In this document: positions 1 to 64,000 of the stretch, piece by piece
How the letters are laid out: each line of letters starts with the position of its first letter
Position numbering within the stretch: position 1 is the first letter of the stretch
Assembly (NCBI GenBank): GCA_003598025.1
Contig: QZKH01000003.1
Span: forward strand, 170,048 to 234,047
Length of the DNA stretch: 64,000 nucleotides
Direction of reading: 5' to 3'
Source: Candidatus Omnitrophota bacterium
GTDB lineage: Bacteria > Omnitrophota > Gorgyraeia > Gygaellales > Profunditerraquicolaceae
The notes under the pieces: generated by a model
The model's database searches: none
Seen by the model: the letters and a program-made list of their open reading frames with translations, nothing else
What the model was told of the DNA's origin: nothing
Position numbers and translations under genes: made by a program

Positions 1-1087
1 TTATCCCTTTAGTAATATCTGCGGCATGTGCTGCTATTCTTGAAGCGATGACCCCTTCTCTTACATCCTCTGCGTCAGGATGCCTTAAATGTTCCGCAGG
101 TGTGACATAACACAGGAAATCTGCGCCAAAGCTGGCAGCCATAGCCCCTCCAATAGCTGAAGTAATGTGATCATAGCCGGCAGCAACATCCGTAACCAAC
201 GGACCAAGCACATAAAAAGGCGCATTATCGCATAATTTCTTTTGAAGTAAGATGTTTTTTTGTATCTGATCAATAGGCACATGTCCTGGCCCTTCAATCA
301 TCACCTGCACACCTTTATTTCTTGCCCTTACTGCTAATTGCCCTAAAATCTTTAGTTCTGCCAGCTGTGGTTTATCCGTTGCGTCGAATATTGAGCCTGG
401 CCGTAATCCGTCTCCCAGGCTCAATGTTACGTCGTATTCACGGGCTATATCCAGGACTTCGTCAAAATATTCATAAAATGGATTCTCTTTACCATGCTTT
501 TTTATCCAGCTTGCAAGGATGGCCCCGCCGCGGGATACGATACTCATCAGGCGAAGGTTATCTTTCAATGAACTTAAGCTTTTACGGTTTACGCCTGCAT
601 GTATGGTAAAAAAATCAACCCCCTCTTTTGCCTGCTCTGTAAGAGCGCTTAAGACGTCCTTATGGTTAAATTCCAGCAAGCCGCCGTTATATTTTTTTGC
701 GTTTACTGATATTTGATAGACAGGGACTGTTCCCACGGGTATAGGGCTTCTTTTAATGACCTCTTTTCTTATCGCCCGCAGGTCTCCTCCGACGCTTAAA
801 TCCATTATAGCGTCAGCGCCGTATTTAACGGCAATATCAAGTTTATGCAGTTCTTCTTTGATGTCAGGGGAATCGGTTGACGTGCCTATATTTGCGTTTA
901 TTTTTGTTTTTAATCCGCTGCCGATCGCACAGGGTTTTTCTATGGAATGATTTTTATTAAGAGGAATTACTGCATGCCCTTTTTTTATTTTTTCTGCGAG
1001 GAATGAGTTTGTTACGCCTTCAAAACGCGCGACTTTTTCAAGCGTAACAGACTTAATATTTTTTCTTGCGCATTCTAATAAAGTCAT
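1..1087 (-). CDS. thiC: Phosphomethylpyrimidine synthase ThiC, 3' end truncated by the window edge (ATG at 1085-1087; no stop in window, which is why it is absent from the ORF track)
   Basis: Manual minus-strand translation gives [48 protein letters not shown]...[14 protein letters not shown]...[70 protein letters not shown]. These are hallmark ThiC motifs (MIEGPGHVP; [12 protein letters not shown]; LCYVTP.EHL). The frame continues past position 1. Confidence 0.8.
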
Positions 1088-1092
1088 ATCCT

Positions 1093-1734
1093 TTAAGGCC
1101 TTTTTAAATTTTTGCCAAGTATATCTTTTAATTTTTTACCGTGATTCGCAGCTCTTACTACTGCTATACGTTTAGCTCCGTTATCAATTATTTGTCTGAT
1201 AGTATTTATGTTTATCCCCCCTATTGCAAAATAAGGAATTTGTACTAGTTTGTTGATTTCCCTTAGGGTCTTTAAGCCGATAGGCAAGGTCTTTGGTTTT
1301 GTCGGAGTAGCAAAAATCGGGCCTATCCCAATATAGTCTGCTCCTTTATTCTGCGCGCTTACTGCCTGTTTTGGGCTATGGCAGGAAATCCCGACAAGTT
1401 TCTGTTTACCTAGTATTTTCCTGGCAGCTTCTATCGGCATATCGTCTTGCCCGAGGTGCACGCCGTCACAATCAGCGATTTTAGCAATATCAATAAAATC
1501 GTTAATAATAAAAAGCTTTTTCCTGGATTTAGCAAGTTTTGAAATGCTGTTCGCATATTCCAGGACTTGCTTTTTATTTGATATTTTATCACGCAGCTGT
1601 ATTATATCGGCACCCTGCGCAATCGCGTTACCGGCTGCTCCAATTACAGAATTATTCCTGCATGTTTCTTTATCAATGACCGCATAAAGCAATGAGCTTT
1701 TTAGCAGTCTTCTTCTCGAAAGAATAGATGGCAT
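1093..1734 (-). CDS. thiE: Thiamine-phosphate synthase ThiE
   Basis: 213 aa; motifs [23 protein letters not shown] and PYFAIGGIN are typical of ThiE. Only 5 nt separate it from the thiC start. Confidence 0.85.
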
Positions 1735-2113
1735 ATCTGATTTTTTTGAATTTAAGCGAAGTGCCTTTATCCGTAATTTTAGAAAATTCTTCTATAACCC
1801 TCGTAGATTCTTTAGCCCGTTGGATATTGGCAAAAAATACATCGGTTATATCTTTTCTTCTTAATTCGCTGCCGGTTGTTTTCTTGCCTATATCCTCTTC
1901 TATATTTCGATAACGGATCAGACGTTTATCTTTATTAATAAATGTTAACGCAGAGTCAATAGAATGCCGGATACGTTTTATCTCTGAAGTAAGAGAGCCG
2001 TCTTCTAAGATAAACCTGGCTACTTCTTCGCAGACCCTCAGGCCTTCTTTTAAGCGGTTTAAATTTGCGTCTATTATCCTTTCAATCGGTAATTTACCGG
2101 CAGCTTTTAGCAA
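1673..2113 (-). CDS. Hypothetical protein; its 3' end overlaps thiE by 62 nt (possibly a ThiE-associated N-terminal domain, see findings)
   Basis: 146-aa ORF in a different frame, overlapping the thiE start by 62 nt and the hldE-domain gene by 20 nt. No motif I can assign with confidence. Confidence 0.35.
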   Translation of the reverse strand: MLKAAGKLPIERIIDANLNRLKEGLRVCEEVARFILEDGSLTSEIKRIRHSIDSALTFINKDKRLIRYRNIEEDIGKKTTGSELRRKDITDVFFANIQRAKESTRVIEEFSKITDKGTSLKFKKIRYAIYSFEKKTAKKLIALCGH

Positions 2114-2600
2114 TTTTATTTATTATTTGGGATGTTGAACGGCCTGGAAGAAGTTTGATTGTTCTTACCCGGCCACCATAACTTTTAATAAAATCAGCGC
2201 CTACGATATTCTTTGTGCTCCAGTCAGCCCCTTTAACGAGAAAATCGGGCTTTAAGGCTTTTATCAGGTTAGCTGGTGTTTTTTCGCTGAATGTAACCAC
2301 AAAATCTACGCTTTCTAGACCTGAAATTACCCCTACTCTGTCCTTTTGATTGTTTACCGGCCTGTCCGGGCCTTTTATTTTTTTTACAGAGCTATCGGTG
2401 TTAATGCCAACTACCAGGATATCCCCGAGTTTTTTGGCTTCCTGCAGGTATTTGACGTGCCCATAATGGATGATATCAAAACAGCCATTTGTGAATACGA
2501 TAGTCTGCCCGCAGGATTTGATTTTCCTTAATATAGATTTTAACTCTGAAACACTTTTTATTTTATCTTCCAGTGTGCGCATCAGCTTTCCGTGCGGCAT
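2094..2600 (-). CDS. hldC: D-beta-D-heptose 1-phosphate adenylyltransferase (RfaE domain II / HldC, cytidylyltransferase-like)
   Basis: 168 aa; the segment IVFTNGCFDIIHYGHVKYLQEAKKLGDILVVGINTDSSVKKIKGPDRPVNNQKDRVGVISGLESVDFVVTF matches the nucleotidyltransferase HxGH core and the RfaE-II pattern. Confidence 0.75.
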   Translation of the reverse strand: MPHGKLMRTLEDKIKSVSELKSILRKIKSCGQTIVFTNGCFDIIHYGHVKYLQEAKKLGDILVVGINTDSSVKKIKGPDRPVNNQKDRVGVISGLESVDFVVTFSEKTPANLIKALKPDFLVKGADWSTKNIVGADFIKSYGGRVRTIKLLPGRSTSQIINKIAKSCR

Positions 2601-3160
2601 AATGTATGCTCAACAAGTTCGCATATTACATGGCCTATGGTTATATGTGATTCTTGTATTCTGGCAGTCACTGATGAAGGCACGATAAGCGAAACATCAG
2701 CAATCTTTGAGAGCTCTCCGCCATCGCATCCGGTAAGGGCAACGGTTTTAATCCCCATCTTCTTAGCTTGTTTTATGCCCAGGACGACATTTTTTGCCTT
2801 CCCGCTGGTTGATATGCCGATTGCTATATCATCTTTTTTACCCAAGGCCTCAATCTGTTTTGCAAATATGATGTCATAACCGTAATCATTTGCCAATGAA
2901 GTCATAACTGAAGTATTTGTTGTTAAGGCTATGGCTGAGAGCGCGGTCCGGTCTTTTTTAAACCTGCCGATGAATTCAGCAGCGATATGCTGGCTGTCGG
3001 CAGCTGAACCGCCGTTGCCGAAAATTATTACCTTGCCCCCTTTTTTCAGGGAATCAATGACGGTATCGGCAATATCTTTTATCAGGCCTATACTCGTGTG
3101 AAGCAGCTGCTCTTTTACCTGAATGCTTTCCAGAATCACATCTTTTATTTTGTCTCTCAT
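2582..3160 (-). CDS. gmhA: Phosphoheptose (sedoheptulose-7-phosphate) isomerase GmhA
   Basis: 192 aa SIS-domain protein; GNGGSAADSQHIAAEF closely matches the GmhA signature. Confidence 0.85.
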   Translation of the reverse strand: MRDKIKDVILESIQVKEQLLHTSIGLIKDIADTVIDSLKKGGKVIIFGNGGSAADSQHIAAEFIGRFKKDRTALSAIALTTNTSVMTSLANDYGYDIIFAKQIEALGKKDDIAIGISTSGKAKNVVLGIKQAKKMGIKTVALTGCDGGELSKIADVSLIVPSSVTARIQESHITIGHVICELVEHTLCRTES

Positions 3161-3172
3161 TTTATCCCCTTT

Positions 3173-4204
3173 TTAACCAAAAAATACTTTGGCGATTTCA
3201 TAAAATTCATCATCGACGGTTTTTAATGCGCTGACTGCTTTTTCTAAGGGAACGTCAACAATTTTGTTTCCTGCAAGCGCAACCATCTTACCGAAATCTT
3301 TTTTCATTATTAACTCAACTGCTTTAACGCCCATACGCGTGCCTAATACCCTGTCGAATGCTGTAGGCGTGCCGCCTCTTTGTATGTGGCCTAGTACGCT
3401 TACCCTGGTTTCGTAACCTGTCCGTGATTCGATCTCTTTTGCCAGGATTTCGCCGATGCCCCCGAGGCGAACATGGCCGAATGCATCAAGTTTTTCTTCT
3501 TTTAGAACCATGTCTTTTTCTTTGAATTGAGCTCCCTCGGCTACAACAACGATGCTAAAGGTTTTGCCGCGGCCATGCCTTCTTTTTATAATGTCGCAGA
3601 CTTCATCCATATCGATGGGTTTTTCAGGTATAAGTATAACATCGGCGCCCCCTGCCATTCCCGATTCGATAGCTATCCAACCCGCATGCCTGCCCATGAC
3701 TTCGACAACCATGATACGGTGATGGCTTTCAGCGGTAGTATGAAGCCTGTCAATGCATTCAGTGGCAATGTTAAGCGCGGTATCGAATCCAAAAGTATAA
3801 TCTGTGCAGGAAAGGTCGTTGTCTATTGTTTTGGGCACGCCTACTATATTCTTTATCCCATTCTTAATCAGCTTGGATGCTGCCCCCAGCGTATCCTCTC
3901 CGCCAACGGCTACTAAAGCATACAAACCCAGTTTCTTAAAATTATCCTGGACCTTTTTTAAATCTTCAGGTTTCTTAAAAGGGTTTGTGCGGCTTGTGCC
4001 TAAGATCGTGCCGCCTTTTGGAAGGATTCCTGAGACAGCTGTCAGGTCCAGTTTCATAGTATCATTTTCAACAAGCCCCTTCCAGCCGTTTTTTATGCCG
4101 ATGATTTCGTATCCTTCAATCAATGATTTCCTGACTACAGCCCTTATGACAGGGTTTAACCCCGGGCAATCTCCTCCGCCTGTAAGTATACCGATTCTCT
4201 CCAT
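3173..4204 (-). CDS. pfp: 6-phosphofructokinase, PfkA family, probably PPi-dependent
   Basis: 343 aa; MERIGILTGGGDCPGLN; GGEDT plus PKTIDND (Asp and Lys at the positions that separate PPi-PFK from ATP-PFK, which has GGDGS and PGTIDND). Confidence 0.75.
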   Translation of the reverse strand: MERIGILTGGGDCPGLNPVIRAVVRKSLIEGYEIIGIKNGWKGLVENDTMKLDLTAVSGILPKGGTILGTSRTNPFKKPEDLKKVQDNFKKLGLYALVAVGGEDTLGAASKLIKNGIKNIVGVPKTIDNDLSCTDYTFGFDTALNIATECIDRLHTTAESHHRIMVVEVMGRHAGWIAIESGMAGGADVILIPEKPIDMDEVCDIIKRRHGRGKTFSIVVVAEGAQFKEKDMVLKEEKLDAFGHVRLGGIGEILAKEIESRTGYETRVSVLGHIQRGGTPTAFDRVLGTRMGVKAVELIMKKDFGKMVALAGNKIVDVPLEKAVSALKTVDDEFYEIAKVFFG

Positions 4205-4243
4205 GAATTTCCTCCCTTGATTTTTTAAAGTTGTGCCTATTAT

Positions 4244-4846
4244 CTATCTGCTGTTGTAGGTGCTGAAGGGGACAATAGTAGGCTCTTTATCAGCGTCCCG
4301 CCTTCTTTTTTCTTCAACTGATATTATTTTTGCGATATGGATTTTGGTAACGATCTCTTCCTCTATTCCCAGTACTTCCTGCAGCTTAGCTTTAGTCATA
4401 TCTTGAAGCCTCTGGGTAAGATCAGGTATGTTTGCTTCTGATTTCAATATTACACGCAGGTCAACTATAAGGCTTCCTTTTTTAGTGGCTATTACATCCG
4501 GCCTCAGCTCTTTGATCTCAGGCAAGAAAACAGAAAGCCTTCTGATGAGGTCTTCGACTGCTGAAAGCGAAATAGTTACCTGGCCGGACTGGGTTGTAAA
4601 AGCTATAGTTTTTTCCCTCTGAAGCCTGCCGATTATAAGCTGAGCGAAAGAAAGGCAGACCAGTATCAGGAGAAGGCCTGAAAGGCCGAATATTACCCTT
4701 GAATCCATGTTCAACGCTACTAATGATAAGAAATCAATTATCCTGTCTAGATGCAGGATATTCAGGGAAAAGGCGATCATTGTGATTCCTATGATGGTAA
4801 GGACAACAGAATAAAATAATATTCCTAGAATTGTGAATATTCTCAT
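4244..4846 (-). CDS. Membrane protein resembling the alkaline-shock membrane anchor AmaP
   Basis: 200 aa; N-terminal transmembrane segments followed by a charged C-terminal domain. It sits directly upstream of an Asp23-family gene, the conserved AmaP-Asp23 arrangement. Confidence 0.45.
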   Translation of the reverse strand: MRIFTILGILFYSVVLTIIGITMIAFSLNILHLDRIIDFLSLVALNMDSRVIFGLSGLLLILVCLSFAQLIIGRLQREKTIAFTTQSGQVTISLSAVEDLIRRLSVFLPEIKELRPDVIATKKGSLIVDLRVILKSEANIPDLTQRLQDMTKAKLQEVLGIEEEIVTKIHIAKIISVEEKRRRDADKEPTIVPFSTYNSR

Positions 4847-4912
4847 ATTGCCTCCGCTTTTTATAAATTTTTTATAATTCCCAGGAAGCAGCCTGTTAAA
4901 ACAGGCTAAACT

Positions 4913-5266
4913 TCACTTTTCAATCCCCTGAACACTGATATTGATATCTTTGATGTCAAGGCTGGTCATTTTTTCCAATGCTGTTCTTACGTTCTCTTGG
5001 ACTTTATCTGCCACTTCAGGGATGTTGTAACCGTATTTTATCACCAGGGGTAAAGTTATGCGGGCTTCTTCGTTCTTATCAAATTCAACCTTGATAGCGA
5101 AATTAGCGGATTTCCCGATTATGCCCAGGATACCGCTGGCAAGGTTGCCTCCGACTCTTTTTACGCCTTCTATCTCGATGGCTGCGATGGCTGCGATGGA
5201 AGCCACGACATTTCTATGTATTTTAACGATACCTGAATCTGATTGCTTACTGTCTCTGTTCATCAT
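4913..5266 (-). CDS. Asp23/Gls24-family alkaline shock protein
   Basis: 117 aa; [22 protein letters not shown]...[15 protein letters not shown] matches the Asp23 family pattern. Confidence 0.7.
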
Positions 5267-6621
5267 TCCTCCGAGGCCTCATCTTTTAACAGGTCCTGTA
5301 CAAAATGCGTAGAAGTCTCACCTTTGACAAAAAGCGGATTATCCAGAAGCTGTCTATGGAAAGGAATAGTAGTCTTAATTGGTGAAACCGTAAATTCACT
5401 TAAGGCCCTTTGCATTGTTTTAATCGCTTCCTGCCTGTTAATGCCGAAAGTAATAACTTTTGCGACCAAAGAGTCATAATAAGGAGAGATTTTATAACCA
5501 GGATAAATATGCGTATCTACCCTTACACCGGGCCCGCCGGGCAGAATAAGTGTCTCGATTTTACCGGGACAGGGCAGGAAATTATTTTCATAGTCTTCGG
5601 CATTTATCCTACATTCAATGGCAGCCCCTTTTACCTGGACGTCTTCCTGCTGGATATTGAGCTTTTCACCGGATGCGATCTTTATCTGCTGTTTTATAAG
5701 ATCAATACCCGTTACCAGCTCTGTTACCGGATGCTCGACTTGAATGCGTGTATTCATTTCCATGAAGTAAAAATTCTGGTTGCTGTCTACGAGAAATTCT
5801 ATCGTCCCTGCGCTGGAGTAATTAGCGCTTTTAGCGCCTTTAACCGCTAATTCACCAAGCCTCTTGCGTAATTTATTATTTATGGCCGGGGATGGCGACT
5901 CTTCCAGGAGTTTTTGGTGCCTTCTTTGTATGCTGCAGTCCCTTTCTCCGAGGTGGATTACCCTGCCGTATTTATCCGCTAATATCTGTATCTCCACATG
6001 GCGCGGGTTTTTTATGTATTTTTCGATGTAAACCGCCGGATTGCCGAAATTTGCCTCAGCTTCCTGCTGGGCAACCATAAAACTGCTGATAAGCTTAATA
6101 TCATTATGGCATATACGCATGCCTTTGCCGCCGCCGCCGGCGGAAGCTTTTATGATGACAGGGTAGCCTATTCTTTTTGCAATTTTTAGGGCTTCTTCTT
6201 TTGTTTTTACTACGGAGGTGCTTCCGGGCACTATCGGGACATTTGCTTTTTCCATTAACAGCCGGGCATTCATTTTATCTCCCATCATACGTATGCTTTC
6301 CGGAGATGGCCCGATGAAAGTTATCTGGCATGATTCGCAGATCTCTGCAAAATGTGCATTCTCAGCTAAAAACCCATATCCTGGGTGGATAGCTTCTACA
6401 TCCGTGATTTCAGCTGCGCTTATTATGGCGGGAATATTAAGATAGCTGTTAATACTTTGAGCTTGCCCTATACATATGGCTTCGTCAGCAAAACGAACGT
6501 GCAGGGATTCCCGGTCAGCTTCTGAATATACAGCTACAGTGCGTATGCCCAGTTCTTTAGCTGCCCTTATAATCCTTAAGGCTATTTCGCCGCGATTGGC
6601 TATTAATATTTTTGAAAACAT
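5263..6621 (-). CDS. accC: Acetyl-CoA carboxylase, biotin carboxylase subunit
   Basis: 452 aa; [20 protein letters not shown]...; ATP-grasp motifs; start overlaps the Asp23 stop by 4 nt. Confidence 0.9.
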
Positions 6622-6658
6622 AGTTCTTAATGCTGTATGGGTACTTCTAACTTTTATA

Positions 6659-7111
6659 TTATACCGCTTCTATCAAAAACATCGGCTGTCCAAACTCAAC
6701 CGGCTCAGCATTATCTGCAAGTATTTCTATGATTTTTCCTTTTATCTCGGATTTTATTTCATTCATAAGTTTCATAGCTTCAATTATACAAATAACCTGC
6801 CCCGGCTCTATGACCTGTCCGACCTCAACATAAGGAGGGGCTTCCGGTGATGGTGCCCTGTAGAATGTGCCAACCATGGGTGCTTTTATTTCGATGGAGT
6901 TAGGGTTTTCCTTCTCCGTTATTTCCGAAACAGCCTTTGCGGCAGGCTGTACAATCCTTTCTTTCTCAATCAGTATCTGGGATTGCATATTTTCTCCTGC
7001 GGGAGAACTCTTTTTGAGCCTTATGCGCATCCCGTCTTTTTCAATCTCCATCTCCATCAGGGAATTCTCATTCATCAGGTTAATCATTTCTTTAATCTCT
7101 TTTATATTCAT
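6659..7111 (-). CDS. accB: Biotin carboxyl carrier protein
   Basis: 150 aa; C-terminal biotinyl domain with the EAMKLMNEI motif (biotinyl lysine). Confidence 0.85.
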
Positions 7112-7141
7112 CAGTTACCCCTTTTTTATGCTTTTCGAATC

Positions 7142-7702
7142 CTATGCCCTCTCTATGTATTCTCCGGTCCGGGTATCTACCCTGATTACATCCCCGGGAT
7201 TAACAAAGAGAGGTACTTGTATAGTTGCTCCAGTCTCAATCGTAGCAGGTTTTGTCCCGCTTTTGGCTGTATCTCCTTTGATGCCCGGTTCAGTGTGAGT
7301 CACTAAGAAATTAATAAAAAAAGGAAGAATTATATTGAGAACCTCTCCTTCATAAAAAGAGGCGTTTAATTCGCTGTTTTCTTTAAGGAATTTCTTTTTT
7401 TGCCCGACGACTTCCTCAGATATGGCTATGTCTTCAAAATTTTCCTGGTCCATAAAATGGTAAGTATTGCCTGAAGAATATAGATACTGCAGTTTTCTTT
7501 CTTCAATAAAGGCGGGGTCAATTTTTTCGTCTCCCCTGAATGTCCTCTCCTGGATCAGGTCATTTTTCAAGTTTTTTATTTTTACGCGGACAAAGGCCGC
7601 TCCCTTGCCTGGTTTTACGTGTTGGGCGTCTGTGACCAGGTAAGGTAATCCGTCTACCAGTATAGTTAAGCCTGATTTTATGTCATTTATCGATAGAGCC
7701 AC
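7142..7702 (-). CDS. efp: Elongation factor P
   Basis: 186 aa; KPGKGAAFVRVKIKNL (beta-lysylation loop KPGKG) is the EF-P signature. Confidence 0.9.
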   Translation of the reverse strand: MALSINDIKSGLTILVDGLPYLVTDAQHVKPGKGAAFVRVKIKNLKNDLIQERTFRGDEKIDPAFIEERKLQYLYSSGNTYHFMDQENFEDIAISEEVVGQKKKFLKENSELNASFYEGEVLNIILPFFINFLVTHTEPGIKGDTAKSGTKPATIETGATIQVPLFVNPGDVIRVDTRTGEYIERA

Positions 7703-8756
7703 TTAAAACCTCACATCCTTTCTTGGTAACCACAACCATGTCTTCTATTCTTATTCCGAATTTTCCGGGAAGGTATATGCCGGGTTCAATAGTAAATACC
7801 ATGCCTGGCTGCAGGCGAATTTTGTTATTGGCAGTGATGTTAGGCGCTTCGTGGACCTCTAGCCCCACTCCGTGTCCTAAGCTGTGCCCAAAAAAACCGC
7901 CATACCCATTATTGGCTATATGCTGGCGGGCTGCCTGATCTATTTCCTTTATACTGATTCCTGGCCTGACCTTCTTGATCGCTAATTCCTGAGCCTCAAG
8001 TACTATTTTATAAACCTTTCTTACAAGAGGAGTTATTTTACCCAAAAAGAAAACCCTTGTCAAGTCGCAATTATAACCTTTATATCTTGACCCTAAATCT
8101 ATCAGAAGAGGTTGATTTGCCTTGATTTTTGAACTTGAAGTAATGTGGTGCGGGTAGCTGGCGTTGCTTCCAGAAGCAACGATTATATTGAAACTCGAGC
8201 TTTCTGCGCCATGAAAACGTATAAACTGCTCTATTATACCGGATATTTCTAGCTCGGTTTTTCCGGCTTTAAGTTCCTTTGTTATGGATTTTAAGGCGTT
8301 GCCGGTTATAGCTAAGGCATCCCTTATAAGGCTAATCTCTGTCTCAGTTTTTATTATTCTTTCATTTTCTATTAACCCGGCAACTGCTTTAAGCCGGATC
8401 TCATTTTGGAATTCATTAACAAGCGATTCGTATTGTCCGTACGTTGTATAATTTTTCTCAAAACCGACTGACTTTATTTGAAGCTGGTTACAGTATTCTT
8501 TTATGCCGGGAAACAGCCTGCCTTTTATATCTATGATTTTTGCTATTCCTTTTAATGCAGCTGCCGCCTCCTGCGTGTATCTGGAATCGGTGAAATAGCA
8601 ATTTGCCTTAGCAGATGCCAGAAGCATAGAGTCCCTGCTGGGATAGCCTGTAAGGTATTCAATATTGCAGTTCGATGTCACCAAAAGAGCGCCGACTTTC
8701 TCAAATCGCAGTTTTTTGTATATATTATTTAATCTTTTGCTGCAGCTTGTTTTCAT
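7683..8756 (-). CDS. pepP: M24-family Xaa-Pro aminopeptidase (PepP-like)
   Basis: 357 aa; creatinase-N-like N-terminus and a pita-bread C-terminus with the [11 protein letters not shown] metal-binding motif. Confidence 0.75.
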
Positions 8757-9211
8757 TTAAAGAGATTGATTATGGCTTTCAGGCCCAGTATGTAGCTATG
8801 CATCCCAAAACCCATGATAGTGCCTTTGGCAACCGGGCTGATTAAGGATTTATGCCTGAAGTCTTCCCTCGCGTAAATATTAGAAAGGTGGACTTCAATC
8901 GCCGGCAGCCCACAGCCGGCGATAGCATCTCTTATTGCTACGCTGGTATGGGTATAGGCGGCAGGATTAATCAAAATTGCATTAAATTTTTGCTTGCTTT
9001 TTCCTATCAGGTCTACAATCTCGCCTTCGTGGTTAGATTGTTTTATTATCAAACCGATTTTATTTTTATCCGCTATTTTCTTAAGCTCGCTGTTTATCTT
9101 AGCCAGGGTCACCCTTCCGTAAACCTCGGGTTCTCTTTTGCCAAGCAGGTTTAAATTTGGGCCATGAATAACTAGTATTTTTTTCATAAGATTATCCTTC
9201 TGCTTCGTCAA
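8753..9211 (-). CDS. aroQ: 3-dehydroquinate dehydratase, type II
   Basis: 152 aa; [21 protein letters not shown]...[13 protein letters not shown] is the canonical type II DHQase. Confidence 0.9.
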
Positions 9212-9347
9212 CTAACATAACCGGTACACCGTTCTTAACAGGATATTTTTTCCCGCAACCCTTGCATACGATTTTATCGTTATTCAACGTAACATCTGAA
9301 CCGCATGCAGGGCATGCAAGCATATCCAAAAGTTCTTTATCTATCAT
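9192..9347 (-). CDS. Trm112/YcaR-family small zinc-ribbon protein (not in the ORF track)
   Basis: Manual translation: [51 protein letters not shown] (51 aa) with two CPxCG/CxGC pairs. Its start overlaps the stop of the upstream gene in an ATGA arrangement, and its 3' end overlaps the aroQ start by about 20 nt. Confidence 0.6.
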
Positions 9348-9694
9348 TTATTTTCTCCCTGTGCCTGGGAAGCGTAGTTGATCTTTAGCTCATAAACAAC
9401 GTTTTCGATGAGATTAGTTTCCTCCTCATTAAGATTGCCTTTTGTCTTATCTTTTAGCATGCTAAGAGTATCAATTATAAATTTAGCCTGATTTAAGTCA
9501 ACTTCCTTCTTTGAGGTAGAAGGGTTATCTATAAGGCCCAGGGCGATAGATGCCTGTATACCTAAAGTGGTTACGAAGAATTTAAAGTCAGGTTCAGGCA
9601 GCTTAAAATTTTCTTTATTTTTCAGCTCTTCTTTCTCCTGGCTGGCTTTTTCTTTCCAGCTCTCATCTACATTCTTATTTGAATCGTCCATCAA
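9344..9694 (-). CDS. DUF1844-family protein
   Basis: 116 aa; acidic N-terminus, then the ...FVTTLGIQASIALG...FIIDTLSMLKDKTKGNL... pattern I recognise from DUF1844 proteins. Confidence 0.5.
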   Translation of the reverse strand: MMDDSNKNVDESWKEKASQEKEELKNKENFKLPEPDFKFFVTTLGIQASIALGLIDNPSTSKKEVDLNQAKFIIDTLSMLKDKTKGNLNEEETNLIENVVYELKINYASQAQGENK

Positions 9695-9832
9695 TAACTC
9701 CTTTCATTTGATTTGAGTTAAAGGTTTATACGCTGGCGGCAACAAAACCGTACCTTTCAAGGTGTGAATGTAGTTTGTCCGCTCAGTATTTCGCTCCAAA
9801 GAACCTCGGACTAAAGCCTGAGGAGCCCCATT

Positions 9833-10654
9833 CTAATATATAACGATTCCCGCATAACCTACGACGCTTGATTCGTCACCGCTATTTTCCGCGCTGGTGG
9901 TATAAGATATAAGTTTTGTTTTTTTCGCATTTAATAGTTTTGCCGCGGAGATCATGGTTATGGCCGGCATGTACCCGCACATACTTATACCGTATTCTTT
10001 TATGTTCTTCATCAGGCCGTTTTCATCCAACTTTAATATGGAATCAATCGCAATATTGTCTTTTTTCCGGGCAGAATCTATATCTTCGTAATGAGTGAGG
10101 TCGGAACTGGCGATTATTAATGACTTTTGCTCGGCTCCGGATGATTTAATGCATCCTGCAATGGCCTCTCCTACCTTCTTGAGCTCATTAATGTCGTCGG
10201 AAGACATAGTAATCGGTATTATTTTGAAATTTTTATTAAAAAATTGCAGTATCGGAAGCTCTACTTCAAGTGAGTGTTCGAACATGTGCGCTGATGCATC
10301 ATCGGTAAGCAGATTGCAGTTCTCTAAGAGTTTGTTTGAAATAGCATCGTCAATTTCAACGTCTCCCATAGGGGTTTTCCACGACCCCTTAGCCATTATA
10401 CTGAACGGGCTACCGTAGCCTGTATGGTTAGGGCCTAACAGGAATACAGTTTCTTTTATGTGCATACTGGCAGCAGTTAATGTTGCGACTTTCCCGGAAT
10501 AAATATAGCCTGCGTGAGGCATCAGGCATCCGATAGCTTCATAAATCTGCCCGGGAGCTGCTATAAAAGAATTAAGCTGTTTCTTTATTTCATTTGCTGA
10601 ATTCGGATAGAATTGGCCGGAGACTACCGGGTTTCTAACTATTGAGCTTACCAT
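9833..10654 (-). CDS. MEMO1-family protein (AmmeMemoRadiSam system protein B-like)
   Basis: 273 aa; the MPHAGYIYSG motif and the overall Memo-like dioxygenase-fold pattern. Confidence 0.65.
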   Translation of the reverse strand: MVSSIVRNPVVSGQFYPNSANEIKKQLNSFIAAPGQIYEAIGCLMPHAGYIYSGKVATLTAASMHIKETVFLLGPNHTGYGSPFSIMAKGSWKTPMGDVEIDDAISNKLLENCNLLTDDASAHMFEHSLEVELPILQFFNKNFKIIPITMSSDDINELKKVGEAIAGCIKSSGAEQKSLIIASSDLTHYEDIDSARKKDNIAIDSILKLDENGLMKNIKEYGISMCGYMPAITMISAAKLLNAKKTKLISYTTSAENSGDESSVVGYAGIVIY

Positions 10655-11564
10655 CTAATAAGACCTCTAAAAATTCTTTGGCATCTATAATTTCATTTTT
10701 AGTAGCCGGATAGTGAGCCTCAATCACCTTGATCGTATCATTCTTAATATAAGAAGCAATTTTCTTAAAATCAAGGTTTCCCTTGAGCGGGGCAAGGTGG
10801 TCTTTGCAACCGTTTACATCATGCAGATGAATACCTAACATCTTTGTGCCGTAAAGGTCTAAGAAGTCCATATGTTTTATGAAACCAAGGTTTTCCATGA
10901 CTTGGGCATGCCCTGTGTCGTGCCAGTAATATATATTAGACCCTTGGAATTTATCTAAAATTATCCCTACCTCTCTTAGCGAGGGTATCTCTCGTAAATA
11001 GAACCTTGTTTCAACCCCAAGCAGGATATTCCTTGATTTAGCATAAGCGTTTAATTCTTCAAGGCTCTTTAGCGCGTTGTCAAGAAAAGGTTTATGCAGG
11101 CTTTCTCTTTCTTTAATTGCTTTATCACGGAGGTCTCTATATTCTTTGGTATCCTGCATGTTGATGGAATGCAGGTTTATAAGCGACCTGGTAGAATCCT
11201 CCATATCGACCCTGCCGCAGTGAAGGACTACGGCTCTTGCGCGTATTTCGTCAGCGGCATCGATAGTAAGTTTTGTATATTTTACAGCGGAGAGCCTTTC
11301 ACTCTCGTTTGTTGAAGCAATGGAAAATACATCTGGCAGGGCGTGTTTTCTTTCAAGGATCCCTGGTATTGGGCAGTAATTATGCAGGCTGCTTACGGAG
11401 ATCCTGTCATTCCTGGTTTCTTTAAGTATGTCCTTAAAAATTGATTCTGTTAAATTGAAGCTTAGTTCAACGCGCTTAAAACCTAACTGCGTGATTTCTG
11501 AAAGGATCTTTCTTCCATTATTGTGGTGAAAGGCGTTCCACGAGGTTGATAAAACTAAGGACAT
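10635..11564 (-). CDS. Sugar phosphate isomerase/epimerase (xylose-isomerase-like TIM barrel)
   Basis: 309 aa; the pattern of His/Asp/Glu metal ligands (HDTGH..., HLHD) is typical of the AP-endonuclease-2/TIM family. Confidence 0.5.
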   Translation of the reverse strand: MSLVLSTSWNAFHHNNGRKILSEITQLGFKRVELSFNLTESIFKDILKETRNDRISVSSLHNYCPIPGILERKHALPDVFSIASTNESERLSAVKYTKLTIDAADEIRARAVVLHCGRVDMEDSTRSLINLHSINMQDTKEYRDLRDKAIKERESLHKPFLDNALKSLEELNAYAKSRNILLGVETRFYLREIPSLREVGIILDKFQGSNIYYWHDTGHAQVMENLGFIKHMDFLDLYGTKMLGIHLHDVNGCKDHLAPLKGNLDFKKIASYIKNDTIKVIEAHYPATKNEIIDAKEFLEVLLDGKLNS

Positions 11565-11566
11565 CT

Positions 11567-11728
11567 CTATCTTCTGACCTTGGATTTCTTTCTTTTACGT
11601 TCACTGGGTTTTTCGTAGTGTTTCCGGTCTCTTACCTCCCTTAGAATGCCTTCTTGCTCGATCTTCTTCTTGAAACGGCGAAGGGCTGACTCAAACGATT
11701 CATCTTTTCTGATCTCAACTTGTGACAT
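11567..11728 (-). CDS. rpsU: Ribosomal protein S21 (not in the ORF track)
   Basis: Manual translation: MSQVEIRKDESFESALRRFKKKIEQEGILREVRDRKHYEKPSERKRKKSKVRR (53 aa). Strong match to S21 (E. coli [47 protein letters not shown]). AGGAG Shine-Dalgarno 8 nt upstream. Confidence 0.75.
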   Translation of the reverse strand: MSQVEIRKDESFESALRRFKKKIEQEGILREVRDRKHYEKPSERKRKKSKVRR

Positions 11729-11787
11729 ACTATCATCTCCTTTTAAGCAATACTATCACTCTTTGGCTACCTTGTCAATATGTACAG

Positions 11788-11857
11788 GTCCGTTTCTCCC
11801 ACTGACCACAGAAGTGCCCCCCGGGGGCACTTCTGTGATGGCTGACAGAAACGGACC
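11788..11857. repeat. 70-bp GC-rich imperfect palindromic REP-like element (copy A), immediately downstream of tonB
   Basis: ggtccgtttctcccactgaccacagaagtgcccc-ccgg-gggcacttctgtgatggctgacagaaacggacc. The outer 11 bp and inner 13 bp of each arm pair perfectly. Its exact reverse complement (with 1 extra central G:C) recurs at 12629-12699. Confidence 0.75.
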
Positions 11858-11899
11858 TATTACTCTTAGCTTACTATGAACTATCAACTATGAACTAAT

Positions 11900-12568
11900 C
11901 TACTCTACCTCAAATGAAATAACCACATTAAACGATAACTGGGGGTAATCAAGCTCTTTCGGAAAAGGCGGGAAAGGTGATGCTTCATCAATACTATCAA
12001 GGGTGATCTTTTTTAAGTATTGAGAGGCCGATGATTTTTCCTGAATCAGGCGGGCATCGCGAAGCGTGCCGTCAGCATCAATAATAAAAGTGATCTGTGT
12101 TTCACCCGTTTCCTGGCCGTTGTAATTCTGGTAAGCGGCGCGTTTTATCCTTTCTCTTACTATTTGGTAGTAAGATATGTATGAGGGATTATCTATTTTA
12201 TTAAGGTCTATCGGAGGCAGGGATATCTTCTTTTTGACAGAGATTATATCCGGTTTTGCATATGTAGGTTTCTTGAATACCGGCTCTGTTAAGCCAGGCG
12301 TTTTGTTTCCGGGTATAAATTTATCCTTCTCGATTATAGGCTTTAGCAAGCTGCTATCAGGAGCGGCTTTAGGCGCCTTCATCTCTAAAAGTTCGCTCTT
12401 AAACAACTGCTTCTCTTTTACCTGTTTTATCTCTTTTAAGTAATTAATCTCGACTTCTTTCTCTTTTATTTTGGCAGGATTATTGTGAAAGAAATTAGCT
12501 TGAATAAAAATAGCAGAATGCAAGAATAGGGAGATTAAAAGGGCTATCTGGAATTTATCGAGTCGCAT
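11900..12568 (-). CDS. tonB: TonB-family energy transducer (C-terminal TonB domain)
   Basis: 222 aa; N-terminal membrane anchor, Pro/Lys-rich spacer, C-terminal ...GETQITFIIDADGTLRDARLIQEKSSAS...SPFPPFP typical of the TonB C-terminal domain. Confidence 0.65.
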   Translation of the reverse strand: MRLDKFQIALLISLFLHSAIFIQANFFHNNPAKIKEKEVEINYLKEIKQVKEKQLFKSELLEMKAPKAAPDSSLLKPIIEKDKFIPGNKTPGLTEPVFKKPTYAKPDIISVKKKISLPPIDLNKIDNPSYISYYQIVRERIKRAAYQNYNGQETGETQITFIIDADGTLRDARLIQEKSSASQYLKKITLDSIDEASPFPPFPKELDYPQLSFNVVISFEVE

Positions 12569-12628
12569 AATAAGAATAAAATAACACGTAGGACAGCATA
12601 ATTCAATATATTAGTTCATGGTTGCTTA

Positions 12629-12699
12629 GGTCCGTTTCTGTCAGCCATCACAGAAGTGCCCCCGGGGGGCACTTCTGTGGTCAGTGGGAGAAACGGACC
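12629..12699. repeat. REP-like palindromic element (copy B), inverted copy of 11788-11857, between the TBDR gene and tonB
   Basis: The sequence equals the reverse complement of copy A (a single central-base difference). Confidence 0.75.
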
Positions 12700-12704
12700 T
12701 GGTT

Positions 12705-14600
12705 TTAGAAGGTGATTTTCACTCCTCCCATTACTGTCCGCCCTGGTTCGGCGTAATTTTTTACTTCTTCGTAATTTTCGTCAGTAATATTATCAACCCT
12801 GAAGAACAATTCTTTGCCTGAAAAGATTTCATAGTTCAAAATAAAATCAAGCTTGGTATAGGATTTAAGCAGCCTGTTGCCTGAATCCGGCCTGTGGCCG
12901 GTATATTGAGAGATTATATTCATTTCTAATTTATCGGTAGGCTCAAAATCAACCTTAAAATACACCTTGTTTTTTGGCCTCCTTAAAAGTTCATCCCCTG
13001 TCGCTTTATCTTCAGTGTCCTGCCAGGTGTATCCGGTGACGAGCTTTAATGATTTAAAAGGCCTGTAAGAGGCGTCCGCTTCGAAACCATATATCCTTGC
13101 TTTGCCGATATTAGAGTATTGGGCTGTGGTAAATGTCGCAGGGTTATATTTTGCATCGATAAGGTTCTTAATGTGCGTCCTGAAATAAGAGAATCCAAGA
13201 TTCAATTTATCATTAAACGCCGGCTGTTCTAAACCCACTTCATAAGACTGGCTCTCTTCAGGCTGAAGATTAGGATTGCCGCCCCCAAACCACGGGTCGC
13301 TTAGAGCATGAAGCTGGTAAAGTGTCGGAGCTTTGAATGCGGTTGCCCACATGCCTTTTAACTTTGTTTTTGAGCAAAAGGTATAAGCAGAGTCGATTTT
13401 ATAGGTTTCCTTTGTTCCGAAATAGGAGTGATTATCAAATCTTAGCCCGGTATTTAACACAAATTTATCATTTAAGTTAAACGAGTTTTGAAGATAATAA
13501 CCACGGTTCCTGCTTATAACTTTAGGAAAGTGAGTTTCGGATGATCCGCCGAGGTAATCAGTATAGTAATAATAATTCCCTTTTTCCCTCTGCCAGTCAA
13601 GGCCGAAAGTTATCGTATCAAAGTCAACAGGCGTTAAGGTGTGCTGCCAGTCAATTTGCTGGTTTTCACCGAGATACCAGTCCCTAAGGTAATCATCCGG
13701 GAACATGGCATCCTTATCATTTGAATCCGTGCGGTAATTTTGCATAAATGAAAGCTGAAGTTTTTGCTTCCAGATATCCGTAATATTATTATTTATAAAT
13801 GTCGTTACCATCAACTGCCTTTCCTTGGCAAGCATATCCGGGTCGTCTTTAAGCCCGATGGAGTTATCATATTCATGTCTTGAGTCAGAGAGCCTGAAAC
13901 TTGTGCCGATAGAATTATCCTTATTTATATCGTAATCTAACCTTAAAGAAAGATTCAGGTTTTCATACGGATCGTTCTCCGAGGTATTTTTAAGGCTGGA
14001 TATGCCGTGACTTTTATAGTGCATTATGCCTGCGCTATAAGAAAAATCATTGATCCTTCCTGAAGAATCAAATGCTTCTTTTAAGGTATCATAAGTGCCG
14101 TAAGAAGCCGAAAAGCTGCTCTGTGGCTTTCCTTTACCTTTCCTGGTTATTATATTTATTACTCCTCCTATTGCGTCCGAGCCGTAAAGGGTGCTTTGCG
14201 CTCCGCGGACTATTTCTATCCTCTCAACGTTATCAAGGCTAAGGTTGGCAAAGTCAAAAGCCCCGTTTGTAGCAATCGGGTCGTACATCCTCACATTATC
14301 AATCATTATTTTTGTGTGATTTGAGTTAGTCCCCCTTAAGAATACTGAAACCGGGCCGCCGAAACTTCCGGTTTGCACTATATCTAATCCTGCGGTTTCT
14401 TTTATGAAATCTTTTATATTTGTCTGTTTGCTTTCTTCTATATCCCTGCGGGTAAATACAGTGACTGCCTGCGTTGTGCCTTTAATGCTCTGCTCGTTCC
14501 TTAAAGGCGTAACTACGATTTTATCAAGGTCAATATTATCGGCAAAACTGTTTGTGCCGAAAAAAATCAAAGCGGCTGATAAAACCAATGTTTTTTTCAT
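12705..14600 (-). CDS. btuB: TonB-dependent outer-membrane receptor, BtuB-like (cobalamin/corrinoid transporter candidate)
   Basis: 631 aa; signal peptide, TonB box DKIVVTPLRNEQ, plug and barrel motifs, C-terminal ...GGVKITF ending in Phe. Located downstream of a cobalamin riboswitch. Confidence 0.8.
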   Translation of the reverse strand: MKKTLVLSAALIFFGTNSFADNIDLDKIVVTPLRNEQSIKGTTQAVTVFTRRDIEESKQTNIKDFIKETAGLDIVQTGSFGGPVSVFLRGTNSNHTKIMIDNVRMYDPIATNGAFDFANLSLDNVERIEIVRGAQSTLYGSDAIGGVINIITRKGKGKPQSSFSASYGTYDTLKEAFDSSGRINDFSYSAGIMHYKSHGISSLKNTSENDPYENLNLSLRLDYDINKDNSIGTSFRLSDSRHEYDNSIGLKDDPDMLAKERQLMVTTFINNNITDIWKQKLQLSFMQNYRTDSNDKDAMFPDDYLRDWYLGENQQIDWQHTLTPVDFDTITFGLDWQREKGNYYYYTDYLGGSSETHFPKVISRNRGYYLQNSFNLNDKFVLNTGLRFDNHSYFGTKETYKIDSAYTFCSKTKLKGMWATAFKAPTLYQLHALSDPWFGGGNPNLQPEESQSYEVGLEQPAFNDKLNLGFSYFRTHIKNLIDAKYNPATFTTAQYSNIGKARIYGFEADASYRPFKSLKLVTGYTWQDTEDKATGDELLRRPKNKVYFKVDFEPTDKLEMNIISQYTGHRPDSGNRLLKSYTKLDFILNYEIFSGKELFFRVDNITDENYEEVKNYAEPGRTVMGGVKITF

Positions 14601-15274
14601 ACTCTTTGCTCCTTTTCTATAATCTTGTATTCCTGGATGTCCAAGAACCAGTATTCTTTAATGAACAATTTGTCTGTTTTTGTTATTTCAATGCGGTTTT
14701 TAAAATTTGGGCCGTCAAATACAAAAGAGTGAAATTCACCCATTTCCCCGCATATATCCACATCGGAAATTTTTTCTATGTCTGCAATAAACTGCTTGTC
14801 AATGACCCGGCCGATCCAATCCTTTTGCAGTTTTTTTGCCTGCGCGCTGGTAACAATGGCCTTAAAACCAAAATCAACCAGCTCATTAAGCACGCTTTTT
14901 GTATCCTGGTGCCATATGGGAGATATTACGCCTAAGTCCTGGGCCTGGCACATGTTTTGCACCCAGTCTTTTAAATCCTGCAGGTATATGTCTCCCCTGA
15001 TGATTTGTCCGACGCCATAAGACTTGAGTTCCGAAAGAGTATTTCTAAATACCTCTTCATAATTACGCTCGTTTGTTGTCTTCTGAACTAATTCAACACC
15101 CAAAGAATCAGCCTGGAGTTTAACGAGCTCAGCTTTTGCGCCATGAAAAGTGACCCGCCTGTACTCTTCCGATATAAAGTTGAATAAATAATCGACTTTA
15201 TATCCCTGCTGTTGCGCCTTAAATAATGACAGGCAGCTATCTTTGCCGCTGCTCCATGAGCAAGCAACCTTCAT
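14597..15274 (-). CDS. DUF71/COG2102 PP-loop ATP pyrophosphatase (Dph6/MJ0570-like)
   Basis: 225 aa; N-terminal MKVACSWSSGKDS PP-loop (SGGKDS-type). First gene after the cobalamin riboswitch; 4-nt overlap with the btuB start. Confidence 0.7.
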   Translation of the reverse strand: MKVACSWSSGKDSCLSLFKAQQQGYKVDYLFNFISEEYRRVTFHGAKAELVKLQADSLGVELVQKTTNERNYEEVFRNTLSELKSYGVGQIIRGDIYLQDLKDWVQNMCQAQDLGVISPIWHQDTKSVLNELVDFGFKAIVTSAQAKKLQKDWIGRVIDKQFIADIEKISDVDICGEMGEFHSFVFDGPNFKNRIEITKTDKLFIKEYWFLDIQEYKIIEKEQRV

Positions 15275-15300
15275 TGATTTGTTTCTCCTTTCCCGGACAA

Positions 15301-15342
15301 ATAAAAAACCCCCGCACTTTCTTGTGAAATCAAGAGCGGGGG
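15301..15342 (-). terminator. Intrinsic terminator forming the expression platform of the cobalamin riboswitch
   Basis: Minus-sense RNA cccccgcucuug-auuuca-caagaaagugcggggg followed by uuuuuu (the plus-strand A-run at 15303-15308). A GGAGA Shine-Dalgarno for the DUF71 gene lies just downstream and is unpaired. Confidence 0.75.
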
Positions 15343-15520
15343 TTGCACCCTATTTACTTAGCCCTTATCCGCGAGGCGTTACATTTTGATATAGGCAGGT
15401 CTTCTGACTACGGGTTTAACCTATTGGCTGCGCCTTCCCGGTATTACCAGTGGCATCTGCAGCTGTTTTACCCTTTACAGCGGCGGGACCGTGGCCGATT
15501 TTCACGGCCTTCCCTTTACC
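15343..15520 (-). promoter_or_regulatory. Cobalamin (AdoCbl) riboswitch aptamer
   Basis: Minus-sense RNA contains ...aauagguaaagggaaggccgugaaaaucggccacggucccgccgcuguaaagggu...gcagaugccacugguaauaccgggaaggcgcagcc...gucagaagaccugccua. It includes the B12-box GCCACUG, the GGGAAGGC core and the 3' GUCAGaAGACCUGCC element characteristic of RF00174. Confidence 0.8.
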
Positions 15521-15547
15521 TATTCAAAATTCCAAATTGTTACTTCT

Positions 15548-15575
15548 ATTCTATTTTTAAATTTTCTTTTGTCAA
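15548..15575 (-). promoter_or_regulatory. Candidate sigma70-type promoter for the riboswitch-btuB transcript
   Basis: Minus-sense TTGACA-N16-TAGAAT about 30 nt upstream of the aptamer. The -35 overlaps the btuD stop codon. Confidence 0.4.
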
Positions 15576-16354
15576 TATTTATTTTTTGCAACCAGCAGTA
15601 CATGCGGTTTTCCCGATATGGGGTTTTTGTTTACGATAACCAGAGTCTTATAAACATTCTCAATGTTTTGATAAGTCAATACCTCTTCGGGCTGGCCGAT
15701 CTTTGAGACCATCCCTTCATGCAGCATGACAATTTTATCGCAATACTCACTAGCAAGGTTTAAGTCATGCAAGACTATAACAACTGTTATCTTTTCATTT
15801 TTATTAAGCTGTTTAAGCAGATTGAGCATCTGGACCTGATGGCCTATATCAAGATGGGATGTTGGTTCGTCCAGGAGTAAAACTTTTGGCTTTTGGGTAA
15901 GCGCTTTGGCAATAATGACCATTTGTTTTTCACCGGCGCTTAATTCATGGATAAACCTATCTTTAAGTTTATAGGTTCCGGTAAGCTCAAGCGCCTTAGC
16001 GGCGATCTCGTAATCAGCCTTTGATTCCCATTGTGTGCGTTTTAGAAAAGGTATCCTGCCAAGCATGGCTATATCCATTACGGTAAACGAGAAATTGATA
16101 TCTATACTTTGCGGCACAAAAGCAAATTCACAGCTTAACTCGTGGGGGTTAAAGCTTAAAAGATCTTTCTCCTTATAAGTGATTTTCCCCGCTGAGGGCT
16201 GTATGTATCTGCTTATTACCCTGAGCAAAGTGGATTTACCAGAGCCGTTTGGGCCGATAATGCCGGTGAATTGGCCGTCTTCTATCTTAAGAGAAATATC
16301 ATGCAGGACATCGTTTTTGAGATAACCGGCAGTAATACCTTTTAATTCAATCAT
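15572..16354 (-). CDS. btuD: ABC transporter ATP-binding protein, BtuD/FepC family
   Basis: 260 aa; Walker A GPNGSGKST, signature LSAGEKQ, Walker B LLLDEPTSHLD. Confidence 0.8.
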   Translation of the reverse strand: MIELKGITAGYLKNDVLHDISLKIEDGQFTGIIGPNGSGKSTLLRVISRYIQPSAGKITYKEKDLLSFNPHELSCEFAFVPQSIDINFSFTVMDIAMLGRIPFLKRTQWESKADYEIAAKALELTGTYKLKDRFIHELSAGEKQMVIIAKALTQKPKVLLLDEPTSHLDIGHQVQMLNLLKQLNKNEKITVVIVLHDLNLASEYCDKIVMLHEGMVSKIGQPEEVLTYQNIENVYKTLVIVNKNPISGKPHVLLVAKNKY

Positions 16355-16356
16355 TT

Positions 16357-17316
16357 TTAGAGTGTAATTTTCTGTTTCTTCCTAAGCAATAAAATAAAAA
16401 CAGGCCCGCCGATGACCGATGTAATGACGCCAATAGGAATCTCTACCGGCGCAAGCATTACCCTGCTTATTATATCGGCAATTATTAAAAATATAGCAGA
16501 TGAAACCGCGCTTACCGGTATCAGCGTCCTGTGGTCTGAACCGAATATGAACCTGATTGCATGCGGTATGATGAGGCCGATAAAGCCGATTATGCCGCAG
16601 ACGCATACAATGCTTGCAGTCATAATCGATGCTATTATAAATAATATCTTTCTTATTGTGTTTACATTTATTCCGAGATGATGCGCCTCTTCTTCACCAA
16701 GGCTTATGGCATTTAGGTCGCGCGCAAGGTATAAAGATATAGCAATACCACAAGATACTATTACTCCGACAATATAAAGCAGTTTGAAATCAAATAGCTG
16801 CAGGCTGCCCAAAAGCCACCAGGTTATGCTATGCATACCCTCATTTGTGGAGACAGAAATAAAAAACAGCAGCAGGCTTGAAAAAATAGCACCTGTAATC
16901 ACCCCGGATAAAAGCAGCCCCTGGGAAGAGATCTTACCGTTGATTTTAGCAAGGTTATAAACAATTAGCATGGTGGTTGCTGCTCCGATAAAAGCGATTA
17001 AAGGCAGGAAAATCAGTGATACTCCAAGCAACAATCCTATTATAGCCCCCAGCCCTGCGCCGCTTGATACGCCTAGAACATAAGGCTCAGCCAGCGGGTT
17101 TCTTAATATCGCCTGGAATATTAAACCTGACACCGCTAGCCCCGAACCTGCAATAAGCGCAAGTAGTATCCTTGATAACCTTAATTTCAATATTTCAGGA
17201 TTAGCGAGCAACTGGTTAAAGCCCACTTTGACTGCCCCGTTGGTTAAGCCAAGATAGGCCGCTAATAACAGTAATGACAATAATAGGCCGATAAATATTG
17301 ATTTTTTATCTTTCAT
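16357..17316 (-). CDS. btuC: FecCD-family ABC permease (BtuC-like)
   Basis: 319 aa; polytopic membrane protein with FecCD-family pattern; tightly coupled to the flanking genes. Confidence 0.8.
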   Translation of the reverse strand: MKDKKSIFIGLLLSLLLLAAYLGLTNGAVKVGFNQLLANPEILKLRLSRILLALIAGSGLAVSGLIFQAILRNPLAEPYVLGVSSGAGLGAIIGLLLGVSLIFLPLIAFIGAATTMLIVYNLAKINGKISSQGLLLSGVITGAIFSSLLLFFISVSTNEGMHSITWWLLGSLQLFDFKLLYIVGVIVSCGIAISLYLARDLNAISLGEEEAHHLGINVNTIRKILFIIASIMTASIVCVCGIIGFIGLIIPHAIRFIFGSDHRTLIPVSAVSSAIFLIIADIISRVMLAPVEIPIGVITSVIGGPVFILLLRKKQKITL

Positions 17317-18139
17317 CGTAGAATTTACTATGAAGGAATTCCGCGCCTTCTACCATTCTTGGACCCGGGCGTAAAATCATTTCCGGGGTCATATCCATTA
17401 TGATATGGTTGTTTTTTACTGCTTTTATATTCTTCCAGCCGATCCTTTTAGAAATATCATATTTAGTATTACTGCCCGCCATATACCCTAATATTATAAA
17501 ATCAGGGTCACGGTCGATGACAACCTCTGAAGAAAACCTGGAATATGGCTTTGGGGTATCATGAGCGATATTCAAACCTCCCGCAATCCCGATCAGCTCA
17601 TCAATGATAGAGCCTTTTCCTGCTGTCATTAACGGCTCTCCCCATATCTCAACAAAGACTTTCGGTTTCTTTTCATCAGGGATGTTTTGAGTTTTTTTCC
17701 CTATGAAGTCCAGTTTTTCTTTAAGCTTATCTACAAGATTCTTTGCTTCGCTTTGTTTTCCGGTGAGCCTGCCTATCTCTATGACTGAGTTAAACAACTC
17801 TTGAAAATTTTCAGGGTCACTGACAAACACTTTGATATCCATTGCCCGTAATTTATTCACCACAGGCGCCTGCTCTAAACCCGTGGCAAAAACAATATCC
17901 GGTTTCATGGACACTATCATCTCTATGTTGGGTTCTGAAAAAGTGCCTATCTTCTTAATCTGTTTTGCCTGTTCAGGGTAATCGCACCAAATCGTATTGG
18001 CGATAATATTGTTTCCTAAACCAAGGCTGAAGAGTATTTCCGTAGTTGCCGGAGAAAGAGAGATTATCCTTATGCCTTCGGCATTGCAGAATGAAAAAAT
18101 GAACGACAATATTAATGTTAATAGGCCAAGGCGCTTCAT
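17306..18139 (-). CDS. btuF: Periplasmic cobalamin/siderophore-type substrate-binding protein (BtuF-like)
   Basis: 277 aa; signal peptide and class III SBP pattern (RIISLSPATTEILFSLG...). Confidence 0.7.
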   Translation of the reverse strand: MKRLGLLTLILSFIFSFCNAEGIRIISLSPATTEILFSLGLGNNIIANTIWCDYPEQAKQIKKIGTFSEPNIEMIVSMKPDIVFATGLEQAPVVNKLRAMDIKVFVSDPENFQELFNSVIEIGRLTGKQSEAKNLVDKLKEKLDFIGKKTQNIPDEKKPKVFVEIWGEPLMTAGKGSIIDELIGIAGGLNIAHDTPKPYSRFSSEVVIDRDPDFIILGYMAGSNTKYDISKRIGWKNIKAVKNNHIIMDMTPEMILRPGPRMVEGAEFLHSKFYDER

Positions 18140-18143
18140 TATA

Positions 18144-18647
18144 TCAGTATTCGATGCCTCTTCTTGCTTTCTTGCCTTTGCTGTAGTAGTGTTTTACTTC
18201 GCGGATTTCGCTTACTAAGTCAGCGGCTTTTATTATTTTGGGATGCGCATAGCGGCCGGTAAGGATGATTTCGCAATCTTTGGGCACGTTGTTAATACAG
18301 CTTAATACATCGGTAATGCGGATTAGCCCCAGGTTTATGGCGACGTTAATTTCATCCAGTATGATCACATCGTAGCACTTTTTATTTACAGCCTTTTTTA
18401 CGGCGTCAATCCCCTTTTTTGTAAAATCTATATCTTTCTGCGATGGCTGCCTGCACACAAAACATCTGCTGCCGAATTGCTCAACCTTGATATTTTTGTG
18501 TTTCTTTAACGCTTTAATCTCGCTGCAGGCCCTGCCTTTAAGAAATTGACAGAAGTAAACTTTTTTCCCTGCTCCGCTGGCACGTAACGCAAGCCCGAGC
18601 GCTGCCGTAGTTTTTCCTTTTCCATTTCCGGTATATACTTGTATCAT
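18144..18647 (-). CDS. btuR: Cob(I)yrinic acid a,c-diamide / corrinoid adenosyltransferase (CobO/BtuR)
   Basis: 167 aa; MIQVYTGNGKGKTTAALGLALRASGAGKKVYFCQFLKG is the classic CobA/BtuR P-loop. Confidence 0.85.
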   Translation of the reverse strand: MIQVYTGNGKGKTTAALGLALRASGAGKKVYFCQFLKGRACSEIKALKKHKNIKVEQFGSRCFVCRQPSQKDIDFTKKGIDAVKKAVNKKCYDVIILDEINVAINLGLIRITDVLSCINNVPKDCEIILTGRYAHPKIIKAADLVSEIREVKHYYSKGKKARRGIEY

Positions 18648-19108
18648 TTTGTTAAAATTTTATATCCTGATATTCCAAGCGTGCATAATATTGAGACTAT
18701 TACGCCGGCTATTAAAACCCCGGCGGCAATGGAGATAAAAGCGTATTTAAACCTTATCTTAAATAAAGATGCGGCGATTGCCCCTGTCCATGCCCCTGTC
18801 ATAGGAAGCGGCACGGCGACAAACAACATGAGGCCGATGGATTCATACTTCTGTATAAGTTCAGACTTCTTTTTTGTCCGCTCAAAGAGCCAGTCAAAGA
18901 AATTCTTCCATAACGCAAATTTACGCAATCTTGCCGATACAGGCTCTAATAGCAACAGTAGAGGTATAACAGGCAATAAGTTTCCTATTATAGATATCCA
19001 GAACACTTTAATCAGGGGAAGATTAAAAGATAGCCCTAATGGTATAGCTCCCCTTAATTCAGATACCGGCAAAGCCGCTAAAATAAGTACTTTTATTTCA
19101 TTAGTCAT
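18644..19108 (-). CDS. Small polytopic membrane protein (COG2426 / putative small multidrug-export family-like); first gene of the btuR-btuFCD unit
   Basis: 154 aa, 4 predicted transmembrane segments, ELRGAIPLG motif; 4-nt overlap with the btuR start. Family assignment is from memory only. Confidence 0.4.
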   Translation of the reverse strand: MTNEIKVLILAALPVSELRGAIPLGLSFNLPLIKVFWISIIGNLLPVIPLLLLLEPVSARLRKFALWKNFFDWLFERTKKKSELIQKYESIGLMLFVAVPLPMTGAWTGAIAASLFKIRFKYAFISIAAGVLIAGVIVSILCTLGISGYKILTK

Positions 19109-19184
19109 GTTCTTTTAGGACCGCTTATCCTGCTCATCAGGAATGTTATTTCTTTGTTTTTATTTGTGATCTGTGAACTATGAA

Positions 19185-19207
19185 CTCGCCTGCTTTCGGC
19201 AGGCGAG
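19185..19207 (-). terminator. Hairpin downstream of pcm (possible weak terminator)
   Basis: ctcgcctgc-tttcg-gcaggcgag lies 10 nt after the pcm stop. There is no clear U-tract and it is followed by the GAACTA motif. Confidence 0.3.
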
Positions 19208-19217
19208 AAGTGTTCCC

Positions 19218-19877
19218 TTAGCAGGAGAAACGATCTTCCTTAATCATCCCGTATTTACCTACCAGGGGGACAAATACGCAAGCGCAAACTTCGGTGGACT
19301 TAAGCGCTCCGTAAATTTTCTCAAAAGAAATTAGGGTTTGCCTGAAATTATCCCCAATGGGAATAATGAGCCTTCCGCCTTCTTTAAGTTGTTCACCTAA
19401 AGGCAGCGGAACCCGTGGCGCGGCCGCAGTGATTATTATCCTGTCAAAGGGAGCATTCTCAGGCCACCCTAAAGTCCCGTCATCGATCTTTACTTTAATA
19501 TTATCAATGTTGAGTTTTTTAAATACCTGTGTTGCCCGCTCAGCTAATACACCAATACGCTCAACCGTAAAAACTTCTTTGGCCAGCTGGGAAAGTATAG
19601 CCGCTTGATACCCTGAACCTGTCCCGATTTCCAGGATTTTCTCGTCCCCTGCAAGGTCAAGGCAGCTTGTCATAAGCGCTACCATGTAAGGCTGCGATAT
19701 AGTTTGGTCATTGCCTATAGGCAGCGGCGAATCTGCATATGCGCTGTCTTTAACATCATCGGGCACAAATTCATGCCGCGCCACTTTATAAAAAGCATCG
19801 AGCACCCGCTCATTATTTATCCCGCGGTTTATAAGCTGCTCTTCAACCATCCTGGCCCTTAATTTTTCCCAATCCAT
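19218..19877 (-). CDS. pcm: Protein-L-isoaspartate O-methyltransferase
   Basis: 219 aa; the SQPYMVA and EIGTGSGYQAA motifs. Confidence 0.85.
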   Translation of the reverse strand: MDWEKLRARMVEEQLINRGINNERVLDAFYKVARHEFVPDDVKDSAYADSPLPIGNDQTISQPYMVALMTSCLDLAGDEKILEIGTGSGYQAAILSQLAKEVFTVERIGVLAERATQVFKKLNIDNIKVKIDDGTLGWPENAPFDRIIITAAAPRVPLPLGEQLKEGGRLIIPIGDNFRQTLISFEKIYGALKSTEVCACVFVPLVGKYGMIKEDRFSC

Positions 19878-20539
19878 AACTCTCTCCAGATAAATTTAAT
19901 AAACCTGACCGTGTCAATAAAAGGGTTAATATTGCTTTTTTCTCCCGAATAAACAGTAGTTACCGGTATTGAGCCGATTTTAAAACCTAAACGCGCCGCC
20001 TTTATTATAATCTCCGACTCAGTTTCGTATTTCTTTGTACTAAAAGATATTTTTTCCAACAACCTTTTCTTTATCAGCCTGAAACCGCATTGCGTATCAG
20101 GTATTTTCTGCCTTGCTATCAGCGAAAGAAGCCATGACATAAACCTGTTTGTGGCTAATCTGATAAGAGGCATATTCTTCCTGTTGATCAGCCTGTTGCC
20201 GATGATCAAGTCGTAGTTATGTTCCAAAGCTTTGACAAAATGTGGAATTTCTTCCGGAAGGTGTTGGCCGTCGCCGTCCATGGTTATCACGGCATCGAAA
20301 TTGCCGTTTAGGGCATATTCAAACCCTTTAATCAGCGAAGCGCCTTTCCCCTGGTTTACTTCATTGTGCAAGACAGTTACGCCTGCCTGCATTGCCAGCT
20401 GGTAGGTATTATCGGTTGAGCCGTCATCTATTACTAACACGCTTATCCCGGGATAGGTTATTCTTTTTAATAGTCTGGCAATAACCTTTTCCTCGTTATA
20501 TGTAGGTATGATTACACAAATCCTATAAGCGGTCTTCAT
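19859..20539 (-). CDS. Family 2 glycosyltransferase (polyprenol-phosphate / DPM1-like)
   Basis: 226 aa; ICVIIPTYNEE...VIDDGSTDNT...DGDGQH carries the GT-A DXD motifs. Confidence 0.75.
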   Translation of the reverse strand: MKTAYRICVIIPTYNEEKVIARLLKRITYPGISVLVIDDGSTDNTYQLAMQAGVTVLHNEVNQGKGASLIKGFEYALNGNFDAVITMDGDGQHLPEEIPHFVKALEHNYDLIIGNRLINRKNMPLIRLATNRFMSWLLSLIARQKIPDTQCGFRLIKKRLLEKISFSTKKYETESEIIIKAARLGFKIGSIPVTTVYSGEKSNINPFIDTVRFIKFIWRELWIGKN

Positions 20540-21392
20540 CTTTCCAGAAGTACCTGAACATATACCACTGCTCGGGGTATTTTCGAATAAATTTCTCGAA
20601 TAATGATTTATAAATATTGATTATATTTTTTATATCAACTGCGTTATCGCCGGTTGCGGCATACTCAATTGGTTTCTCGATAGTTAAGGTAAAACTGTCA
20701 TTGGGGTTCCTAACCATAAAACCGGGTATTATTACTGCCCCGGTACGCAGGGAAAGCGCAGCCGGACCTTCGGGTAGGCAAGCCTGTTTATTAAAAAACT
20801 CTACAGGTATGCCTTTTCCTGTAAAATCCCTGTCTCCGACAAGAGCAAGCAGGTTATTGCCCCTTAAGGCATTAAGCGATTGCCTGACTGCTTTTTTAAG
20901 AGGGATAACCCTCATCCCTTTGCTCTCGCGCTGGAAATTAAAAAAATCATTTACTCTTTTATGCTTATGCTCAAGCGCGACCGCATACAAAGGATAGCCC
21001 ATAAGCGCAGTAACTACCCCGCCTAATTCCCAGTTCCCTAAATGCGCCGTCAGGACTATTGCCCCCTTTTTTCTCTTAATTGCCTCGTCAAAATTTTCAA
21101 TATTGATTATTTTTATGTTTTTTTCTATATATTGGCGGTTGAGTTTCGGAAAGCGGAAAAAATCAACAAGGTATTTTGCAAAGTTCCTGAACATTTCTCT
21201 GCGTATCACGGAAATTTCCCTGTCAGTTTTATCCGGAAAGATCACCTTCAAATTCCTGGTGACATTTTTTCTGTCTATATTAGCAAAGATATAATGCACA
21301 TCCGAGACAAATACTGCAAACTTATAAGCGACTTTTAAAGGCAGAAACAGGGCGATGAATTGACCGATGCGGTAAAATATATAATTAAACAT
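20523..21392 (-). CDS. LpxL/HtrB-family lipid A (lysophospholipid) acyltransferase
   Basis: 289 aa; LTAHLGNWELGG (H-x4-E/D) acyltransferase motif and overall Lip_A_acyltrans pattern. Confidence 0.7.
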   Translation of the reverse strand: MFNYIFYRIGQFIALFLPLKVAYKFAVFVSDVHYIFANIDRKNVTRNLKVIFPDKTDREISVIRREMFRNFAKYLVDFFRFPKLNRQYIEKNIKIINIENFDEAIKRKKGAIVLTAHLGNWELGGVVTALMGYPLYAVALEHKHKRVNDFFNFQRESKGMRVIPLKKAVRQSLNALRGNNLLALVGDRDFTGKGIPVEFFNKQACLPEGPAALSLRTGAVIIPGFMVRNPNDSFTLTIEKPIEYAATGDNAVDIKNIINIYKSLFEKFIRKYPEQWYMFRYFWKDEDRL

Positions 21393-22509
21393 TACAAAGG
21401 CTTAATATGTGTCTTGCGATATTCATGCTCGACTCAGGTTTAGATATCTTTTTAGCTGCGTTTGCAAGTTCCTTAAGTTTTTCAGGCGATGCAATCAGCT
21501 CTTCGACTGCAAGGTTTATTCTGTTTGCTTTATCAATCTTAATAGCTGCTTTATGTTCGGTTAAATAAGCTGTGTTGGAAGCCTCTTGCCCGGGGATGGG
21601 ATGAACGATTATCATCGGAATATGCTTGGATAAGGCTTCAGCAGTTGTTATGCCCCCGGGTTTTGTTATTAATACATCTGCAATACTCATCAGTTCGTTT
21701 ATATTGTTTGCGTACCCGAATAAAACGACTTTTTTACGGTATTTGTTAAGTTTTTTCTTTATTGTCCGGTAGAGCTTCTTGTTAGTCCCTGTTACGATAA
21801 TTTCCTGTATATCTTGATTTACATGTTCAAGAGATGATATTATGCTTTTAACAGGTCCGAGGCCCTGGCCTCCGCCCATAATAAGGGCAGTAAATTTATT
21901 GCTCTTAAGCCCGAGTTTGCTAAATACCTGGTCTTTGTTTACAGGCCGGTTGAAATCAGGGTCAAAAGGTATTCCAAAGGGCTTTATTTTTGAATGCGGG
22001 ACTCCTTTTTGCATAAGGCGTATGGATACCTCTTCGGAAGGCGTTATATAGGTGTTGACGTCGTCATAAACCCAATAAGCATGAGGTATATAATCTGTAA
22101 GTACGGCTATAAGAGGTATTGAAGAATGCGTTACCTTTTTATAGTCTGCTACCATGCCGCATGGAAAAGCCTGGGAGCAGACAACCGCATCCGGTTTGAA
22201 GCTGTTAAAAAGCTTTTCCAGCTTAGGCGAATTGAACTTATGTATCGACTCTTTTATCCTGGATATGCTTTTTGCAATCTTTTGGTTGTCGTATAAATAA
22301 CTCCAGATTGCCGGGGTCCTCTTTATTATCGCCATATAAAGGCGGTTAACTACCTTTTCTGATATGGGATTGGTGTAGTTAAAAGCGTTTATATTCAATA
22401 TTTCAGTTTCCGGCTCAAGCCGTTTTATAGACTTTTCTATAGCCTCTGTCGCGCAGCGGTGCCCTGACACCTCGGAGATATACATCAAGATGATTCTTTT
22501 TGCCGGCAT
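21385..22509 (-). CDS. MGDG-synthase/UgtP-like GT28 glycosyltransferase (diacylglycerol glycosyltransferase)
   Basis: 374 aa; N-terminal MGDG_synth-like region and a C-terminal GT28 C-domain (GGGQGLGP...). Confidence 0.65.
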   Translation of the reverse strand: MPAKRIILMYISEVSGHRCATEAIEKSIKRLEPETEILNINAFNYTNPISEKVVNRLYMAIIKRTPAIWSYLYDNQKIAKSISRIKESIHKFNSPKLEKLFNSFKPDAVVCSQAFPCGMVADYKKVTHSSIPLIAVLTDYIPHAYWVYDDVNTYITPSEEVSIRLMQKGVPHSKIKPFGIPFDPDFNRPVNKDQVFSKLGLKSNKFTALIMGGGQGLGPVKSIISSLEHVNQDIQEIIVTGTNKKLYRTIKKKLNKYRKKVVLFGYANNINELMSIADVLITKPGGITTAEALSKHIPMIIVHPIPGQEASNTAYLTEHKAAIKIDKANRINLAVEELIASPEKLKELANAAKKISKPESSMNIARHILSLCNV

Positions 22510-22511
22510 TA

Positions 22512-23678
22512 TCAGATTTTTCCTTCCTTATAAAGCTCGGTAAATACAGCGGATATTTGGGGGTGAAATTGCTTGCCTGCCAAGGTCTCAATCTCTTTTA
22601 CTGCCTCTTCGTTAGTCAGGCCTTCGTGATACGGCCTGTTTGTGGTCATGGCATCAAAAGAATCTGCCACGGAAATAATTGCAGCTATCAAAGGAATTTC
22701 TTCTCCTTTTAATCCCTCGGGATATCCGGTACCGTCATAGCGTTCATGATGGTATTTGACTCCCAAAATAGCATCTTCAAGCTCTCTTATCGGGATGAGG
22801 ATGTTAACACCGACAACAGGATGCGATTTAATGACTTTTCTTTCGTCATCATCCAGAGGACCCTTTTTATTTAAAATAGATTCCGGGATGCCTATTTTAC
22901 CGATGTCATGCAAGAGGCTTGCAATATGCAGATTTTCAATAAATTTATCATCAATTCTGAAATAGCTTTTTTCCATAAGCTTGCGTGCAATCTCAAGGCA
23001 AATACTGCTGACGCGCTCAGTGTGCCCGTGGGTGTAGTGGTCTTTAGCGTCGATTGCTGCGGCAAGCGCAATAGTCGTATGTATAAACAGCCGTTTTTCT
23101 CTCTGCAGCTGAAGCTCTAATTCTTTAAAAAGCTGGGCATTCCTGATAGCCATGGCAACATCTGAAGCCAAAGCGCTAAAAAAACTTAGCTCATCGCGGG
23201 AGAACTCTTTACCGTCTTTTTTATGGCCAAGCAGCAGGATGCCGAGCAGTTCATCCCTGTAGTAGCTCGGGATACAGGCAACAGCTTCAAATATCTCCAT
23301 CTGATATAAGGCGCTGTTTAAAAGCTCTTTGCTCGTAAAATCAAGCTCATTGCCCAGGACAGCATCTTTCGCTTCGCTATAAACTAATGAGCCGTTATTG
23401 AATATTTTTTTGTCTTCCCTGTTTATAAAAAATTTGATCAACGGATTATCGGAATCAAGGCGGGCAAAGCCTTCCGGTATTTTTATTCCGGCAGGGCCGC
23501 GGGAAACGGTTAAAACATAGCTGTCTTTATCTTTAACATGCAGCAAGATCCCCGCATGGCTGACGCTTACTTTTTGGACAAGCATGCGGATGATCAGCTT
23601 GAGAAGAAGCTCAGGCTCATGCACAAGGATCATATTCCTTGCTGCTTCTTCCAATTCTCTCTTATAATCTAAAGCCAT
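22512..23678 (-). CDS. GAF-domain HD-GYP phosphodiesterase (c-di-GMP)
   Basis: 388 aa; HD (HDIGKIGIP) and HHERYDGTGYP motifs after a GAF-like N-terminal domain. Confidence 0.8.
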   Translation of the reverse strand: MALDYKRELEEAARNMILVHEPELLLKLIIRMLVQKVSVSHAGILLHVKDKDSYVLTVSRGPAGIKIPEGFARLDSDNPLIKFFINREDKKIFNNGSLVYSEAKDAVLGNELDFTSKELLNSALYQMEIFEAVACIPSYYRDELLGILLLGHKKDGKEFSRDELSFFSALASDVAMAIRNAQLFKELELQLQREKRLFIHTTIALAAAIDAKDHYTHGHTERVSSICLEIARKLMEKSYFRIDDKFIENLHIASLLHDIGKIGIPESILNKKGPLDDDERKVIKSHPVVGVNILIPIRELEDAILGVKYHHERYDGTGYPEGLKGEEIPLIAAIISVADSFDAMTTNRPYHEGLTNEEAVKEIETLAGKQFHPQISAVFTELYKEGKI

Positions 23679-23693
23679 TTTTATGGGGGTGAC

Positions 23694-24056
23694 TTAGGAT
23701 AATTCTTTTAAAACAACTTTTTCCAATTCTTCCAGCCTTAGGGGCTTATGGATATAATCAGTTGCGCCAAATTCCTTACATTTATTGAATGATTCTTCTT
23801 CGTCAGGCTTTTTGCCGGTTACCATGATTACTTTAGTGGAAGGATTGATTTTTTTTATTTGCTTGAGCGTTTCTATGCCGTCAATGCCTTCCATTTTAAT
23901 ATCGAGCAGGATCAGCTGGGGCGGCGCTTCAGAGACGATTTTTAAAGCCTCTTCACCGCTTGCTGCAATCCCGACGTCAATTTTTCTTTTCTTAAAAAAA
24001 TTGGCGGCAAATTCCCTTACGTCCAATTCATCATCTACTATTAAAAGCCTTGGCAT
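23694..24056 (-). CDS. Single-domain response regulator (CheY-like receiver)
   Basis: 120 aa; LIVDDE...D(55)...K pattern. Confidence 0.8.
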   Translation of the reverse strand: MPRLLIVDDELDVREFAANFFKKRKIDVGIAASGEEALKIVSEAPPQLILLDIKMEGIDGIETLKQIKKINPSTKVIMVTGKKPDEEESFNKCKEFGATDYIHKPLRLEELEKVVLKELS

Positions 24057-24172
24057 CTTATCCTCGCTTATTTAAACTTATCCCGGAAACCGAAACAATC
24101 TTATCATAACAAATACGCTCAAACAAGTAGAAATAGAATAGTTCATGGTACATAGTTGATTGGTTAAGACTT

Positions 24173-26359
24173 TTACTCTGCTGTTGCAATTGGTAACTCA
24201 AGTATGAAACGCGTTCCGACCTTATAAGAAGATTCAAAAGCAATCCTGCCTTTATGAGTGTCGGTTATAATCTTTTTGATAACATACAAGCCAAGCCCTG
24301 TGCCTTTGCGCGATGAAGTTTTTGTAGTAAAAAACGGGGTAAATACCTTCTTAATGTTGTCTTCTTTTACCCCCATGCCGTTATCCTCGATGATCATTTC
24401 AAGGAAATCATCCTTAGGCTTAGCGCTTATAGTCAGTCTTCCCCTATAGTTTGGCTCATTCAGGGCAGCTTTGCGTTCGTTCGTGGCATCATAAGCATTA
24501 TCGATGAAGTTAAAAAATGCTTCCTGAAGCTGTACAAGATTACCTTTTATTTTAGGAGTATCTTTACTGTAGTTACGGATAATGTCAATTTCTGAAAGCT
24601 TGATTTTAAACTGTATCATATCAAGCGTAGCATCTAAAATCTGGTCAATGGTCAGCTCACCAAAATTATCTTCTCCCTTACGGGTATATTTAAGCATGCC
24701 TTTTACAACTTCGCCTCCCTGCATGACGTTGGCCTGGATCCTTTCAAGGGCATGTCCTACGCTTTTTATCATCTCCCGGACTTCCGGTGTGCAGTTAGCC
24801 GTATCTGTTAACTTTATAGTATCAATCGTATCCCCGGCAATAAGGGATAAAGCATAAAACCTGTTGTTTATTTGATGAGAAAGCCCGTCTGCCATGGTTC
24901 CGATTGTCGCCATTTTCTCAGCCTGGGCAACCTGTTCCTGCATCTCTTTTGTTTCCTCGTAGAATTGGGCGTTCTCAATAGCCAAAGCAGCCTGGCTAGC
25001 CAATACCTGGAAAACATTTAAGTCATCATGAGTGTATATTTCGCCGGACATCTTATCTCCAAGCACGACAAAACCGATAAATTTATCCTCAAGGAAGCTG
25101 GGAATGATTACAGTGGCTGTTAAAAGGCGCATATTTTCTTCCAGATGCGCATAGGTAATATCGTTTGTATCAAGCATCTTGCGTTTGATTTCGTCGTATA
25201 TTAATGGCTGCCTCCTGAAAACTATCCAGTTGACGAGCGGATTATCGGAACTTAATTTTGGAATGGGGATGCGGCCCTTATCTCTGCTTACCTGTAGCAT
25301 GTATTCATCGCTTTCCTGGTTATAAAGATAAATGGCGGCGTAAGAGATTTTTACGGTTTTAGTTACTATGTGCGTTATCAGGTCAAGGAGCTTTCTTAAG
25401 TTTCGGATACGGGTCATGCCAACCGAAGCCTGCTTTAATACATCCTGGTATCTTTTCTGCTCTCTTAAAAGCCTTGCTTCGGCTTTTCTTTCCAAATAAA
25501 TGTAGATAAACGGCCCGACTGTTGCCAAGCCTGCCATTAAACCTAATGGCGCAATCCACCAGCGCGTACCTAAATTTGTTATCAGCCATGTCCTGAACCA
25601 GACTACAAGCGCAAAAGGTAAACCAAGGACTATTGTATAAACAGCGATAAATGTTCCGGTCCTGCTGATAGCAACCCGGATATCCATTAGACGGTATTTG
25701 AGAATTGCATATGAGATAATAAGAGGGAAAGTTGTAAATAGTATTAATGGATAAGGTGGGAAATTTATATTAAAAGAAAGCAAAAAAGTGCTACCTCCTC
25801 CAGTAAATCCCATAACTGAGGCCAAAAATATATATTTTATTTGATTTGCTTTAAAAGCGGTTGTTTTTTTATATTCCCTCGATAGTAAATTTAATCCGTA
25901 AAGAACAATAAGAGAAAAATAGATAGCAAATAAATAATATCCAATGCCAGGCACTATGTAGTATTGGAATATTGATTTTGACGTTAAATCTTTTATATAT
26001 AGTGGAGTAAAGTTTAGTAAGAAAATTATCGAACTGAGTATTAAGACAATATTAAAAATAAGTTTAATTCTGCTGAGTTTTTGTAACTCAAGAAATACAA
26101 TTATAAAGCGTAACCATAAAAATGCAACAAGCATGCCAGAGATTTCAACAAACTTAAGAATTATAAAGCTCGCTTGCTTATTATCAGAATTTATGGCTAA
26201 AAAATAAAAAACACTCCAAAACGAAGCATTGATACATAGCATTGCCCAGGCATTATTGACAACACTTTTACGGTTTCTTAAATAAACCAGAATACCAATG
26301 CCAAAAACAGTAAAGAATCCTAATAAAGTTATTGTGTTAAAATAAAGTTTTGCTATCAA
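24173..26359 (-). CDS. Sensor histidine kinase with N-terminal 7TM sensor region, GAF domain, HisKA and HATPase domains
   Basis: 728 aa; about 7 N-terminal transmembrane helices, GAF-like middle domain, H-box DGLSHQINN, N/G boxes (DNGMGV..., GTGLGL). Confidence 0.8.
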   Translation of the reverse strand: MIAKLYFNTITLLGFFTVFGIGILVYLRNRKSVVNNAWAMLCINASFWSVFYFLAINSDNKQASFIILKFVEISGMLVAFLWLRFIIVFLELQKLSRIKLIFNIVLILSSIIFLLNFTPLYIKDLTSKSIFQYYIVPGIGYYLFAIYFSLIVLYGLNLLSREYKKTTAFKANQIKYIFLASVMGFTGGGSTFLLSFNINFPPYPLILFTTFPLIISYAILKYRLMDIRVAISRTGTFIAVYTIVLGLPFALVVWFRTWLITNLGTRWWIAPLGLMAGLATVGPFIYIYLERKAEARLLREQKRYQDVLKQASVGMTRIRNLRKLLDLITHIVTKTVKISYAAIYLYNQESDEYMLQVSRDKGRIPIPKLSSDNPLVNWIVFRRQPLIYDEIKRKMLDTNDITYAHLEENMRLLTATVIIPSFLEDKFIGFVVLGDKMSGEIYTHDDLNVFQVLASQAALAIENAQFYEETKEMQEQVAQAEKMATIGTMADGLSHQINNRFYALSLIAGDTIDTIKLTDTANCTPEVREMIKSVGHALERIQANVMQGGEVVKGMLKYTRKGEDNFGELTIDQILDATLDMIQFKIKLSEIDIIRNYSKDTPKIKGNLVQLQEAFFNFIDNAYDATNERKAALNEPNYRGRLTISAKPKDDFLEMIIEDNGMGVKEDNIKKVFTPFFTTKTSSRKGTGLGLYVIKKIITDTHKGRIAFESSYKVGTRFILELPIATAE

Positions 26360-27027
26360 TTACTATTTCTCCTACAAAATTGAAGAAAAGGTATAATCAT
26401 TGGTACGGTCTTTTTGTAGTGCAAATACTCATCACCAAACTTGATAAAAGACAATTTTTCCTCATAAATAGCTCTAATTATATACAATGGCGTATTAATA
26501 AATATAATTATAAAAAGCGCGTAAAATGCATTGGCAATCAACGATATGCCTATTAACTCAAAAATAATTCCTAAATAAATCGGATGCCTTATAAAACTAT
26601 AGGGACCAGTTTTAACACAAGAGTATTTTATTTCAGATTCATCTTCATTTACTAAATGTATCTTCCAATGTTCCCCTAAACTTTTGACAGACCAATATCT
26701 GATTACCCCTGCTAAAATAAATACTGAGATTCCGAACATACTAACCGCGAAATACTTAATACCGTTAGTGACAAAAAACTCAGCTATTACAACTAAACAT
26801 GTAACTAAGTACATAATTGAAGTAACTACCATTGTCCAGTCACCTTTGTACTTATATTTGTTTGTTTCCTTAGTTGTAAAAAAAGTTTCCCATACTCTCT
26901 CAAACATAATCAATACTGCAAAAATACTAAAAATTATTCCTCCTCTTGCCTCAGGGTAGAATATATTTAAAACTATTAATAGTACTGGAATTAATAAAAG
27001 AGAAAAAGCAATGAAAATAATAATCAT
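26356..27027 (-). CDS. ICMT/PEMT-superfamily membrane methyltransferase
   Basis: 223 aa; polytopic membrane protein with C-terminal ...GPYSFIRHPIYLG...E motif of isoprenylcysteine carboxyl methyltransferase-family enzymes. Very AT-rich gene; its stop overlaps the histidine kinase start by 4 nt. Confidence 0.6.
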   Translation of the reverse strand: MIIIFIAFSLLLIPVLLIVLNIFYPEARGGIIFSIFAVLIMFERVWETFFTTKETNKYKYKGDWTMVVTSIMYLVTCLVVIAEFFVTNGIKYFAVSMFGISVFILAGVIRYWSVKSLGEHWKIHLVNEDESEIKYSCVKTGPYSFIRHPIYLGIIFELIGISLIANAFYALFIIIFINTPLYIIRAIYEEKLSFIKFGDEYLHYKKTVPMIIPFLQFCRRNSN

Positions 27028-27797
27028 AAGTCTTCCAAATATTTAGGCGATCCAATAATCTTTAAAGTATCACGATAATATCTTGTATATAATGGTTTTT
27101 TTGATATTTTTAAGTTTTTTAACAATTTTGATAGTTCTTGGTCACCAAGCTTGAATTCAACAGCTTTTGAATCGCCAAAAACTCCAAAAGTTTCCAATTT
27201 TATTTTTGATACCTTCATATCTTTAAGAGAATATGTTGTGTGGTACTCATATTTAACTTTTTCTTTTAATGGTTTTTTTATTTTGAACTTTAATATCCAC
27301 TCATTGTTAGAGTAAGCATCTACTTCAATAAATTTGTCAGTTTTAGCAAAATTTGCCACCGTTAACTGTTTATAATGAGGATAACCTGTAATTATATTGC
27401 CATGCTCAATTGCCAAATCAGTACTTTGGGCTACCGAAATAGGGATGAATCCGAATTTTTTTGTCACATATTTTATGGGAAAGGATATAAAAGGAATGTT
27501 AAACTTAGTTGCATGGCCAACAATGAGCGAAAAAGTCAATTCAGTAAAGCGGCCGACCGGTGTATCATAAAAATTCAATATTGTAATACACATTAGGCTT
27601 CGTCCGGGTAATAGTACAAGTGGTTTTAGCTTTTTTGTACCAATAATTTCAGCAGCTGTTTTTGATGATATTGTAAATAAGGCATTGATAGCTTCGCACT
27701 TATATTTAATAGGGATATCAATTAGTAAATCTCTAACTTTTACTTTTTTTTCAACATTTATCTTGAACGAATCCAGATCTACTTTTAAATTTTTCAC
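27024..27797 (-). CDS. Hypothetical Lys-rich protein (possibly acetoacetate-decarboxylase-like fold; weak)
   Basis: 257 aa, no transmembrane segment, very AT-rich; 4-nt overlaps with both neighbours. The family call is tentative and from memory only. Confidence 0.3.
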   Translation of the reverse strand: MKNLKVDLDSFKINVEKKVKVRDLLIDIPIKYKCEAINALFTISSKTAAEIIGTKKLKPLVLLPGRSLMCITILNFYDTPVGRFTELTFSLIVGHATKFNIPFISFPIKYVTKKFGFIPISVAQSTDLAIEHGNIITGYPHYKQLTVANFAKTDKFIEVDAYSNNEWILKFKIKKPLKEKVKYEYHTTYSLKDMKVSKIKLETFGVFGDSKAVEFKLGDQELSKLLKNLKISKKPLYTRYYRDTLKIIGSPKYLEDL

Positions 27798-27799
27798 CT

Positions 27800-29023
27800 T
27801 CAGTCTCCTTTTAAATTGTTTTTTAACTTAATCATTAGATCAATCAAACAATCTATCTGTTCTTTTGTATGTGTTGCTTTGACTGTGAGCCTTAATCTGG
27901 CTTTTCCCCAGGGTACTGCTGGCCAGCGCACGCATGGTGCCAAAATTCCGTTTTCAAGTAACTTTTTAGAAAACTCTATTGCTTTTTCTTCTTTTCCTAT
28001 TAAAACCGGGATGATTTGGGTTTCGCTGTTAAGCGTATCAAACCCTGATTTTGTCAGATTAGTTTTAAGATAGCTGACATTTGACCATAGGTTTTCTCTA
28101 AGAGAATGATTATTTTTTGCTTCTTTTACAGCTGCAATCAGGGCAGCAGCGATTGAAGGTGGTATTGGCGCAGAAAAAATATAGGAACGCGCGCTTATTC
28201 TTAAATAATCAATCAGGGCTTTTGTGCCGCAAACAAATCCGCCTACACCGCCAAACGATTTAGTGAAAGTCCCCATTGTGATATCAATATCGTTTTCATC
28301 AAGCCCAAAATGCTCGGCAGTTCCCCTGCCGTTTTTACCCAAAACTCCGGATGCGTGCGCATCATCTACCATAACAATTGAATTATATTTTTTCGCAAGC
28401 TCAACAATTCCCGGCAACGGAGCGATGTCACCGTCCATGCTGAATACACCGTCAGTAACGATCATTTTCCGTATTTTTTTTAATTTCTTAAGTTTTCCTT
28501 CGAGGTCCTTCATGTCCTTATGTTTATATACAACGATTTGGGCATGGCTTAGCCTGCAGCCGTCAATTATACTTGCGTGGTTTAATTCATCGCTTAAGAT
28601 TATTCTTTTCCCCTGGAAAGGAGCTGGTATCAGCCTGCCTGCTATCTTATGAAGGCCGCTTACAGCATCCATTACTGCAGGAATTGTTCCGGTATTTGCC
28701 ATATAACCGGTAGAAAAAGTTATTGCGGATTTGCTATTCTTAAAATCTGCTATTGCCTTTTCAAGCTCTACCTGGATATCGGTATTCCCGGAAACAAGCC
28801 GCGAACCACCGGAGCCAACTCCGTATTTGTCAATTGCTTCCTTTGCTGCCTTTTTTAGAAGCTCGCTATTGGCCAGGCCTAAATAATCATTTGAGCAGAA
28901 AATCAGCACTTTTTTACCGTTAGCGACAACTTCTAATGATGTTGGTGAGCCGGATATTAAACTGATATCAGGGTAAAGCCCAAAATCACGGATATTTTTA
29001 AGTATGTTTTCTATATTCTCCAT
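27800..29023 (-). CDS. PLP-dependent alpha-oxoamine synthase (BioF/KBL/serine-palmitoyltransferase/CqsA family)
   Basis: 407 aa; GGSRLVSGN, DDAHASGVLGKNGRG and the PLP-lysine motif TFTKSFGGVGGF. Confidence 0.8.
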   Translation of the reverse strand: MENIENILKNIRDFGLYPDISLISGSPTSLEVVANGKKVLIFCSNDYLGLANSELLKKAAKEAIDKYGVGSGGSRLVSGNTDIQVELEKAIADFKNSKSAITFSTGYMANTGTIPAVMDAVSGLHKIAGRLIPAPFQGKRIILSDELNHASIIDGCRLSHAQIVVYKHKDMKDLEGKLKKLKKIRKMIVTDGVFSMDGDIAPLPGIVELAKKYNSIVMVDDAHASGVLGKNGRGTAEHFGLDENDIDITMGTFTKSFGGVGGFVCGTKALIDYLRISARSYIFSAPIPPSIAAALIAAVKEAKNNHSLRENLWSNVSYLKTNLTKSGFDTLNSETQIIPVLIGKEEKAIEFSKKLLENGILAPCVRWPAVPWGKARLRLTVKATHTKEQIDCLIDLMIKLKNNLKGD

Positions 29024-29030
29024 TTATAAA

Positions 29031-30032
29031 TTATATTACCGGCGCTTCCGGCAGCCAGGTCTCAAAGCCGTATTTAGCAGCTATATTGGCTATTTCTTCA
29101 AGGTTGTCAGGGTTGATATTATCACCTAAAGAATAATTATTGAATCTTGATTCTTTTGCCAGCAAAAGCGTTTCGGCAAAAGGCGCGTTCACGACATTTC
29201 TAGGCAGGCATTTATTAATAAAAATATCTGCCTCGAAAGGCAGCTTAATCAATCCCGTCCTTATAATAGTGATGTCATTTCTTAATTTTTTGTTATTAAC
29301 CATGCAAAACGGCGCAGAGGCATCAAAGATTATACAGCCGGGTTTTGGAATATCAAGATTAATGATTGTGCTTAATGGCGCGTTGCCGATAGCAACGATT
29401 ACATCAGACGCAGAGGTTAATTCGGAAAGGTTATCTTCTATATTTACGGTAAGCCCGCCATATTGGGAAGCAAGTTCTGTTTTCAGCCTGATGACAGATT
29501 CAATCTCGGTATCGTTAAGCGTTATGTCAGAAGTAAAATCAATTATTTTTTTTGTAAAAAGCTTACCTACTGCCGTACCTGCCCCGACTACAGAAAACTT
29601 CATTTTAGCAAGGTCAATCCCCCTGCTCTTGACAGTCCTGTAAACAGATTCAACAATCGACCATGCGAGCAAAGTATTGCCCGTTGTCATCGGCATGCGT
29701 ACTTTTTTTAACAAAGTAACTGCGCTGGTAGACTCGACAAGGTTGTATCTCTCCAGGCCGATCATTTCTATATCTAAGTTCTTAGAAATATCTTCATCGG
29801 AAAGGATAGAATTTAAAATCAAGGCTTCTCCCTGAAGGAGAAGGTCTTTAGGCGGTGTGGACGGGATAACCAGGTAGCTGAGGATATCCTGTGAACCAAA
29901 AATTATCCTTTTGGGCTTGAGAATTTTGTAAATCGGTGTCTTTTTTAATGCAGGGTTGAATAAATCCCAAAACCAGCCTTTTTTAAGGTATTTTATTGTC
30001 CGGGGATGGATAATAAACGCAAATGACCTCAT
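29031..30032 (-). CDS. Acyl-ACP reductase (AAR)-family NAD(P)-dependent reductase, paralog 1
   Basis: 333 aa. Aligns by eye along its whole length with cyanobacterial AAR: FIIHPRT vs GLIGHLTS; TTGNTLLAWSIV...SVVGAGTAVGK vs TTGNTHTAYVIC...AVVGATGDIGS; CIIFDASAP vs CVLIDGGYP; C-terminal APFAETLLLAKE...YSLG...AKYGFE vs ACFAEAMLLEFE...FSWG...VRHGFQ. Confidence 0.65.
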   Translation of the reverse strand: MRSFAFIIHPRTIKYLKKGWFWDLFNPALKKTPIYKILKPKRIIFGSQDILSYLVIPSTPPKDLLLQGEALILNSILSDEDISKNLDIEMIGLERYNLVESTSAVTLLKKVRMPMTTGNTLLAWSIVESVYRTVKSRGIDLAKMKFSVVGAGTAVGKLFTKKIIDFTSDITLNDTEIESVIRLKTELASQYGGLTVNIEDNLSELTSASDVIVAIGNAPLSTIINLDIPKPGCIIFDASAPFCMVNNKKLRNDITIIRTGLIKLPFEADIFINKCLPRNVVNAPFAETLLLAKESRFNNYSLGDNINPDNLEEIANIAAKYGFETWLPEAPVI

Positions 30033-30033
30033 T

Positions 30034-31122
30034 TCATCTCCAAAGCAATATCCTGCTTTTAGATTTTTTCTTTATGTTTGCCTTAATCCTGCTTATCTCA
30101 ATGTCAGATATCGGTTTCTCCTTGCTTGTGAGGCTGTCAATTTCAAATCCGTGTTTTGCCCCAAGCCTCAAAATTTCTTTGACCTTAAAAGCATCAAAAT
30201 CTTTTCCCAGGGAATAATCCTCGAATTTCTTCTCCAGCGCCAAAATCATCGGTTCGGCCATGCATGGATAACACAATCCTTCGGGAAGGCCAAAATCAAA
30301 ATTGAATTTTACGTCTCCGGGAGGCTTAACTGTTACTCCGTCAATAACCAGCACGTCGTTGCGAATGCTCGGAAGGATGCGCCGCGGGTAAGAAGCATCA
30401 AAGATAAGGCTGCCCGGCTCAACCTTGCTTATATCAAATTCTGCAGGTATGCGGTTAGTCGCAACAATTATAATTTTAGTTTTATTTAAAATGGAGTTTA
30501 TGTCAAATTTACTATGTATTTTTGCTCTTTTTTCTTTGGGGATGCCGGCTAGTGCAATATTTAATTTATCTACATTGTGCGCGCTGACATAAGTCCCGCG
30601 CACGAAATGGGAAAGTATATCAAGGCAGTACTTTCCGACGCTTGAAGTCCCTCCCAGGATCAGGATGTAAGTATCATCTAGGGGGATATCCATTAAATCA
30701 GCGCCTCTTAATATTGCTTCGGGTATAGTAGAAAGAGTATAATTGGAGCCGGTTGTCATCGGGCAAGGAATGATCTTTTTTAAATCCGCTCCTTTATTGC
30801 CGCTGAATGCCGCATAAGCAGTCAACCCTATCAATTTAGGCGAAATCGAACTTGCAAATTTAAGTGTGTTAATGACTGCCTTCATCACTTTTGTAGGGCT
30901 TAAGGAAACCATCTGTTCCATAAGCAGCGGGCACATTACGAGTGCGCCTTTTGCTGTCCTGCCTAAATCTGAATATAACCCTCTGATTTCGGAAGCCTTA
31001 AAAGGCTGCATCCATTCCAACACCTTTTTTACTAATGGCCGAGGTTTATTTTTCATCCCCGGCTCATATTTATATAACAGCTCTTCGTTAGTCGGATGGA
31101 TTATGAGGGTGTAGTCATACAT
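30034..31122 (-). CDS. AAR-family reductase, paralog 2 (start revised to the internal ATG at 31120-31122; the ORF-track start at 31236 adds a spurious W/R-rich 38 aa)
   Basis: From MYDYTLIIHPTNEEL... onward it parallels paralog 1 and AAR (TTGSNYTL...LILGGTSSVGK; LIFDASYP; PCMAEPMILALEKKFEDYSLGKD...AKHGFE). The revised start gives an 8-nt ATGTATGA overlap with the upstream SRPBCC stop. Confidence 0.6.
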   Translation of the reverse strand: MYDYTLIIHPTNEELLYKYEPGMKNKPRPLVKKVLEWMQPFKASEIRGLYSDLGRTAKGALVMCPLLMEQMVSLSPTKVMKAVINTLKFASSISPKLIGLTAYAAFSGNKGADLKKIIPCPMTTGSNYTLSTIPEAILRGADLMDIPLDDTYILILGGTSSVGKYCLDILSHFVRGTYVSAHNVDKLNIALAGIPKEKRAKIHSKFDINSILNKTKIIIVATNRIPAEFDISKVEPGSLIFDASYPRRILPSIRNDVLVIDGVTVKPPGDVKFNFDFGLPEGLCYPCMAEPMILALEKKFEDYSLGKDFDAFKVKEILRLGAKHGFEIDSLTSKEKPISDIEISRIKANIKKKSKSRILLWR

Positions 31123-31561
31123 TTGAGTTCTCCGCCTTATTCTTAATAGCCAGCACCATACCGGTGAGCCCCCGCTCAGCTTTTTTCTTAAGGACTGAAC
31201 CAACATACTCTTCCAGGATGGGTATTCCCCAGTCAAAATCAGCTTTTAAGGTCAGTTTGCTGCCGTCATGCCATTCCTTTACGTGCCAAATCCCCTGATA
31301 GCTTTGGTAGTAACCCTCGACCATATTAAATTTAATTATTCCTGCAGGTTCATCTATATTGTCTTCTTCCTTCCAGTTTACCGGAGCGCCTTCAATCTCA
31401 GTTTCCCATGAAGTAATAAATTTGGTATCGGATAGAGATTTAATGACCTTAAGGTTTTTAACGTCACGCATAAAAGAAGGGTATGATTCCATATCCCTAA
31501 GTATTTCAAATACTTTTTCTTTCGGTTTCTTTATTACGCAAGATGCTTCAATAGTTACCAT
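31115..31561 (-). CDS. SRPBCC-superfamily protein (polyketide cyclase/dehydrase / lipid-binding START-like)
   Basis: 148 aa; MVTIEASCVIKKPKEKVFEILRDMESYPSFMRDVK...W is the usual SRPBCC N-terminal pattern. Confidence 0.5.
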   Translation of the reverse strand: MVTIEASCVIKKPKEKVFEILRDMESYPSFMRDVKNLKVIKSLSDTKFITSWETEIEGAPVNWKEEDNIDEPAGIIKFNMVEGYYQSYQGIWHVKEWHDGSKLTLKADFDWGIPILEEYVGSVLKKKAERGLTGMVLAIKNKAENSNV

Positions 31562-31566
31562 ATTTT

Positions 31567-31812
31567 TTATATAAGACTTTTTTCTGCGCGTTCTTCCTCT
31601 GTTTTGCGCCTGTCTTTTTTTCCGCTTTCATGATATTCCAGTTTATCCTTAATCCACTTTTCTATGTACTTTTTGTGGAACCGCCAGTCAGCGCCGATTT
31701 TGAACGCCGGTATCCTGCCGTCTCGAGCATAACGATGCACAGTCAGTGGATGCAAGTTCAAATAATCTGCAACTTCTTTTGCTGTAAGGATTTCCTTATC
31801 TTTTTTTGCCAT
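31567..31812 (-). CDS. Excisionase/MerR-like helix-turn-helix DNA-binding protein
   Basis: 81 aa; LTAKEVADYLNLHPLTVHRYARDGRIPAFKIGADWRF matches the excisionase-family HTH consensus; basic C-terminal tail. Confidence 0.6.
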   Translation of the reverse strand: MAKKDKEILTAKEVADYLNLHPLTVHRYARDGRIPAFKIGADWRFHKKYIEKWIKDKLEYHESGKKDRRKTEEERAEKSLI

Positions 31813-31848
31813 ATTACCACCTCTTTTAGCATATTTTATGTAACTATA

Positions 31849-31877
31849 TGTATACAGGCAAAATCTAAAGTTGTCAA
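31849..31877 (-). promoter_or_regulatory. Near-consensus sigma70-type promoter upstream of the HTH gene
   Basis: Minus-sense TTGACA-N17-TATACA about 36 nt upstream of the ATG, with an AAAAGAGGTGG Shine-Dalgarno. Confidence 0.45.
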
Positions 31878-31895
31878 GACATATCCAACCGCAAT

Positions 31896-32575
31896 GGACC
31901 GTTTCCTTCCAACCCTCTATCCCGCTAGGTGTTATAAAGGAAGTGTCCTGCTTTCTTTAGCCTTTATTCGGTGAATTTATCTAAGCAAATCAAGCCTTCT
32001 AAAGGATTTGTTTTACTATGATAGAAATGATAGCTGCTCCATAGATAATCATTGGGGCTAACAACGATCCCTGCCCTTACAGGATTATTATGGATGTATT
32101 CAATGCAGGAAAGTATATAATCGTAGCCAGTAATGACGTTACTTTTAAATCTGCCTTGCCAAACATGTCCCGTATAGCCGTATTTTTCACGGAATTTAAA
32201 GCTGTAGGAAAGTTCAATTGCATGCATTATTTTTGAAATGTTTATATTGCAAGAGGGCTCTATAATTAGATGCGGATGCGTGTCCATCAAAACAAGCGAA
32301 TATACCTTAAACCCAAATCTTTCTTTAAATTTGGATAACGTTTTTAGGAAAATTATTTTATCTTCATCTGTACGCAAAACATATTGACGGTTATTTCCCC
32401 TAATACAAATGTGGTATATTGCTGATGTAAAATATATGCGCTTATGTTGTGTCATATTGCCTCCTTCCACATTAGTAGACGAAGGAAACATGATATTCTA
32501 ACTGAATAAGAATGCTTTAGGGGGACACTTCCTTTGTAACACCTAGCGGGATAGAGGGTTGGAAGGAAACGGTCC
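31896..32575 (-). mobile_element. REPtron: RAYT gene flanked by 53-bp inverted REP sequences
   Basis: 31896-31948 (ggaccgtttccttccaaccctctatcccgctaggtgttataaaggaagtgtcc) and 32523-32575 are reverse complements with 1 mismatch and flank the Y1 transposase gene. Confidence 0.7.
31964..32491 (-). CDS. REP-associated tyrosine transposase (RAYT; IS200/IS605-like Y1 HUH transposase)
   Basis: 175 aa (true start possibly M13); HUH motif THPHLII, catalytic Tyr region WSSYHFY, N-terminal YHICIRGNNRQ. Matches the TnpA_REP pattern. Confidence 0.75.
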   Translation of the reverse strand: MFPSSTNVEGGNMTQHKRIYFTSAIYHICIRGNNRQYVLRTDEDKIIFLKTLSKFKERFGFKVYSLVLMDTHPHLIIEPSCNINISKIMHAIELSYSFKFREKYGYTGHVWQGRFKSNVITGYDYILSCIEYIHNNPVRAGIVVSPNDYLWSSYHFYHSKTNPLEGLICLDKFTE

Positions 32576-33288
32576 TATTTGAGGAGTTTAAGCAGGCAAA
32601 GCGGGTATTCGCCTTCTGTAGCATCGAAAGTTTCAGCTTTTTGACGGCTGCATTCAGCCCAATCTCCGCTTTCATCAATCATAAAGTAAGCATCTTTAAC
32701 TATTTTTAAGGGCTTGATAAGCTCTTCTACAAGTTTTGAATCATATATCCTGGCATATGGCCGTATAATCTTAGCTTTACCAAAAGGGATCGTTAATATA
32801 ATTGTGCCCTGGTTTTTTAGTATCCTGACCATTTCAGCCAGAGCCTTCTTATCAGCCTGCAGGTCTTCTTTCTCTCCGTGCCTTCCAGAAATACCGATAT
32901 GCTCAAGAGTAGAGATTGCCGTTATTGCATCAAAAAAATTGTCCTGGAAACTGGTTTTTATCACGCTTTCTTTAACAAAATTAAAATTCTTGAAACTTAT
33001 CTTATTTGTTATCGCATACTCCCTTATATCCAGTCCGTAAGTTTGATATCCAAAACCCGCCAGTAAAAGCGGGAAAAAGCTGCCGGCGCAGCCTACATCA
33101 AGAATTTTAGCAGGGGTCGAAGGAAGATTTTCAGTGGCAAAGCTGTATTCTATATACCTATCGGTAGGCCTTAAAGGCTGTTTGGCAAAATATTCAGGGA
33201 AGATTTTCTGTATTACTGCAATCCCGGACTTACTTATAACTTCATAAGCCTTTTCTTTTATTGTCTTTTTTTCTTTTGTTTTTGACAT
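32575..33288 (-). CDS. Class I SAM-dependent methyltransferase
   Basis: 237 aa; ILDVGCAGSFF (motif I) and downstream motifs. Its stop codon abuts the right REP. Confidence 0.65.
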   Translation of the reverse strand: MSKTKEKKTIKEKAYEVISKSGIAVIQKIFPEYFAKQPLRPTDRYIEYSFATENLPSTPAKILDVGCAGSFFPLLLAGFGYQTYGLDIREYAITNKISFKNFNFVKESVIKTSFQDNFFDAITAISTLEHIGISGRHGEKEDLQADKKALAEMVRILKNQGTIILTIPFGKAKIIRPYARIYDSKLVEELIKPLKIVKDAYFMIDESGDWAECSRQKAETFDATEGEYPLCLLKLLK

Positions 33289-33299
33289 TATTTTTCCTG

Positions 33300-33530
33300 T
33301 TAACTTATCTCTGCAAGCACTTCTCCTACACTGACATTATCTCCTTCGGTAAAATAAATCTTGGAAATTTTACCGTTAACAGGAGAAGGCACATTAAAAG
33401 TAGCTTTATCTGTTGCCAACTCTACTAAATCATCTTTTTCTTTGACAGTGTCGCCTTCACTAAAATACCAGTAAGAAACTGTTGCTTTTGTAATATTTTC
33501 TCCCAGCTCAGGCAAAATTACCTTTGTCAT
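33300..33530 (-). CDS. Stand-alone lipoyl/biotinyl-attachment domain protein
   Basis: 76 aa; ...DLVELATDKATFNVPSP... (E-x-DKA lipoyl-lysine motif). It overlaps the lipB start by 23 nt. Confidence 0.6.
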   Translation of the reverse strand: MTKVILPELGENITKATVSYWYFSEGDTVKEKDDLVELATDKATFNVPSPVNGKISKIYFTEGDNVSVGEVLAEIS

Positions 33531-34176
33531 ATAAACCCTCCCTTAATAACAGAAAATTATCTTTAAAACTGGTTATAAGCTTTGTTTTTATTATATCCAT
33601 ATTAACCTCTTTTTCAAGCAATGATTCAAGCGAAGTCATTTTTACGTCCAGCCCGCAAGGTTTGATAAACTCGAAGTTTTTTAAATCACTGTGTTTTACG
33701 TTAAACGCCAGGCCGTGAAATGTTATCCAGTTCCGTATACCGATCCCTATCGAACAGATCTTATTGTTTCCAACCCATACTCCTGTAAATCCGGGTTTTT
33801 TAACCCCTGGTATATTAAAACTTTTGAGCAGGTCAATTACAGTATCCTCAAGGCTTCGTAAAAATAGATGTATATCTTTTTTTACATATTTAAGGTTGAA
33901 TATGGGATAAGCTATGATTTGGCCGGGGCCATGGTAGGTGATGTCGCCGCCCCTGTCAGACTGCAGTATATCAATATTAAGCTGTTTAAGAACGGATTGC
34001 TTTATAATAATATTATCGTAATTAAGCTTCCTGCCGGATGTAAATACTGGTTTATGGCTGCAGAGTATCAGCACGGATTTGCTTAATCCGCTCTTTACGC
34101 GTAAATGTATTTCTTTTTGAAGCGTTAGCCCGGCAGAAAAATCAATTATCCCTGCGTCTAATATATCAAAATCCAT
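33508..34176 (-). CDS. lipB: Octanoyltransferase (lipoyl(octanoyl) transferase)
   Basis: 222 aa; RGGDITYHGPGQ and the catalytic region are typical of LipB. Confidence 0.85.
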   Translation of the reverse strand: MDFDILDAGIIDFSAGLTLQKEIHLRVKSGLSKSVLILCSHKPVFTSGRKLNYDNIIIKQSVLKQLNIDILQSDRGGDITYHGPGQIIAYPIFNLKYVKKDIHLFLRSLEDTVIDLLKSFNIPGVKKPGFTGVWVGNNKICSIGIGIRNWITFHGLAFNVKHSDLKNFEFIKPCGLDVKMTSLESLLEKEVNMDIIKTKLITSFKDNFLLLREGLYDKGNFA

Positions 34177-35498
34177 TATAGAGCTTCGATTATTGCCTCT
34201 GATAAAGTAGGGTGAGCAAATATATATGATTTCAGTTTATCTACGGTCAGTTTGCTGTTAACGGCTACTGTGAATATCCCGATCAACTCAGTAGCGTTCG
34301 CTCCGATGATGCTAGCCCCGATTATAATACCGCTGGGTTTGTCTATAAGTATTTTTACAAAGCCATCAGTTTCATCCATTATGCGGGCCATGGAAGAACC
34401 AAGAAAATCAAACTTTTTGATTTCAACCTTTGATCTTTGCTCCTGGCTAAGCAAGCTTTCTTTAATACCGATACTGGCAATTTCAGGGCCGGTGAATATA
34501 CAGGCAGGTATAAATTCAGTATCTGATCTTACATTGTCCCGGGATAAATTATCAACAGCTATATTGGCCTGGTAAGCAGCATAATGAGCCAGCATTATTC
34601 TTGATGAGCAGTCGCCAGCGCTTAATATATTTTTAATATTAGTCCTTTGATAGTTGTCCGTTACAATAAAGCCATTTTCGGTATTTAACCCTATATTGTC
34701 CAATCCCAGGCCTCCGATAACGGGTCTTCTCCCTACACAGACCAGTATTTTATCAAATTCAGCAAGGTTTAAAGATGAAAAATCAGCATTAGTGAATACT
34801 CTTATCCCTCTTTTTTTAAAAGACTGCTCGAGTTTCTTTGCTATGTCGCTGTCTTCTCCTGGCAAGATCTGGGGCATCTTATCAATTAATGTTACAAACG
34901 AACCGAAGATAGAAAATAAATTAGCGAATTCACAGCCGATTACCCCTGCCCCGATAATGAGAATTTTTGCGGGGATCTCGCTTAGGTCAAGCGCTTCATC
35001 GCTGGATATAATTCTCTTGGCGTCAAATCTTAATCCAGGCAATTCTACCGGGGCCGAACCGGTAGCGATTAAAATATACTTTGTCTCAAATTTGTTTCCT
35101 TTATCATCAACAACTATGCCGGATGATACGATTTTTGCTTGAGAATTTACAAATTCAATACCGCTTAACCTGTTTTTCATAGCAGATTTAAGCTGCTCAA
35201 TAATTTTATTCTTCCGGTCAATAACTTTGGGGTGATTCAGGATCGGATTATCAACATTTATGCCAAAAGAAGCAGATTTTTTTATGAGGGAGAATTTCTT
35301 TGCTGTCTGAATTAATGTTTTGGTAGGTATACAACCTTTATTGAGGCATATTCCGCCCAACTCTGCTTTCTCAAATAATACTACATTAAGTCCAGAGTCT
35401 TTTGCCTTTACCGCTGCGTTAAAGCCGGCCCATCCTGAGCCTATAACTATAAGGTCATAAGGCATAATTATAAGGTTACATGAGGTTGCCAGAAGCAA
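34176..35498 (-). CDS. lpd: Dihydrolipoyl dehydrogenase (E3); probable true start at M12 (35465)
   Basis: 440 aa; MPYDLIVIGSGWAGFNAA (FAD), GGICLNKGCIPTK redox-active disulfide, NAD and interface domains. Confidence 0.85.
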   Translation of the reverse strand: MLLATSCNLIIMPYDLIVIGSGWAGFNAAVKAKDSGLNVVLFEKAELGGICLNKGCIPTKTLIQTAKKFSLIKKSASFGINVDNPILNHPKVIDRKNKIIEQLKSAMKNRLSGIEFVNSQAKIVSSGIVVDDKGNKFETKYILIATGSAPVELPGLRFDAKRIISSDEALDLSEIPAKILIIGAGVIGCEFANLFSIFGSFVTLIDKMPQILPGEDSDIAKKLEQSFKKRGIRVFTNADFSSLNLAEFDKILVCVGRRPVIGGLGLDNIGLNTENGFIVTDNYQRTNIKNILSAGDCSSRIMLAHYAAYQANIAVDNLSRDNVRSDTEFIPACIFTGPEIASIGIKESLLSQEQRSKVEIKKFDFLGSSMARIMDETDGFVKILIDKPSGIIIGASIIGANATELIGIFTVAVNSKLTVDKLKSYIFAHPTLSEAIIEAL

Positions 35499-35523
35499 CA
35501 GCCACTAACTTCATGTAACATAT

Positions 35524-36447
35524 TCATCCGCTTTTTAGTTTATTTAACGATCCTAATGATTGCGCCGACTTATATAACTGCTCTTTTTCTTCTTTTGTTA
35601 ATTGTAGCTCGAGGATCTGCTCTATGCCTTTTTTACCTATGCGGCAAGGTACACCTAAACAGATATCTTTTAATCCGTATTGGCCGTTTAAATATGCCGA
35701 TACACCTATGATTCTTTTTTCATCCTTAGCCACAGACTTGACAAGCGATGCGATTGCAGCAGATGGCGCAAAGAAGGCGCTCCCTGAGCCTAGATGATCA
35801 ACTATTTCTTTGCCGCGCTGAATAGTTCTGACCGACAATTCTTTAATTTTTTCTTCATCAAGGAAATTTGGCAAAGGTATCCCTTTTATAGAGGTCAGGC
35901 TGCCCAGGGGAAGCATCCCTTCACCGTGAACACCTATTACTACCGGCTCTATTTCATAAACAGGAATATTCAGCTCAAGGCTGATTAGATTTGCAAATCT
36001 TGATGCGTCTAACGAAATCCCCATGCCCAGCACCCTTTCCGGGTCAAAACCCGTAGATTTAAGGGCAATCATGGTCATTAAATCCAGTGGATTGGTAACT
36101 ATTATGACTACAGCATCTTTAGATATCTTCTTAATTTTACTGCAGAGATCACTAACAATATCTGCGTTTTTCCGGAATAATTCTTCTCTTAGCATCCCGG
36201 GTTTACGTGCTAGCCCTGCGGTTATAACAATTATATCTGAGCCCGATGCAATATCCAGGTCTTCCGAACCATCTACGTTATAATGCAGCTTTAATAAACT
36301 GCGGGCATCCATGAGGTCAAGAGACTTACCCTTTGCTATGCCTTTAACGATATCAATCAAAGCGATTTCTGCATCGGGCAATTCCTGAGCTATGCGCATC
36401 GCAGAAAGACTGCCTACATTTCCGGAACCGATAATTGAGATTTTCAT
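35524..36447 (-). CDS. mdh: Malate dehydrogenase (LDH-like MDH family)
   Basis: 307 aa; IIGSGNVGS, IVTNPLD, and ITAGLARKPGMLREEL with Arg at the substrate-specificity position (Gln in LDH). Confidence 0.75.
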   Translation of the reverse strand: MKISIIGSGNVGSLSAMRIAQELPDAEIALIDIVKGIAKGKSLDLMDARSLLKLHYNVDGSEDLDIASGSDIIVITAGLARKPGMLREELFRKNADIVSDLCSKIKKISKDAVVIIVTNPLDLMTMIALKSTGFDPERVLGMGISLDASRFANLISLELNIPVYEIEPVVIGVHGEGMLPLGSLTSIKGIPLPNFLDEEKIKELSVRTIQRGKEIVDHLGSGSAFFAPSAAIASLVKSVAKDEKRIIGVSAYLNGQYGLKDICLGVPCRIGKKGIEQILELQLTKEEKEQLYKSAQSLGSLNKLKSG

Positions 36448-36487
36448 TGATTATTGGCTAATGAAGATTCTGTAACTTTACGCAACC

Positions 36488-37579
36488 TCATCTAACTTTT
36501 TTTAACTTCTTTATAACCGCATCCGCCATCTCCTGTGTTCCCACAGCTGTAGGGTCATTACGGTCAGGTTTTAAATCGTAAGTCACATATTTGCCCTCGG
36601 AGATAATATCTTTAACGGCTTTCTCAAGCGCAAAAGCCGCTTTTGATTCTCCCATATGTTTGAGCATGAGTACTGCGGATAGGATCATGGCAGTAGGATT
36701 TACTTTGTTTAAGCCTTTATATTTTGGCGCAGAGCCGTGTACGGCCTCAAATACTGCCATATCATTTCCGATATTTGCGCCAGGAGCGATTCCAAGTCCG
36801 CCGATTAATCCTGCGCACAGGTCGGAAATAATATCACCATACAAATTAGGCAAAACTATGACATCATAATTATGCGGCCTTTGCACCAACTGCATTGACA
36901 TGTTATCTACAATAGCATTTTCAAACTCTATTTTGTTTGCGTATCTCTTAGCTACCTCTATCGCTGTTTTTAAGAATAAACCGTCGGTAAACTTCATAAT
37001 ATTTGCTTTGTGTACCGCGGTAACCTTTTTTCTGTTATTGGCAAGCGCATATTCGAAGGCGTATTCAACGATTCTTTCTGATGCCTCCTTTGAAATCGGT
37101 TTAATGCTTATTGCTGATCCCTTGGTGATTTTTTTACCGGAATTCTTCTGTATAAGGCTTATTAATTCTTCAGTATAGGGTTTACAGGCTTCAAATTCAA
37201 TACCGGCATACAAATCCTCAGTATTCTCTCTTATTATAACCAGATCGATATTATCAAATTTACTTTTTACACCCTTATATGATTTTGCCGGCCGTACACA
37301 GGCAAACAACCCTAAACTTTGCCTTATTGCTACATTTACAGAACGGAATCCCGTGCCCACCGGAGTGATTATCGGACCCTTCAAAGCTATTTTGTTCCTG
37401 CGTATTGAATCTAAGACGCTGTCAGGAAGGATACTTCCTTGCGATTTTAGCGTTTCTTCTCCGGCATTCTCAATTTCCCATTCAATTTTAACACCGGTTG
37501 CATCAACGCATCTTTGCGCCGCCAAAGCCACTTCGGGGCCGATCCCGTCACCGGGTATGAGAGTGATTTTATAAGCCAT
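36488..37579 (-). CDS. Isocitrate/isopropylmalate dehydrogenase-family enzyme (NAD-IDH-like; could act as IDH, LeuB or homoisocitrate DH)
   Basis: 363 aa; [29 protein letters not shown] closely resembles NAD-dependent IDH. Genomic context (leuD/leuC adjacent, mdh adjacent) is ambiguous. Confidence 0.7.
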
Positions 37580-38085
37580 TATTTTATTTCCGGTAAAGAG
37601 TTGAACTTTTTAAAATAACTTACTATTCCGCCATTACTCAGTATATTTTGCATAAAGTCCGGTAAAGGCTTTACAGATAATTCAAATCCCTGGGTGAGAT
37701 TTTTAACTATTCCTTTAGATAAATCAATTTCAATTGAGTCTTTTTCCCGTATTCTGTCTGTATCCGTCTCAATCAGCGGCAATCCGATATTGAAGCCATT
37801 ACGGTAAAAAATACGCGCAAAAGATTTAGCCATTACGGCGGTTATTCCGGACTCCTTTATTACCAGAGGGGCCTGCTCTCTTGATGAACCCATACCGAAG
37901 TTTTTGCCGGCCACAAGTATGCTTTTACCCGGCACGATCTTCTTTGGAAAATCCGGGTCAATATCTTCCATTATATGCTTTGCAAGCTCTTTCATATCAG
38001 TAATAGCAAACTTATAACGGCCTGAAATTATAAAATCAGTATTTATGTTGTCGCCCAGGTTTATAGCGTTTCCGGATAATTTCAT
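37579..38085 (-). CDS. leuD: 3-isopropylmalate/(homo)aconitate dehydratase small subunit (LeuD-like)
   Basis: 168 aa; [26 protein letters not shown] swivel-domain motifs (archaeal-type short LeuD). Confidence 0.75.
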
Positions 38086-39128
38086 AGTTGTTTGAATTCC
38101 TCAGGATTCTTTACCTTAGAAAGGGCCACATCCATAGAGATCATTCCGGTCCTGAATAATTCCTTAAGTGATTTATCCATTGTTTTCATCCCGTACTGGC
38201 TTCCTGTCTGCATAAGAGTAGGTATCTGTTCGATTTCCTGCTCGCGGATTAAATTTCTTATACCCGGGGTAGCCACCATGACTTCTGTTGCCAGTACCCT
38301 GCCTATGCCTCCTGCTTTAGGAAGCAAAAGCTGTGAAACTACGCCCTGAAGACAGTCAGCAAGCTGGAGTTTGACCTGTTGCTGCTGATGCGGAGGAAAA
38401 ACATCTATAATCCTTTCAATCGTCTGAGGAGCATCCGGGGTATGCAATGTAGCCAGGACAAGATGGCCTGTTTCAGCCGCTGTTAAGGCAGTTGAGATTG
38501 TCTCTAAATCACGCATTTCTCCTACAACTATTACATTAGGATCCTGTCTTAACGTATGCCTTAGCGCATTAGCAAAACTGTGCGTATCAGCATAGACTTC
38601 TCTTTGTTTAATTATACTTTTATCATTCTTAAAAATGAATTCGATCGGGTCTTCGATAGTCACCATCAGGCATTCCCGTTCGTTGTTTATTAAGTTTATC
38701 ACAGCAGCCAAAGTAGTTGTTTTACCCACGCCTGTAGGGCCGGTGACTAATACGAGGCCATTTGGTTTTCTGGCAAGCTCAATAACCACTGGAGGAAGGC
38801 CAAGGTCTTCAATTTTTGGGATTACAAGCGGAACTCTCCTGAATGCAGCTTCAACAGAGCCTTTTTGCTGATGCACGTTAACCCTGAACCTGTCCATGCC
38901 TGGAAGGGCAAGAGAAAAATCAAGCTCCAGGTCTTTTTCAAACGTTTCTTTTTGAGAATTTGTCAGTACTGCATAAATCATTTTTTTCAGCTCAGCCCTG
39001 ACAACCATAGGATGCTCGGTCCTGAGAAGCTTCCCGTCAATCCTTAAAACAGGAGGTTCATTTTCAGTAAGGTGCAAGTCGGAAGCGGCTTTATCAATAC
39101 ATAATTTGAGTAATTCACCTATTTCCAT
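38082..39128 (-). CDS. pilT: Type IV pilus retraction ATPase PilT
   Basis: 348 aa; Walker A GPTGVGKTT, Asp box, His box, and the PilT-specific AIRNLIRE-like motif (GIRNLIRE). Confidence 0.85.
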   Translation of the reverse strand: MEIGELLKLCIDKAASDLHLTENEPPVLRIDGKLLRTEHPMVVRAELKKMIYAVLTNSQKETFEKDLELDFSLALPGMDRFRVNVHQQKGSVEAAFRRVPLVIPKIEDLGLPPVVIELARKPNGLVLVTGPTGVGKTTTLAAVINLINNERECLMVTIEDPIEFIFKNDKSIIKQREVYADTHSFANALRHTLRQDPNVIVVGEMRDLETISTALTAAETGHLVLATLHTPDAPQTIERIIDVFPPHQQQQVKLQLADCLQGVVSQLLLPKAGGIGRVLATEVMVATPGIRNLIREQEIEQIPTLMQTGSQYGMKTMDKSLKELFRTGMISMDVALSKVKNPEEFKQL

Positions 39129-39174
39129 TATTGCCTCCTCTTATTTTTTATCTATCAAAAGATTAGCCGGCCTA

Positions 39175-40446
39175 TTATAAATATTTTCTTGGATCAGCGA
39201 TCCTGCCCTCTATCGCCGAGGCTGCAACCGTAGCCGGCGAAGCCAGGTATATGAACGCTTTTGGATTACCCATCCTCCCGATGAAATTCCTGTTAGCGGT
39301 TGATATCACATTATCCCCATCGGAAGGGATCCCGCAATGCGTCCCAACGCACGGGCCGCATCCCGGAGCTATTACAACGGCATTCGCTTTTATAAAAGTA
39401 TCGATTATGCCCTGGCTTAATGCTTCAAGGTAAATCTCCTTTGACACGGGCGCAACTATCATTTTAACACTTTTTGCGACTTTTCTCGAGCTTAAAATTT
39501 TAGCAGCGGCTTTTAAATCCGATAACCTGCCATTGGTGCAGGTACCCAAAAACGCTTCATCAACCTTGACTTTACTGAAATTACCAATATCTTTTACATT
39601 ATCAACCTGATGAGGAGCTGCCACCTGAGGTTTTATTTTTGAAATATCGAACTCTAAAGTTTGACAGTATTTTGCATTTTTATCGGCATAAATACGTTCA
39701 ATCTTTTTAATTCCTTTTATTTGATTCTTGAGCCAAGTAATGGTTTTATCGTCTTGAGGCATGAAACCGGCTTTTGCCCCCATCTCAACTACCATATTAC
39801 ACATTGTAAATCTGCCGTCCATATCAATCTTATTGATCACCGGACCACCGAATTCAATTGCTTTATATGTGGCTCCGTCTGCACCTACCTTCTTAATTAT
39901 ATATAAAATTATATCTTTTGCGTATATTCCTTTGGGTATGTTTCCTTTTACCACGATCTTAATTGTTTCGGGGACCTTAAACCAGTTCTTTCCTGTTGCC
40001 AGCGTTATTGAAATGTCGGTTGAGCCTACCCCCGTTGAAAATATTCCTAAAGCGCCATAAGTACAGGTATGAGAATCAGCGCCTAAAACCAGGTCTCCGG
40101 GCAATATCCTGCCAGACTGCGGTATTACCTGGTGGCATACTCCGCATCCGATATCAAAGAGTTTCTGGTTATAATCTAAGCCAAACTGCCGCATCTTTTT
40201 ATGCACCCTGGAAACACCCTCGCTTGGCGAAGGCGCGCTATGGTCTATAACCATGCAGAAATCTGTTTCTAATTTATTGAGCCCTAACTCTTTTACCCGG
40301 TCAATTATAATTGAAGACGTCCCGTCTTGCCCGAATGTAAAATCCACTTTACATATTGCAAAATCTCCTGCCTTGAGCAGTCTTTGCGAATGACTGCTCA
40401 ATATTTTTTCAGCTATAGTTTGCGGAATTAAAGACCGTTTAACCAT
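39175..40446 (-). CDS. leuC: 3-isopropylmalate/(homo)aconitate dehydratase large subunit (LeuC-like, archaeal-type about 420 aa)
   Basis: 423 aa; aconitase-family Cys ligands (GTCTNGR, PGCGPCVG) and DSHT motif. Confidence 0.8.
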   Translation of the reverse strand: MVKRSLIPQTIAEKILSSHSQRLLKAGDFAICKVDFTFGQDGTSSIIIDRVKELGLNKLETDFCMVIDHSAPSPSEGVSRVHKKMRQFGLDYNQKLFDIGCGVCHQVIPQSGRILPGDLVLGADSHTCTYGALGIFSTGVGSTDISITLATGKNWFKVPETIKIVVKGNIPKGIYAKDIILYIIKKVGADGATYKAIEFGGPVINKIDMDGRFTMCNMVVEMGAKAGFMPQDDKTITWLKNQIKGIKKIERIYADKNAKYCQTLEFDISKIKPQVAAPHQVDNVKDIGNFSKVKVDEAFLGTCTNGRLSDLKAAAKILSSRKVAKSVKMIVAPVSKEIYLEALSQGIIDTFIKANAVVIAPGCGPCVGTHCGIPSDGDNVISTANRNFIGRMGNPKAFIYLASPATVAASAIEGRIADPRKYL

Positions 40447-41603
40447 TTTTCAATCCTATCCATGCCTTTTTCTATTTGTGCGTGGCTTGCGGCAAAACTT
40501 AATCTTATAAAATTATCCTGGCCAAAGGCGACACCAGGGATTACGGCGACTTCAGCTTCATCTAAAAGCCTGGTCGCAAAAGCCATGGAATCAATGCCGC
40601 TTTTTGAAATATCGCAAAATATATAGAATGCGCCTTTTGGCAATATAAAATCAATTTTTGGTATATTATTAAGCCTTCCAATAATATAATCTCTTCTTTT
40701 TTGAAATTCCGCACTCATCATAGAGCTGAATTCATCTGAACCTGACAGCGCCGCAAAAGCAGCTTTCTGGCTTATTGATGAGGGGTTAGATGTCGAATGG
40801 TCCTGGATTTTTGAAATTGCTTTGGCAATCTCAAGGGGAGCGCCTAAATACCCTATCCTCCAGCCGGTCATTGAGTGGCTCTTTGATAAACCGTTAACAG
40901 TAATAGTATGTTCGTAAGCGCGCTTGCTTAACGAAGCTACTGAGGTATGCTTGAGCCCGTCAAAGATAATTTTTTCATAGATCTCGTCGGAAATGATATA
41001 GATTTTTTTATGGACACACATCTCTACAAGCGCTTGAAGTTCGTCTTTCTCATAAATGCTGCCTGTAGGATTGGAAGGGCTGTTGATGATTATCGCTTTT
41101 GTCTTTGTATGGATGTGCTTTTTAAGGTCATCGGTTGATATCTTGAAGTCATTCTTAGGGGACGTTTTAATAAACCTGGGGATCCCACCGCAGAGATTTA
41201 CCATTTCAGGATAGCTTACCCAATAAGGAGACGGGATTAGAACCTCGTCTTTTTCGTCAATTATAGAAAAAAGGGCGTTAAAGATGCTATGCTTGGCTCC
41301 GCAGGAAACTACGATTTGCTCAGAAGAATATTCAAGCCCGTTATCTTTTAAAAATTTTTGGCAGATTTTTTCTTTTAACTCCGGAGTCCCGGTGGTGGGT
41401 GTATACTTTGTAAACCCCGATTGGATAGCGCTGATAGCCGCATCTTTTATATATTGAGGAGTGTCAAAATCCGGCTCACCTGCAGCAAGCGTAACAACAT
41501 CCCTTCCCTGCATTTTGAGCTTCTTGGCTTTTGCAGTTATAGCAAGGGTTGCTGACGGGTTAATTTTTTTCAAACGCTCAGCAAGCTGCGTATCGATTCG
41601 CAT
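40428..41603 (-). CDS. aspC: Aspartate/aromatic aminotransferase (class I PLP aminotransferase)
   Basis: 391 aa; INSPSNPTG and SKSHSMTGWRIGY (PLP lysine) motifs. Confidence 0.8.
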   Translation of the reverse strand: MRIDTQLAERLKKINPSATLAITAKAKKLKMQGRDVVTLAAGEPDFDTPQYIKDAAISAIQSGFTKYTPTTGTPELKEKICQKFLKDNGLEYSSEQIVVSCGAKHSIFNALFSIIDEKDEVLIPSPYWVSYPEMVNLCGGIPRFIKTSPKNDFKISTDDLKKHIHTKTKAIIINSPSNPTGSIYEKDELQALVEMCVHKKIYIISDEIYEKIIFDGLKHTSVASLSKRAYEHTITVNGLSKSHSMTGWRIGYLGAPLEIAKAISKIQDHSTSNPSSISQKAAFAALSGSDEFSSMMSAEFQKRRDYIIGRLNNIPKIDFILPKGAFYIFCDISKSGIDSMAFATRLLDEAEVAVIPGVAFGQDNFIRLSFAASHAQIEKGMDRIEKWLNGL

Positions 41604-41613
41604 CAGTATATGC

Positions 41614-42198
41614 TTATAGTGAATCTCTTTCCTTCTTAAAAATCTTCCTCAAACCGCCGAGGAATTTCTTTGAAGGCTGCTTTGAAATAGGAGGTTTTTC
41701 CTTAGTCGCAATTTCAGTTTTTTGCTTTCCGGAATCTTCCTGTTGGGTATGCTCTTTAGCTTGCCCGGAAGTATCTGCTTTTAAACCTTCTTGAGGCTCC
41801 TTTGAAACTTTGCTTTTCTTCGCCTTCTTGGCTTCCGGTTTTTTTATTTCTGTTAACTCAAACAAAACCAGCTCTGCGTCGTCCCCCCGCCTTCTGCCCA
41901 GGCTTAATATCCTGGAATAGCCGCTAGTTCTTTTGGCAAACCTGGGGCCGATTTCACTGAAAAGCGTACTTACCAGCCTATGGTCATTAAGAATTTTAAA
42001 AGCGGCTCTTTTTGCGGTAAGTGTGTTCTTTTTGGCAAGATGGATCAGCTTCTCTATCACCGGCCTTACAGCTTTTGCTTTGGCTTTTGTCGTCCTGATC
42101 CTTTGATAGATTACGAGGTTTCTTGCCATACTAAGGATAGTAGCTTTTCTCCAGCTGGTGAATCTATTAAGTCTGTTTTTGGATTTTGAATGTCTCAT
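41614..42198 (-). CDS. rplQ: Ribosomal protein L17 with about 75-aa Lys/Glu-rich C-terminal extension
   Basis: 194 aa; N-terminal 120 aa match L17 (MRHSKSKNRLNR...); the tail is a low-complexity basic/acidic extension. Confidence 0.85.
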   Translation of the reverse strand: MRHSKSKNRLNRFTSWRKATILSMARNLVIYQRIRTTKAKAKAVRPVIEKLIHLAKKNTLTAKRAAFKILNDHRLVSTLFSEIGPRFAKRTSGYSRILSLGRRRGDDAELVLFELTEIKKPEAKKAKKSKVSKEPQEGLKADTSGQAKEHTQQEDSGKQKTEIATKEKPPISKQPSKKFLGGLRKIFKKERDSL

Positions 42199-42219
42199 TT
42201 TTTATATAAGTTATAGAGG

Positions 42220-43209
42220 TTAAACAATTTTTAATTTTTTTGTATCGACCTTCATACCTAAGCCCAGGCCCATACCGGCCAAAAGTTCTTTTATTTCAGT
42301 AAGAGATTTCTTACCAAAGTTCTTGAATCCGAGCATCTCCTCCTCTGGCCTTTTGACCAGGTCCGCTATGGTTTTGATATTGGCCTCGCGTAAACAATTA
42401 GAACTGCGTACTGAAAGCTCAAGTTCAGATATCGGCAGCCTTAGTTTCTCGTAAAGCTCTACTTCTTCCTTGGTCATCATCGGTTCTTCTTCCGCATCTT
42501 CAGGAAGCTGGCCAAAGCTGACAAAAATATCCAAGTGCCTTTGAAGAATATTAGAGGCATATAAGAGGGCATCTTTAGGATTAATGGCCCCGTTAGTTGT
42601 TATTTCCAAAATAAGTTTATCGTAATCCGTACGCTGGCCGACTCGCGTATTTTCAATGGTGAAATTTACCTGCTTAACCGGCGTGAAAATTGAATCTACG
42701 GGGATTACGCCGATAGCCATATCCTCTTTTTTATTGAGTTCCTGAGGCACATATCCGCGCCCCCTTGCTACTTCCATCTCAATGTGGAATTTAGTATCTT
42801 TGGTCAACGTAGCTATATGGTGTTCGGGATTAATGATCTCGACTGATTCATCAGTAATGATATCCTTGGCTTTGATCTCGCCTTTCTTATCCTTCTTTAT
42901 TGATATAGTCTTGGGGATCTTTGAATGTGAATTTATAACCAGCCCTTTGATATTAAGAATTATCTCTGTTGTGTCTTCAAGCACGCCTGGTATCGTTGAG
43001 AATTCATGCTGGACTCCGTCAAATTTGACTGAGGTAACAGCACTTCCTTCGATAGAAGAAAGCAGGACACGCCTTAAGGAATTGCCTAAAGTAACCCCGT
43101 ATCCTCTTTCAAACGGCGCAGCATAAAATCTGCCATAAGTATTCGTATAAGTTGACTCATCGCATTCAAGTCTTTTTGGCAACTGAAAATCAGACCATTT
43201 TATTCCCAT
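42220..43209 (-). CDS. rpoA: DNA-directed RNA polymerase alpha subunit
   Basis: 329 aa; N-terminal domain plus C-terminal alphaCTD (...ELSVRSSNCLREANIKTIADL...). Confidence 0.9.
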   Translation of the reverse strand: MGIKWSDFQLPKRLECDESTYTNTYGRFYAAPFERGYGVTLGNSLRRVLLSSIEGSAVTSVKFDGVQHEFSTIPGVLEDTTEIILNIKGLVINSHSKIPKTISIKKDKKGEIKAKDIITDESVEIINPEHHIATLTKDTKFHIEMEVARGRGYVPQELNKKEDMAIGVIPVDSIFTPVKQVNFTIENTRVGQRTDYDKLILEITTNGAINPKDALLYASNILQRHLDIFVSFGQLPEDAEEEPMMTKEEVELYEKLRLPISELELSVRSSNCLREANIKTIADLVKRPEEEMLGFKNFGKKSLTEIKELLAGMGLGLGMKVDTKKLKIV

Positions 43210-43248
43210 TTTTCCTCCTGAGATTATTTAACTTAGCTAAAGCCTTGA

Positions 43249-43875
43249 TTACTTCGAATAAAGCTCGACTATTAATTGTTCTTGGATCGGCAATTGTATA
43301 TCTGACTTTTCTGGTAACCTGTTTATTTTTGCTTTCAGGTCCTGGGCATTGGCTTCTATCCATGATACAATCGCCCTGTCTTTGGAAAATTCTATGTTTT
43401 CCCGTATTTTATTCAAAGCGCCGTCCTTACCCTTTACCTCTATGGAATCACCGGCTGCTACTAAATAAGACGGAATATTGACTCTCTTGCCATTGATGTA
43501 AATGAGGTTATGCCTGACAATCTGTCTTGCCTGAGCACGGGAGGTAGCGAAATTCATCCTAAAGATGACATTGTCAAGCCTTCTTTCAAGTAATTGCAAG
43601 AGTATCTTACCGGTTACACCTTTTGATTTTGAAGCGATTCCGAAATATCTGCGGAATTGTCTCTCCAGCACGCCGTATACCCTCTTAACCTTCTGTTTTT
43701 CTCTTAACTGTATACCGTAGTTAGAATGTTTCTGCTTACCCTGGCCATGCTGGCCCGGGGCATATGCTCTTTTAGCAATCGCGCATTTAGGAGTATTGCA
43801 CCTTGCGCCTTTTAAGAATAATTTTTCACCTTCACGCCTGCATAACCTGCAAACAGCATCCTTATAACGAGCCAT
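43249..43875 (-). CDS. rpsD: Ribosomal protein S4
   Basis: 208 aa; MARYKDAVCRLCRREGEKLFLKG... Confidence 0.9.
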   Translation of the reverse strand: MARYKDAVCRLCRREGEKLFLKGARCNTPKCAIAKRAYAPGQHGQGKQKHSNYGIQLREKQKVKRVYGVLERQFRRYFGIASKSKGVTGKILLQLLERRLDNVIFRMNFATSRAQARQIVRHNLIYINGKRVNIPSYLVAAGDSIEVKGKDGALNKIRENIEFSKDRAIVSWIEANAQDLKAKINRLPEKSDIQLPIQEQLIVELYSK

Positions 43876-43881
43876 TATTAA

Positions 43882-44271
43882 TTATACTCTCCTTTTCTTC
43901 TTGGGACGGCAACCATTATGAGGTATAGGAGTTACGTCTTTAATGCAGGTCACCGTTAAACCCGAAGCCTGTAAGGCCCTTATCGCTGATTCTCTACCGA
44001 ATCCGGGGCCCTTTACAAAAACTTCCACTTCTTTAATCCCTATATCTTTAGCTTTTTTAGCCGCATCAGTTGCTGCTACCTGAGCAGCAAAAGGCGTAGA
44101 CTTTTTTGATCCGCCATAACCAACTATTCCCGGAGCAGACCAGACTAAAGCATTACCCTGCTTATCAGTAATTGTTATTATGGTATTATTAAAACTTGCC
44201 TGGATATGTGCAATCCCGCTGGTAATGCCTCTGGCTATTTTCTTTTTTTTTGCTTTATCTTTTGTTGCCAT
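43882..44271 (-). CDS. rpsK: Ribosomal protein S11
   Basis: 129 aa; ...[18 protein letters not shown]... Confidence 0.9.
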
Positions 44272-44286
44272 TAAATATGACCTCCG

Positions 44287-44673
44287 TTATTTGGTTTCAA
44301 CCTTTTTGACTACTATACTTCCGCCTTTTCTCGGACCTTTTCTTGTCCTTGCGTTTGTGCGCGTTCTCTGCCCTCTGACCGGAAGGCCCTTTTTATGACG
44401 CATGCCACGCCAGGCCCCTATATCCATAAGTCTTTTTATGTTTTGGGATATATCCCTGCGCAGGTCACCTTCGACCCGGTAACCGCTTTTTTGAAGTATA
44501 ATGGTAATCCTGGAAATTTCTTCTTCGCTTAAATCTTTAGCTCTCTTAAGCGGTTCTATGTTCGCTTCTTTAAGGATTTTATTAGACATGAACCTGCCGA
44601 CTCCGTAAAGGTAAGTCAGGGCAGTTTCAATGGTTTTTTCTTTCGGTAAGTCAACGCCTATAATTCTTGGCAC
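44287..44673 (-). CDS. rpsM: Ribosomal protein S13
   Basis: 128 aa; [13 protein letters not shown]... Confidence 0.9.
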
Positions 44674-44703
44674 TTTTTCCTCCTTGTATACTGCTAAAGG
44701 GAA

Positions 44704-44817
44704 TTATCCTTGTTTTTGTTTATGCTTAGGTGTAGAGCATATGACGCGCGCAACACCACGCCTTTTGATTATCTTACACTTGTCGCAAATTTTTCTTATA
44801 GATGATTTTACTTTCAT
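44704..44817 (-). CDS. rpmJ: Ribosomal protein L36 (not in the ORF track)
   Basis: Manual translation: [37 protein letters not shown] (37 aa); ATGA overlap with the infA stop. Confidence 0.8.
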
Positions 44818-45032
44818 TTTATCCTGAATGTTATTCTTCCCCTGCTTAAATCATAGGGGGACAATTCTAGTTTTACCTTATCTCCGGGCAATATTCTGAT
44901 AAAGTGCATACGCATTTTTCCCGAAACGTGTGCCAGAACCACATGTCCGTTATCAAGCTCAACCCTGAACATCGCATTAGGCAGAGCTTCTAAAATTTTA
45001 CCTTCTGTTTCGATCAGTTCTTCTTTTGCCAT
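44814..45032 (-). CDS. infA: Translation initiation factor IF-1
   Basis: 72 aa; S1-like fold pattern ...[31 protein letters not shown]... Confidence 0.9.
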
Positions 45033-45034
45033 AG

Positions 45035-45778
45035 TTAAGCGGTTAAAATCTCTGTTCCTCTGTCGGTAATGGCAACCGTGTGTTCAAAATGAGCAGATGC
45101 CATTCTATCTTTTGTCAGGGCAGTCCAGCCATTAGGTGCGATTTCAACCTCCCACGCACCCATATTAACCATGGGCTCAACAGCAAATACCATTCCTTCA
45201 GTCAATAACGGCCCTGTGCCCTTGCGGCCGAAATTAGGAATCTCCGGTTCTTCGTGAAGCGACTTGCCTATGCCATGGCCTACAAATTCCCGGACTATTG
45301 AGAAACCGTTTTTCTCTACGTATTCCTGTATAGCATAAGAAATATCGTAAAGATGGTTATTTGCTTTTACTTTTTCTATACCGATCTTCAGGGATTTTTC
45401 AGTTACTTCCAGCAGTTTCTTTATCTGGCCGCTGACAATTCCGATCGGAATAGTCAACGCAGCATCTGAAAAGTACCCCTTATAATTTATTCCGACATCC
45501 AAGCTCAATATATCGCCGTTTAAAAGCACCCTCTCTGACGGTATGCCATGAACTACCTCATCATTGACAGATGTGCATATATTGGCGGGATATCCTCTGT
45601 ATCCTTTAAAAGCAGAGATGACACTTTCTTTTTTAATCAGGGTTTCCGCATAGGCGTCGATCTCTTTCGTTGTCATCCCTTCGCTTACAAACAATCTCAA
45701 AGAACGGATAATCCTTGATAAAATCTTTCCTGACTCCCCCATCATATGAATATCTTCTTTAGACTTTAGAGGGATCAT
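45035..45778 (-). CDS. map: Methionine aminopeptidase type I
   Basis: 247 aa; the metal-ligand pattern (D, D, H, E, E) in ...[14 protein letters not shown]... Confidence 0.9.
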
Positions 45779-46424
45779 TCAAACCTTTTACTAATTCAAT
45801 TATTTCCTTTAATACATCATTGGCCTGCCCATCAGCAGAAACTTTAAGCAGGCTCCCTTTATTTTTATAATAATCTAACAGTGAAGAGACCTCATTTTTG
45901 TAGACTATGAGGCGGTTTTTTATAGTTTCTTCCTTATCATCATCGCGCTGGTATAATTGCCCGCCGCACGCATCGCAGACCATTGTTTTCTTGGGGGGCA
46001 TATTTATCTTATGGAAAAGCATATTACAGCTTCGGCATACCAGCCTTCCGCTTAATCTTTGTATGATAACTCCGTCGCTTGAATCAAGATATATAACCGT
46101 ATCAATTTTGATATTCCTCTGGCTTAGTATTGAGTCTAATGTTTTGGCCTGAGAGATATTTCTGGGATAACCATCAAGTATAAAGCCTTTTTTTGTATCC
46201 GGCAAACCCAGGCGGCTGTTTAGCATTTTTGTTACCAGCTCATCAGGCACCAATCCGCCTTTATTCATATAATCTTTGGCTTTCCTGCCTAGCTCGGTAT
46301 CAAGCTTTACATTTTCCCTTAGAATATCGCCGGTAGATATATGCGGGAGGTTTAGTGACTTAGCCAGCTGTTTTGACTGAGTCCCTTTACCCGCACCCGG
46401 AGGGCCTAATAATATTATATTCAT
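45759..46424 (-). CDS. adk: Adenylate kinase (Zn-lid type)
   Basis: 221 aa; GPPGAGKGTQ P-loop; lid CRSC...CDAC. Confidence 0.9.
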   Translation of the reverse strand: MNIILLGPPGAGKGTQSKQLAKSLNLPHISTGDILRENVKLDTELGRKAKDYMNKGGLVPDELVTKMLNSRLGLPDTKKGFILDGYPRNISQAKTLDSILSQRNIKIDTVIYLDSSDGVIIQRLSGRLVCRSCNMLFHKINMPPKKTMVCDACGGQLYQRDDDKEETIKNRLIVYKNEVSSLLDYYKNKGSLLKVSADGQANDVLKEIIELVKGLNDPSKV

Positions 46425-47770
46425 TATCTTCTTCCCTTGATCCTGCCGCTTTTAATGAATCCTTCATAGTGATGCATTAACAAATGTGATTCTATCTGCT
46501 TAATAGTGTCAAGCATGACCCCGACGATAATCAGAACGCCCGTGCCGCCAAAGAAGGATGCAACCATATAAGGCACACCCAGCCAGTTCATTGTAAGATG
46601 CGGAAAAACAGCGACAAAAGCGATAAAAATAGCCCCGGCTAAAGTGATCCGCGTCATTACAAAATCTAAGTATTCCGCCGTTGATTTTCCGGGACGGATC
46701 CCTGGCACAAAACCTCCGTATTTCTTCATATTCTCCGAAAGGTCAAGCGGATTAAACACGATAGCAGTATAGAAATAACAGAAAAATATTATCAAAAGAG
46801 CATAAAGAAAAGTATATAAAATGTGCCCGGGGCCTAAGCTTTGGGCCAGCCTTTGAAACGCCGGGTTAGGTATAAAAGTCGCTATTGTTGCAGGAAATGA
46901 AATAATAGATTGGGCAAATATGATTGCGATAACGCCAGCCGTATCTACTTTTAAAGGGATATATGTGCTTTGCCCTCCAAAGATTTTTCTTCCTACAACC
47001 CTGCGCGCGTATTGCACAGGGATCTTTCTCTGCCCTTGCGTGACAAAAATTACCGCTAATACAACTCCGACCAAAAGGACAGCCATAATAATGAGCGTAA
47101 AAAACGGCAGCGCTCTTTTTGATGGAGAATTCGGCGATAGAAGTATGTAAAGCTGGTTCAACGCCGGGCTTATCCTGGAAATAATGCCGGCGGTAATAAC
47201 AAGTGATATGCCGTTTCCAATACCCTTTTCCTGTATTTGTTCTCCAAGCCACATAATAAAAATGGTGCCGGTAGTAAGGGTAAGTACGGTTAATATCCTG
47301 AAAGAAATCCCGGGACTGCCGACAATTTTAATCCCTTCAAACCTTGCCGGGTTCTCAAGCCACAGGGCGATAAAAAACGATTGTATTACGGCAAGCACAA
47401 TAGTGCCGTAACGAGTATATTGATTTATTTTTTCATATCCTACACGGCCTTCTTTGGATAATTTTTCCAGTGCCGGTATAACAGCAGTCAAGAGTTGCAA
47501 GATGATCGAAGACGAGATATAAGGCATTATCCCCAAGGCAAATATGGTCATCTGCTCCATCGCTCCGCCCGAAAACATGTTTATAATACCCAGTAATGCC
47601 CCGCCGGAAGTCCTTGCCATTTCGGCAAAAAATTTAGAAAGAGCAGCTCCATCAATACCCGGAGTAGGTATAAAACATCCCACCCTGTAAACAAGAAGTA
47701 AAGCCCCGGTTATTAAAAGCCGTTTCTTTAAATCGGGTATTTTAAAAGAATTTGCTAAAGCCTTTAACAC
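46424..47770 (-). CDS. secY: Preprotein translocase SecY
   Basis: 448 aa; 10 transmembrane segments; conserved SecY motifs (GIMPYISSSII...). Confidence 0.9.
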   Translation of the reverse strand: MLKALANSFKIPDLKKRLLITGALLLVYRVGCFIPTPGIDGAALSKFFAEMARTSGGALLGIINMFSGGAMEQMTIFALGIMPYISSSIILQLLTAVIPALEKLSKEGRVGYEKINQYTRYGTIVLAVIQSFFIALWLENPARFEGIKIVGSPGISFRILTVLTLTTGTIFIMWLGEQIQEKGIGNGISLVITAGIISRISPALNQLYILLSPNSPSKRALPFFTLIIMAVLLVGVVLAVIFVTQGQRKIPVQYARRVVGRKIFGGQSTYIPLKVDTAGVIAIIFAQSIISFPATIATFIPNPAFQRLAQSLGPGHILYTFLYALLIIFFCYFYTAIVFNPLDLSENMKKYGGFVPGIRPGKSTAEYLDFVMTRITLAGAIFIAFVAVFPHLTMNWLGVPYMVASFFGGTGVLIIVGVMLDTIKQIESHLLMHHYEGFIKSGRIKGRR

Positions 47771-48300
47771 TAAATAACCTCAGCCTTTCCGCCGGCATTG
47801 ATAATCTTTTCTCGTGCTGCCTTTGAAAACGCATGTGCCTGTAAATTTATAGACTTTTTTAAGTCGCCTTTAGCTAAGATCTTAACTTTCTTATCCTTAG
47901 AAGAGATCAGGCCTTTATCATATAAAACCTCAGGATTGATCATTTCTTCTTTTAAATTCTTTAGATCTATTAGATTAACTATCTGATATACCTGTTTAAA
48001 TATGCTGGTAAACCCTCTTTTAGGGAATTTACGGATTAAAGGCGATTGCCCGCCTTCAAAACCAAGGTAAAAATGGCGGCCTGCCCTAGAAGTCTGGCCC
48101 TTGCTGCCTCTTGTAGAAGTTTTTCCATGGCCTGAACTAGAGCCTCTGCCTAATATCCTTTTTCTTTTTTTACTGCCGGCAGCGGGTTTTAAATTGTGCA
48201 ACCCAAGAAAAACAGCCTTCTCTTTGGAGGTTTTTAAATCTTTTCTAAATGTTTTTGTTTTAGGTGATGGCCTTTTAGCCTTGATCTTCTTTTCTTTCAT
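47770..48300 (-). CDS. rplO: Ribosomal protein L15 (ORF-track start probably about 28 codons too far upstream)
   Basis: 176 aa; the canonical L15 start ...[29 protein letters not shown] begins at about residue 33. Confidence 0.85.
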
Positions 48301-48303
48301 ATT

Positions 48304-48756
48304 TTATGCCTTCAGATTGGTTAACCCATCCATAGTTGCCTTGATTACATTAATCGGATTATTAGATTTAAGGGATTTAGTAAGGATATCCTTAATGCCG
48401 ACGGCCTCACAGATAGCCCTTACCGGCCCGGCGGCAATGACTCCAGTTCCTTCGGAGGCAGGTTTAAGCATGACTTTAGCAGCTCCATATTCACCGATGA
48501 TCTCATGAGGGATGGTAGAGCCTTCTATGCTTATCTTGACCAGGTTCTTTTTCGCCTTGCCTAATGATTTTCTTATTGCGTCTGCGACTTCATTAGCTTT
48601 ATCCAAGGCATAACCTACTCTTCCTTTGGTATCACCGACAACAACAAGCGCCCGAAAATGTAGTTTTTTACCGCCTTTTGTTACTTTGGTAACACGGTTT
48701 ATTGCTATTACTCTTTCAATGAATTCTACGTTTTCGCTACTGGTAGTGTCTTTCAT
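48304..48756 (-). CDS. rpsE: Ribosomal protein S5
   Basis: 150 aa; ...[27 protein letters not shown]... Confidence 0.9.
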
Positions 48757-48758
48757 AT

Positions 48759-49121
48759 TTAAAATTCAACCCCGCCTTTTCTTAGTGAGTCGGCAAATGC
48801 CTTGACACGACCGTGATATTTCAATCCGGCACGGTCAAATATTATTTTCTTTATGCCTTTTTCTTTGGCTTTTCTTGCAAAAACTTCTCCCAAAAATACA
48901 GCCGCTTTTACGTTCCCGCCGTACGGGAAACGTTCTTTTACTTCCTTATCCATAGTAGATGACGACAACACTGTCCTCTTTTTTGAATCATCTACTACCT
49001 GGATAAAAAGGTTCTTTAAGCTCCTGTGAATAATCAAACGCGGCTTGGATTCTTCACCGAACATTCTTAATTTGATTCTTCTGTGCCTCTTTAACCTCGC
49101 TACTTCCCTGTTATTTTTCAT
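48759..49121 (-). CDS. rplR: Ribosomal protein L18
   Basis: 120 aa. Confidence 0.9.
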
Positions 49122-49135
49122 ATTTGATATTCTGT

Positions 49136-49684
49136 TTACTTTCCGGCAGTTGCCTGAGCTTTACCGATCTTCTTCTTTACAAATTCACCGACATACCTGA
49201 TCCCCTTGCCTTTATAAGGCTCGGGAGGATAAATCATGCGTATCTCCGAGGCTACTTTTCCGATTTTTTCTTTATCGGTTCCGCTTATAACAATAATATT
49301 CTGTTTCGGGGCCTCAATTTTTACCCCTTCAGGCGCTTTAAATATTACCGGGTGCGAAAAACCAAGCTGCATGCTCAAGTTAGCCCCCTGCATCTGGGCG
49401 CGAAAACCTACCCCGATTATCTCTAATTGCTTACTAAAACCCTCGGTTACCCCTTTTATCATATTTACCAGCAATGCGCGTGTAAGCCCATGCAATGACC
49501 GGTCAATCTTACTGTCGGTTGCACGCTGTACAATAAGCTGTGAATCTTTCTTTTCAATTTTTATACGCGGAGAAAAACTCCTGGTAAGTTTTCCTTTTGC
49601 GCCTTCGATTAAAACAGTATTATCGTTGATCTCTACTTTTACGCCTTGAGGCACTAAGACTGGTTTTTTACCTATTCTGGACAT
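49136..49684 (-). CDS. rplF: Ribosomal protein L6
   Basis: 182 aa; MSRIGKKPV... Confidence 0.9.
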   Translation of the reverse strand: MSRIGKKPVLVPQGVKVEINDNTVLIEGAKGKLTRSFSPRIKIEKKDSQLIVQRATDSKIDRSLHGLTRALLVNMIKGVTEGFSKQLEIIGVGFRAQMQGANLSMQLGFSHPVIFKAPEGVKIEAPKQNIIVISGTDKEKIGKVASEIRMIYPPEPYKGKGIRYVGEFVKKKIGKAQATAGK

Positions 49685-49685
49685 T

Positions 49686-50081
49686 TTACCAAACGTAGCT
49701 GATTATTTCGCCACCGACTTTCAGTTCCCTGGCCTGGGCATCGGTTAATATGCCCCTGGAGGTGGAAACAATGGCTAAGCCCCTGCCGCGCAATACAGAA
49801 GGGACTTTTTGATGTTTAACATATACTCTTAACCCCGGCTTAGATATCCTTTTTATATTTTTAATCGCCGGTTTGCCTGAAATATATTTTAAATAGACCC
49901 TGATTATCCCCTGCTTTTTATCATCAATGGATTTAAAGTCATCAATATAATTTTCCTTCTTTAATATATCTACTATGGACTTTAAAGTTGAAGAAGCGGG
50001 TATATCCACAGCCTCTTTTTTGATCATTATTGCATTTCTAATTATCGTGAATGCATCTGCTAACAAATCTGTTCTAGACAT
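49686..50081 (-). CDS. rpsH: Ribosomal protein S8
   Basis: 131 aa. Confidence 0.9.
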   Translation of the reverse strand: MSRTDLLADAFTIIRNAIMIKKEAVDIPASSTLKSIVDILKKENYIDDFKSIDDKKQGIIRVYLKYISGKPAIKNIKRISKPGLRVYVKHQKVPSVLRGRGLAIVSTSRGILTDAQARELKVGGEIISYVW

Positions 50082-50100
50082 ATTTTCTCCGTAAATTTAA

Positions 50101-50286
50101 TTACCAGCTTGCCTTTTTTACTCCGGGGATCATTCCGGCCCAAGCCAGCTCCCTGAAGCAGATCCTGCACAGCTTAAACCTTCTCAAGAAACCACCTGAC
50201 CTTCCGCAAAGAGGGCAACGATTATATTTTCTTGAGGAAAATTTTGGTTTCCTGCTGCACCTAGCTTTTTGTGACTGTTTTGCCAT
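50101..50286 (-). CDS. rpsZ: Ribosomal protein S14, type Z (zinc-binding)
   Basis: 61 aa; [10 protein letters not shown]...CRICFRE. Confidence 0.85.
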
Positions 50287-50288
50287 AA

Positions 50289-50843
50289 TTATTGCTCGCC
50301 TGTTTTAAAGGGCATACCAAACAATTTAAGCAATTCTTTGGACTGCTCTTTACTTTTTGAATTTTTAATTACGAATGTTATATCCATACCCTGAGTCCTG
50401 GTAATTTTATCATAATCTATCTCGGGAAAAATATTTTGCTCGGTCAGACCCAGCGTATAATTACCTGCCCTGTCAAACGAAGTATCAGATATCCCTCTAA
50501 AGTCCCTTATCCTTGGCATCGCGACGTTAATCAACCTGTCCATAAACTCATACATGATGTTTTTCCTCAAAGTCACCTTACAGCCGACAGCCTGATTTTG
50601 CTTAATTTTGAAATTAGATATGGCTTTTTTAGCCCTCCTGATAACAGGCTTCTGCCCGACTATAACTGCCAATTCGTCCATTGATTTTTCCAGCAGTTTC
50701 ACATCCTGTATGGCTTCGCCTACGCCCATATTGACCACGATCTTATCGACACGCGGGACAGCATACTTATTTTTTATGCTGAAAACCTTCATCATCTCAG
50801 GGATGATTTCATCTCTATATCTGATTAATAATCTTGGGGTCAT
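50289..50843 (-). CDS. rplE: Ribosomal protein L5
   Basis: 184 aa. Confidence 0.9.
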
Positions 50844-50844
50844 T

Positions 50845-51156
50845 TTAAATTGCCTCTTTACACGATTTACAGGTTCTAGTTTTTGTACCGTCTTTTAGCA
50901 GGGTATAGCCGATCCTGACGGCCTTATTACACTGCTTGCATAATATGGATATATTGGCAATGCTGATAGGCGCTTCGATAGCGACGACGCCGCCCTGCTG
51001 GTCCTGCTGGGTCTTTCTTTTGTGCTTCTTAACCAAATTTACCCCTTCGACAATAGCGCGTTTAGTTTCTCCAAAGATTTTAAGGACCTTTCCCTTCTTG
51101 CCTTTATCTTTTCCTTTTGTAAGAATTACCGTGTCGCCTTTTTTAAGTTTGAACAT
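50845..51156 (-). CDS. rplX: Ribosomal protein L24 with atypical CxxC...CxxC C-terminus
   Basis: 103 aa; KOW motif KKGDTVILTKGKDKGKKGKV; C-terminal ILCKQCNKAVRIGYTLLKDGTKTRTCKSCKEAI. Confidence 0.85.
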   Translation of the reverse strand: MFKLKKGDTVILTKGKDKGKKGKVLKIFGETKRAIVEGVNLVKKHKRKTQQDQQGGVVAIEAPISIANISILCKQCNKAVRIGYTLLKDGTKTRTCKSCKEAI

Positions 51157-51524
51157 TATATTACCTCTGGTGCTAATGAAATAATTTTTGTGAAATTCTT
51201 ATCCCTAAGCTCTCTTGCGACAGGCCCAAACACCCTGGTCCCTCTGGGATTAAGCTGGGCGTCAATAAAAACAACCGCATTGCGGTCAAACCGCAATACC
51301 GAGCCATTCTCTCTTTTAATAGCATTTTTCGTTCTGACGATGACCGCCTTAGCCACTTCTCCTTTTTTAATCGTAGCCCCGGGAGAAGATTCTTTAACAT
51401 TTACGTTTATAATATCCCCTATTCCAGCGATTAAGCAGTTCTTTTTTCCCAGGACCGAAATAAAAGACACTTTCTTAGCTCCTGTATTATCCGCGACATC
51501 AAGAATTGAACGAATGTATATCAT
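51156..51524 (-). CDS. rplN: Ribosomal protein L14 (start trimmed to MIYIRSIL...; the ORF-track start at 51632 is too long)
   Basis: 122 aa from the internal ATG; MIYIRSILDVADNTGAKKV is the universal L14 N-terminus. Confidence 0.9.
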   Translation of the reverse strand: MIYIRSILDVADNTGAKKVSFISVLGKKNCLIAGIGDIINVNVKESSPGATIKKGEVAKAVIVRTKNAIKRENGSVLRFDRNAVVFIDAQLNPRGTRVFGPVARELRDKNFTKIISLAPEVI

Positions 51525-51525
51525 T

Positions 51526-51801
51526 TTATTCCGCCTTCTCCTGTGCGTGCAACCTGGCTGAAGCCTTAACGACTGAAACCAGCTTAAACCTCTTGTCCTT
51601 AGATAAAGGCCTGGTCTCCTGAATCTTAACAATATCGCCTATTTTAGCGGCATTCTTCTCATCATGCACCTTGTATCTGCTGAACCTCTTTATTGTCTTT
51701 TTATATTTAGGATGCTTGGCAACGAGTACCGTGCTTACGACGATAGTTTTGTTCATTTTATCACGTATAACTGTGCCTAATAGTTCTTTAGTTTTACCCA
51801 T
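51526..51801 (-). CDS. rpsQ: Ribosomal protein S17
   Basis: 91 aa. Confidence 0.85.
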   Translation of the reverse strand: MGKTKELLGTVIRDKMNKTIVVSTVLVAKHPKYKKTIKRFSRYKVHDEKNAAKIGDIVKIQETRPLSKDKRFKLVSVVKASARLHAQEKAE

Positions 51802-51994
51802 TTTTTGTCTCTTTTCTTTCCTTAAGTATACTCTTTATCCTGGCTATGTCTTTCTTAATCAATGAAAACATGTGCGGTTTTTCTACTCTTGAAGCAAACC
51901 TCTGCTGGTTAAGTTTAAAGAGCTCTTCCCTTAAATTCACTTCCTTCTGGTTGAGTTCCTGGTCTGATAATGCGCGTAGGTCTTTTATCTTCAT
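51794..51994 (-). CDS. rpmC: Ribosomal protein L29
   Basis: 66 aa. Confidence 0.85.
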   Translation of the reverse strand: MKIKDLRALSDQELNQKEVNLREELFKLNQQRFASRVEKPHMFSLIKKDIARIKSILKERKETKNG

Positions 51995-52410
51995 TACTTA
52001 TGTGTCCTCGTGATAAATTTTGATCTTACGGGAAGCTTGTATGCGGCAAGCCTGAAACACTGCCTGGCGAATTCTTCAGGGACACCGCCCATTTCAAATA
52101 AAATCCTTCCTCTTTTTACGACTGCTACCCAGTGGCTCAGGTCTCCCTTGCCTTTTCCCATTCTTACTTCGGCAGGCTTCTTAGTAATTGACTTATCGGG
52201 AAATATCCTTATCCACAATTTTCCGCCTTTGTTCAGCTGCCTTGCCAGGACAACCCTTACTGCTTCTATTTGATTATTTTTAATCCAGCCGTTAGCAAGT
52301 GCTTTGAGGCCAAATTCACCAAAGGCTAATTCCGAACCAGCGACTGCAATCCCTCTGCGGTTGCCTTTTTGTAATTTTCTATATTTAACTCTTTTAGGCA
52401 TTAATACCAT
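51994..52410 (-). CDS. rplP: Ribosomal protein L16
   Basis: 138 aa; [11 protein letters not shown]... Confidence 0.9.
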
Positions 52411-52412
52411 AG

Positions 52413-53123
52413 TTAACTCCCGATATTAGGCTTAGCTGTTTCCTGTGACTCTTCTTTATCCTCAGCTATTTGAGTACTCAAGCTGGCGCCTCTAGCCAGA
52501 AGCACATCTCCTTTATAAAGCCACACCTTTACGCCTATAAGGCCATAGGTAGTTAAAGCCTCGGCAAATCCATAATCAATATCTGCCCTAAGGGTCTGCA
52601 GAGGAACCTTGCCCTGTTTATAAGTCTCTGTCCTTGACATCTCTGCTCCGTTTAACCTTCCGGAACATGTTACTTTTATACCTTTAGCACCTGAAGAAAG
52701 GGATTGTTCCATTGCGCGTTTTACAGCCCTTCTAAAAGCTACTCTCTTTTCAATCTGTAGAGATACATTCTCGGCAACCAGCTGGGCATCAATGCCGGGA
52801 TTCTTTACTTCTTCAATATCAATTGAAATTTCTCTTTTTACCATGGCGTTCAAGTCTTCTCTTAGCCGCTCTATATCAGCACCATGGCGCCCGATTATTA
52901 TACCGGGCCTGGCGCTTAAAATCCTGATCTTAATCCTTTCGGCAAGCCTTTCAATTATAATTTTTGAAATAGCTGCCTGCTTAAAACGCTTCTTTATAAA
53001 CTTGCGTATATTGAAATCTTCTTTTATAAACGTGGCATAATCTTTGGGTTTAGCAAACCAACGGCTATGCCATGTCCTGATAAAACCTACCCTCAATACG
53101 AACGGATTTACTTTCTGCCCCAT
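52413..53123 (-). CDS. rpsC: Ribosomal protein S3
   Basis: 236 aa; [13 protein letters not shown]... Confidence 0.9.
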
Positions 53124-53464
53124 TAATTATTCTCCTGCTTAATATCTAACTCGATTTTTATATGACAAGTCCTCTTTTTTATCGGGCTTGCCCTTCCGAA
53201 AGCGGCTGCCTTGTATCTTTTCCATGATGGGCCAATATTGCAGACTGCTTTTGAGATATATAACTGCTCTTGCTTAATCCCTTTTACTTTTGCATTTGCT
53301 ATCGCCTGTTTAAGTATTTTAATCAGGAATTCCTTCGCTCTTTTATTCAAATTTGACAAGATAGCCAAGGCATCGGTAGCATCTTCTTTGCGTATAAGCT
53401 CCAAAACCTGCCTGACTTTACGGCTTGACATCCTGACATATCTTGATTCGGCTTTTGCTATCAT
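53123..53464 (-). CDS. rplV: Ribosomal protein L22
   Basis: 113 aa. Confidence 0.9.
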   Translation of the reverse strand: MIAKAESRYVRMSSRKVRQVLELIRKEDATDALAILSNLNKRAKEFLIKILKQAIANAKVKGIKQEQLYISKAVCNIGPSWKRYKAAAFGRASPIKKRTCHIKIELDIKQENN

Positions 53465-53473
53465 CTTTGTTTA

Positions 53474-53761
53474 TTATGTTTTTTCCGGCGCCTTCTTCGC
53501 CTTAACTCCACCATGTTTCCTGAAAATCCTTGTCGGTGCGAATTCTCCGAGTTTATGGCCTACCATATTCTCAGTGACAAATACAGGTGCGTGCTTTTTG
53601 CCATCGTAAACCGCAAAGGTCAACCCTACAAAATCAGGTATTATTGTAGAGCGCCTTGACCAAGTTTTTATTGCTAACCTTTGGCCTGAACGCCTTGCTC
53701 TATCCGCTTTTTTTACCAATTTTTCTTCTACGAACGGGCCTTTTTTTAATGATCTGGGCAT
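53474..53761 (-). CDS. rpsS: Ribosomal protein S19
   Basis: 95 aa; [11 protein letters not shown]... Confidence 0.9.
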
Positions 53762-53763
53762 TT

Positions 53764-54597
53764 TTATTTCCTTCTCTTTACGATAAATTTGTTGGAATAC
53801 CTTTTATCAAGCCTGGTCTTATAACCTTTTGTGGGCTTGCCCCAGGGTGTTACAGGATGAGGATTGCCTTGCCCTGATTTTCCTTCGCCGCCACCGTGCG
53901 GGTGGTCAACAGGATTCATAGCCGCGCCTCTTACCGTAGGCCTTACACCGGCCCAACGTGCCCTGCCGGCTTTACCTATGCTTATAGCCTCGTGTTCTAT
54001 ATTGCCAATTTGGCCGATAGTGGCATGACAATCAAGGTTTATTAATCTGATTTCGCCTGACGGAAGCTTAACTTGGGCGTATTCGCCTTCTTTAGCCATG
54101 ATCTGAGCGCTTGCTCCAGCGCTTCTTACGATCTGGCCGCCCTTACCTTTAAAAAGCTCAACATTATGTATCATCGTACCGGTTGGTATATATCTAAGCA
54201 ACAGGCTGTTGCCGGTTTTAATCTCCACATCCTTTTGCTTTGTGGCTATTATTTCATCGTTAACATTAAGCCCGACAGGAGCTAAAATATATTTTTTGAT
54301 CTTATTATTGTATTCAACTAATGCTATTCTTGCAGAACGGTTAGGATCGTATTCGATAGCGATAACTTTTGCCGGTATGTCATAAATATCCCTGCGAAAA
54401 TCTATCAAGCGCAACATTCTTTTGTGCCCGCCGCCCTGATGCCTGACTGTTAATCTGCCGCTTGAGTTACGCCCGCCTTTTCTTTTGAGCGGCGCAATCA
54501 ATGATTTTTCAGGCGTACTCTTAGTGATCTCTGCAAAATCCGAACCTGTTATCCATCTGCGTGAAGGTGTTACTGGTCTATATTTTTTTATTCCCAT
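53764..54597 (-). CDS. rplB: Ribosomal protein L2
   Basis: 277 aa. Confidence 0.9.
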
Positions 54598-54611
54598 GGC
54601 TACACTTTTCT

Positions 54612-54890
54612 TTAAGAGATTGTTATTTTTTCGCCTTTTTTAAGGGTGACTATTGCCTTCTTTGTATCGGGAGTCCTTCCAAGCTGATACCTGACTCTTT
54701 TTGATTTCCCTGTCTCTACTAAAGTGTTTACATTCTTTACCTTTACTTTGTATATTTCCTCGACGGACCTTTTTATCTCTGTTTTATTGGCATCGTTTCT
54801 CACCAGAAAAAGGTATTTCCCTTCCGGTTCTGACAAAGTTGATTTCTCCGTCTGAAGTAAAGCAAGAAGTATATCATAACTTAATTTCAT
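54612..54890 (-). CDS. rplW: Ribosomal protein L23
   Basis: 92 aa. Confidence 0.85.
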
Positions 54891-54904
54891 TTTCTACTCT
54901 TTTT

Positions 54905-55558
54905 TTATTTTTTTATTCTCTGAACTAGTTGTTTAATACTGTCTTTTGTAATCAGGACTCTCCTTGCAAGCATAAGCTCTAATGAATTGGCGTCTTTGGC
55001 TGATGCTGTGTCCAAAAATTTAAGGTTCCTCGTTGCTAAAACTGCATTGGCAGATAATTTATCGGATAATAAAAGCAGTCTTTTATTCTTCGGTCCATCT
55101 TTTCCGATAAGCTTTAAATTCTTGAATATTTTTTCTACCTCTTTTGTTTTTGGCGAAGATACTTCAAATCTATCCAAAACCATTAAATTGCCTTCGTTTA
55201 ATTTAGCGTTAAGCGCAGATTTTAAAGCCAGTGTCTTAAGCTTCTTAGGTATTGAAATAAAGAAGCTTCTTGGATGAGGGCCGAAAACAACTCCACCGTG
55301 CCGCCATAACGGTGAACGTATGGAACCTACCCTTGCCCGGCCTGTGCCTTTTTGCCTCCAGGGTTTGATGCCACCGCCGGAAACTTCTCCCCTGGTCTTA
55401 GTTGCAGCCAGTCCTTTTCTCTGATTAGAGCGGTACACGGTAAGCACCCTGTGCAATAAATTTTTATTTACCGAGCCGTCAAACACTGATGCATCCAGTT
55501 TGAGCGATTCTACTTCTTTGCCATCCATATTAAATACACTTATAGTCAAGTTTTCCAT
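54905..55558 (-). CDS. rplD: Ribosomal protein L4
   Basis: 217 aa. Confidence 0.9.
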   Translation of the reverse strand: MENLTISVFNMDGKEVESLKLDASVFDGSVNKNLLHRVLTVYRSNQRKGLAATKTRGEVSGGGIKPWRQKGTGRARVGSIRSPLWRHGGVVFGPHPRSFFISIPKKLKTLALKSALNAKLNEGNLMVLDRFEVSSPKTKEVEKIFKNLKLIGKDGPKNKRLLLLSDKLSANAVLATRNLKFLDTASAKDANSLELMLARRVLITKDSIKQLVQRIKK

Positions 55559-55560
55559 TT

Positions 55561-56202
55561 TTATTTCTTCGCAGTTTTATCGGCAGCTGGCTTTCTTTTC
55601 TTTGCCTTATTTATGATAACGTAATTATTATCATGCCCTGGTATAGCGCCCTTTACTACTAAAATATTATTTTCAGGGTCCACCATCACTACCTTAAGAT
55701 TCTGAACAGTTACCTTCACATTACCCATATGGCCTGGGAGATGATGCCCTTTCCATACCCTTCCCGGAGTCGTACTTGAGCCAATGGAACCGATCCTTCT
55801 GTGTGACATCGAACCGTGAGTCATCGGCCCGCCGCTCCAGTTCCATCTTTTCATGCCTCCCTGGAAGCCTTTTCCGATGGATATACCAGACACATCCACA
55901 TAATCCCCGACCTGAAAAACATCAACCTTGATCTCTTCGCCAACTTTATATTCTCTGCCGCTGTGCTTGGAGAACTCCCTGATTACTTTTCTGGGGGATA
56001 GTTTAAGTTTATTAAAATATCCGGAAACAGGTTTTTTAATCTTTTTTTCATTGCTTAAAGGTTCAAAACCAACCTGGACATTTTTATCATTTACCGACAA
56101 GACCATGCACGGGCCTGCTTCGATAGCCGTAACACCGATCGCATCGCCCTGTTCGTTAAAAACCTGAGTCATCCCAATTTTTTTCCCTATTAATCCGCTC
56201 AT
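55561..56202 (-). CDS. rplC: Ribosomal protein L3
   Basis: 213 aa. Confidence 0.9.
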   Translation of the reverse strand: MSGLIGKKIGMTQVFNEQGDAIGVTAIEAGPCMVLSVNDKNVQVGFEPLSNEKKIKKPVSGYFNKLKLSPRKVIREFSKHSGREYKVGEEIKVDVFQVGDYVDVSGISIGKGFQGGMKRWNWSGGPMTHGSMSHRRIGSIGSSTTPGRVWKGHHLPGHMGNVKVTVQNLKVVMVDPENNILVVKGAIPGHDNNYVIINKAKKRKPAADKTAKK

Positions 56203-56242
56203 TTTATTTACGCTCTTTAGTTAAAGCCGGGCAAGTTGAAAA

Positions 56243-56545
56243 TTACATTTTGATTTCAACATCAACACCAGCAGGCAAATTCAGCTTTCTTAACGCATCG
56301 ATTGTTTTTGCGGTAGGCTCAAAAATATCAATCAACCTCTTATGAGTAGCCAGTTCAAACTGTTCGCGCGACTTTTTGTCAATCACAGGTGAACGCAGGA
56401 CGGTATAAATCTCTCTTTTTGTCGGCAACGGCACCGGCCCCGATATTTTGGCCCCGGTACGCTTTACCGTGTCAACGATTTCAATGACCGCCTGGTCTAA
56501 CAAACGATGGTCGTAAGCTTTTAACCTTATTCTTATCTTTTGCAT
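56243..56545 (-). CDS. rpsJ: Ribosomal protein S10
   Basis: 100 aa; [13 protein letters not shown]... Confidence 0.9.
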
Positions 56546-56563
56546 TTTCTTCTTTCAATTTAC

Positions 56564-56601
56564 TTCCGGGCTCACCAGGCTCGGCCTGATAAGCCCGGAA
56601 G
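56564..56601 (-). promoter_or_regulatory. Stable hairpin between tuf and rpsJ (partial terminator/attenuator or processing site)
   Basis: 10-bp stem cttccgggct / agcccggaag with a structured loop, 12 nt after the tuf stop; no strong U-tract. Confidence 0.35.
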
Positions 56602-56613
56602 ATTATGTGTAAA

Positions 56614-57813
56614 TTAGGCGATTATTTCTGAAACAACTCCTGCGCCTACTGTGTGCCCACCTTCACGTATAGCAAACCTTGATTCTTTTTCCATAGCTAT
56701 AGGCATAATCAATTCAACTTCAACGCTGACATTATCCCCGGGCATGATCATTTCCACCCCTTGAGGAAGCTTAACTGAACCGGTAACATCAGTTGTGCGG
56801 AAATAAAACTGCGGCCTGTATCCGCTGAAGAATGGTGTATGCCTTCCGCCTTCTTCTTTTGTCAAAACGTAAACCTGCGCCTTGAACTTGGTATGAGGAG
56901 TTATTGATTTTGGAGCTGAAAGAACCATTCCTCTTTCCAGTGATTCTTTAGAAACACCTCTTAAGAGCAACCCGAGGTTATCTCCGGCCTGGCCTTCATC
57001 AAGTATCTTTCTGAACATTTCAATGCCGGTAACAACAGTCTTGCCTACTTCGGGTTTTAAACCGACGATCTCGACTTCGTCGTTTAACTTTACCTTGCCT
57101 CTTTCAACCCTGCCTGTACCTACCGTACCTCTACCTTCAATCGTAAAAACGTCTTCCACTGCCATGAGGAACGGTTTATCTAAGTCTCTTTTTGGCAAGG
57201 GGATAAAATCATCTACTGCTTTCATAAGTTCTAAAATAGCTGCTGCATCCGGGCTGCTTGGGTCCCCGCCAGCTTCCATTGCCTTTAAAGCACTCCCCTT
57301 AACTATAGGGGTTTTATCTCCAGGGAAACCATATTTGGTCAAAAGTTCCCTTACTTCCATCTCAACAAGGTCAATTAATTCCTTGTCTGAAACCATATCG
57401 ACCTTATTCAGGAAAACAACCATTGCCGGAACGTTAACCTGCCTGGCCAGCAAGATATGCTCTCTTGTCTGAGGCATAGGGCCGTCAGCCGCAGAAACAA
57501 CCAGGATTGCACCATCCATCTGCGCTGCGCCGGTAATCATGTTCTTGATATAGTCAGCATGCCCAGGGCAGTCAATATGTGCATAGTGGCGCGTATCAGT
57601 CTGGTACTCGACGTGTGAAATATTAATAGTAACGCCGCGTTCCCTCTCTTCAGGAGCATTGTCAATTGAATCATATGTCCTTGCCTCTGCATAACCCTTC
57701 TTGTTAAGAACCATTGTTATTGCTGCTGTCAAAGTAGTCTTGCCATGGTCAACGTGACCAATGGTGCCGATATTTAAGTGGGGTTTTGACCTTACAAATT
57801 TTTCCTTAGCCAT
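56614..57813 (-). CDS. tuf: Elongation factor Tu
   Basis: 399 aa; [21 protein letters not shown]. Confidence 0.95.
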
Positions 57814-57835
57814 TAAAACACCTCCTGATTTTTTA

Positions 57836-59926
57836 TTAAGTCTTAGATGCTGTTGTAAGCCCGGTTATAATTTTTTCCGCTATATGTGCAGGCACCTCTG
57901 AATAAAAAGAGGGCTCCATTGTATAGGAAGCACGCCCTTGTGTCAAGGACCTTGAAACAGTGGCATAATTAAACACTTCAGCCAAAGGGACATGTGCTCT
58001 TATATAACACAAATTGTTCTTTGTAACAAGAGAAACTATTTTTGCCCGTCGTGAACTTAAATCCCCGATAATCTGGCCCATGAATTCTTCGGGCGTTGTA
58101 ATCTCCATATCCATAATCGGTTCCAGAAGGATTGAACCTGATTTCCTTAATCCGTCGCTGAAGGCAATCCCCGCGGCCATCTGGAAAGCAAGCTCTGAAG
58201 AATCAACATCATGGTATGAGCCATCGACCAGCGTGACATGAACATCAGTCACGGGATAGCCTGCAAGAACACCGGTCTTTGATGCGGCATTGACTCCTTT
58301 TTTTACAGCTGGAATAAATTCCCTGGGTATAGCGCCGCTCTTTATCTTATCCTCAAAAACAATTCCCTGGCCCGGAGTTTCAGTCGGCCCCATCTCAAAA
58401 ACCACATGCCCGTATTGGCCGCGTCCGCCGCTCTGCTGAATGAATTTACCGACCGAGCTTATCTTTTTGGTCAACGTCTCCCTATATGCAACCTGCGGCT
58501 GGCCAACTTGAGCCTCGACATTAAATTCTCTTAAAATCCGGTCAATTATAATTTCAAGATGCAATTGGCCCATCCCGGCGATAATAGTCTCGCCTGTTTC
58601 CTGGTTATAAAACACCCGGAATGAAGGGTCTTCTTCTTCAAGTTTATGCAAAGCAAAACCGAGTTTTTCCTGCGCATCTTTGGACTTAGGTTCTACTGCC
58701 TGCTGGATTACCGGCTCCGGGAAACGCATTGCTTCAAGTAGTATATGATTATTTTCTGTGCAGAGGGTATCCCCGGTTTTTGTTTCTCTAAGGCCTACAG
58801 CGGCTGCGATATCACCGGCAACGATACTATCTACGATTTCCTGCCTGTTAGCGTGCATCTTGACAATCTTAGTCACTCTTTCTTTCTCGCGCTTAGTCGC
58901 ATTATAAACGTAGGTGCCTGATTTCAGAGTGCCTGAATATACCCTGACGTAATTTATCTTACCTACATAAGGGTCTGTAGCTACTTTAAAACATAACGCG
59001 CAAAAGGGCGCTTTTTCAGACGGTATTATCTCTTCAAATTCTCCGGTTTCAGGATTAGTGCCTTTGACCGGAGGCAAATCAATCGGAGAAGGCAGATAAT
59101 CACAGACAGCATCAAGGACCAGCTGTATGCCTTTATTCCTGAAAGCAGTGCCGCACAGCACAGGGACAAATTTATTTGCGATTACACTCCTTCTGATAGT
59201 CTCCTTAATCTGCGCGGACGAAATTTCTTTACCGTGCAGGAAATCCTCCATCATCGTATCGTCAACCTCAGCAAGCCTCTCAATAAGTATATTCCTGTAT
59301 TTTTCAACTTCAGGCATCATTTCTTTCGGTATTTCTGCATCTTCATAATTCTTCCCAGCATCATCTTTATAAAGCCTGAATTTAAGGTCTACCAAATCAA
59401 CTATTCCTGTAAAATCAGCTTCTTTGCCGTATGGCAATTGGATTGCCGCAGCATTAGCAGCCAGTTTCTTATGCATCTGGTCTATAGCATCATAGAAATT
59501 ACTGCCTGTCCTGTCCATTTTATTTACGAAGGCTATCCTTGGGACACCGTATCTGTCCGCCTGGCGCCATACTGTCTCTGATTGTGGCTCCACGCCGCCA
59601 ACACCGCAAAACACAACTACCGCTCCGTCAAGCACCTTAAGCGAACGCTCAACCTCAACCGTGAAATCAACGTGCCCGGGGGTATCAATAATATTTATTC
59701 TGTAATCTCCCCAGAAGCATGTGGTTGCTGCAGCCGTAATGGTGATGCCTCTTTCCTGTTCCTGCACCATCCAATCCATAGTCGCAGTCCCTTCATGGAC
59801 TTCGCCGATCTTATGCGTCCTGCCGGTATAATAAAGTATGCGTTCAGTAGTAGTTGTTTTACCCGCATCTATATGCGCGATTATACCAATATTCCTTAAT
59901 TTAGTTAAATCCAGGTTAGCTGCCAT
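57836..59926 (-). CDS. fusA: Elongation factor G
   Basis: 696 aa; [23 protein letters not shown] and domains III-V. Confidence 0.95.
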
Positions 59927-59929
59927 AAT

Positions 59930-60400
59930 TTACCATCTAAAGTGGGCAAAAGCCTTGTTAGCTTCAGCCATCTTATGAGTGTCATCCCTTTTCTTGATAC
60001 TTGAACCTTCGCCTTTATACGCAGATACGATTTCATCAGCAAGCTTAACATACATAGGCTTGCCTTTTTTGCCAGCTGCAAAATCCTTCATCCATCTCAA
60101 CGCGATAGAAGTCCCGCGTTCCTGTTTGACCTCAACAGGCACTTGGTAAGTCGCTCCGCCCACACGCCTTGGCTTGACCTCAAGCCTTGGGCGGGCATTA
60201 TCTATAGCTTTATAGAAAACTTTTATTACATCCTGTTCATTAGTCTGCTTTTTGATTATCTCAAAGGCATCATACACTATCTTTTCAGCAACTGCTTTTT
60301 TGCCTTTGATCATTATCATATTGATAAACTTGGCTACTATCTTGCTGTTAAATTTTGGATCTGGCAGTATTTCTCTTTCCTGTGCTTTTCTTCTTCTCAT
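59930..60400 (-). CDS. rpsG: Ribosomal protein S7
   Basis: 156 aa. Confidence 0.9.
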
Positions 60401-60768
60401 TTCGGCCTCTTAGCTCCGTACTTTGAACGTGATTTTTTTCTATTAGCTACACCAGCGGTATCAAGTGTGCCTCTTACAATATGATAACGCACACCCGGAA
60501 GATCTTTTACCCTGCCGCCTCTTACAAGTACTATCGAGTGCTCCTGGAGATTATGGCCTTCACCAGGTATGTATGAAGTGACTTCTATACCCGTAGTAAG
60601 CCTAACCCTGGCTATTTTTCTTAAAGCCGAATTAGGTTTTTTAGGCGTCATTGTCCTTACCTGTAAACAGACCCCTCTTCTCTGAGGGCATCTTTTAAGC
60701 GCAGGAGATTTTGTCTTTTTAATCTTCGATATTCTTCCGTATTTTATTAATTGCGAAATTGTCGGCAT
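60397..60768 (-). CDS. rpsL: Ribosomal protein S12
   Basis: 123 aa; [12 protein letters not shown]...[10 protein letters not shown]. Confidence 0.9.
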
Positions 60769-60771
60769 AAA

Positions 60772-63700
60772 TTAATCCTTTTTTTCCTCTTTATCTTCTG
60801 TTTTATCCGCGAATTTAACAACCTCTATCTCCCTGTGCTGGCGGAACCCCGTGCCTGCAGGGATAAGATGGCCCACAATTACATTTTCTTTCAGGCCGAA
60901 TAAATCATCTTTCTTTCCTGAAGCAGCAGCATCGGTAAGAACCCTGGTTGTCTCCTGGAAGCTTGCCGCTGAAATAAAGCTTTCTGTGGTTAAGGATGCT
61001 TTGGTTATACCAAGCAATAACGGAGTAGCGGATGCTGCTTTGCCGTCCTTTTTTGATACCCGGTTATTTTCTTTCTGGAAGTTCCATTTATCGACCTGTT
61101 GGCCGGGCAGGAATTCCGTATCCCCGGATTCTTCAATTTTTACTTTCTTCAGCATTTGTTTTATTATTAACTCAATATGCTTGTCATTTATGCGGACACC
61201 CTGCAGCCTGTAAACTTCCTGGACCTCATTAACAAGATACTCCTGTAAAACTTTATCGCCGCATACTCTTAAGATATCCTGCAGGACAACTGGCCCGTCG
61301 GTCAACTGCTGGCCCGCGATAACTTTATCGCCCTTATAAACATTGGGATGTTTACCATGAGGTATTACATATTCCCTGGCCATGCCGGTAGAGGATTTCA
61401 CCACGATTATTCTCTGGCCTTTTTTAGTCTCACCGAATTCGACAAAGCCGTCGATTTCACTTATTACGGCAGGGTCTTTCGGCCTTCTTGCTTCAAAAAG
61501 CTCAGCCACTCTTGGCAAACCGCCGGTGATATCCCTTGTTTTAGCAAGTAATCTGGGGATCTTGGCTAACATATCGCCGCCATCAACCTTCTGGCCGTCT
61601 TTCACTATGATATGCGCGCCTATCGGTATAGGATAGATCCCGGCGACTTCCTTGCTCTGATCCAGGATCAATATCTGCGGATGATATTCAGCTTTATGCT
61701 CGACAACTACTCTTTCAGTCAATTTAGTTACAGGGTTTAATTCTTCCCTTACAGTAGTGTTTTCTTTCAGGTCCTCGAACATCACTGTCCCGCCCACTTC
61801 TGTCAGAATAGGCAAGGTATAAGGATCCCAACGCACAAAGGAAATATTTTCGTTTACCGTTTCCCCGTCCTTAATGTTGATAAAAGCGCCCTGGGGCACC
61901 GGATAACGCTCTAATTCCCTGCCGTCTTTATCATTTATACTTACATAACCATTTCTGTTTAAGACAATATATTCTTTATTCTTTGTAGCGCATCTTAAAC
62001 TATGGTATTTAACAAAACCCTTGTTCTTAGATTTAATAAACGATTGGGCGACTATTCTTGAAGCCGTACCACCAATATGGAATGTCCTCATTGTCAACTG
62101 TGTACCCGGCTCACCTATGCTCTGGGCCGCAATAATACCTACGGATTCGCCTATCTCAACTATCCTGCCCGTAGCAAGGTTACGCCCATAGCATTTAGTA
62201 CACACGCCTTTGCCCGATTCGCATGTAAGCACGCTTCTTATACGTATCTTTTCAATACCGAGCCGCTCTATCATATCTGCTTTTTCTTCCGTAATCTGGC
62301 TGCCCTGCTCGACAATAACTTCATCGGTTATAATATCGACGATATTATCCAACGCGACCCTGCCCACAATCCTATCCTTAAGAGAAACTACGACTTCGTC
62401 GCCCTCGATTATAGCTGAGACGGTTATACCGTTTAAGGTCCCGCAATCAGGCTCGGTAACTATTACGTCCTGGGCGACATCCACTAACCTTCTGGTTAGA
62501 TATCCGGCGTCAGCTGTCTTTAAAGCAGTATCTGCCAAACCTTTTCTTGCGCCGTGAGTCGAAATAAAGTACTCCAAAACGGTAAGGCCTTCCCTGAAAT
62601 TTGCAGTAATAGGGCTTTCGATGATTTCGCCTGATGGTTTAGCCATGAGGCCGCGCATACCGGCAAGCTGCCTGACCTGAAGCCTTGAACCTCTTGCTCC
62701 GGAATCAGCCATCATAAATATGGGGTTAAAAGGCTCCATCTCCTTAAATAACAAGTCGGAGACCTTGTCAGTGGCATGTGTCCAGATATCAATTACCTTA
62801 TTATATCTTTCCCTGTCTGTGATTATACCTTTATGGTATTGATCTTCCACTTTTGCCACTTCCGCCTTTGCCTCTTTAAGCACCACGTCTTTTGCTTTCG
62901 GTATATATAAATCATTTATACCTATAGATATGCCCCCGACAGTAGCGAATTCAAAACCAAGTTCTTTTAAATCGTCAAGCAGCTGCACAGTCCTCTGATG
63001 GCCGAATCTCTTATAGCATTCAGCAACGATGTCGCCGACTGTGCCCTTTTTAAGCTCCTTATTCACAAAACCAAAACCTTCCGGCAGCGCCCTGTTAAAT
63101 AAAACCCTGCCAACCGTAGTTGTAACCAGCTGCTTTTCATTGATCAATTTCTTTTCGCTAAGGTCAAACGAGCTGTCTATCCTGACTTTAATTTTTGCAT
63201 GCAGGTCTATCGCTTTGTCGTTGAAGGCAACGACTACTTCATCGCAGTCAGAAAATATTTTATTTTCGCCCTTTGCTCCGCTCTTTTCTTTCGAGATATA
63301 AGAAGAACCCAGGATTATATCCTGAGTAGGAGTAAGGATCGGCCTTCCGTCTGCAGGTGAAAATATGTTATTAATAGACAGCATGAGTATTTTTGCCTCA
63401 AGCTGCGCCTCTAAAGACAACGGCACATGCACTGCCATCTGGTCGCCGTCAAAATCAGCGTTAAAGGCAGTACAAACCAGAGGGTGTATTTTAATGGATT
63501 TACCCTCAATCAAAACAGGCTGGAATGCCTGTATACTTAACCTATGCAAAGTAGGGGCTCTGTTAAGAAGCACCGGATGGTCACGGATTACCTCATCAAG
63601 CATGTCCCATACCTCAATCTTGCCGCGTTCAACCATTCTTCTTGCGCCTTTTATTGTGTGCACAAACCCTTTTTCCCGTAACTTCTTTATAATAAAAGGT

Positions 63701-64000
63701 TCGAATAATTCCAGCGCCATCTGTTTAGGAAGGCCGCACTGATGAAGTTTTAAATTAGGGCCGACAACGATAACTGACCTGCCTGAATAATCTACTCTTT
63801 TACCTAAAAGGTTCTGCCTGAATCTGCCCTGTTTGCCCTTAAGCATATCAGACAGCGATTTTAGCGGCCTGTTATTCGCTGCCATGACCGGACGGCCATG
63901 CCTGCCATTATCCAACAGCGCATCAACAGCCTCCTGAAGCATCCTTTTTTCGTTACGGATGATTATCTCGGGAGCATTAAGCTCCATCAATTTCTTTAAA
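60772..64000 (-). CDS. rpoC: DNA-directed RNA polymerase beta' subunit, C-terminal portion (about 1075 aa; 5' end lies beyond the window)
   Basis: Contains [12 protein letters not shown] (catalytic Mg loop), the G-loop/trigger-loop and C-terminal regions. The 'M' at 63990 is internal; the frame stays open to the window end. Confidence 0.9.

Follow-up and report, generated by a model that had tools for sequence, protein, structure and literature searches.

Two 73-nt imperfect palindromes flank tonB in the 64-kb stretch of DNA from an uncultured Omnitrophota bacterium that was analysed (hereafter the window), and these hairpins are most likely miniature mobile elements of an ordinary bacterial type, so far undescribed in this phylum. 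They are probably non-coding, REPIN-like dimers of arms from a RAYT/TIRtron-type system. In each, two shortened RAYT-type arms would meet head to head without an intervening gene, and in this lineage the elements would have inserted into the spacers on both sides of a tonB whose position is ancestral. Most of the characterisation of REPIN/RAYT and TIRtron systems comes from Proteobacteria, Cyanobacteria, Bacteroidetes and Acidobacteria, and a full-text search found no paper linking either to Omnitrophota.

The elements were delimited by repeat search and folding, as follows:
11786..11858, no strand: element 1, 73-nt imperfect palindrome (repeat search, folding)
12628..12700, no strand: element 2, exact reverse complement of element 1 (repeat search, folding)

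The repeat search returned window positions 11785-11859 and 12627-12701 as 75-nt arms, 100% complementary, with 767 nt between them and a spacing of 842 bp from copy to copy. Each arm contains the 73-nt palindrome, and comparison by script gave 11786-11858 as the reverse complement of 12628-12700, with 100% identity between the copies, unpaired bubble positions included. The original prediction had described exact reverse complements differing at one central base; the first part stood and the second did not, since one copy has C at its centre and the other has G, just as an exact reverse complement gives. The predicted coordinates were 1-2 nt off (11788-11857 pairs with 12629-12698). Each palindrome is laid out as AGGTCCGTTTCT (12 nt), a 9-nt bubble, CACAGAAGTGCCCCC (15 nt), one centre base and then 15, 9 and 12 nt (73 nt); this gives an outer stem of 12 bp, an inner stem of 15 bp and a bubble with 9 nt on each side, where a palindrome with a bubble had been rightly foreseen with arms of 11 and 13 bp and a bubble of 10 nt.

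Within each element, inverted 36-nt arms (83% complementary) form one long hairpin. Folded as RNA in the mRNA sense, element 1 gave -58.7 kcal/mol (z -10.2) and element 2 gave -48.5 kcal/mol (z -7.7), with 0/200 shuffles as stable in either case; both are strong hairpins. Folds of the elements as ssDNA gave -28 and -30 kcal/mol. Besides the tonB-flanking elements, no perfect hairpin with a stem of at least 11 bp was present in the 64-kb window. The element halves folded alone at -2 and -3 kcal/mol (z 0.0 and -1.4), and the GT[AG]G foot expected of a REP is absent, the element terminus being AGGTCCGTTTC. With halves that have no fold of their own and with no GTAG foot, these are not classical REPs, although they had been called REP elements.

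The genes and regulatory sites around the elements, with domain assignments made by domain search, were as follows:
11567..11728, minus strand: rpsU, ribosomal protein S21
11750..11778, minus strand: rpsU promoter-like site, TTGACA-17-TAGTAT with extended TG (10/12 matches)
11900..12568, minus strand: tonB, 222 aa, TonB C-terminal domain (TonB_C) (domain search)
12578..12606, minus strand: putative tonB promoter, TTGAAT (12606-12601), 17-nt spacer, TATTTT (12583-12578)
12705..14600, minus strand: TonB-dependent receptor, Plug and beta-barrel, BtuB-like (domain search)
14597..15274, minus strand: DUF71/Diphthami_syn_2 protein (domain search)
15377..15538, minus strand: cobalamin riboswitch (97 bits)

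The gene context given earlier was thus borne out from the cobalamin riboswitch through the DUF71 protein, the TonB-dependent receptor and the TonB_C protein to rpsU, and a promoter-like site with 11/12 matches lies ahead of the riboswitch at 15575-15548. Both elements are extragenic, between complete genes, and occupy the intergenic spaces on either side of tonB that had been predicted. The receptor stop codon (TAA, 12705-12707) is followed after 4 nt by element 2, whose far end is 21 nt 5' of the tonB -35; element 1 lies 41 nt 3' of the tonB stop codon and 7 nt 5' of the rpsU -35. The putative tonB promoter was read by eye from the sequence and falls under the threshold of the promoter scan; it is followed after 9 nt by the ATG, with no Shine-Dalgarno sequence. 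Its geometry also occurs at the orthologous loci L004, L007 and L008 and is given as conserved in four orthologous loci, and the rpsU promoter has an ortholog in L004 (TTGACA-17-TATAAA). With a conserved promoter geometry of its own ahead of tonB, the placement of the elements inside a riboswitch-DUF71-btuB-tonB transcript, as originally proposed, is doubtful; each would rather mark the end of a transcription unit, past its stop codon and just 5' of the next promoter. The intrinsic terminator scan lists neither hairpin, and neither is followed by a U-tract (downstream mRNA-sense sequence AAGCAACC and GTACATAT).

The source is a metagenome-assembled genome and the extent of the contig differs between two assemblies, which could point to an assembly artefact. 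The chance of this is practically negligible, since the 75-nt repeats are shorter than a read, the elements sit in intact spacers between complete, syntenic genes, and an identical TonB protein is recorded from two contigs.

The gene order receptor > tonB > rpsU > AP_endonuc_2 > Memo was kept in the orthologous loci L004-6 and partly in L008-9, and their spacers contained neither the element nor the 18-nt flank motif described below. In L004 only ~12 nt separate the tonB stop codon from the rpsU -35; the surplus of ~114 nt at the present locus corresponds to a 41-nt tail plus the 73-nt palindrome. Because the orthologous loci keep the gene order and are without the elements, the latter are lineage-specific insertions and not a conserved regulatory structure. 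The reading of tonB as cargo between two element ends was rejected, because the receptor > tonB > rpsU synteny is ancestral and the composition of tonB is unremarkable. Two other identities were also rejected. A MITE does not fit, with no target-site duplication (the flanks read C|element|A in both copies); nor does an integron attC, as the copies are inverted and not direct, there is no GTTRRRY core, no integrase lies within about 10 kb and tonB is syntenic.

A RAYT gene with inverted arms is present in the same window, as follows:
31896..31948, plus strand: RAYT arm downstream of the gene (outer box GGACCGTTTCC, 33-nt spacer, inner box GGAAGTGTCC)
31964..32455, minus strand: RAYT-type Y1 transposase gene, 163 aa (Pfam Y1_Tnp, 8.8e-16)
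32523..32575, minus strand: RAYT arm upstream of the gene, 52/53 nt complementary to the other arm

The protein conserves the HUH motif (HPH) and the catalytic Tyr (YIHNNP). Against NCBIfam it scored 76.0 bits for REP_Tyr_transpos, slightly under the curated cut-off of 80 bits, and 23.6 bits for IS200, and its sole PDB match was E. coli TnpA-REP (4ER8), with HxH and Tyr115 aligned. Its homologues are named RayT and come from Omnitrophota; no relatives were found in viral contigs. The arms (53 nt, 98% complementary) are long terminal inverted repeats with weak folds of their own. The same arm architecture was seen in L002 and L037, the boxes accompany the RAYT into differing gene contexts, and L035 contains a RAYT-less doublet of ~165 nt with termini as in the RAYT arms.

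Each half of a tonB element carries an outer GGnCCGTTTC and an inner GAAsTG, as do the inverted arms that flank the RAYT. When the window was searched for GGTCCGTTTC at up to 1 mismatch, the only matches outside the elements were the 10 nt at the outer end of each RAYT arm, and the match of termini noted earlier was thereby upheld. The outer box is shared at 9/10 positions and the inner box at 11/12 (against the upstream arm, whose gene-proximal end reads GAAGTGTCCCCC vs GAAGTGCCCCCC in the tonB elements). When the two halves were aligned with seven RAYT arms from four loci (this one and three other genomes), the invariant columns were GG-CCGTTTC and GAA-TG. No gaps are needed to align the RAYT arms, so the spacing of the boxes is constant among them; the tonB elements have a spacing shortened by 20 nt and an unrelated interior, and their likeness to the arms is limited to some 10 + 6-12 nt. 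The tonB halves were not retrieved at E<=10 by an HMM made solely from RAYT arms. Of the proposed link to the RAYT, the shared invariant boxes stand; mobilisation by that particular transposase is at most a possibility, given the unrelated interior, the 20-nt difference in spacing and the negative HMM search.

A RAYT-related, insertion-derived origin is the best reading of these data, because the hairpins are intergenic, are missing in the orthologs and have both terminal boxes in common with the RAYT arms. That the host itself evolved locus-specific terminator or stabiliser hairpins, with a coincidental likeness of the boxes, is very unlikely. Both copies do lie exactly where 3'-end hairpins are expected, unrelated native hairpins occur between receptor and tonB in L004 and after tonB in L007 (a hairpin of its own), and the RAYT-arm profile does fail to retrieve the elements. 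However, the elements are kept in no orthologous locus, a U-tract is absent, 75/75 identity is not expected of two independently evolved hairpins, and both terminal boxes match the clade-invariant boxes of the RAYT arms at equivalent ends; the chance of the outer 10-mer at a terminus is roughly 1e-4 by hand arithmetic, and lower with the inner box.

Under the RAYT-related origin, an HUH/Y1 transposase would recognise GGnCCGTTTC and GAAsTG on ssDNA and would cut and rejoin there; both the mobility of the elements and the enzyme responsible are proposed here from sequence. This locus and the three related ones define the conserved two-box arm of a RAYT clade in Omnitrophota (GGACCGTTTCC, a fixed 33-nt spacer and GAAsTG), of which the tonB elements are a candidate gene-less derivative. 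Together, the two-box arms and the elements offer concrete material for studying how a minimal 163-aa RAYT might recognise DNA.

REPINs are inverted doublets of about 70-110 bp that form hairpins (Bertels & Rainey 2011, Pseudomonas/E. coli, PMC3116915). Like REPINs, the tonB elements consist of two inverted arms forming one long imperfect hairpin, are extragenic, have a bubble that gives asymmetry, and have related sequence, inverted, on both sides of a single Y1 (RAYT) gene. Unlike REPINs, their arms are not small palindromes and have no GTAG foot; two copies were present in the 64 kb read, where REPINs number tens to hundreds per genome; and they share only two short boxes with the RAYT arms, whereas classical REPINs are identical to the RAYT flanks. 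RAYT genes may also have long TIRs, in which GGGGWSAS keeps a fixed distance to the gene and whose copies are single or dimeric and of moderate number (Di Nocera et al. 2013, PMC3733652). As in these TIRtrons (TIRYT), the RAYT-like gene here lies between long terminal inverted repeats that are not self-complementary, and the RAYT arm carries a GGGGWSAS motif near the gene (GGGGACAC, in the upstream arm at its gene-proximal end); the occurrence of TIR copies as singles or dimers would fit an arm dimer of low copy number. The tonB elements differ from TIRtron repeats in carrying GGGGGCAC, with 1 mismatch to GGGGWSAS, and in having arms shorter by 20 nt, and the protein has just the core, of 163 aa, unlike most TIRYTs, which are longer and have a C-terminal HTH (subclass 2.1, PMC6006769).

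'Double foot' REPs can derive from an inverted dimer by central deletion (Quentin et al. 2018, PMC6006769). The tonB elements resemble those of TnpA-REP subclass 2.4, and the atypical structures of subclass 2.6, in being one long hairpin with a recognition foot at both ends, and the RAYT has WQ and YIHNNP, in keeping with subclasses 2.4 and 2.6, as judged from motifs and not from a tree. The elements depart from both subclasses in the foot, which is GGWCCGTTTC here and not GT[AG]G, and the RAYT departs in its HUH motif, which is THPH and not NH[IFVL]H.

Further copies were searched for at several levels. No third copy of the element was found in the 64-kb window; an apparent fragment at ~40089, where the NCBI contig ends, was rejected as a chance match within an intact ORF. 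The strict two-box pattern GGTCCGTTTCTN{8,12}CACAGAAGTGCC gave 0 matches in genomes, metagenomes and viral contigs, and as the window itself was unmatched, the source genome appears to be absent from or masked in these collections, so that this result is weak evidence on copy number. A loose pattern of the termini, GGTCCGTTTCY-N40-70-RGAAACGGACC, gave 9 genome and 15 metagenome matches. Almost all of these were unrelated long palindromes from unrelated taxa with unrelated interiors, as is to be expected of a palindromic pattern, which selects palindromes; L018 was the only match from Omnitrophota, and its interior differs. Translations of the element in its four open frames, searched against proteins for copies lying within called ORFs, returned no match (an uninformative result), plasmid BLAST returned no match, and Rfam at a permissive threshold gave for the locus only sub-threshold look-alikes of miRNA precursors.

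In E. coli, REP/BIME sequences reportedly act as mRNA 3'-end stabilisers, attenuators and modulators of translation (Newbury 1987; Espeli 2001; Liang, Rudd & Deutscher 2015). The tonB elements are like them in forming a stable hairpin without a U-tract past a stop codon, among co-directional genes and with one copy no more than 15 nt from the stop; they are unlike a single E. coli REP in that the hairpin is much longer and stronger. By this analogy, transcribed copies would place a very stable 3'-end hairpin lacking a U-tract on the btuB and tonB messages, which would block 3'-5' exonucleases and dampen read-through into the next unit; element 2, at 4 nt past the stop codon, might also disturb termination of receptor translation. 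For annotation, such hairpins can separate the B12-riboswitch-controlled receptor gene from tonB and may shape the expression of both.

As the copies are exact reverse complements, it is conceivable that they act together, as a functional pair and not as two separate hairpins. In an RNA version, a 73-bp long-range duplex would loop out tonB and serve as an RNase III-type processing or decay site, comparable to the rRNA-flanking stems that RNase III cuts. In a DNA version, the 75-bp arms would recombine and invert tonB as an on/off switch. The MFE structure of the 946-nt sense RNA pairs the elements over all 73 nt (-331.8 kcal/mol, against -269.7 kcal/mol with local hairpins forced), and the 9-nt bubbles of the two copies are perfectly complementary to one another and could nucleate pairing; the copies are adjacent, there is no other in the 64 kb, and their 100% identity extends to the unpaired bubble positions. 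However, any element present twice in inverted orientation has these properties by construction. The first structures to form during transcription are the local hairpins, which are very stable, and tonB seems to have its own promoter 3' of element 2, so that the copies may often be on different transcripts. For the DNA version, the inverted repeats of an invertible switch are present but a recombinase or invertase gene nearby is not, and tonB has the orientation found in relatives and a normal composition. Joint action was accordingly rated as improbable. If the pair did act as a unit, through an RNA stem or a tonB flip, the supply of TonB could be switched independently of the B12-controlled receptor; otherwise the elements would be an ordinary small repeat, of limited practical importance.

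The two copies also share a flank motif, CAAC(T/C)ATGAACTAAT(C/A)TA (18 nt), on their tonB-proximal side, located as follows:
11885..11902, plus strand: flank motif CAACTATGAACTAATCTA, 26 nt from element 1
12607..12624, minus strand: flank motif CAACCATGAACTAATATA, 3 nt from element 2 and directly upstream of the tonB -35

The 'GAACTA-type' motif described earlier is therefore real, as an 18-nt match at both copies whose score was reached in 9/2000 shuffles, and no further close match was found in the window. The copy at 11885-11902 runs up to and takes in the tonB stop codon, with a partial tandem copy ahead of it at 11871-11881. A common motif at unequal distances is unexpected for two independent precise transpositions, and together with the 100% identity and the 842-bp spacing it suggests local copying; the second copy probably derives from the first through such an event, a short flank included.

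In its fuller form, this would mean a single insertion followed by local inverted duplication of element and flank, through template switching at the hairpin or imprecise cutting by the transposase, with the element perhaps no longer mobile. This sequence of events was judged unlikely, though less so than joint action of the copies. The motif lies on the same side of both copies and is seen nowhere else in the window or in the orthologous loci, and the extra sequence relative to L004 comprises tail as well as palindrome. Against this, the motif is 3 nt from one element and 26 nt from the other, which requires extra indels under local duplication, and perfect sharing is limited to 73-75 nt. Local duplication concerns how the second copy arose and is compatible with a RAYT-related origin. 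The tail reads CAACYATGAACTAAT.

The two elements flanking tonB (element 1, 11786-11858, between tonB and rpsU; element 2, 12628-12700, between the gene for a BtuB-like TonB-dependent receptor and tonB) were reverse complements by script comparison. A repeat search of the window extended the match to 75 nt at 100% reverse complementarity (11785-11859 and 12627-12701, 767 nt apart), which bears out the inverted palindromic pair described originally; the central base listed then as an exception is no mismatch, since a C in one copy and a G in the other is what exact reverse complementarity gives at the centre. Each element is an imperfect 73-nt palindrome, composed of a 12-bp outer stem (AGGTCCGTTTCT), a 9-nt bubble, a 15-bp inner stem (CACAGAAGTGCCCCC), one centre base and the mirror image. 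RNA folds in the gene sense were predicted at -48.5 kcal/mol (element 2) and -58.7 kcal/mol (element 1), a stability equalled by 0 of 200 shuffles, and ssDNA folds at -28 and -30 kcal/mol. Across the 64-kb window, the search found no further perfect hairpin whose stem reached 11 bp. When the 946-nt sense RNA was folded in full, the copies paired with each other in the MFE structure (-331.8 kcal/mol, versus -269.7 kcal/mol with two local hairpins). Such pairing follows from the inverted arrangement of the copies, and co-transcriptional folding would favour the local hairpins; a joint reading of the pair, as a processing stem or as an inversion switch, is considered improbable.

All genes from the riboswitch to rpsU lie on the minus strand, in the following transcription order:

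15575-15548, minus strand, promoter-like site (11/12 matches)
15377-15538, minus strand, cobalamin riboswitch (97 bits)
downstream of the riboswitch, minus strand, DUF71/Diphthami_syn_2 gene, then the TonB-dependent receptor gene
element 2, starting 4 nt past the receptor TAA
11900-12568, minus strand, tonB (TonB_2/TonB_C)
element 1, separated from tonB by a 41-nt spacer
7 nt beyond element 1 and ahead of rpsU, minus strand, promoter-like site TTGACA-17-TAGTAT
rpsU, minus strand, last gene of the series

The composition of tonB was unremarkable, and no recombinase or integrase gene was found near the locus. A Candidatus Omnitrophota MAG (567-kb contig) encodes a protein with 100% identity to the window TonB; the second-best match had only 55% identity, so there was no close relative to compare. 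The order receptor, tonB, rpsU, AP_endonuc_2, Memo, DUF1844 was kept in three relatives (L004-6), and from tonB and rpsU onwards in two more (L008-9); tonB thus occupies its ancestral place, in its ancestral orientation. Element and flank motif were absent from every orthologous spacer examined in relatives, which argues that the elements are, on sequence comparison, lineage-specific additions and not a conserved regulatory structure. Conservation at the locus in distant relatives, named in the original prediction as one half of the evidence that would refute it, was thus not found.

The riboswitch-controlled DUF71-receptor unit is immediately preceded by homologues of btuD, btuC, btuF and btuR (15572-18647, minus strand), which together with it make a compact locus for B12 uptake and salvage. 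The tonB-rpsU spacer spans 700 nt in L008 (5685-6384; likewise in L009), where it is relatively GC-rich and highly structured and the L008 sequence matched no Rfam family; it measures 60-170 nt in other relatives.

The termini of the elements were compared with those of the inverted repeats (arms) around the transposase gene:

31964-32455, minus strand, Y1 transposase gene (RAYT), 163 aa

The protein scored 76 bits on NCBIfam REP_Tyr_transpos, below the cut-off of 80 bits, versus 23.6 on IS200. E. coli TnpA-REP (4ER8) is the one relative of solved structure, and aligns with the protein at the HxH motif and at Tyr115; the protein's motifs (THPH, WQ, YIHNNP) resemble those of subclasses 2.6 and 2.4 (Quentin et al., PMC6006769). 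The arms, one either side of the gene, are inverted, 53 nt long and 98% complementary. Allowing at most 1 mismatch, GGTCCGTTTC occurred window-wide only at the four tonB-element ends and in the outermost 10 nt of both arms, in line with the shared termini described originally. A RAYT protein on JAGUZT010000011.1 (GCA_020060685.1) was 100% identical, in a locus identical to window 21964-40089. Three further homologues (65-74% identity) each had a different gene context. Two of these loci (L002 and L037) carried GGACCGTTTCC at both outer ends; in the third (L035) the upstream copy was degenerate (GCACCGTTTCC) and a full copy ended a RAYT-less doublet ~0.9 kb downstream.

When the two tonB halves were aligned with seven RAYT arms, the columns GG-CCGTTTC and GAA-TG were invariant. 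The seven arms aligned without gaps and their box spacing is therefore fixed; the tonB halves needed a 20-nt gap. The upstream arm ends in GAAGTGTCCCCC and the tonB halves in GAAGTGCCCCCC, and joining both arms with removal of the gene would give the 73-mer architecture. Element and arm interiors were unrelated, the tonB halves were not recovered at E<=10 by a profile of the arms alone, the halves did not fold by themselves, and the elements contained no GTAG foot. The elements are therefore not classical REPs. The original interpretation is supported in part: the termini are shared with the RAYT arms, and the elements are absent from orthologous loci.

A TIRtron, in which a RAYT-like gene lies between long TIRs, often with GGGGWSAS, and TIR copies, single or dimeric, are moderately numerous (PMC3733652), is the better-fitting published description; the RAYT arm here reads GGGGACAC. 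The origin of 'double foot' REPs by central deletion of an inverted dimer (PMC6006769) also fits the tonB elements, and REPINs are a functional analogue (PMC3116915). A strict two-box pattern gave 0 matches in genome, metagenome and viral collections and missed the window's own copies too, so the source lies outside the searchable part of these collections; looser scans returned mainly unrelated palindromes, and the translated element, searched as protein, had no match. In ~150 kb of Omnitrophota sequence the outer box occurred outside RAYT flanks only in the tonB pair, the L035 doublet and one L037 site, which suggests a low-copy family. Low repeat abundance is also reported for RAYT groups other than 2 and 3 (PMC5581495).

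The L035 doublet (11232-11395, ~165 nt, gene-less) has RAYT-arm termini (GCACCGTTTCC...GGAAACGGTCC) and lies 0.9 kb downstream of the RAYT homologue, beyond two small ORFs without a Pfam match. The L037 site (18100-18130) is a short hairpin, AGGACC-ATTGCCCCTAAAG-GAAACGGTCCT, with the outer box, inside the recX 3' end, and is possibly what is left of a solo arm in a gene. Another Omnitrophota MAG (L018) has two intergenic palindromes (6852-6921 and 2786-2887), one with termini GGTCCGTTTCT...GGAAACGGACC and a different interior, the other with GGGACGTTCCCC-type termini. Both the window (31567-31812, minus strand) and L037 (10603-10845) have an excisionase-type HTH_17 gene immediately downstream of RAYT, outside the arms; the outer neighbours differ and the HTH proteins are 28% identical. 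The window protein also matched the antiphage MADS1 HTH model, below cut-off.

An 18-nt motif, CAAC(T/C)ATGAACTAAT(C/A)TA, was found on the tonB-proximal side of both copies, at a distance of 26 nt for element 1 and 3 nt for element 2; its score was reached by 9 of 2000 shuffles. In L004 the tonB stop lies ~12 nt from the rpsU -35; this interval is ~114 nt longer in the window, the sum of a 41-nt tail and the palindrome. These features, with the 100% identity of the copies and their 842-bp spacing, suggest that one copy arose from the other by a local event that also carried some flank.

The tonB upstream regions at four Omnitrophota loci shared one geometry, TTGMMW-17-TAATCT-8/9 nt-ATG, and lacked a Shine-Dalgarno sequence:

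window 12578-12606, minus strand
L004, ~1710-1751
L007, ~4960-5000
L008, ~4960-5000

This common geometry suggests that tonB is probably transcribed from a promoter of its own into a leaderless mRNA. The window version (TTGAAT, 12606-12601; TATTTT, 12583-12578) agrees with the consensus at only 8/12 positions and was absent from the promoter scan's list. Given such a promoter, each element would come after a stop codon and immediately before the following promoter, the usual place of a terminator. A terminator scan found no U-tract at either element; unrelated native hairpins occupy some equivalent spots in relatives. By analogy with E. coli REP/BIME sequences, the hairpins would likely protect 3' ends and partially insulate the downstream promoter, and possibly interfere with termination of receptor translation. 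It appears reasonably probable that the pair represents REPIN-like arm dimers of a RAYT/TIRtron-type system, which would have inserted either side of an ancestral tonB, so that the btuB and tonB transcription units would now end in strong hairpins lacking a U-tract.

JAGUZT010000011.1 ends at window position 40089, inside an intact 423-aa ORF (39175-40446), and the window runs 24 kb further; the window thus derives from an assembly that extends beyond that contig, of this genome or one nearly identical to it. Window 26001-28000 has a GC content of 0.30, versus ~0.41 elsewhere, and holds an ORF without a Pfam match and an ICMT/PEMT-type gene.

Follow-up and report, generated by a model that had tools for sequence, protein, structure and literature searches.

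A cobalamin-family riboswitch with an intrinsic terminator in front of a DUF71-B12, btuB and tonB operon in a corrinoid-salvage cluster of an Omnitrophota bacterium

The 64 kb stretch of DNA analysed here (the window), from an uncultured Omnitrophota bacterium, carries on its minus strand a genuine RF00174-family riboswitch, directly in front of a gene for a DUF71 PP-loop ATP pyrophosphatase that is followed by genes for a BtuB-like receptor and a TonB-family protein. We consider it probable (about 85%) that this RNA is an AdoCbl-responsive, terminating (OFF) riboswitch with its own promoter, and that the operon behind it combines corrinoid uptake with ATP-dependent corrinoid processing.

Results and discussion

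Cobalamin riboswitch and leader

The leader contains the following elements, in the order of transcription.

15548-15575, minus strand: sigma-70-like promoter TTGACA-16-TAGAAT, 11 of 12 consensus positions
15377-15538, minus strand: cobalamin riboswitch aptamer with P6 extension and B12 box, a match to the full-length RF00174 model
15361-15377, minus strand: small hairpin GCC-UCGCGGAUAAG-GGC with loop box CGCGGA, candidate L13 kissing-loop partner
15299-15343, minus strand: intrinsic terminator, with UUUUUUAUUU directly after a bulged hairpin of 13 bp (15343-15308), from folding energy
15285-15298, minus strand: GUCCGGG box and Shine-Dalgarno AGGAG (15289-15285), from reading the sequence

RF00174 was the only Rfam match in the window (n = 1), with a score of 97.3 bits (E 5e-23, model positions 1-189; gathering score 31.5) on the minus strand, which bears out the cobalamin riboswitch claimed in an earlier note on this DNA. 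The B12 box and core motifs quoted there were all found: the B12 box GCCACUG (DNA GCCACTG) at 15454-15448, GGGAAGGC twice in the riboswitch region and GTCAGAAGACCTGCC at 15407-15393, while the conserved RF00174 core, including the GGGAA and AGACCUGCC elements, was read both in the sequence and in the covariance-model alignment. The span given for the locus, 14597-15520, omits 18 nt of the 5' end of the aptamer and the promoter at 15548-15575. The ligand is presumably AdoCbl/cobalamin.

The -35 box TTGACA of the promoter contains the btuD stop codon, and a TTGACA box overlapping this stop is kept in the window, L088 and L090; transcription probably starts locally, upstream of the riboswitch. 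Downstream of the aptamer, the loop box CGCGGA has its complement in L5 of the aptamer (GUCCCGC), which makes the two a candidate L5-L13 kissing pair. A CGYGGA box is present in 9/9 related leaders, each time inside a hairpin, while the stems vary (CUGG/CCAG, UUUGGC/GCCAAA, CUGGCC/GGCUGG, UUGGUU/AACCAA, CUGGC/GCCAG, GCC/GGC and ACC/GGU); these stems were compared by eye, the MAFFT alignment being out of structural register between long-stem and short-stem groups. In the eight leaders with an aptamer that extends over L5, this loop always reads GUCCCGC (L081 is truncated 5' of L5), and the CGCGGAC loop and L5 both vary too little to reveal covariation. Finally, the AGGAG lies 10 nt 5' of the DUF71 ATG at 15274 and has a GUCCG box immediately 5' of it in 8/9 related leaders, a region that may have a role in translation control.

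Terminator and direction of switching

The rho-independent terminator proposed earlier was recovered at 15343-15299 as a bulged hairpin of about -20 kcal/mol with a U6 tract. Its hairpin, ACCCCCGCUCUUGAUUUCACAAGAAAGUGCGGGGGU (15343-15308), folds at -19.8 to -21.3 kcal/mol, the tract directly 3' of the stem is U6AUUU, and a simple terminator scanner passed over it because of the bulge in the stem. Hairpins of -15 to -22 kcal/mol followed by U6-7 tracts occur in 9/9 related leaders with inner stems that are unrelated in sequence, so that the structure is kept and the sequence is not.

A thermodynamic search of the leader for an antiterminator gave no strong candidate and an ambiguous result: the best pairing, GCGG-AUAA-GGG with CCC-CCGC, is weak at -6.0 kcal/mol, and every minimum-free-energy fold contains the terminator. 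Since no antiterminator is thermodynamically evident, the proposed OFF polarity rests on the usual behaviour of the family, cobalamin riboswitches in front of uptake genes being OFF switches; an antiterminator pairing in the leader is putative.

We regard it as improbable that the main output is something other than B12-induced termination, that is, translation control or an ON switch. For translation control, L5 and the GUCCG box beside the Shine-Dalgarno sequence would be alternative partners of the conserved CGCGGAC loop; in an ON switch, the two GGG boxes would have a choice between ACCUGCC, the 3' strand of the aptamer, and the terminator's C-run. In the minimum-free-energy folds the GGG boxes do lie opposite ACCUGCC, with the CGCGGA and GUCCG boxes paired to each other, and both the retention of the GUCCG box in most leaders and the lack of a strong antiterminator are consistent with such schemes. 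On the other hand, the GUCCG box lies 3' of the U tract, so that it is made too late to affect the termination decision, the strong terminator kept in every related leader argues for termination as the main output, and an ON switch would depart from the family's behaviour in front of uptake genes.

For a terminating OFF switch, plentiful AdoCbl would be bound by the aptamer and the terminator would form, so that RNA polymerase arriving from the local promoter, or reading through from btuD, would not get as far as the DUF71 gene. Under B12 shortage, transcription would go on, and the cytoplasmic DUF71-B12 enzyme would be made together with BtuB and TonB. The inner-membrane importer and the adenosyltransferase would stay outside the control of the riboswitch.

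The leader of btuB in E. coli and Salmonella is the classic RF00174 riboswitch. Both it and the present one have an aptamer of this family, with B12 box and P6 extension, and stand before an outer-membrane B12 receptor. Here, in contrast, an intrinsic terminator serves as the expression platform, btuB comes second and overlaps the first regulated gene, that of the DUF71-B12 protein, and btuD immediately precedes the switch in a larger cluster.

Upstream salvage genes

Five genes on the same strand precede the leader.

18644-19108, minus strand: membrane protein of Pfam family PF06695, precedes cobA
18144-18647, minus strand: cobA/btuR corrinoid adenosyltransferase (PF02572 208 bits; NF004637 191.7 bits, cut-off 185)
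17306-18139, minus strand: btuF (Peripla_BP_2/BtuF)
16357-17316, minus strand: btuC (FecCD/BtuC)
15572-16354, minus strand: btuD (ABC_tran)

The btuF-btuC-btuD genes (15572-18139) encode a corrinoid-type ABC importer directly upstream of the riboswitch, with gaps of at most 4 nt. No second riboswitch was found before btuF or cobA in the Rfam scan of the window, where the intergenic gaps are likewise at most 4 nt; the sole longer gap of this upstream cluster precedes the PF06695 gene, and a small hairpin is all that its 109 nt contain. Since cobA and btuFCD immediately precede it in the same orientation and have no separate riboswitch, the switch is embedded in a larger set of corrinoid-salvage genes and has a conserved promoter to itself. 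Along the minus strand, the genes and leader elements run PF06695-cobA-btuF-btuC-btuD, promoter-aptamer-terminator, DUF71-B12-btuB-hairpin-tonB. The PF06695-CobA pair is also kept in L001, L002, L048, L084, L085 and L087. The btuD, btuC, btuF and cobA genes immediately upstream had been left out of the earlier note.

The Omnitrophota cluster holds no cobS, cobT, cobU or cbiB, and thus no nucleotide-loop assembly genes, and elsewhere in the window only housekeeping genes occur, none of them a cob gene or one for a B12-dependent enzyme. One AP_endonuc_2 TIM-barrel gene (10635-11564) matches CbiR, an enzyme of cobamide remodelling, only weakly, at 21 bits against a cut-off of 105. A B12 link of this gene was rejected: it forms part of a conserved housekeeping block, rpsU-TIM-Memo-DUF1844-Trm112-aroQ, and none of the 80 DUF71-B12 loci contains it.

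The operon behind the riboswitch

The riboswitch is followed by three genes and a pair of palindromic elements.

14597-15274, minus strand: DUF71-B12 PP-loop ATP pyrophosphatase (PF01902), 225 aa, without signal peptide
12705-14600, minus strand: BtuB-like TonB-dependent outer-membrane receptor, 631 aa, Plug and beta-barrel domains
12627-12701, no strand assigned: 75-nt palindromic element between btuB and tonB, forming a perfect inverted repeat with a second copy
11900-12568, minus strand: TonB-family protein, 222 aa, weak matches to TonB_2 (29 bits) and TIGR01352 (27.4 bits)
11785-11859, no strand assigned: second 75-nt palindromic copy just downstream of tonB, 100% complementary to 12627-12701

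The start of btuB overlaps the DUF71 stop in the sequence ATGA, which agrees with the 4-nt overlap described before; tonB, also reported as following btuB, does so after a spacer of 136 nt, with TonB_C matches that are weak (27-29 bits) and a position that is kept in relatives. The receptor scores best on family TIGR01779 (TonB-B12), where its 345 bits fall short of the equivalog cut-off (599.7), and it reaches 260 bits on NF007926 (cut-off 836); the scores of TonB are under equivalog cut-offs as well. The receptor is probably specific for B12, judging from the riboswitch control. No copies of the 75-nt repeat beyond these two were found in the window or in any of the retrieved loci.

The DUF71 protein and its subgroup

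The 225-aa protein (N-terminus MKVACSWSSGKDS) matches PF01902 with 188 bits (gathering threshold 23.2) and has the PP-loop S8-S-G-K-D-S13 (SSGKDS; family form SGGKDS), in keeping with the DUF71/COG2102 PP-loop ATPase named earlier, and its ATP-site residues are all intact. Its AF2 model (pLDDT 93.6) aligns with TM 0.83-0.92 to the Dph6 structures of PF0828 (3RJZ, 3RK0, 3RK1) and PH1257 (2D13), with an rmsd of 1.7-2.9 A at 28-31% identity. The PP-loop, His44 and the E-x-G-E residues are common to Dph6 and this protein, whereas Glu188 of Dph6 is replaced by His, Ala181 by Cys, Asn18 by Cys, and an Ala by Asp95. The motif CGEMGEFHS aligns with AGEGGEFET of PF0828, placing His182 at the position of the catalytic Glu188 and the near-invariant subgroup residue Cys175 seven residues before it. 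His182, Cys175 and Asp95 are present in 199/200, 197/200 and 199/200 homologues, respectively, while PF0828 and PH1257 have Glu, Ala and Ala at these positions. The conservation of Cys14 and His182 across the 80 loci is partly biased, as both residues were part of the search patterns; Cys175 and Asp95 were not.

Based on the Glu188-to-His replacement, a TIGR03679 score below the cut-off and homologues in B12 gene contexts, we assign the protein to the DUF71-B12 subgroup, as the earlier note had favoured, and not to Dph6. The elongation factor of bacteria is EF-G, and diphthamide is absent from bacteria. A true diphthine-ammonia ligase that stands behind a B12 riboswitch by chance is effectively refuted, even though NCBI gives a 100%-identical protein the name diphthine--ammonia ligase, the Dph6 equivalog TIGR03679 is its best NCBIfam match and the fold is that of PF0828 and PH1257. 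The TIGR03679 score is 156.4 bits against a cut-off of 197.3, the EGGE/DxE188 motif that Dph6 strictly conserves is broken by His182 in place of the catalytic Glu188, the tie to B12 genes spans many phyla, and the host belongs to the bacteria, which use EF-G and lack diphthamide (PMC3541065).

The features that define the subgroup (de Crecy-Lagard et al. 2012, Biol Direct 7:32, PMC3541065) also occur here: the His-for-Glu188 signature E-x-G-E-F-H, the clustering with btuFCD, btuB and cobA, and the PP-loop with a PF0828-like fold. The published motif is ENGEFH (E-N-G-E-F/Y-H) and the one here EMGEFH, at an N position that varies in 68/200 homologues. The main text of that paper contains neither 'riboswitch' nor 'regulat' (PMC3541065); riboswitch control in 20/58 loci and the near-invariant Cys175 and Asp95 are added by the present analysis.

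Conservation in relatives and wider survey

Omnitrophota are known mainly from MAGs that are later than the 2012 DUF71 paper. The riboswitch-terminator-DUF71-btuB layout was found on eight related Omnitrophota contigs, with RF00174 directly upstream of DUF71-btuB in L002, L081, L083, L084/85, L087, L088, L089 and L090, terminator stems that differ in sequence, and the DUF71-BtuB adjacency seen again. The riboswitch-before-DUF71 layout is thus kept across an Omnitrophota clade, and it recurs in Bacteroidota and Verrucomicrobiota. The same arrangement was observed in cultured organisms, e.g., Algoriphagus winogradskyi DSM 15360 (L060).

Among diverse DUF71-B12 loci, RF00174 lies upstream on the same strand in 20/58, and 35/80 have BtuB, BtuC, BtuF or CobA matches of at least 100 bits. 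Homologues adjoin btuFCD, btuB, cobA, cobT, cobS and cobU; the 184 same-strand neighbours comprise 16 CobT, 16 CobS, 9 CobU, 6 CobC-type, 4 CbiB and 4 CobQ. The description of the locus as a clean natural example therefore holds as to its cleanness, but it is typical rather than special.

That btuB, the classic riboswitch target, is the real object of regulation here and the DUF71 gene a passenger uninvolved in corrinoid metabolism would fit the lack of a neighbouring biosynthetic partner for this gene in the window. We judge this very improbable: DUF71-B12 genes are tied to B12 genes also in loci without btuB, including archaeal and Dehalococcoidia loci, and in the Bacteroidota loci L047 and L061-L063 the riboswitch stands directly before DUF71, which is followed by btuF.

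Reaction of the DUF71-B12 enzyme

The DUF71-B12 enzyme would spend ATP on the processing of imported corrinoid. We lean, at somewhat less than even odds, towards a reaction in which a side-chain carboxylate of the corrinoid is adenylated and an amide is formed or re-formed. A role in B12 salvage, which the earlier note described as predicted, was indeed published in 2012, but in a CbiZ-like form and not specifically as an amide ligase (PMC3541065). The literature searched yielded no biochemical study of the DUF71-B12 subgroup after 2012, in line with the absence of biochemical proof for bacterial DUF71 proteins claimed before.

In the published hypothesis, DUF71-B12 has a CbiZ-like role in the salvage of pseudo-B12 (PMC3541065). 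As a functional analogue of CbiZ, it would take the nucleotide loop or the wrong lower ligand off imported pseudo-B12-type cobamides to give cobyric acid, from which the cobamide is rebuilt. The strict anti-correlation with bacterial CbiZ and the co-occurrence with CbiB (PMC3541065) speak for this, as do neighbours rich in the loop-assembly genes cobT, cobS and cobU, and the Cys175/His182 pair could be an amidase-type dyad. CbiZ, an adenosylcobinamide/pseudo-B12 amidohydrolase, occupies the same corrinoid salvage and remodelling niche that is proposed for DUF71-B12, but fold and chemistry are unrelated and there is no sequence relationship. Furthermore, CbiZ needs no ATP for amide hydrolysis, yet the ATP-site residues are all conserved in DUF71-B12; CbiB, which the route needs, is a neighbour in only 4/184; and the Omnitrophota cluster lacks any loop-assembly genes. 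We thus hold a CbiZ-like function to be doubtful. The probability beyond the amide-forming and CbiZ-like readings falls to some other step.

It is possible, if unlikely, that DUF71-B12 is a new kind of ATP-dependent corrinoid-tailoring enzyme in which Cys175 and His182 act together with the PP-loop. Their chemistry may include, for example, capture of the adenylated carboxylate as a thioester, or coordination of cobalt.

Conclusions

This locus is a clean but ordinary case of the DUF71-B12 association published in 2012 (PMC3541065), and the chemistry of the enzyme is not revealed by the locus on its own. The family, with a function predicted in 2012, is widespread and steadily tied to corrinoid uptake, and public annotation still names these bacterial proteins diphthine-ammonia ligases. 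With the riboswitch directly before the gene, the locus provides regulatory evidence for a DUF71-B12 enzyme in the B12-starvation response. If DUF71-B12 is a corrinoid-tailoring enzyme, the minimal operon of enzyme, BtuB and TonB, separated by the riboswitch from btuFCD-cobA genes that this kind of control does not cover, would imply that it acts directly on material imported by BtuB, independently of nucleotide-loop assembly genes, and it would let bacteria without CbiZ repair or remodel imported cobamides.

The riboswitch and its gene cluster

The cobalamin riboswitch and rho-independent terminator that the earlier note had reported ahead of a DUF71 gene were both recovered. A cmscan search against Rfam 15 returned RF00174 (cobalamin riboswitch) as the sole match in the 64-kb window, at 97.3 bits (gathering score 31.5; E 5e-23) and over the full length of the model, and the motifs previously quoted, i.e., the B12 box, GGGAAGGC and GUCAGAAGACCUGCC, can all be read in the sequence. 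The terminator hairpin ACCCCCGCUCUUGAUUUCACAAGAAAGUGCGGGGGU has a folding energy of -19.8 to -21.3 kcal/mol and is directly followed on its 3' side by UUUUUUAUUU; it was overlooked by a consensus scanner because its stem is bulged. As a riboswitch it is an ordinary representative of RF00174, with a terminator as its expression platform.

Features of the cluster (window positions)
18644-19108 (-), PF06695 membrane protein, upstream of the switch
18144-18647 (-), cobA/btuR adenosyltransferase, upstream of the switch
17306-18139 (-), btuF, upstream of the switch
16357-17316 (-), btuC, upstream of the switch
15572-16354 (-), btuD, immediately upstream of the switch
15575-15548 (-), predicted near-consensus promoter TTGACA-16-TAGAAT, just 5' of the aptamer
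15377-15538 (-), RF00174 match
15454-15448 (-), B12 box GCCACUG
15407-15393 (-), aptamer motif GUCAGAAGACCUGCC
15343-15308 (-), terminator hairpin, 34 nt past the aptamer
15289-15285 (-), Shine-Dalgarno AGGAG, 5' of the ATG at 15274
14597-15274 (-), DUF71 ORF, 225 aa, N-terminus MKVACSWSSGKDS
12705-14600 (-), BtuB-like TonB-dependent receptor (btuB), 631 aa
12627-12701, 75-nt inverted-repeat arm
11900-12568 (-), TonB-family ORF (tonB), weak match
11785-11859, 75-nt inverted-repeat arm

The genes from PF06695 to btuD, which the earlier note did not mention, lie on the same strand as DUF71 with intergenic gaps of at most 4 nt. With these five genes directly upstream, the switch is located inside a corrinoid-salvage cluster. 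No riboswitch was found ahead of them, either by the Rfam scan of the window or in the gaps examined. The btuD stop codon is contained in the -35 box of the promoter and no terminator separates btuD from the aptamer; the switch would act on transcripts from its own promoter as well as on read-through from btuD. On the downstream side, the DUF71 TGA stop and the receptor ATG share the tetranucleotide ATGA, in agreement with the 4-nt overlap described before, and tonB follows after 136 nt. The best family for the receptor is TIGR01779 ('TonB-dependent vitamin B12 receptor'), with 345 bits, under the equivalog cut-off. Since rpsU, downstream of tonB, has its own promoter, the regulated unit is DUF71-btuB-(hairpin)-tonB. 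Elsewhere the window carries housekeeping genes, namely those for ribosomal proteins, TCA-type enzymes and a two-component system, together with rpoA, accBC and efp.

The 75-nt arms bracketing tonB are 100% complementary, each being an imperfect palindrome, and the element occurs in two copies only within the window. It could be a REP/MITE-like hairpin attenuating or stabilising the mRNA, or else it could delimit a tonB cassette that is invertible or mobile. Among related loci, the btuB-tonB spacer contains long palindromes unrelated to those of the window in L084, L088, and L090, and none in L081, L083, L087, and L089.

The PF06695 gene ('small multidrug export') is consistently paired with cobA, the two genes overlapping, in the window and in loci L001, L002, L048, L084, L085, and L087, which hints at a corrinoid-related role of this family in the lineages with the pair. 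The AP_endonuc_2 (xylose-isomerase-like TIM barrel) gene at 10635-11564 matches CbiR, a cobamide-remodelling phosphodiesterase, only weakly (21 bits; cut-off 105), and this identity was rejected. A B12 link is improbable, since the gene belongs to a conserved housekeeping block (rpsU-TIM barrel-Memo(AmmeMemoRadiSam B)-DUF1844-Trm112-aroQ) and is absent from the other DUF71-B12 loci.

Conservation among Omnitrophota relatives

Contigs of relatives with DUF71 proteins 55-66% identical to that of the window keep the whole syntenic block, i.e., PCMT, PF06695, cobA, btuFCD or a DUF6580 membrane protein, the leader, DUF71, btuB, tonB, rpsU, the TIM barrel, Memo, DUF1844, Trm112 and aroQ. RF00174 lies directly 5' of DUF71 in L002, L081, L083, L084/85, L087, L088, L089, and L090; L088 and L090 exactly match the window layout of btuFCD followed by the riboswitch, including the same -35 box across the btuD stop. 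In L001 and L086 the riboswitch is placed before btuF instead, and the btuD-DUF71 gap holds a truncated, sub-threshold cobalamin-like element without the P6/B12-box extension, followed by a terminator (L001 5772-5912, 23.3 bits, E 0.012, where gathering requires 31.5; L086, equivalent gap at ~5820-5990). This element fills the slot of the full riboswitch of the window, and these two loci may have two tandem control points, the full RF00174 before btuF and the truncated element.

Depending on the lineage, the place that separates cobA (or PCMT) from the leader is taken by btuFCD, as at window 15572-18139, or by a single gene for a ~168-aa DUF6580 (PF20221) membrane protein (L002 5189-5689; L084 5210-5716; L087 2164-2673; L089 2206-2712). 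That DUF6580 and btuFCD replace each other there suggests a role of DUF6580 in importing corrinoids across the inner membrane; the protein had no match in NCBIfam.

How the switch would work

Each of the nine direct leaders has a hairpin with a folding energy between -15 and -22 kcal/mol and then U6-7, although the inner stems are unrelated in sequence, which is good comparative evidence that the predicted terminator is functional. Considering the behaviour of the RF00174 family and this conserved terminator, a termination-OFF logic is most likely, in which the B12-bound aptamer would let the terminator form and DUF71, BtuB and TonB would not be made. The terminator was always present in minimum-free-energy folds, and the best antiterminator that could be written, GCGG-AUAA-GGG (15371-15361) with CCC-CCGC (15342-15336), reaches only -6.0 kcal/mol.

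The nine leaders also share a CGYGGA box, looped out by a small hairpin with a stem that varies by lineage, and an AGGG-N4-5-CCC box overlapping the 5' arm of the terminator. The CGYGGA loop is complementary to loop L5 of the aptamer; the L5 sequence is GUCCCGC in 8/8 leaders whose aptamer covers it. A plausible two-state model is that the CGCGGA loop of the window would kiss L5 when B12 is bound and, in the B12-free state, would help to occupy the C-run of the terminator 5' arm. The CGCGGAC loop (of the hairpin at 15361-15377) is complementary not only to L5 but also to a GUCCG box, which adjoins the Shine-Dalgarno immediately on its 5' side in eight of the nine leaders (window 15285-15298). 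This complementarity hints at an additional translational layer and may reflect a dual transcriptional/translational platform.

Assignment and possible function of the DUF71 protein

As had been proposed, the 225-aa protein belongs to the DUF71/COG2102 PP-loop family (PF01902, 188 bits) and groups with the bacterial B12-linked subgroup, DUF71-B12, rather than with canonical Dph6. The subgroup was defined in 2012 by comparative genomics, with ENGEF/YH replacing the Dph6 motif EGGE/DxE188, and 75/102 of its genes were clustered with btuCDF (PMC3541065). The motif CGEMGEFHS of the window protein aligns to AGEGGEFET of the Pyrococcus Dph6 references PF0828 and PH1257. Residue conservation was counted in 200 DUF71-B12 homologues and compared with the two Pyrococcus Dph6 structures.

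Residues of the window protein, with counts among the 200 homologues
His182, His in 199/200, Glu in Pyrococcus Dph6
Met178, Asn in only 132/200, Gly in Pyrococcus Dph6
Cys175, Cys in 197/200, Ala in Pyrococcus Dph6
Asp95, Asp in 199/200, Ala in Pyrococcus Dph6

Position 178 is variable, so that Met falls within the subgroup range, and the conservation of Cys175 and Asp95 is unbiased because neither was in the search patterns. Given the His-for-Glu motif and a score of 156.4 on the Dph6 equivalog TIGR03679 (cut-off 197.3), the window protein is a standard DUF71-B12 member, and an identity as Dph6 (diphthine--ammonia ligase) was rejected. A 100% identical NCBI entry, encoded on a 567-kb contig of a Candidatus Omnitrophota MAG, is named diphthine--ammonia ligase, a label that this protein and many bacterial homologues carry in NCBI and JGI. 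For the window protein the name is a misannotation, and on the same two grounds the bacterial labels look like a systematic one. The AlphaFold model (pLDDT 93.6) superimposes on 2D13, 3RJZ, 3RK0, and 3RK1 with TM 0.83-0.92, and no structure of the DUF71-B12 subgroup was found in the PDB.

All ATP-site residues of the PP-loop are kept, so the enzyme is expected to act on a carboxylate or carbonyl with conversion of ATP to AMP + PPi. On the substrate side, its residues are unlike those of Dph6, yet conserved within DUF71-B12, and gene context and regulation say that the substrate would be a corrinoid. We tentatively favour, with a probability of about 0.4, ATP-dependent amide-bond formation on a carboxylate of the imported corrinoid. 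The published reading, a CbiZ-like remodelling role, comes with an anti-correlation between DUF71-B12 and bacterial CbiZ (PMC3541065); we regard it as rather less likely, given that amide hydrolysis needs no ATP and that such a role requires CbiB, yet CbiB is a rare neighbour.

Distribution across other phyla

Scanning one genome per species gave 80 DUF71-B12 loci, from Omnitrophota, Planctomycetota, Verrucomicrobiota, Bacteroidota, Nitrospirota, Chloroflexota/Dehalococcoidia, Atribacterota, Acidobacteriota, Bathyarchaeia, and ANME-1. Their gene neighbourhoods are B12-related: BtuB, BtuC, BtuF or CobA homologues (at least 100 bits) lie near DUF71 in 35/80 loci, and in a set of 184 neighbours, on the same strand and no more than three genes away, the most frequent Pfam families were CobT (DBI_PRT) and CobS (16 each), CobU (9), Asn_synthase (7), His_Phos_1 (CobC-type; 6), and CbiB and CobQ (4 each). 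Of 58 loci scanned for RF00174, 20 had a same-strand match upstream, directly before DUF71 in L002, L018 (borderline score), L047, L061, L062, and L063; riboswitch control of DUF71-B12 is therefore common and not peculiar to the window.

In the Bathyarchaeia loci L033, L039, L053, L054, L068, L069, and L071 (~6680-9170), DUF71-B12 is followed by a conserved trio of ~366, 250, and 205 aa, the first of which has a weak DBI_PRT match in L039. The seven Asn_synthase-family matches came from the same neighbour batch as these loci.

The B12 link of the subgroup was published in 2012, in a paper whose main text contains neither 'riboswitch' nor 'regulat' (PMC3541065), and our literature search found no later biochemical study of DUF71-B12, which agrees with the earlier statement of a role predicted without biochemistry. 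Overall, the observation made in the earlier note is confirmed and its interpretation is supported, with caveats. New here are the explicit riboswitch control of the DUF71-B12 family, the conserved Omnitrophota operon, the varying position of the riboswitch among sister lineages, the conserved, predicted internal promoter, and the near-invariant Cys175 and Asp95. The locus would not surprise a specialist, nor is it uniquely enabling, but it gives useful support for an open annotation problem.

Follow-up and report, generated by a model that had tools for sequence, protein, structure and literature searches.

In the Xanthomonas RpfC/RpfG/RpfF (DSF) system, neighboring genes produce a lipid-derived molecule, and a histidine kinase that crosses the membrane several times acts together with a receiver-HD-GYP c-di-GMP phosphodiesterase. 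The CqsA/CqsS and LqsA/LqsS (alpha-hydroxyketone) and PhcB/PhcS (methyl-ester) systems have an 8-amino-7-oxononanoate-synthase (AONS)-family PLP enzyme or a methyltransferase beside a multi-TM kinase that senses the lipophilic product. Aryl-polyene (APE) clusters consist of a type II FAS/PKS-like cassette followed by the ApeD acyltransferase and the ApeJ glycosyltransferase, which together load a lipid anchor with a special acyl chain (PMC8253772; bioRxiv 10.1101/2020.12.19.423268).

The locus compared with these systems here lies in a 64-kb window (the whole stretch of DNA analyzed) from a Candidatus Omnitrophota bacterium. We propose that it is one example of a modular supercluster found throughout Omnitrophota, which would run from an HTH_17 gene through a variable lipid/acyl cassette, a 7TM-GAF kinase, a receiver and a GAF-HD-GYP protein to a glycolipid triad, after which some loci also have pcm and a small membrane protein (Table 1). 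The cassette type in this genome would be AONS / acyl-ACP-reductase-like / acetoacetate-decarboxylase (ADC)-like / ICMT. Taken as a whole, the supercluster together with a lipid-sensing mechanism is our best explanation, held tentatively and at somewhat under an even chance.

RESULTS

Table 1. Features of the locus, in window coordinates
Feature	Coordinates	Strand	Evidence
Small DNA-binding protein of the HTH_17 type (excisionase/MerR-like), conserved as first supercluster gene	31567..31812	-	Pfam HTH_17 58 bits
Variable lipid cassette, upstream part	27800..31561	-	Pfam/NCBIfam
SRPBCC protein	31115-31561	-	Pfam/NCBIfam
Acyl-ACP-reductase-like proteins, two	30034-~31122 and 29031-30032	-	Pfam/NCBIfam
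AONS, BioF/Kbl-family PLP acyltransferase (8-amino-7-oxononanoate-synthase-like)	27800-29023	-	Pfam/NCBIfam
ADC-like (acetoacetate-decarboxylase-like, ADC-fold) protein, first gene of the low-GC unit	27024..27797	-	AlphaFold2 + Foldseek
ICMT/PEMT-family integral-membrane methyltransferase	26356..27027	-	Pfam ICMT 55.6 bits, PEMT 43.3 bits
7TM-GAF histidine kinase	24173-26359	-	HisKA_7TM (55 bits) + GAF + HATPase_c
Kinase residues 1-225, variable 7TM sensor	25685..26359	-	HisKA_7TM; low-GC segment
Kinase residues 226-728: two conserved TM helices, GAF, dimerization/His-box, HATPase_c	24173..25684	-	Pfam GAF + HATPase_c
Stand-alone receiver (REC) response regulator, 120 aa	23694..24056	-	Response_reg 102 bits, without output domain
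GAF-HD-GYP protein, predicted c-di-GMP phosphodiesterase	22512..23678	-	HD_5 123.7 bits, HD, GAF
GT28 MGDG-synthase/UgtP-like lipid glycosyltransferase	21385..22509	-	MGDG_synth 89.9 bits, Glyco_tran_28_C 50 bits
LpxL/PatA-family acyltransferase, N-terminal membrane anchor	20523..21392	-	Lip_A_acyltrans 180.5 bits
Short soluble GT2, polyprenyl-phosphate-sugar-synthase-like	19859..20539	-	Glycos_transf_2 106.7 bits
pcm, protein-L-isoaspartate O-methyltransferase (PCMT)	19218..19877	-	NF001453 260.8 bits, equivalog cut-off 188
GC-rich 9-bp hairpin directly past the pcm stop, without U-tract	19186..19206	-	RNA fold
Sm_multidrug_ex small membrane protein	18644..19108	-	PF06695 148.9 bits

Genes, junctions and edges of the block

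The comparison set comprised about 165 related loci, in which the kinase-anchored loci are metagenome loci and the GT28-anchored ones are the best 80 of 563 matches, hence biased towards relatives. ORF coordinates and Pfam/NCBIfam scans bore out the domains that the original prediction had given to all seven genes from the kinase to pcm, and the 4-nt ICMT/kinase overlap (ATTGA) is there as described. The overlaps of 8 to 19 nt claimed for the rest of the block hold for GT28/LpxL (8 nt), LpxL/GT2 (17 nt) and GT2/pcm (19 nt), but gaps separate the kinase from the receiver (116 nt), the receiver from HD-GYP (15 nt) and HD-GYP from GT28 (2 nt). Although the genes do all lie on the minus strand, their co-directionality is uninformative because every long ORF in the window is on that strand. 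The contiguity of this tightly packed block, on the other hand, exceeds chance, because many further genomes show it too.

Within the ATTGA overlap, the kinase starts at a TTG located 8 nt past an AGGAGA Shine-Dalgarno; a relative has ATG at this position, and the N-termini of homologues align. Judged from sequence, ICMT is translationally coupled to the kinase. In relatives, the kinase/receiver gap is occupied by inserted toxin-antitoxin genes, and therefore the block may be more than one transcript. Promoter and terminator scans gave a yield at or below chance; direct reading of the sequence found a promoter-like TTGACA-17-TATACA upstream of the HTH_17 gene. In 32 loci this gene opens the cluster on its 5' side, with the housekeeping genes Lpd/LipB before it, and the next gene belongs to whichever module is present (HD-GYP in 12, AAR-like in 6, GT28 in 3, KAS in 3, and others).

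Since pcm follows GT2 in only 31/62 GT28-anchored loci (best 80 of 563 matches), it is a facultative passenger gene. The Sm_multidrug_ex gene commonly belongs to the conserved block, coming after GT2 or pcm in about 43/62 loci of the same set (best 80 of 563 matches), and we infer that its product might be a polyprenyl-phosphate-sugar flippase. The fold of 19109-19225 is unique in the window (z = -3.58; 0/200 shuffles equally stable), and the hairpin past pcm is a possible transcript end or stabilizer.

The sensor half of the kinase and the lipid cassette

The SRPBCC, acyl-ACP-reductase-like and AONS genes are shared with locus L084, and GC is normal (0.40-0.42) across this part of the cassette. 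The ADC-like protein had no match in a Pfam scan, and its AlphaFold2 model (pLDDT 78.9, from a 7-sequence alignment) gave 19 top Foldseek matches in the PDB, every one of them ADC-like (E 1.5e-9 to 8e-8). This protein is rare, with only 7 clusters among 5.8 billion proteins, and an ICMT gene follows it in every locus found; the ICMT protein of the window has five hydrophobic segments. A low-GC segment of 2.1 kb (0.29 vs 0.42) corresponds exactly to the ADC-like gene (GC 0.30, GC3 0.24), the ICMT gene (GC 0.29) and the 7TM-coding part of the kinase gene (GC 0.284, GC3 0.236), with GC of 0.28-0.30 and GC3 of 0.24-0.26 across all three. The rest of the kinase gene has a GC of 0.42-0.45, and the sharp break, inside the gene near 25,690, coincides with the sensor boundary. 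Matching breaks occur in L084, L166, L081 and L164, and the three-part unit together with its break is present in four other lineages, one of them a CPR bacterium.

The trio of ADC-like protein, ICMT and 7TM kinase is conserved at five further loci, which represent three lineages or more. The 7TM of the window is 42-63% identical to those of the kinases after ADC-like and ICMT genes in L166, L084, L081 and L164, but only 21-33% identical to those of the remaining Omnitrophota kinases. Residues 226-728, in which H495 is invariant in alignment A2 of homologues, are 56-81% identical to other Omnitrophota kinases and only 16-36% to L081; the identity given for the L081 and L164 transmitters together is 25-27%. 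Among 77 kinases, 7TM identity is 32.9% when the upstream gene class is the same and 26.2% otherwise, and with cytoplasmic identity regressed out, the co-variation with the cassette still amounts to +6.6 points (label-permutation p ~5e-4, with kinship ignored). Sensor and cassette are thus co-inherited, and these comparisons support a 7TM sensor that follows its cassette and not its lineage. The predicted link between lipid island and kinase is well supported because the low-GC ADC-like/ICMT/7TM unit recurs across lineages with its GC break. As part of the tentative reading given above, this unit would have been horizontally acquired and joined, in frame, to a transmitter that was already resident.

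The signaling unit and the glycolipid triad

The HD and HHERYDGTGYP motifs of the GAF-HD-GYP protein are intact, and the protein matches positions 158-356 of the REC-HD-GYP model NF053512, of which the separate REC matches positions 1-113. In the kinase-anchored metagenome loci, a lipid-type gene lies directly before the kinase in 39/55, the receiver is next after the kinase in 42/70, kinase and receiver are followed by HD-GYP in 27/48, and GT28 and LpxL lie at most six genes from the kinase in 15/37. The receiver also appears without the kinase, for example, past a secretin gene in L013. Kinase-receiver-HD-GYP is a recurrent signaling unit, in agreement with the signaling module originally proposed. 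Domain scans found no PilZ or GGDEF genes in the window, and therefore no c-di-GMP effector was identified for the triad.

GT28 is 62-67% identical across more than 120 Omnitrophota protein clusters, and in the PDB it best matches a processive diacylglycerol beta-glucosyltransferase (140 bits), together with plant MGD1. The acyltransferase carries the HLGNWE motif and is closest in the PDB to mycobacterial PatA (88 bits, vs 51 bits for LpxM). For GT2, which has no TM segment, the nearest profile models are AglJ, PpgS and dolichyl-P-hexose transferase, and the PDB matches are DPMS, ArnC and GtrB. The substrates of these enzymes are guesses, because all three fall below every NCBIfam equivalog cut-off.

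Within the best 80 of 563 matches, the LpxL-like gene follows GT28 in 75/75 Omnitrophota loci and GT2 follows the LpxL-like gene in 70/70, so that GT28-LpxL/PatA-like-GT2 is an invariant triad in Omnitrophota in this set; GAF-HD-GYP is directly upstream of GT28 in 60/70, with a median gap of 5 nt. Triad and HD-GYP mostly occur without kinase or cassette in the same best 80 of 563 matches (kinase in only 8/59), and the cassette of the window is missing from 80/80. Since, in addition, L081 and L164 have the island-plus-kinase without the triad, the linkage between these two halves is facultative. Checked for co-occurrence across genomes, as had been proposed, the block falls into modules (the trio, kinase-receiver-HD-GYP and HD-GYP-triad).

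DISCUSSION

The arrangement suggests, without proving, a lipid-sensing circuit controlling the cell envelope. The ligand of the 7TM domain would be a hydrophobic and probably methylated compound, either an end product or an intermediate, that the neighboring ADC-like and ICMT enzymes make in the membrane. Phosphotransfer from the kinase to the receiver would follow, and the receiver would act on the GAF-HD-GYP protein, the pair forming a split RpfG-type regulator that may alter c-di-GMP by hydrolysis. This could be linked to the making of an envelope lipid or lipoglycan anchor of the acylated glycosyl-diacylglycerol type: GT28 would add sugar to the lipid, the PatA-like enzyme would add an acyl chain, and GT2 would provide a polyprenyl-phosphate sugar. 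From the regulated membrane-lipid locus of the original prediction, the tie between kinase and upstream lipid island stands, but for regulation of the triad, and for a link between c-di-GMP signaling and glycolipid genes, synteny is the one line of evidence that points that way.

The adjacent modules could also be functionally independent, with the slot between HTH_17 and HD-GYP as an insertion hotspot for mobile cassettes bringing their own kinase. The triad would then be housekeeping envelope enzymes, for example, for late lipid A acylation, with an ArnC-like undecaprenyl-P-sugar synthase for modifying LPS and a membrane glycolipid synthase, and HD-GYP would be a general c-di-GMP enzyme sharing the operon by chance. 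Consistent with this are the universal triad, mostly without kinase or cassette (best 80 of 563 matches), the unrelated contexts of the island-plus-kinase in L081 and L164, signs of mobility (the GC break and, next door, an inserted RAYT transposase and methyltransferase gene), equal LpxL-like profile scores against Campylobacter-type LpxL (156 bits) and PatA (157 bits), and an outer membrane in this organism, as indicated by a TonB-dependent receptor. We nevertheless regard such independence as doubtful, since many cassettes share one orientation and always lie between HTH_17 and receiver/HD-GYP/GT28 with gaps of 0-20 nt, and the HD-GYP-GT28 spacing has a median of 5 nt in 60/70 loci (best 80 of 563 matches). 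Moreover, the transmitter is conserved among loci while sensors are swapped, which points to a resident signaling chassis rather than random landing. Quite unlikely, in our view, is a quorum-sensing-like role, where the cassette would make a putative diffusible lipophilic autoinducer, which could be an amino- or hydroxy-ketone derived from AONS (the CqsA case) or else a methyl ester (the PhcB case), with the matching 7TM kinase as its receptor. REC/HD-GYP would lower c-di-GMP as in RpfC/RpfG, the envelope glycolipid would be a downstream output, and sensor hypervariability would reflect pherotype-like signal-receptor co-evolution. Compared with the transmitter, the 7TM is indeed hypervariable, and it varies together with neighboring biosynthetic genes, an AONS-family enzyme lies near a multi-TM kinase, methyltransferases directly precede the kinase in many loci (ICMT here, SAM-dependent ones in 11 loci), and the output is a receiver with HD-GYP. 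However, AONS scores 181 bits against an autoinducer-synthase cut-off of 428, the strictly conserved core is ADC-like plus ICMT and not AONS (L164 has no adjacent AONS), and a gene content more typical of structural lipids or pigments is seen in many sister cassettes, which are large, type II FAS/PKS-like and equipped with desaturases and three KAS genes.

The glycosphingolipid-like pathway that had been suggested fared worst and is very improbable. It would require AONS to be a serine palmitoyltransferase making a sphingoid base, which the LpxL-family enzyme would N-acylate and GT28 and GT2 would glycosylate. The AONS family does include serine palmitoyltransferases, to whose models there are weak matches below cut-off, and an acyltransferase and two glycosyltransferases do lie downstream in the same orientation. 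Against it, the enzyme exceeds the BioF equivalog cut-off (443.6 vs 426.45) and fails all three serine-palmitoyltransferase models (392<640, 336<500 and 280<670), while GT28 is nearest to diacylglycerol-using enzymes and domain scans showed no bacterial ceramide synthase or ceramide reductase homologues among the cluster genes. The triad is conserved without AONS, ADC-like or ICMT genes in 80/80 loci (best 80 of 563 matches), and L081 has the AONS island without the triad.

In favor of the lipid-sensing supercluster, we also count the sister clusters, whose cassettes carry, by Pfam, KAS, FabG, FabA, NAD_binding_4, CrtI-like amine oxidases, PlsC and PilZ-thioesterase fusions, the last of which would tie c-di-GMP to acyl chemistry.

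Comparison with known systems

The REC and HD-GYP proteins match both halves of a fused REC-HD-GYP model, as in Rpf. Unlike Rpf, the REC here is a separate gene, the HD-GYP protein has a GAF domain, the kinase is not hybrid (without HPt or REC) and senses through a 7TM (PF16927), and the window has no crotonase-type RpfF synthase. Just as CqsA, LqsA and PhcB are encoded beside their kinases, the AONS, ADC-like and ICMT genes here lie directly upstream of the kinase; the locus differs in an AONS under the autoinducer-synthase cut-off, in the conserved partners of its sensor (an ADC-fold protein and an ICMT-family methyltransferase, absent there) and in an HD-GYP output instead of LuxO or PhcR.

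The triad resembles the mycobacterial PIM pathway (PimA, PatA, Ppm1/PpgS) in its GT-B lipid glycosyltransferase, PatA-nearest acyltransferase and polyprenyl-P-sugar-synthase-like GT2. However, GT28 is of the MGDG-synthase/UgtP type and a predicted diacylglycerol user, whereas PIM synthesis uses a GT4 on phosphatidylinositol; the window has no PI synthase, and all scores are below equivalog cut-offs. In contrast to APE clusters, the cassette of the window has no KAS, the Omnitrophota triad is kept even without a cassette, LolA/RND export genes were not seen and a two-component/HD-GYP module is interposed, but by gene type and order the sister locus L120 is APE-like, with KAS/FabG/FabA/KAS/KAS and CrtI-like genes upstream of the GT28-LpxL-GT2 triad. 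Finally, although GT28 scores 243.6 bits against the UgtP equivalog cut-off of 500, and its host is a diderm without lipoteichoic acid, it has the same two-domain architecture as UgtP/YpfP and plant MGD1, its best solved-structure matches.

Gene content and boundaries of the block

The ORF listing and the Pfam/NCBIfam scans upheld every domain call of the original prediction, which had joined a 7TM sensor kinase, a receiver, an HD-GYP phosphodiesterase, three membrane-glycolipid enzymes and pcm in a single block. The last of these genes passed its equivalog cut-offs (NF001453, 260.8 versus 188; TIGR00080, 231.2 versus 159).

Genes of the signalling and glycolipid block, with window positions
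Feature	Position	Strand	Basis
7TM-GAF-HATPase kinase	24173-26359	-	Pfam/NCBIfam
Receiver-only regulator	23694-24056	-	Pfam/NCBIfam
GAF-HD-GYP	22512-23678	-	Pfam/NCBIfam; HD and GYP motifs intact
GT28 MGDG-synthase/UgtP-like	21385-22509	-	Pfam/NCBIfam
LpxL-family acyltransferase	20523-21392	-	Pfam/NCBIfam
GT2	19859-20539	-	Pfam/NCBIfam
pcm	19218-19877	-	Pfam/NCBIfam

The overlap between the ICMT gene and the kinase is genuine, as the TTG start of the kinase overlaps the ICMT TGA and lies 8 nt past an AGGAGA; this start is supported by an ATG at the equivalent position in a relative and by the alignment of homologue N-termini. The overlaps claimed for the rest of the block are found at the last three junctions (8, 17 and 19 nt), whereas the genes at the remaining junctions are 116, 15 and 2 nt apart. 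The shared orientation of the block was also observed, but it carries no information because every real gene of the 64-kb window lies on the minus strand. Consensus scans for promoters and terminators between 17.5 and 34.5 kb yielded no more sites than expected from shuffled sequence, found no intrinsic terminator in any intergenic gap and left the transcripts undefined. Directly after the pcm stop, a perfect, GC-rich 9-bp hairpin without a U-tract (19186-19206; z = -3.58), unique in the window, could mark the end of a transcript or stabilise RNA. RNA structure in the 116-nt kinase/receiver gap (24057-24172) was not significant (z = 0.43). The same gap is an insertion site in related loci (designated by L-numbers): L002 and L072 have AbiEii-type toxin-antitoxin genes there, and L085, L089 and L102 have ORFs without annotation. 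This suggests that the part from the receiver to the triad can be transcribed independently.

Both flanks consist of housekeeping genes: rpoA/L17, leuB/CD-like genes, Mdh, Lpd and LipB upstream, and CobO, a BtuF-like binding protein and ABC components downstream, together with a cobalamin riboswitch and a TonB-dependent receptor. The riboswitch (15377-15538; 97 bits) precedes a Diphthami_syn_2-family gene, the receptor gene and TonB; it was the sole match of the Rfam scan and falls outside the region, and no tRNA genes were found. With the neighbouring CobO and BtuF-like genes, these make up a B12 uptake/salvage block that, directly 3' of the cluster, is conserved in most related loci. On the other side, a PilT/T2SSE-type ATPase gene (38082-39128) separates the genes for the small and large subunits of an aconitase/isopropylmalate isomerase (37579-40446), an arrangement matched in size and order by ORFs of many related loci (?417 ?348 ?166). 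The window genome alone has an insertion between LipB and HTH_17, made up of a gene for a REP-associated tyrosine transposase (RAYT; 31964-32491) and one for a class I methyltransferase (32575-33288); none of 80 related genomes showed this arrangement.

A conserved glycolipid triad next to an HD-GYP protein

The window proteins were mapped by tblastn and ORF-level blastp onto 80 Omnitrophota genomes carrying the 80 closest of 563 GT28 matches. In this GT28-anchored set, the GT28 gene was followed by an LpxL-like gene in 75 of 75 loci and then by the GT2 gene in 70 of 70. Among these same 80 closest matches, the GAF-HD-GYP gene lay directly upstream of GT28 in 60 of 70 loci (median spacing 5 nt), and a receiver preceded it in 17 of 67; the 7TM kinase had a close homologue in only 8 of 59, pcm came after GT2 in 31 of 62, and a Sm_multidrug_ex protein followed in approximately 43 of 62. 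Three genes from upstream of the kinase, encoding AONS (the BioF/Kbl-family PLP enzyme), a 257-aa ADC-like protein and ICMT, were found in 0/80 of these loci. With the triad of GT28, acyltransferase and GT2 conserved, the HD-GYP gene adjacent and the island of upstream lipid genes absent, the triad is therefore a core feature of the phylum, tightly tied to HD-GYP and independent of the island.

The three enzymes resemble characterized families without reaching their cut-offs. The GT28 protein has the two-domain layout of the UgtP/YpfP type (MGDG_synth, 89.9 bits; GT28 C-domain, 50.1 bits), with processive diacylglycerol glucosyltransferase and plant MGD1 as nearest relatives, and scores 243.6 bits against the 500 of the UgtP equivalog NF010135. 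The acyltransferase (PF03279, 180.5 bits) carries the HX4(D/E) motif as HLGNWE at residues 117-122. It falls below the cut-offs for LpxL (TIGR02207, 89.9 versus 297.8; PRK08419, 156.1 versus 248) and PatA (NF005919, 157.1 versus 209); NCBIfam scores PatA and Campylobacter-type LpxL equally, both under the cut-off, and the closest solved relative is mycobacterial PatA (88 bits, versus 51 for LpxM). The best matches of the GT2 protein are AglJ, PpgS and dolichyl-P-hexose transferase in NCBIfam and DPMS, ArnC and GtrB in the PDB. Its scores are below the equivalog cut-offs (PpgS, 98.6 versus 370; ArnC, 60.4 versus 529), and it has no hydrophobic segment, lacking the C-terminal TM helices of DPMS, ArnC and GtrB. 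Together, the three enzymes may make an acylated glycosyl-diacylglycerol or a lipoglycan anchor.

The HD-GYP protein (HD_5, 123.7 bits) contains LLHDIGK and HHERYDGTGYP in translation and, from these sequence features, would hydrolyse c-di-GMP. It has an N-terminal GAF, and the receiver is a separate 120-aa protein; because the two correspond to the C- and N-terminal parts, respectively, of a fused REC-HD-GYP model, together they have the look of a split RpfG. Phosphotransfer in a kinase circuit is presumed. A regex search of the six-frame translation of the window gave no GGDEF or PilZ motifs in real genes. In related loci, PilZ is fused to a 4HBT thioesterase directly upstream of the 7TM kinase (L075:5299-6069 and L142:5478-6233), and shorter PilZ ORFs occur in L098, L119 and L129. 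The PilZ-4HBT fusions could possibly act as a c-di-GMP effector on acyl-thioester release.

Variable lipid cassettes upstream of the kinase

The genes found upstream of the kinase differ between loci, but the slot is not random. In the kinase-carrying loci of the GT28-anchored set, Pfam places directly upstream acyl-ACP-reductase-like, FabA, NAD_binding_4 reductase and PlsC genes, as well as CrtI-like amine oxidases, radical SAM proteins, SAM methyltransferases and PilZ-thioesterase fusions. A separate kinase-anchored scan of metagenome contigs yielded 79 loci, and a lipid-type gene was immediately 5' of the kinase in 39 of 55, many of the cassettes being full type-II FAS/PKS-like sets (FabG, KAS, FabA, KAS, KAS). 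The receiver was the next gene after the kinase in 42 of 70 of these kinase-anchored loci and was followed by HD-GYP in 27 of 48, with GT28 and LpxL at most 6 genes from the kinase in 15 of 37. In 32 loci, HTH_17 is the first gene of the supercluster irrespective of the genes that come next, including clusters without the island, and it is therefore a conserved leader gene and not an island excisionase, a role that we considered and rejected.

On a 1.87-Mb contig, L120:588-17637 holds a large type-II FAS/PKS-like cassette (AAR-like, FabG, KAS, FabA, KAS, KAS/CLF-like, CrtI-like oxidases, NAD_binding_4 and nitroreductase) and then the same kinase-receiver-HD-GYP-GT28-LpxL-GT2 block, as do L118, L122, L146 and L103. 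Cassettes of this type are reminiscent, by gene content, of aryl-polyene or flexirubin clusters.

In the window, the kinase is preceded by ICMT and by the 257-aa protein (27024-27797), a member of a very rare family (7 clusters among 5.8 billion proteins). It has no Pfam match, and its family profile found nothing significant among PDB sequences. An AlphaFold2 model built on a 7-sequence alignment has an ADC beta-cone fold (pLDDT 78.9, pTM 0.80, with low confidence at residues ~97-113), and its 19 best PDB structure matches are all ADC-like (probability 1.00, TM 0.5-0.67). The possibility of a diverged PilZ-thioesterase, which fills the same slot in L075, was discarded (hhalign probability 0.2%). 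Some ADC-like enzymes are pyruvate-aldehyde aldolase-dehydratases, a role that would fit the neighbouring acyl-ACP-reductase-like genes. The second of these acyl-ACP-reductase-like genes (30034-31236) was called as the longest ORF from a TTG, with a 122-nt overlap with SRPBCC; its true start is probably near 31122 (overlap of ~8 nt), because homologues have ~362 aa (L091 and L084).

The AONS and 257-aa homologues were also mapped into their own genomic contexts. The order AONS, 257-aa protein, ICMT and kinase is found in L084/L131 and L166. In L081, from an unclassified bacterium, AONS is followed by radical SAM, an unknown ORF, a 255-aa protein, ICMT, the 7TM kinase and then unrelated genes. 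L164 (Berkelbacteria, CPR) has a 260-aa protein, ICMT and the 7TM kinase, and L165 has a 260-aa protein and ICMT, with the 7TM kinase a few genes further downstream.

Sensor domains inherited with their cassettes

The kinase matches PF16927 (HisKA_7TM) over residues 12-227 (55.3 bits, gathering threshold 28.6), with seven hydrophobic segments in residues 1-225 and two further ones in 229-287. HATPase_c is recognized by Pfam (80.6 bits) and HisKA is not; a candidate His box, H495 in GLSHQINNRF, is invariant across 11 homologues. In the loci whose kinase follows the ADC-like gene and ICMT, identity to the 7TM part of the window kinase (residues 1-225) is 63% (L166), 52-56% (L084), 49-51% (L081) and 42% (L164), and the cytoplasmic part is 25-27% identical to those of L081 and L164. 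Compared with other Omnitrophota kinases, identity is 21-33% in the 7TM part versus 56-81% in the cytoplasmic part. Among 77 kinases, pairs with the same upstream-gene class had 32.9% 7TM identity versus 26.2% otherwise, and the gain was 6.6 points after regression on transmitter identity (label-permutation p ~5e-4, statistics that ignore kinship).

A 2.1-kb segment (25685-27797), which coincides exactly with the ADC-like gene, ICMT and the part of the kinase gene encoding residues 1-225, has a GC of 0.28-0.30 and a GC3 of 0.24-0.26. By contrast, GC is 0.42-0.45 over the remaining kinase sequence and 0.41 across the window, and the breaks, near 25,690 and 27,800, are sharp. The break inside the kinase gene is also present in L084, L166, L081 and L164. 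Low GC as a by-product of hydrophobic amino acids was rejected, because GC3 is as low in the ADC-like gene, whose product is soluble, and GC is normal where the kinase gene encodes the conserved TM8-9 segment. Sensor and cassette are co-inherited, and their acquisition is supported by composition; the segment looks like a mobile unit fused in frame to resident kinases. Elsewhere, three tandem 7TM kinases on one metagenomic contig (L129:1898-12121), interleaved with ICMT-family, PilZ and methyltransferase genes, suggest arrays of such sensor units.

Interpretation and comparison with known systems

The reading of the locus with most support is that of a modular circuit, in which a variable lipid cassette would arrive with a matched 7TM sensor and be plugged onto a conserved transmitter, which may signal through the receiver and the GAF-HD-GYP protein adjoining the invariant glycolipid triad. 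The product of the cassette is plausibly the ligand of the sensor, and the triad would be the regulated output of the signalling module. In its most explicit form, mobile cassettes of a lipid-signal maker and a matching 7TM sensor, in Omnitrophota and at least one CPR bacterium, would be joined in frame by recombination to resident transmitters, so that each lineage has its own pherotype-like lipid signal or lipid-state sensor; in Omnitrophota, these would feed a split REC/HD-GYP c-di-GMP switch controlling the phylum-wide acylated-glycolipid operon. So complete a scheme is rather unlikely to be right in all its parts, and a variant in which the signal is a diffusible autoinducer is likewise doubtful.

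Independent housekeeping and LPS genes that happen to lie next to an insertion hotspot are another explanation, one that we consider somewhat unlikely. The glycosphingolipid-like pathway of the original prediction, in which a sphingoid-like base would be completed by the acyltransferase and the two glycosyltransferases, is very improbable. AONS passes the BioF cut-off (TIGR00858, 443.6 versus 426.45) but fails all three serine-palmitoyltransferase equivalogs (392.5 < 640, 335.7 < 500 and 279.6 < 670), and its CqsA-type score is also too low (NF005526, 181.1 versus 428). The co-conservation check named with the prediction, run on these genes, found AONS together with the acyltransferase and glycosyltransferases in 0 of the 80 GT28-anchored loci (80 closest of 563), and L081 has the island without the triad. 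A triad standing without the island genes rules out a dedicated pathway on the prediction's own terms.

The bacteria of the Omnitrophota are uncultured, often ultra-small and possibly dependent on a host, and we know of nothing reported on their signalling or envelope lipids. The modular circuit offers a concrete, testable order that runs from the lipid cassette through the 7TM kinase and the receiver/HD-GYP pair to the glycolipid operon. Since the GC break inside the kinase gene is repeated in five lineages, it also indicates how a sensor kinase may gain a new specificity, with the sensor domain coming along with its presumed ligand-making enzymes. To our knowledge, no ligand has been reported for the HisKA_7TM domain; the ADC-like and ICMT partners indicate where to seek one. 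The invariant GT28-PatA-like-GT2 triad is a candidate for the pathway that makes a core glycolipid of the envelope in this phylum.

Searches of the literature on Omnitrophota glycolipids, Omnitrophota c-di-GMP and HisKA_7TM turned up no account of the cluster. Rpf/DSF, in which a lipid signal reaches an HD-GYP output through a membrane kinase, appears closest in working. However, RpfG is a REC fused to HD-GYP, whereas here the REC is separate and the HD-GYP protein has a GAF, and the hybrid kinase with HPt and REC and the crotonase-type RpfF have no counterpart among the cluster genes. A synthase or methyltransferase adjoining its own multi-TM sensor gives a likeness to Cqs, Lqs and Phc. The locus fails the defining features of Rpf/DSF, Cqs, Lqs and Phc and is therefore a member of none of them. 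By its arrangement, it also recalls the aryl-polyene lipid clusters (ApeD and ApeJ), which follow a logic of cassette, acyltransferase and glycosyltransferase (PMC8253772; bioRxiv 10.1101/2020.12.19.423268).
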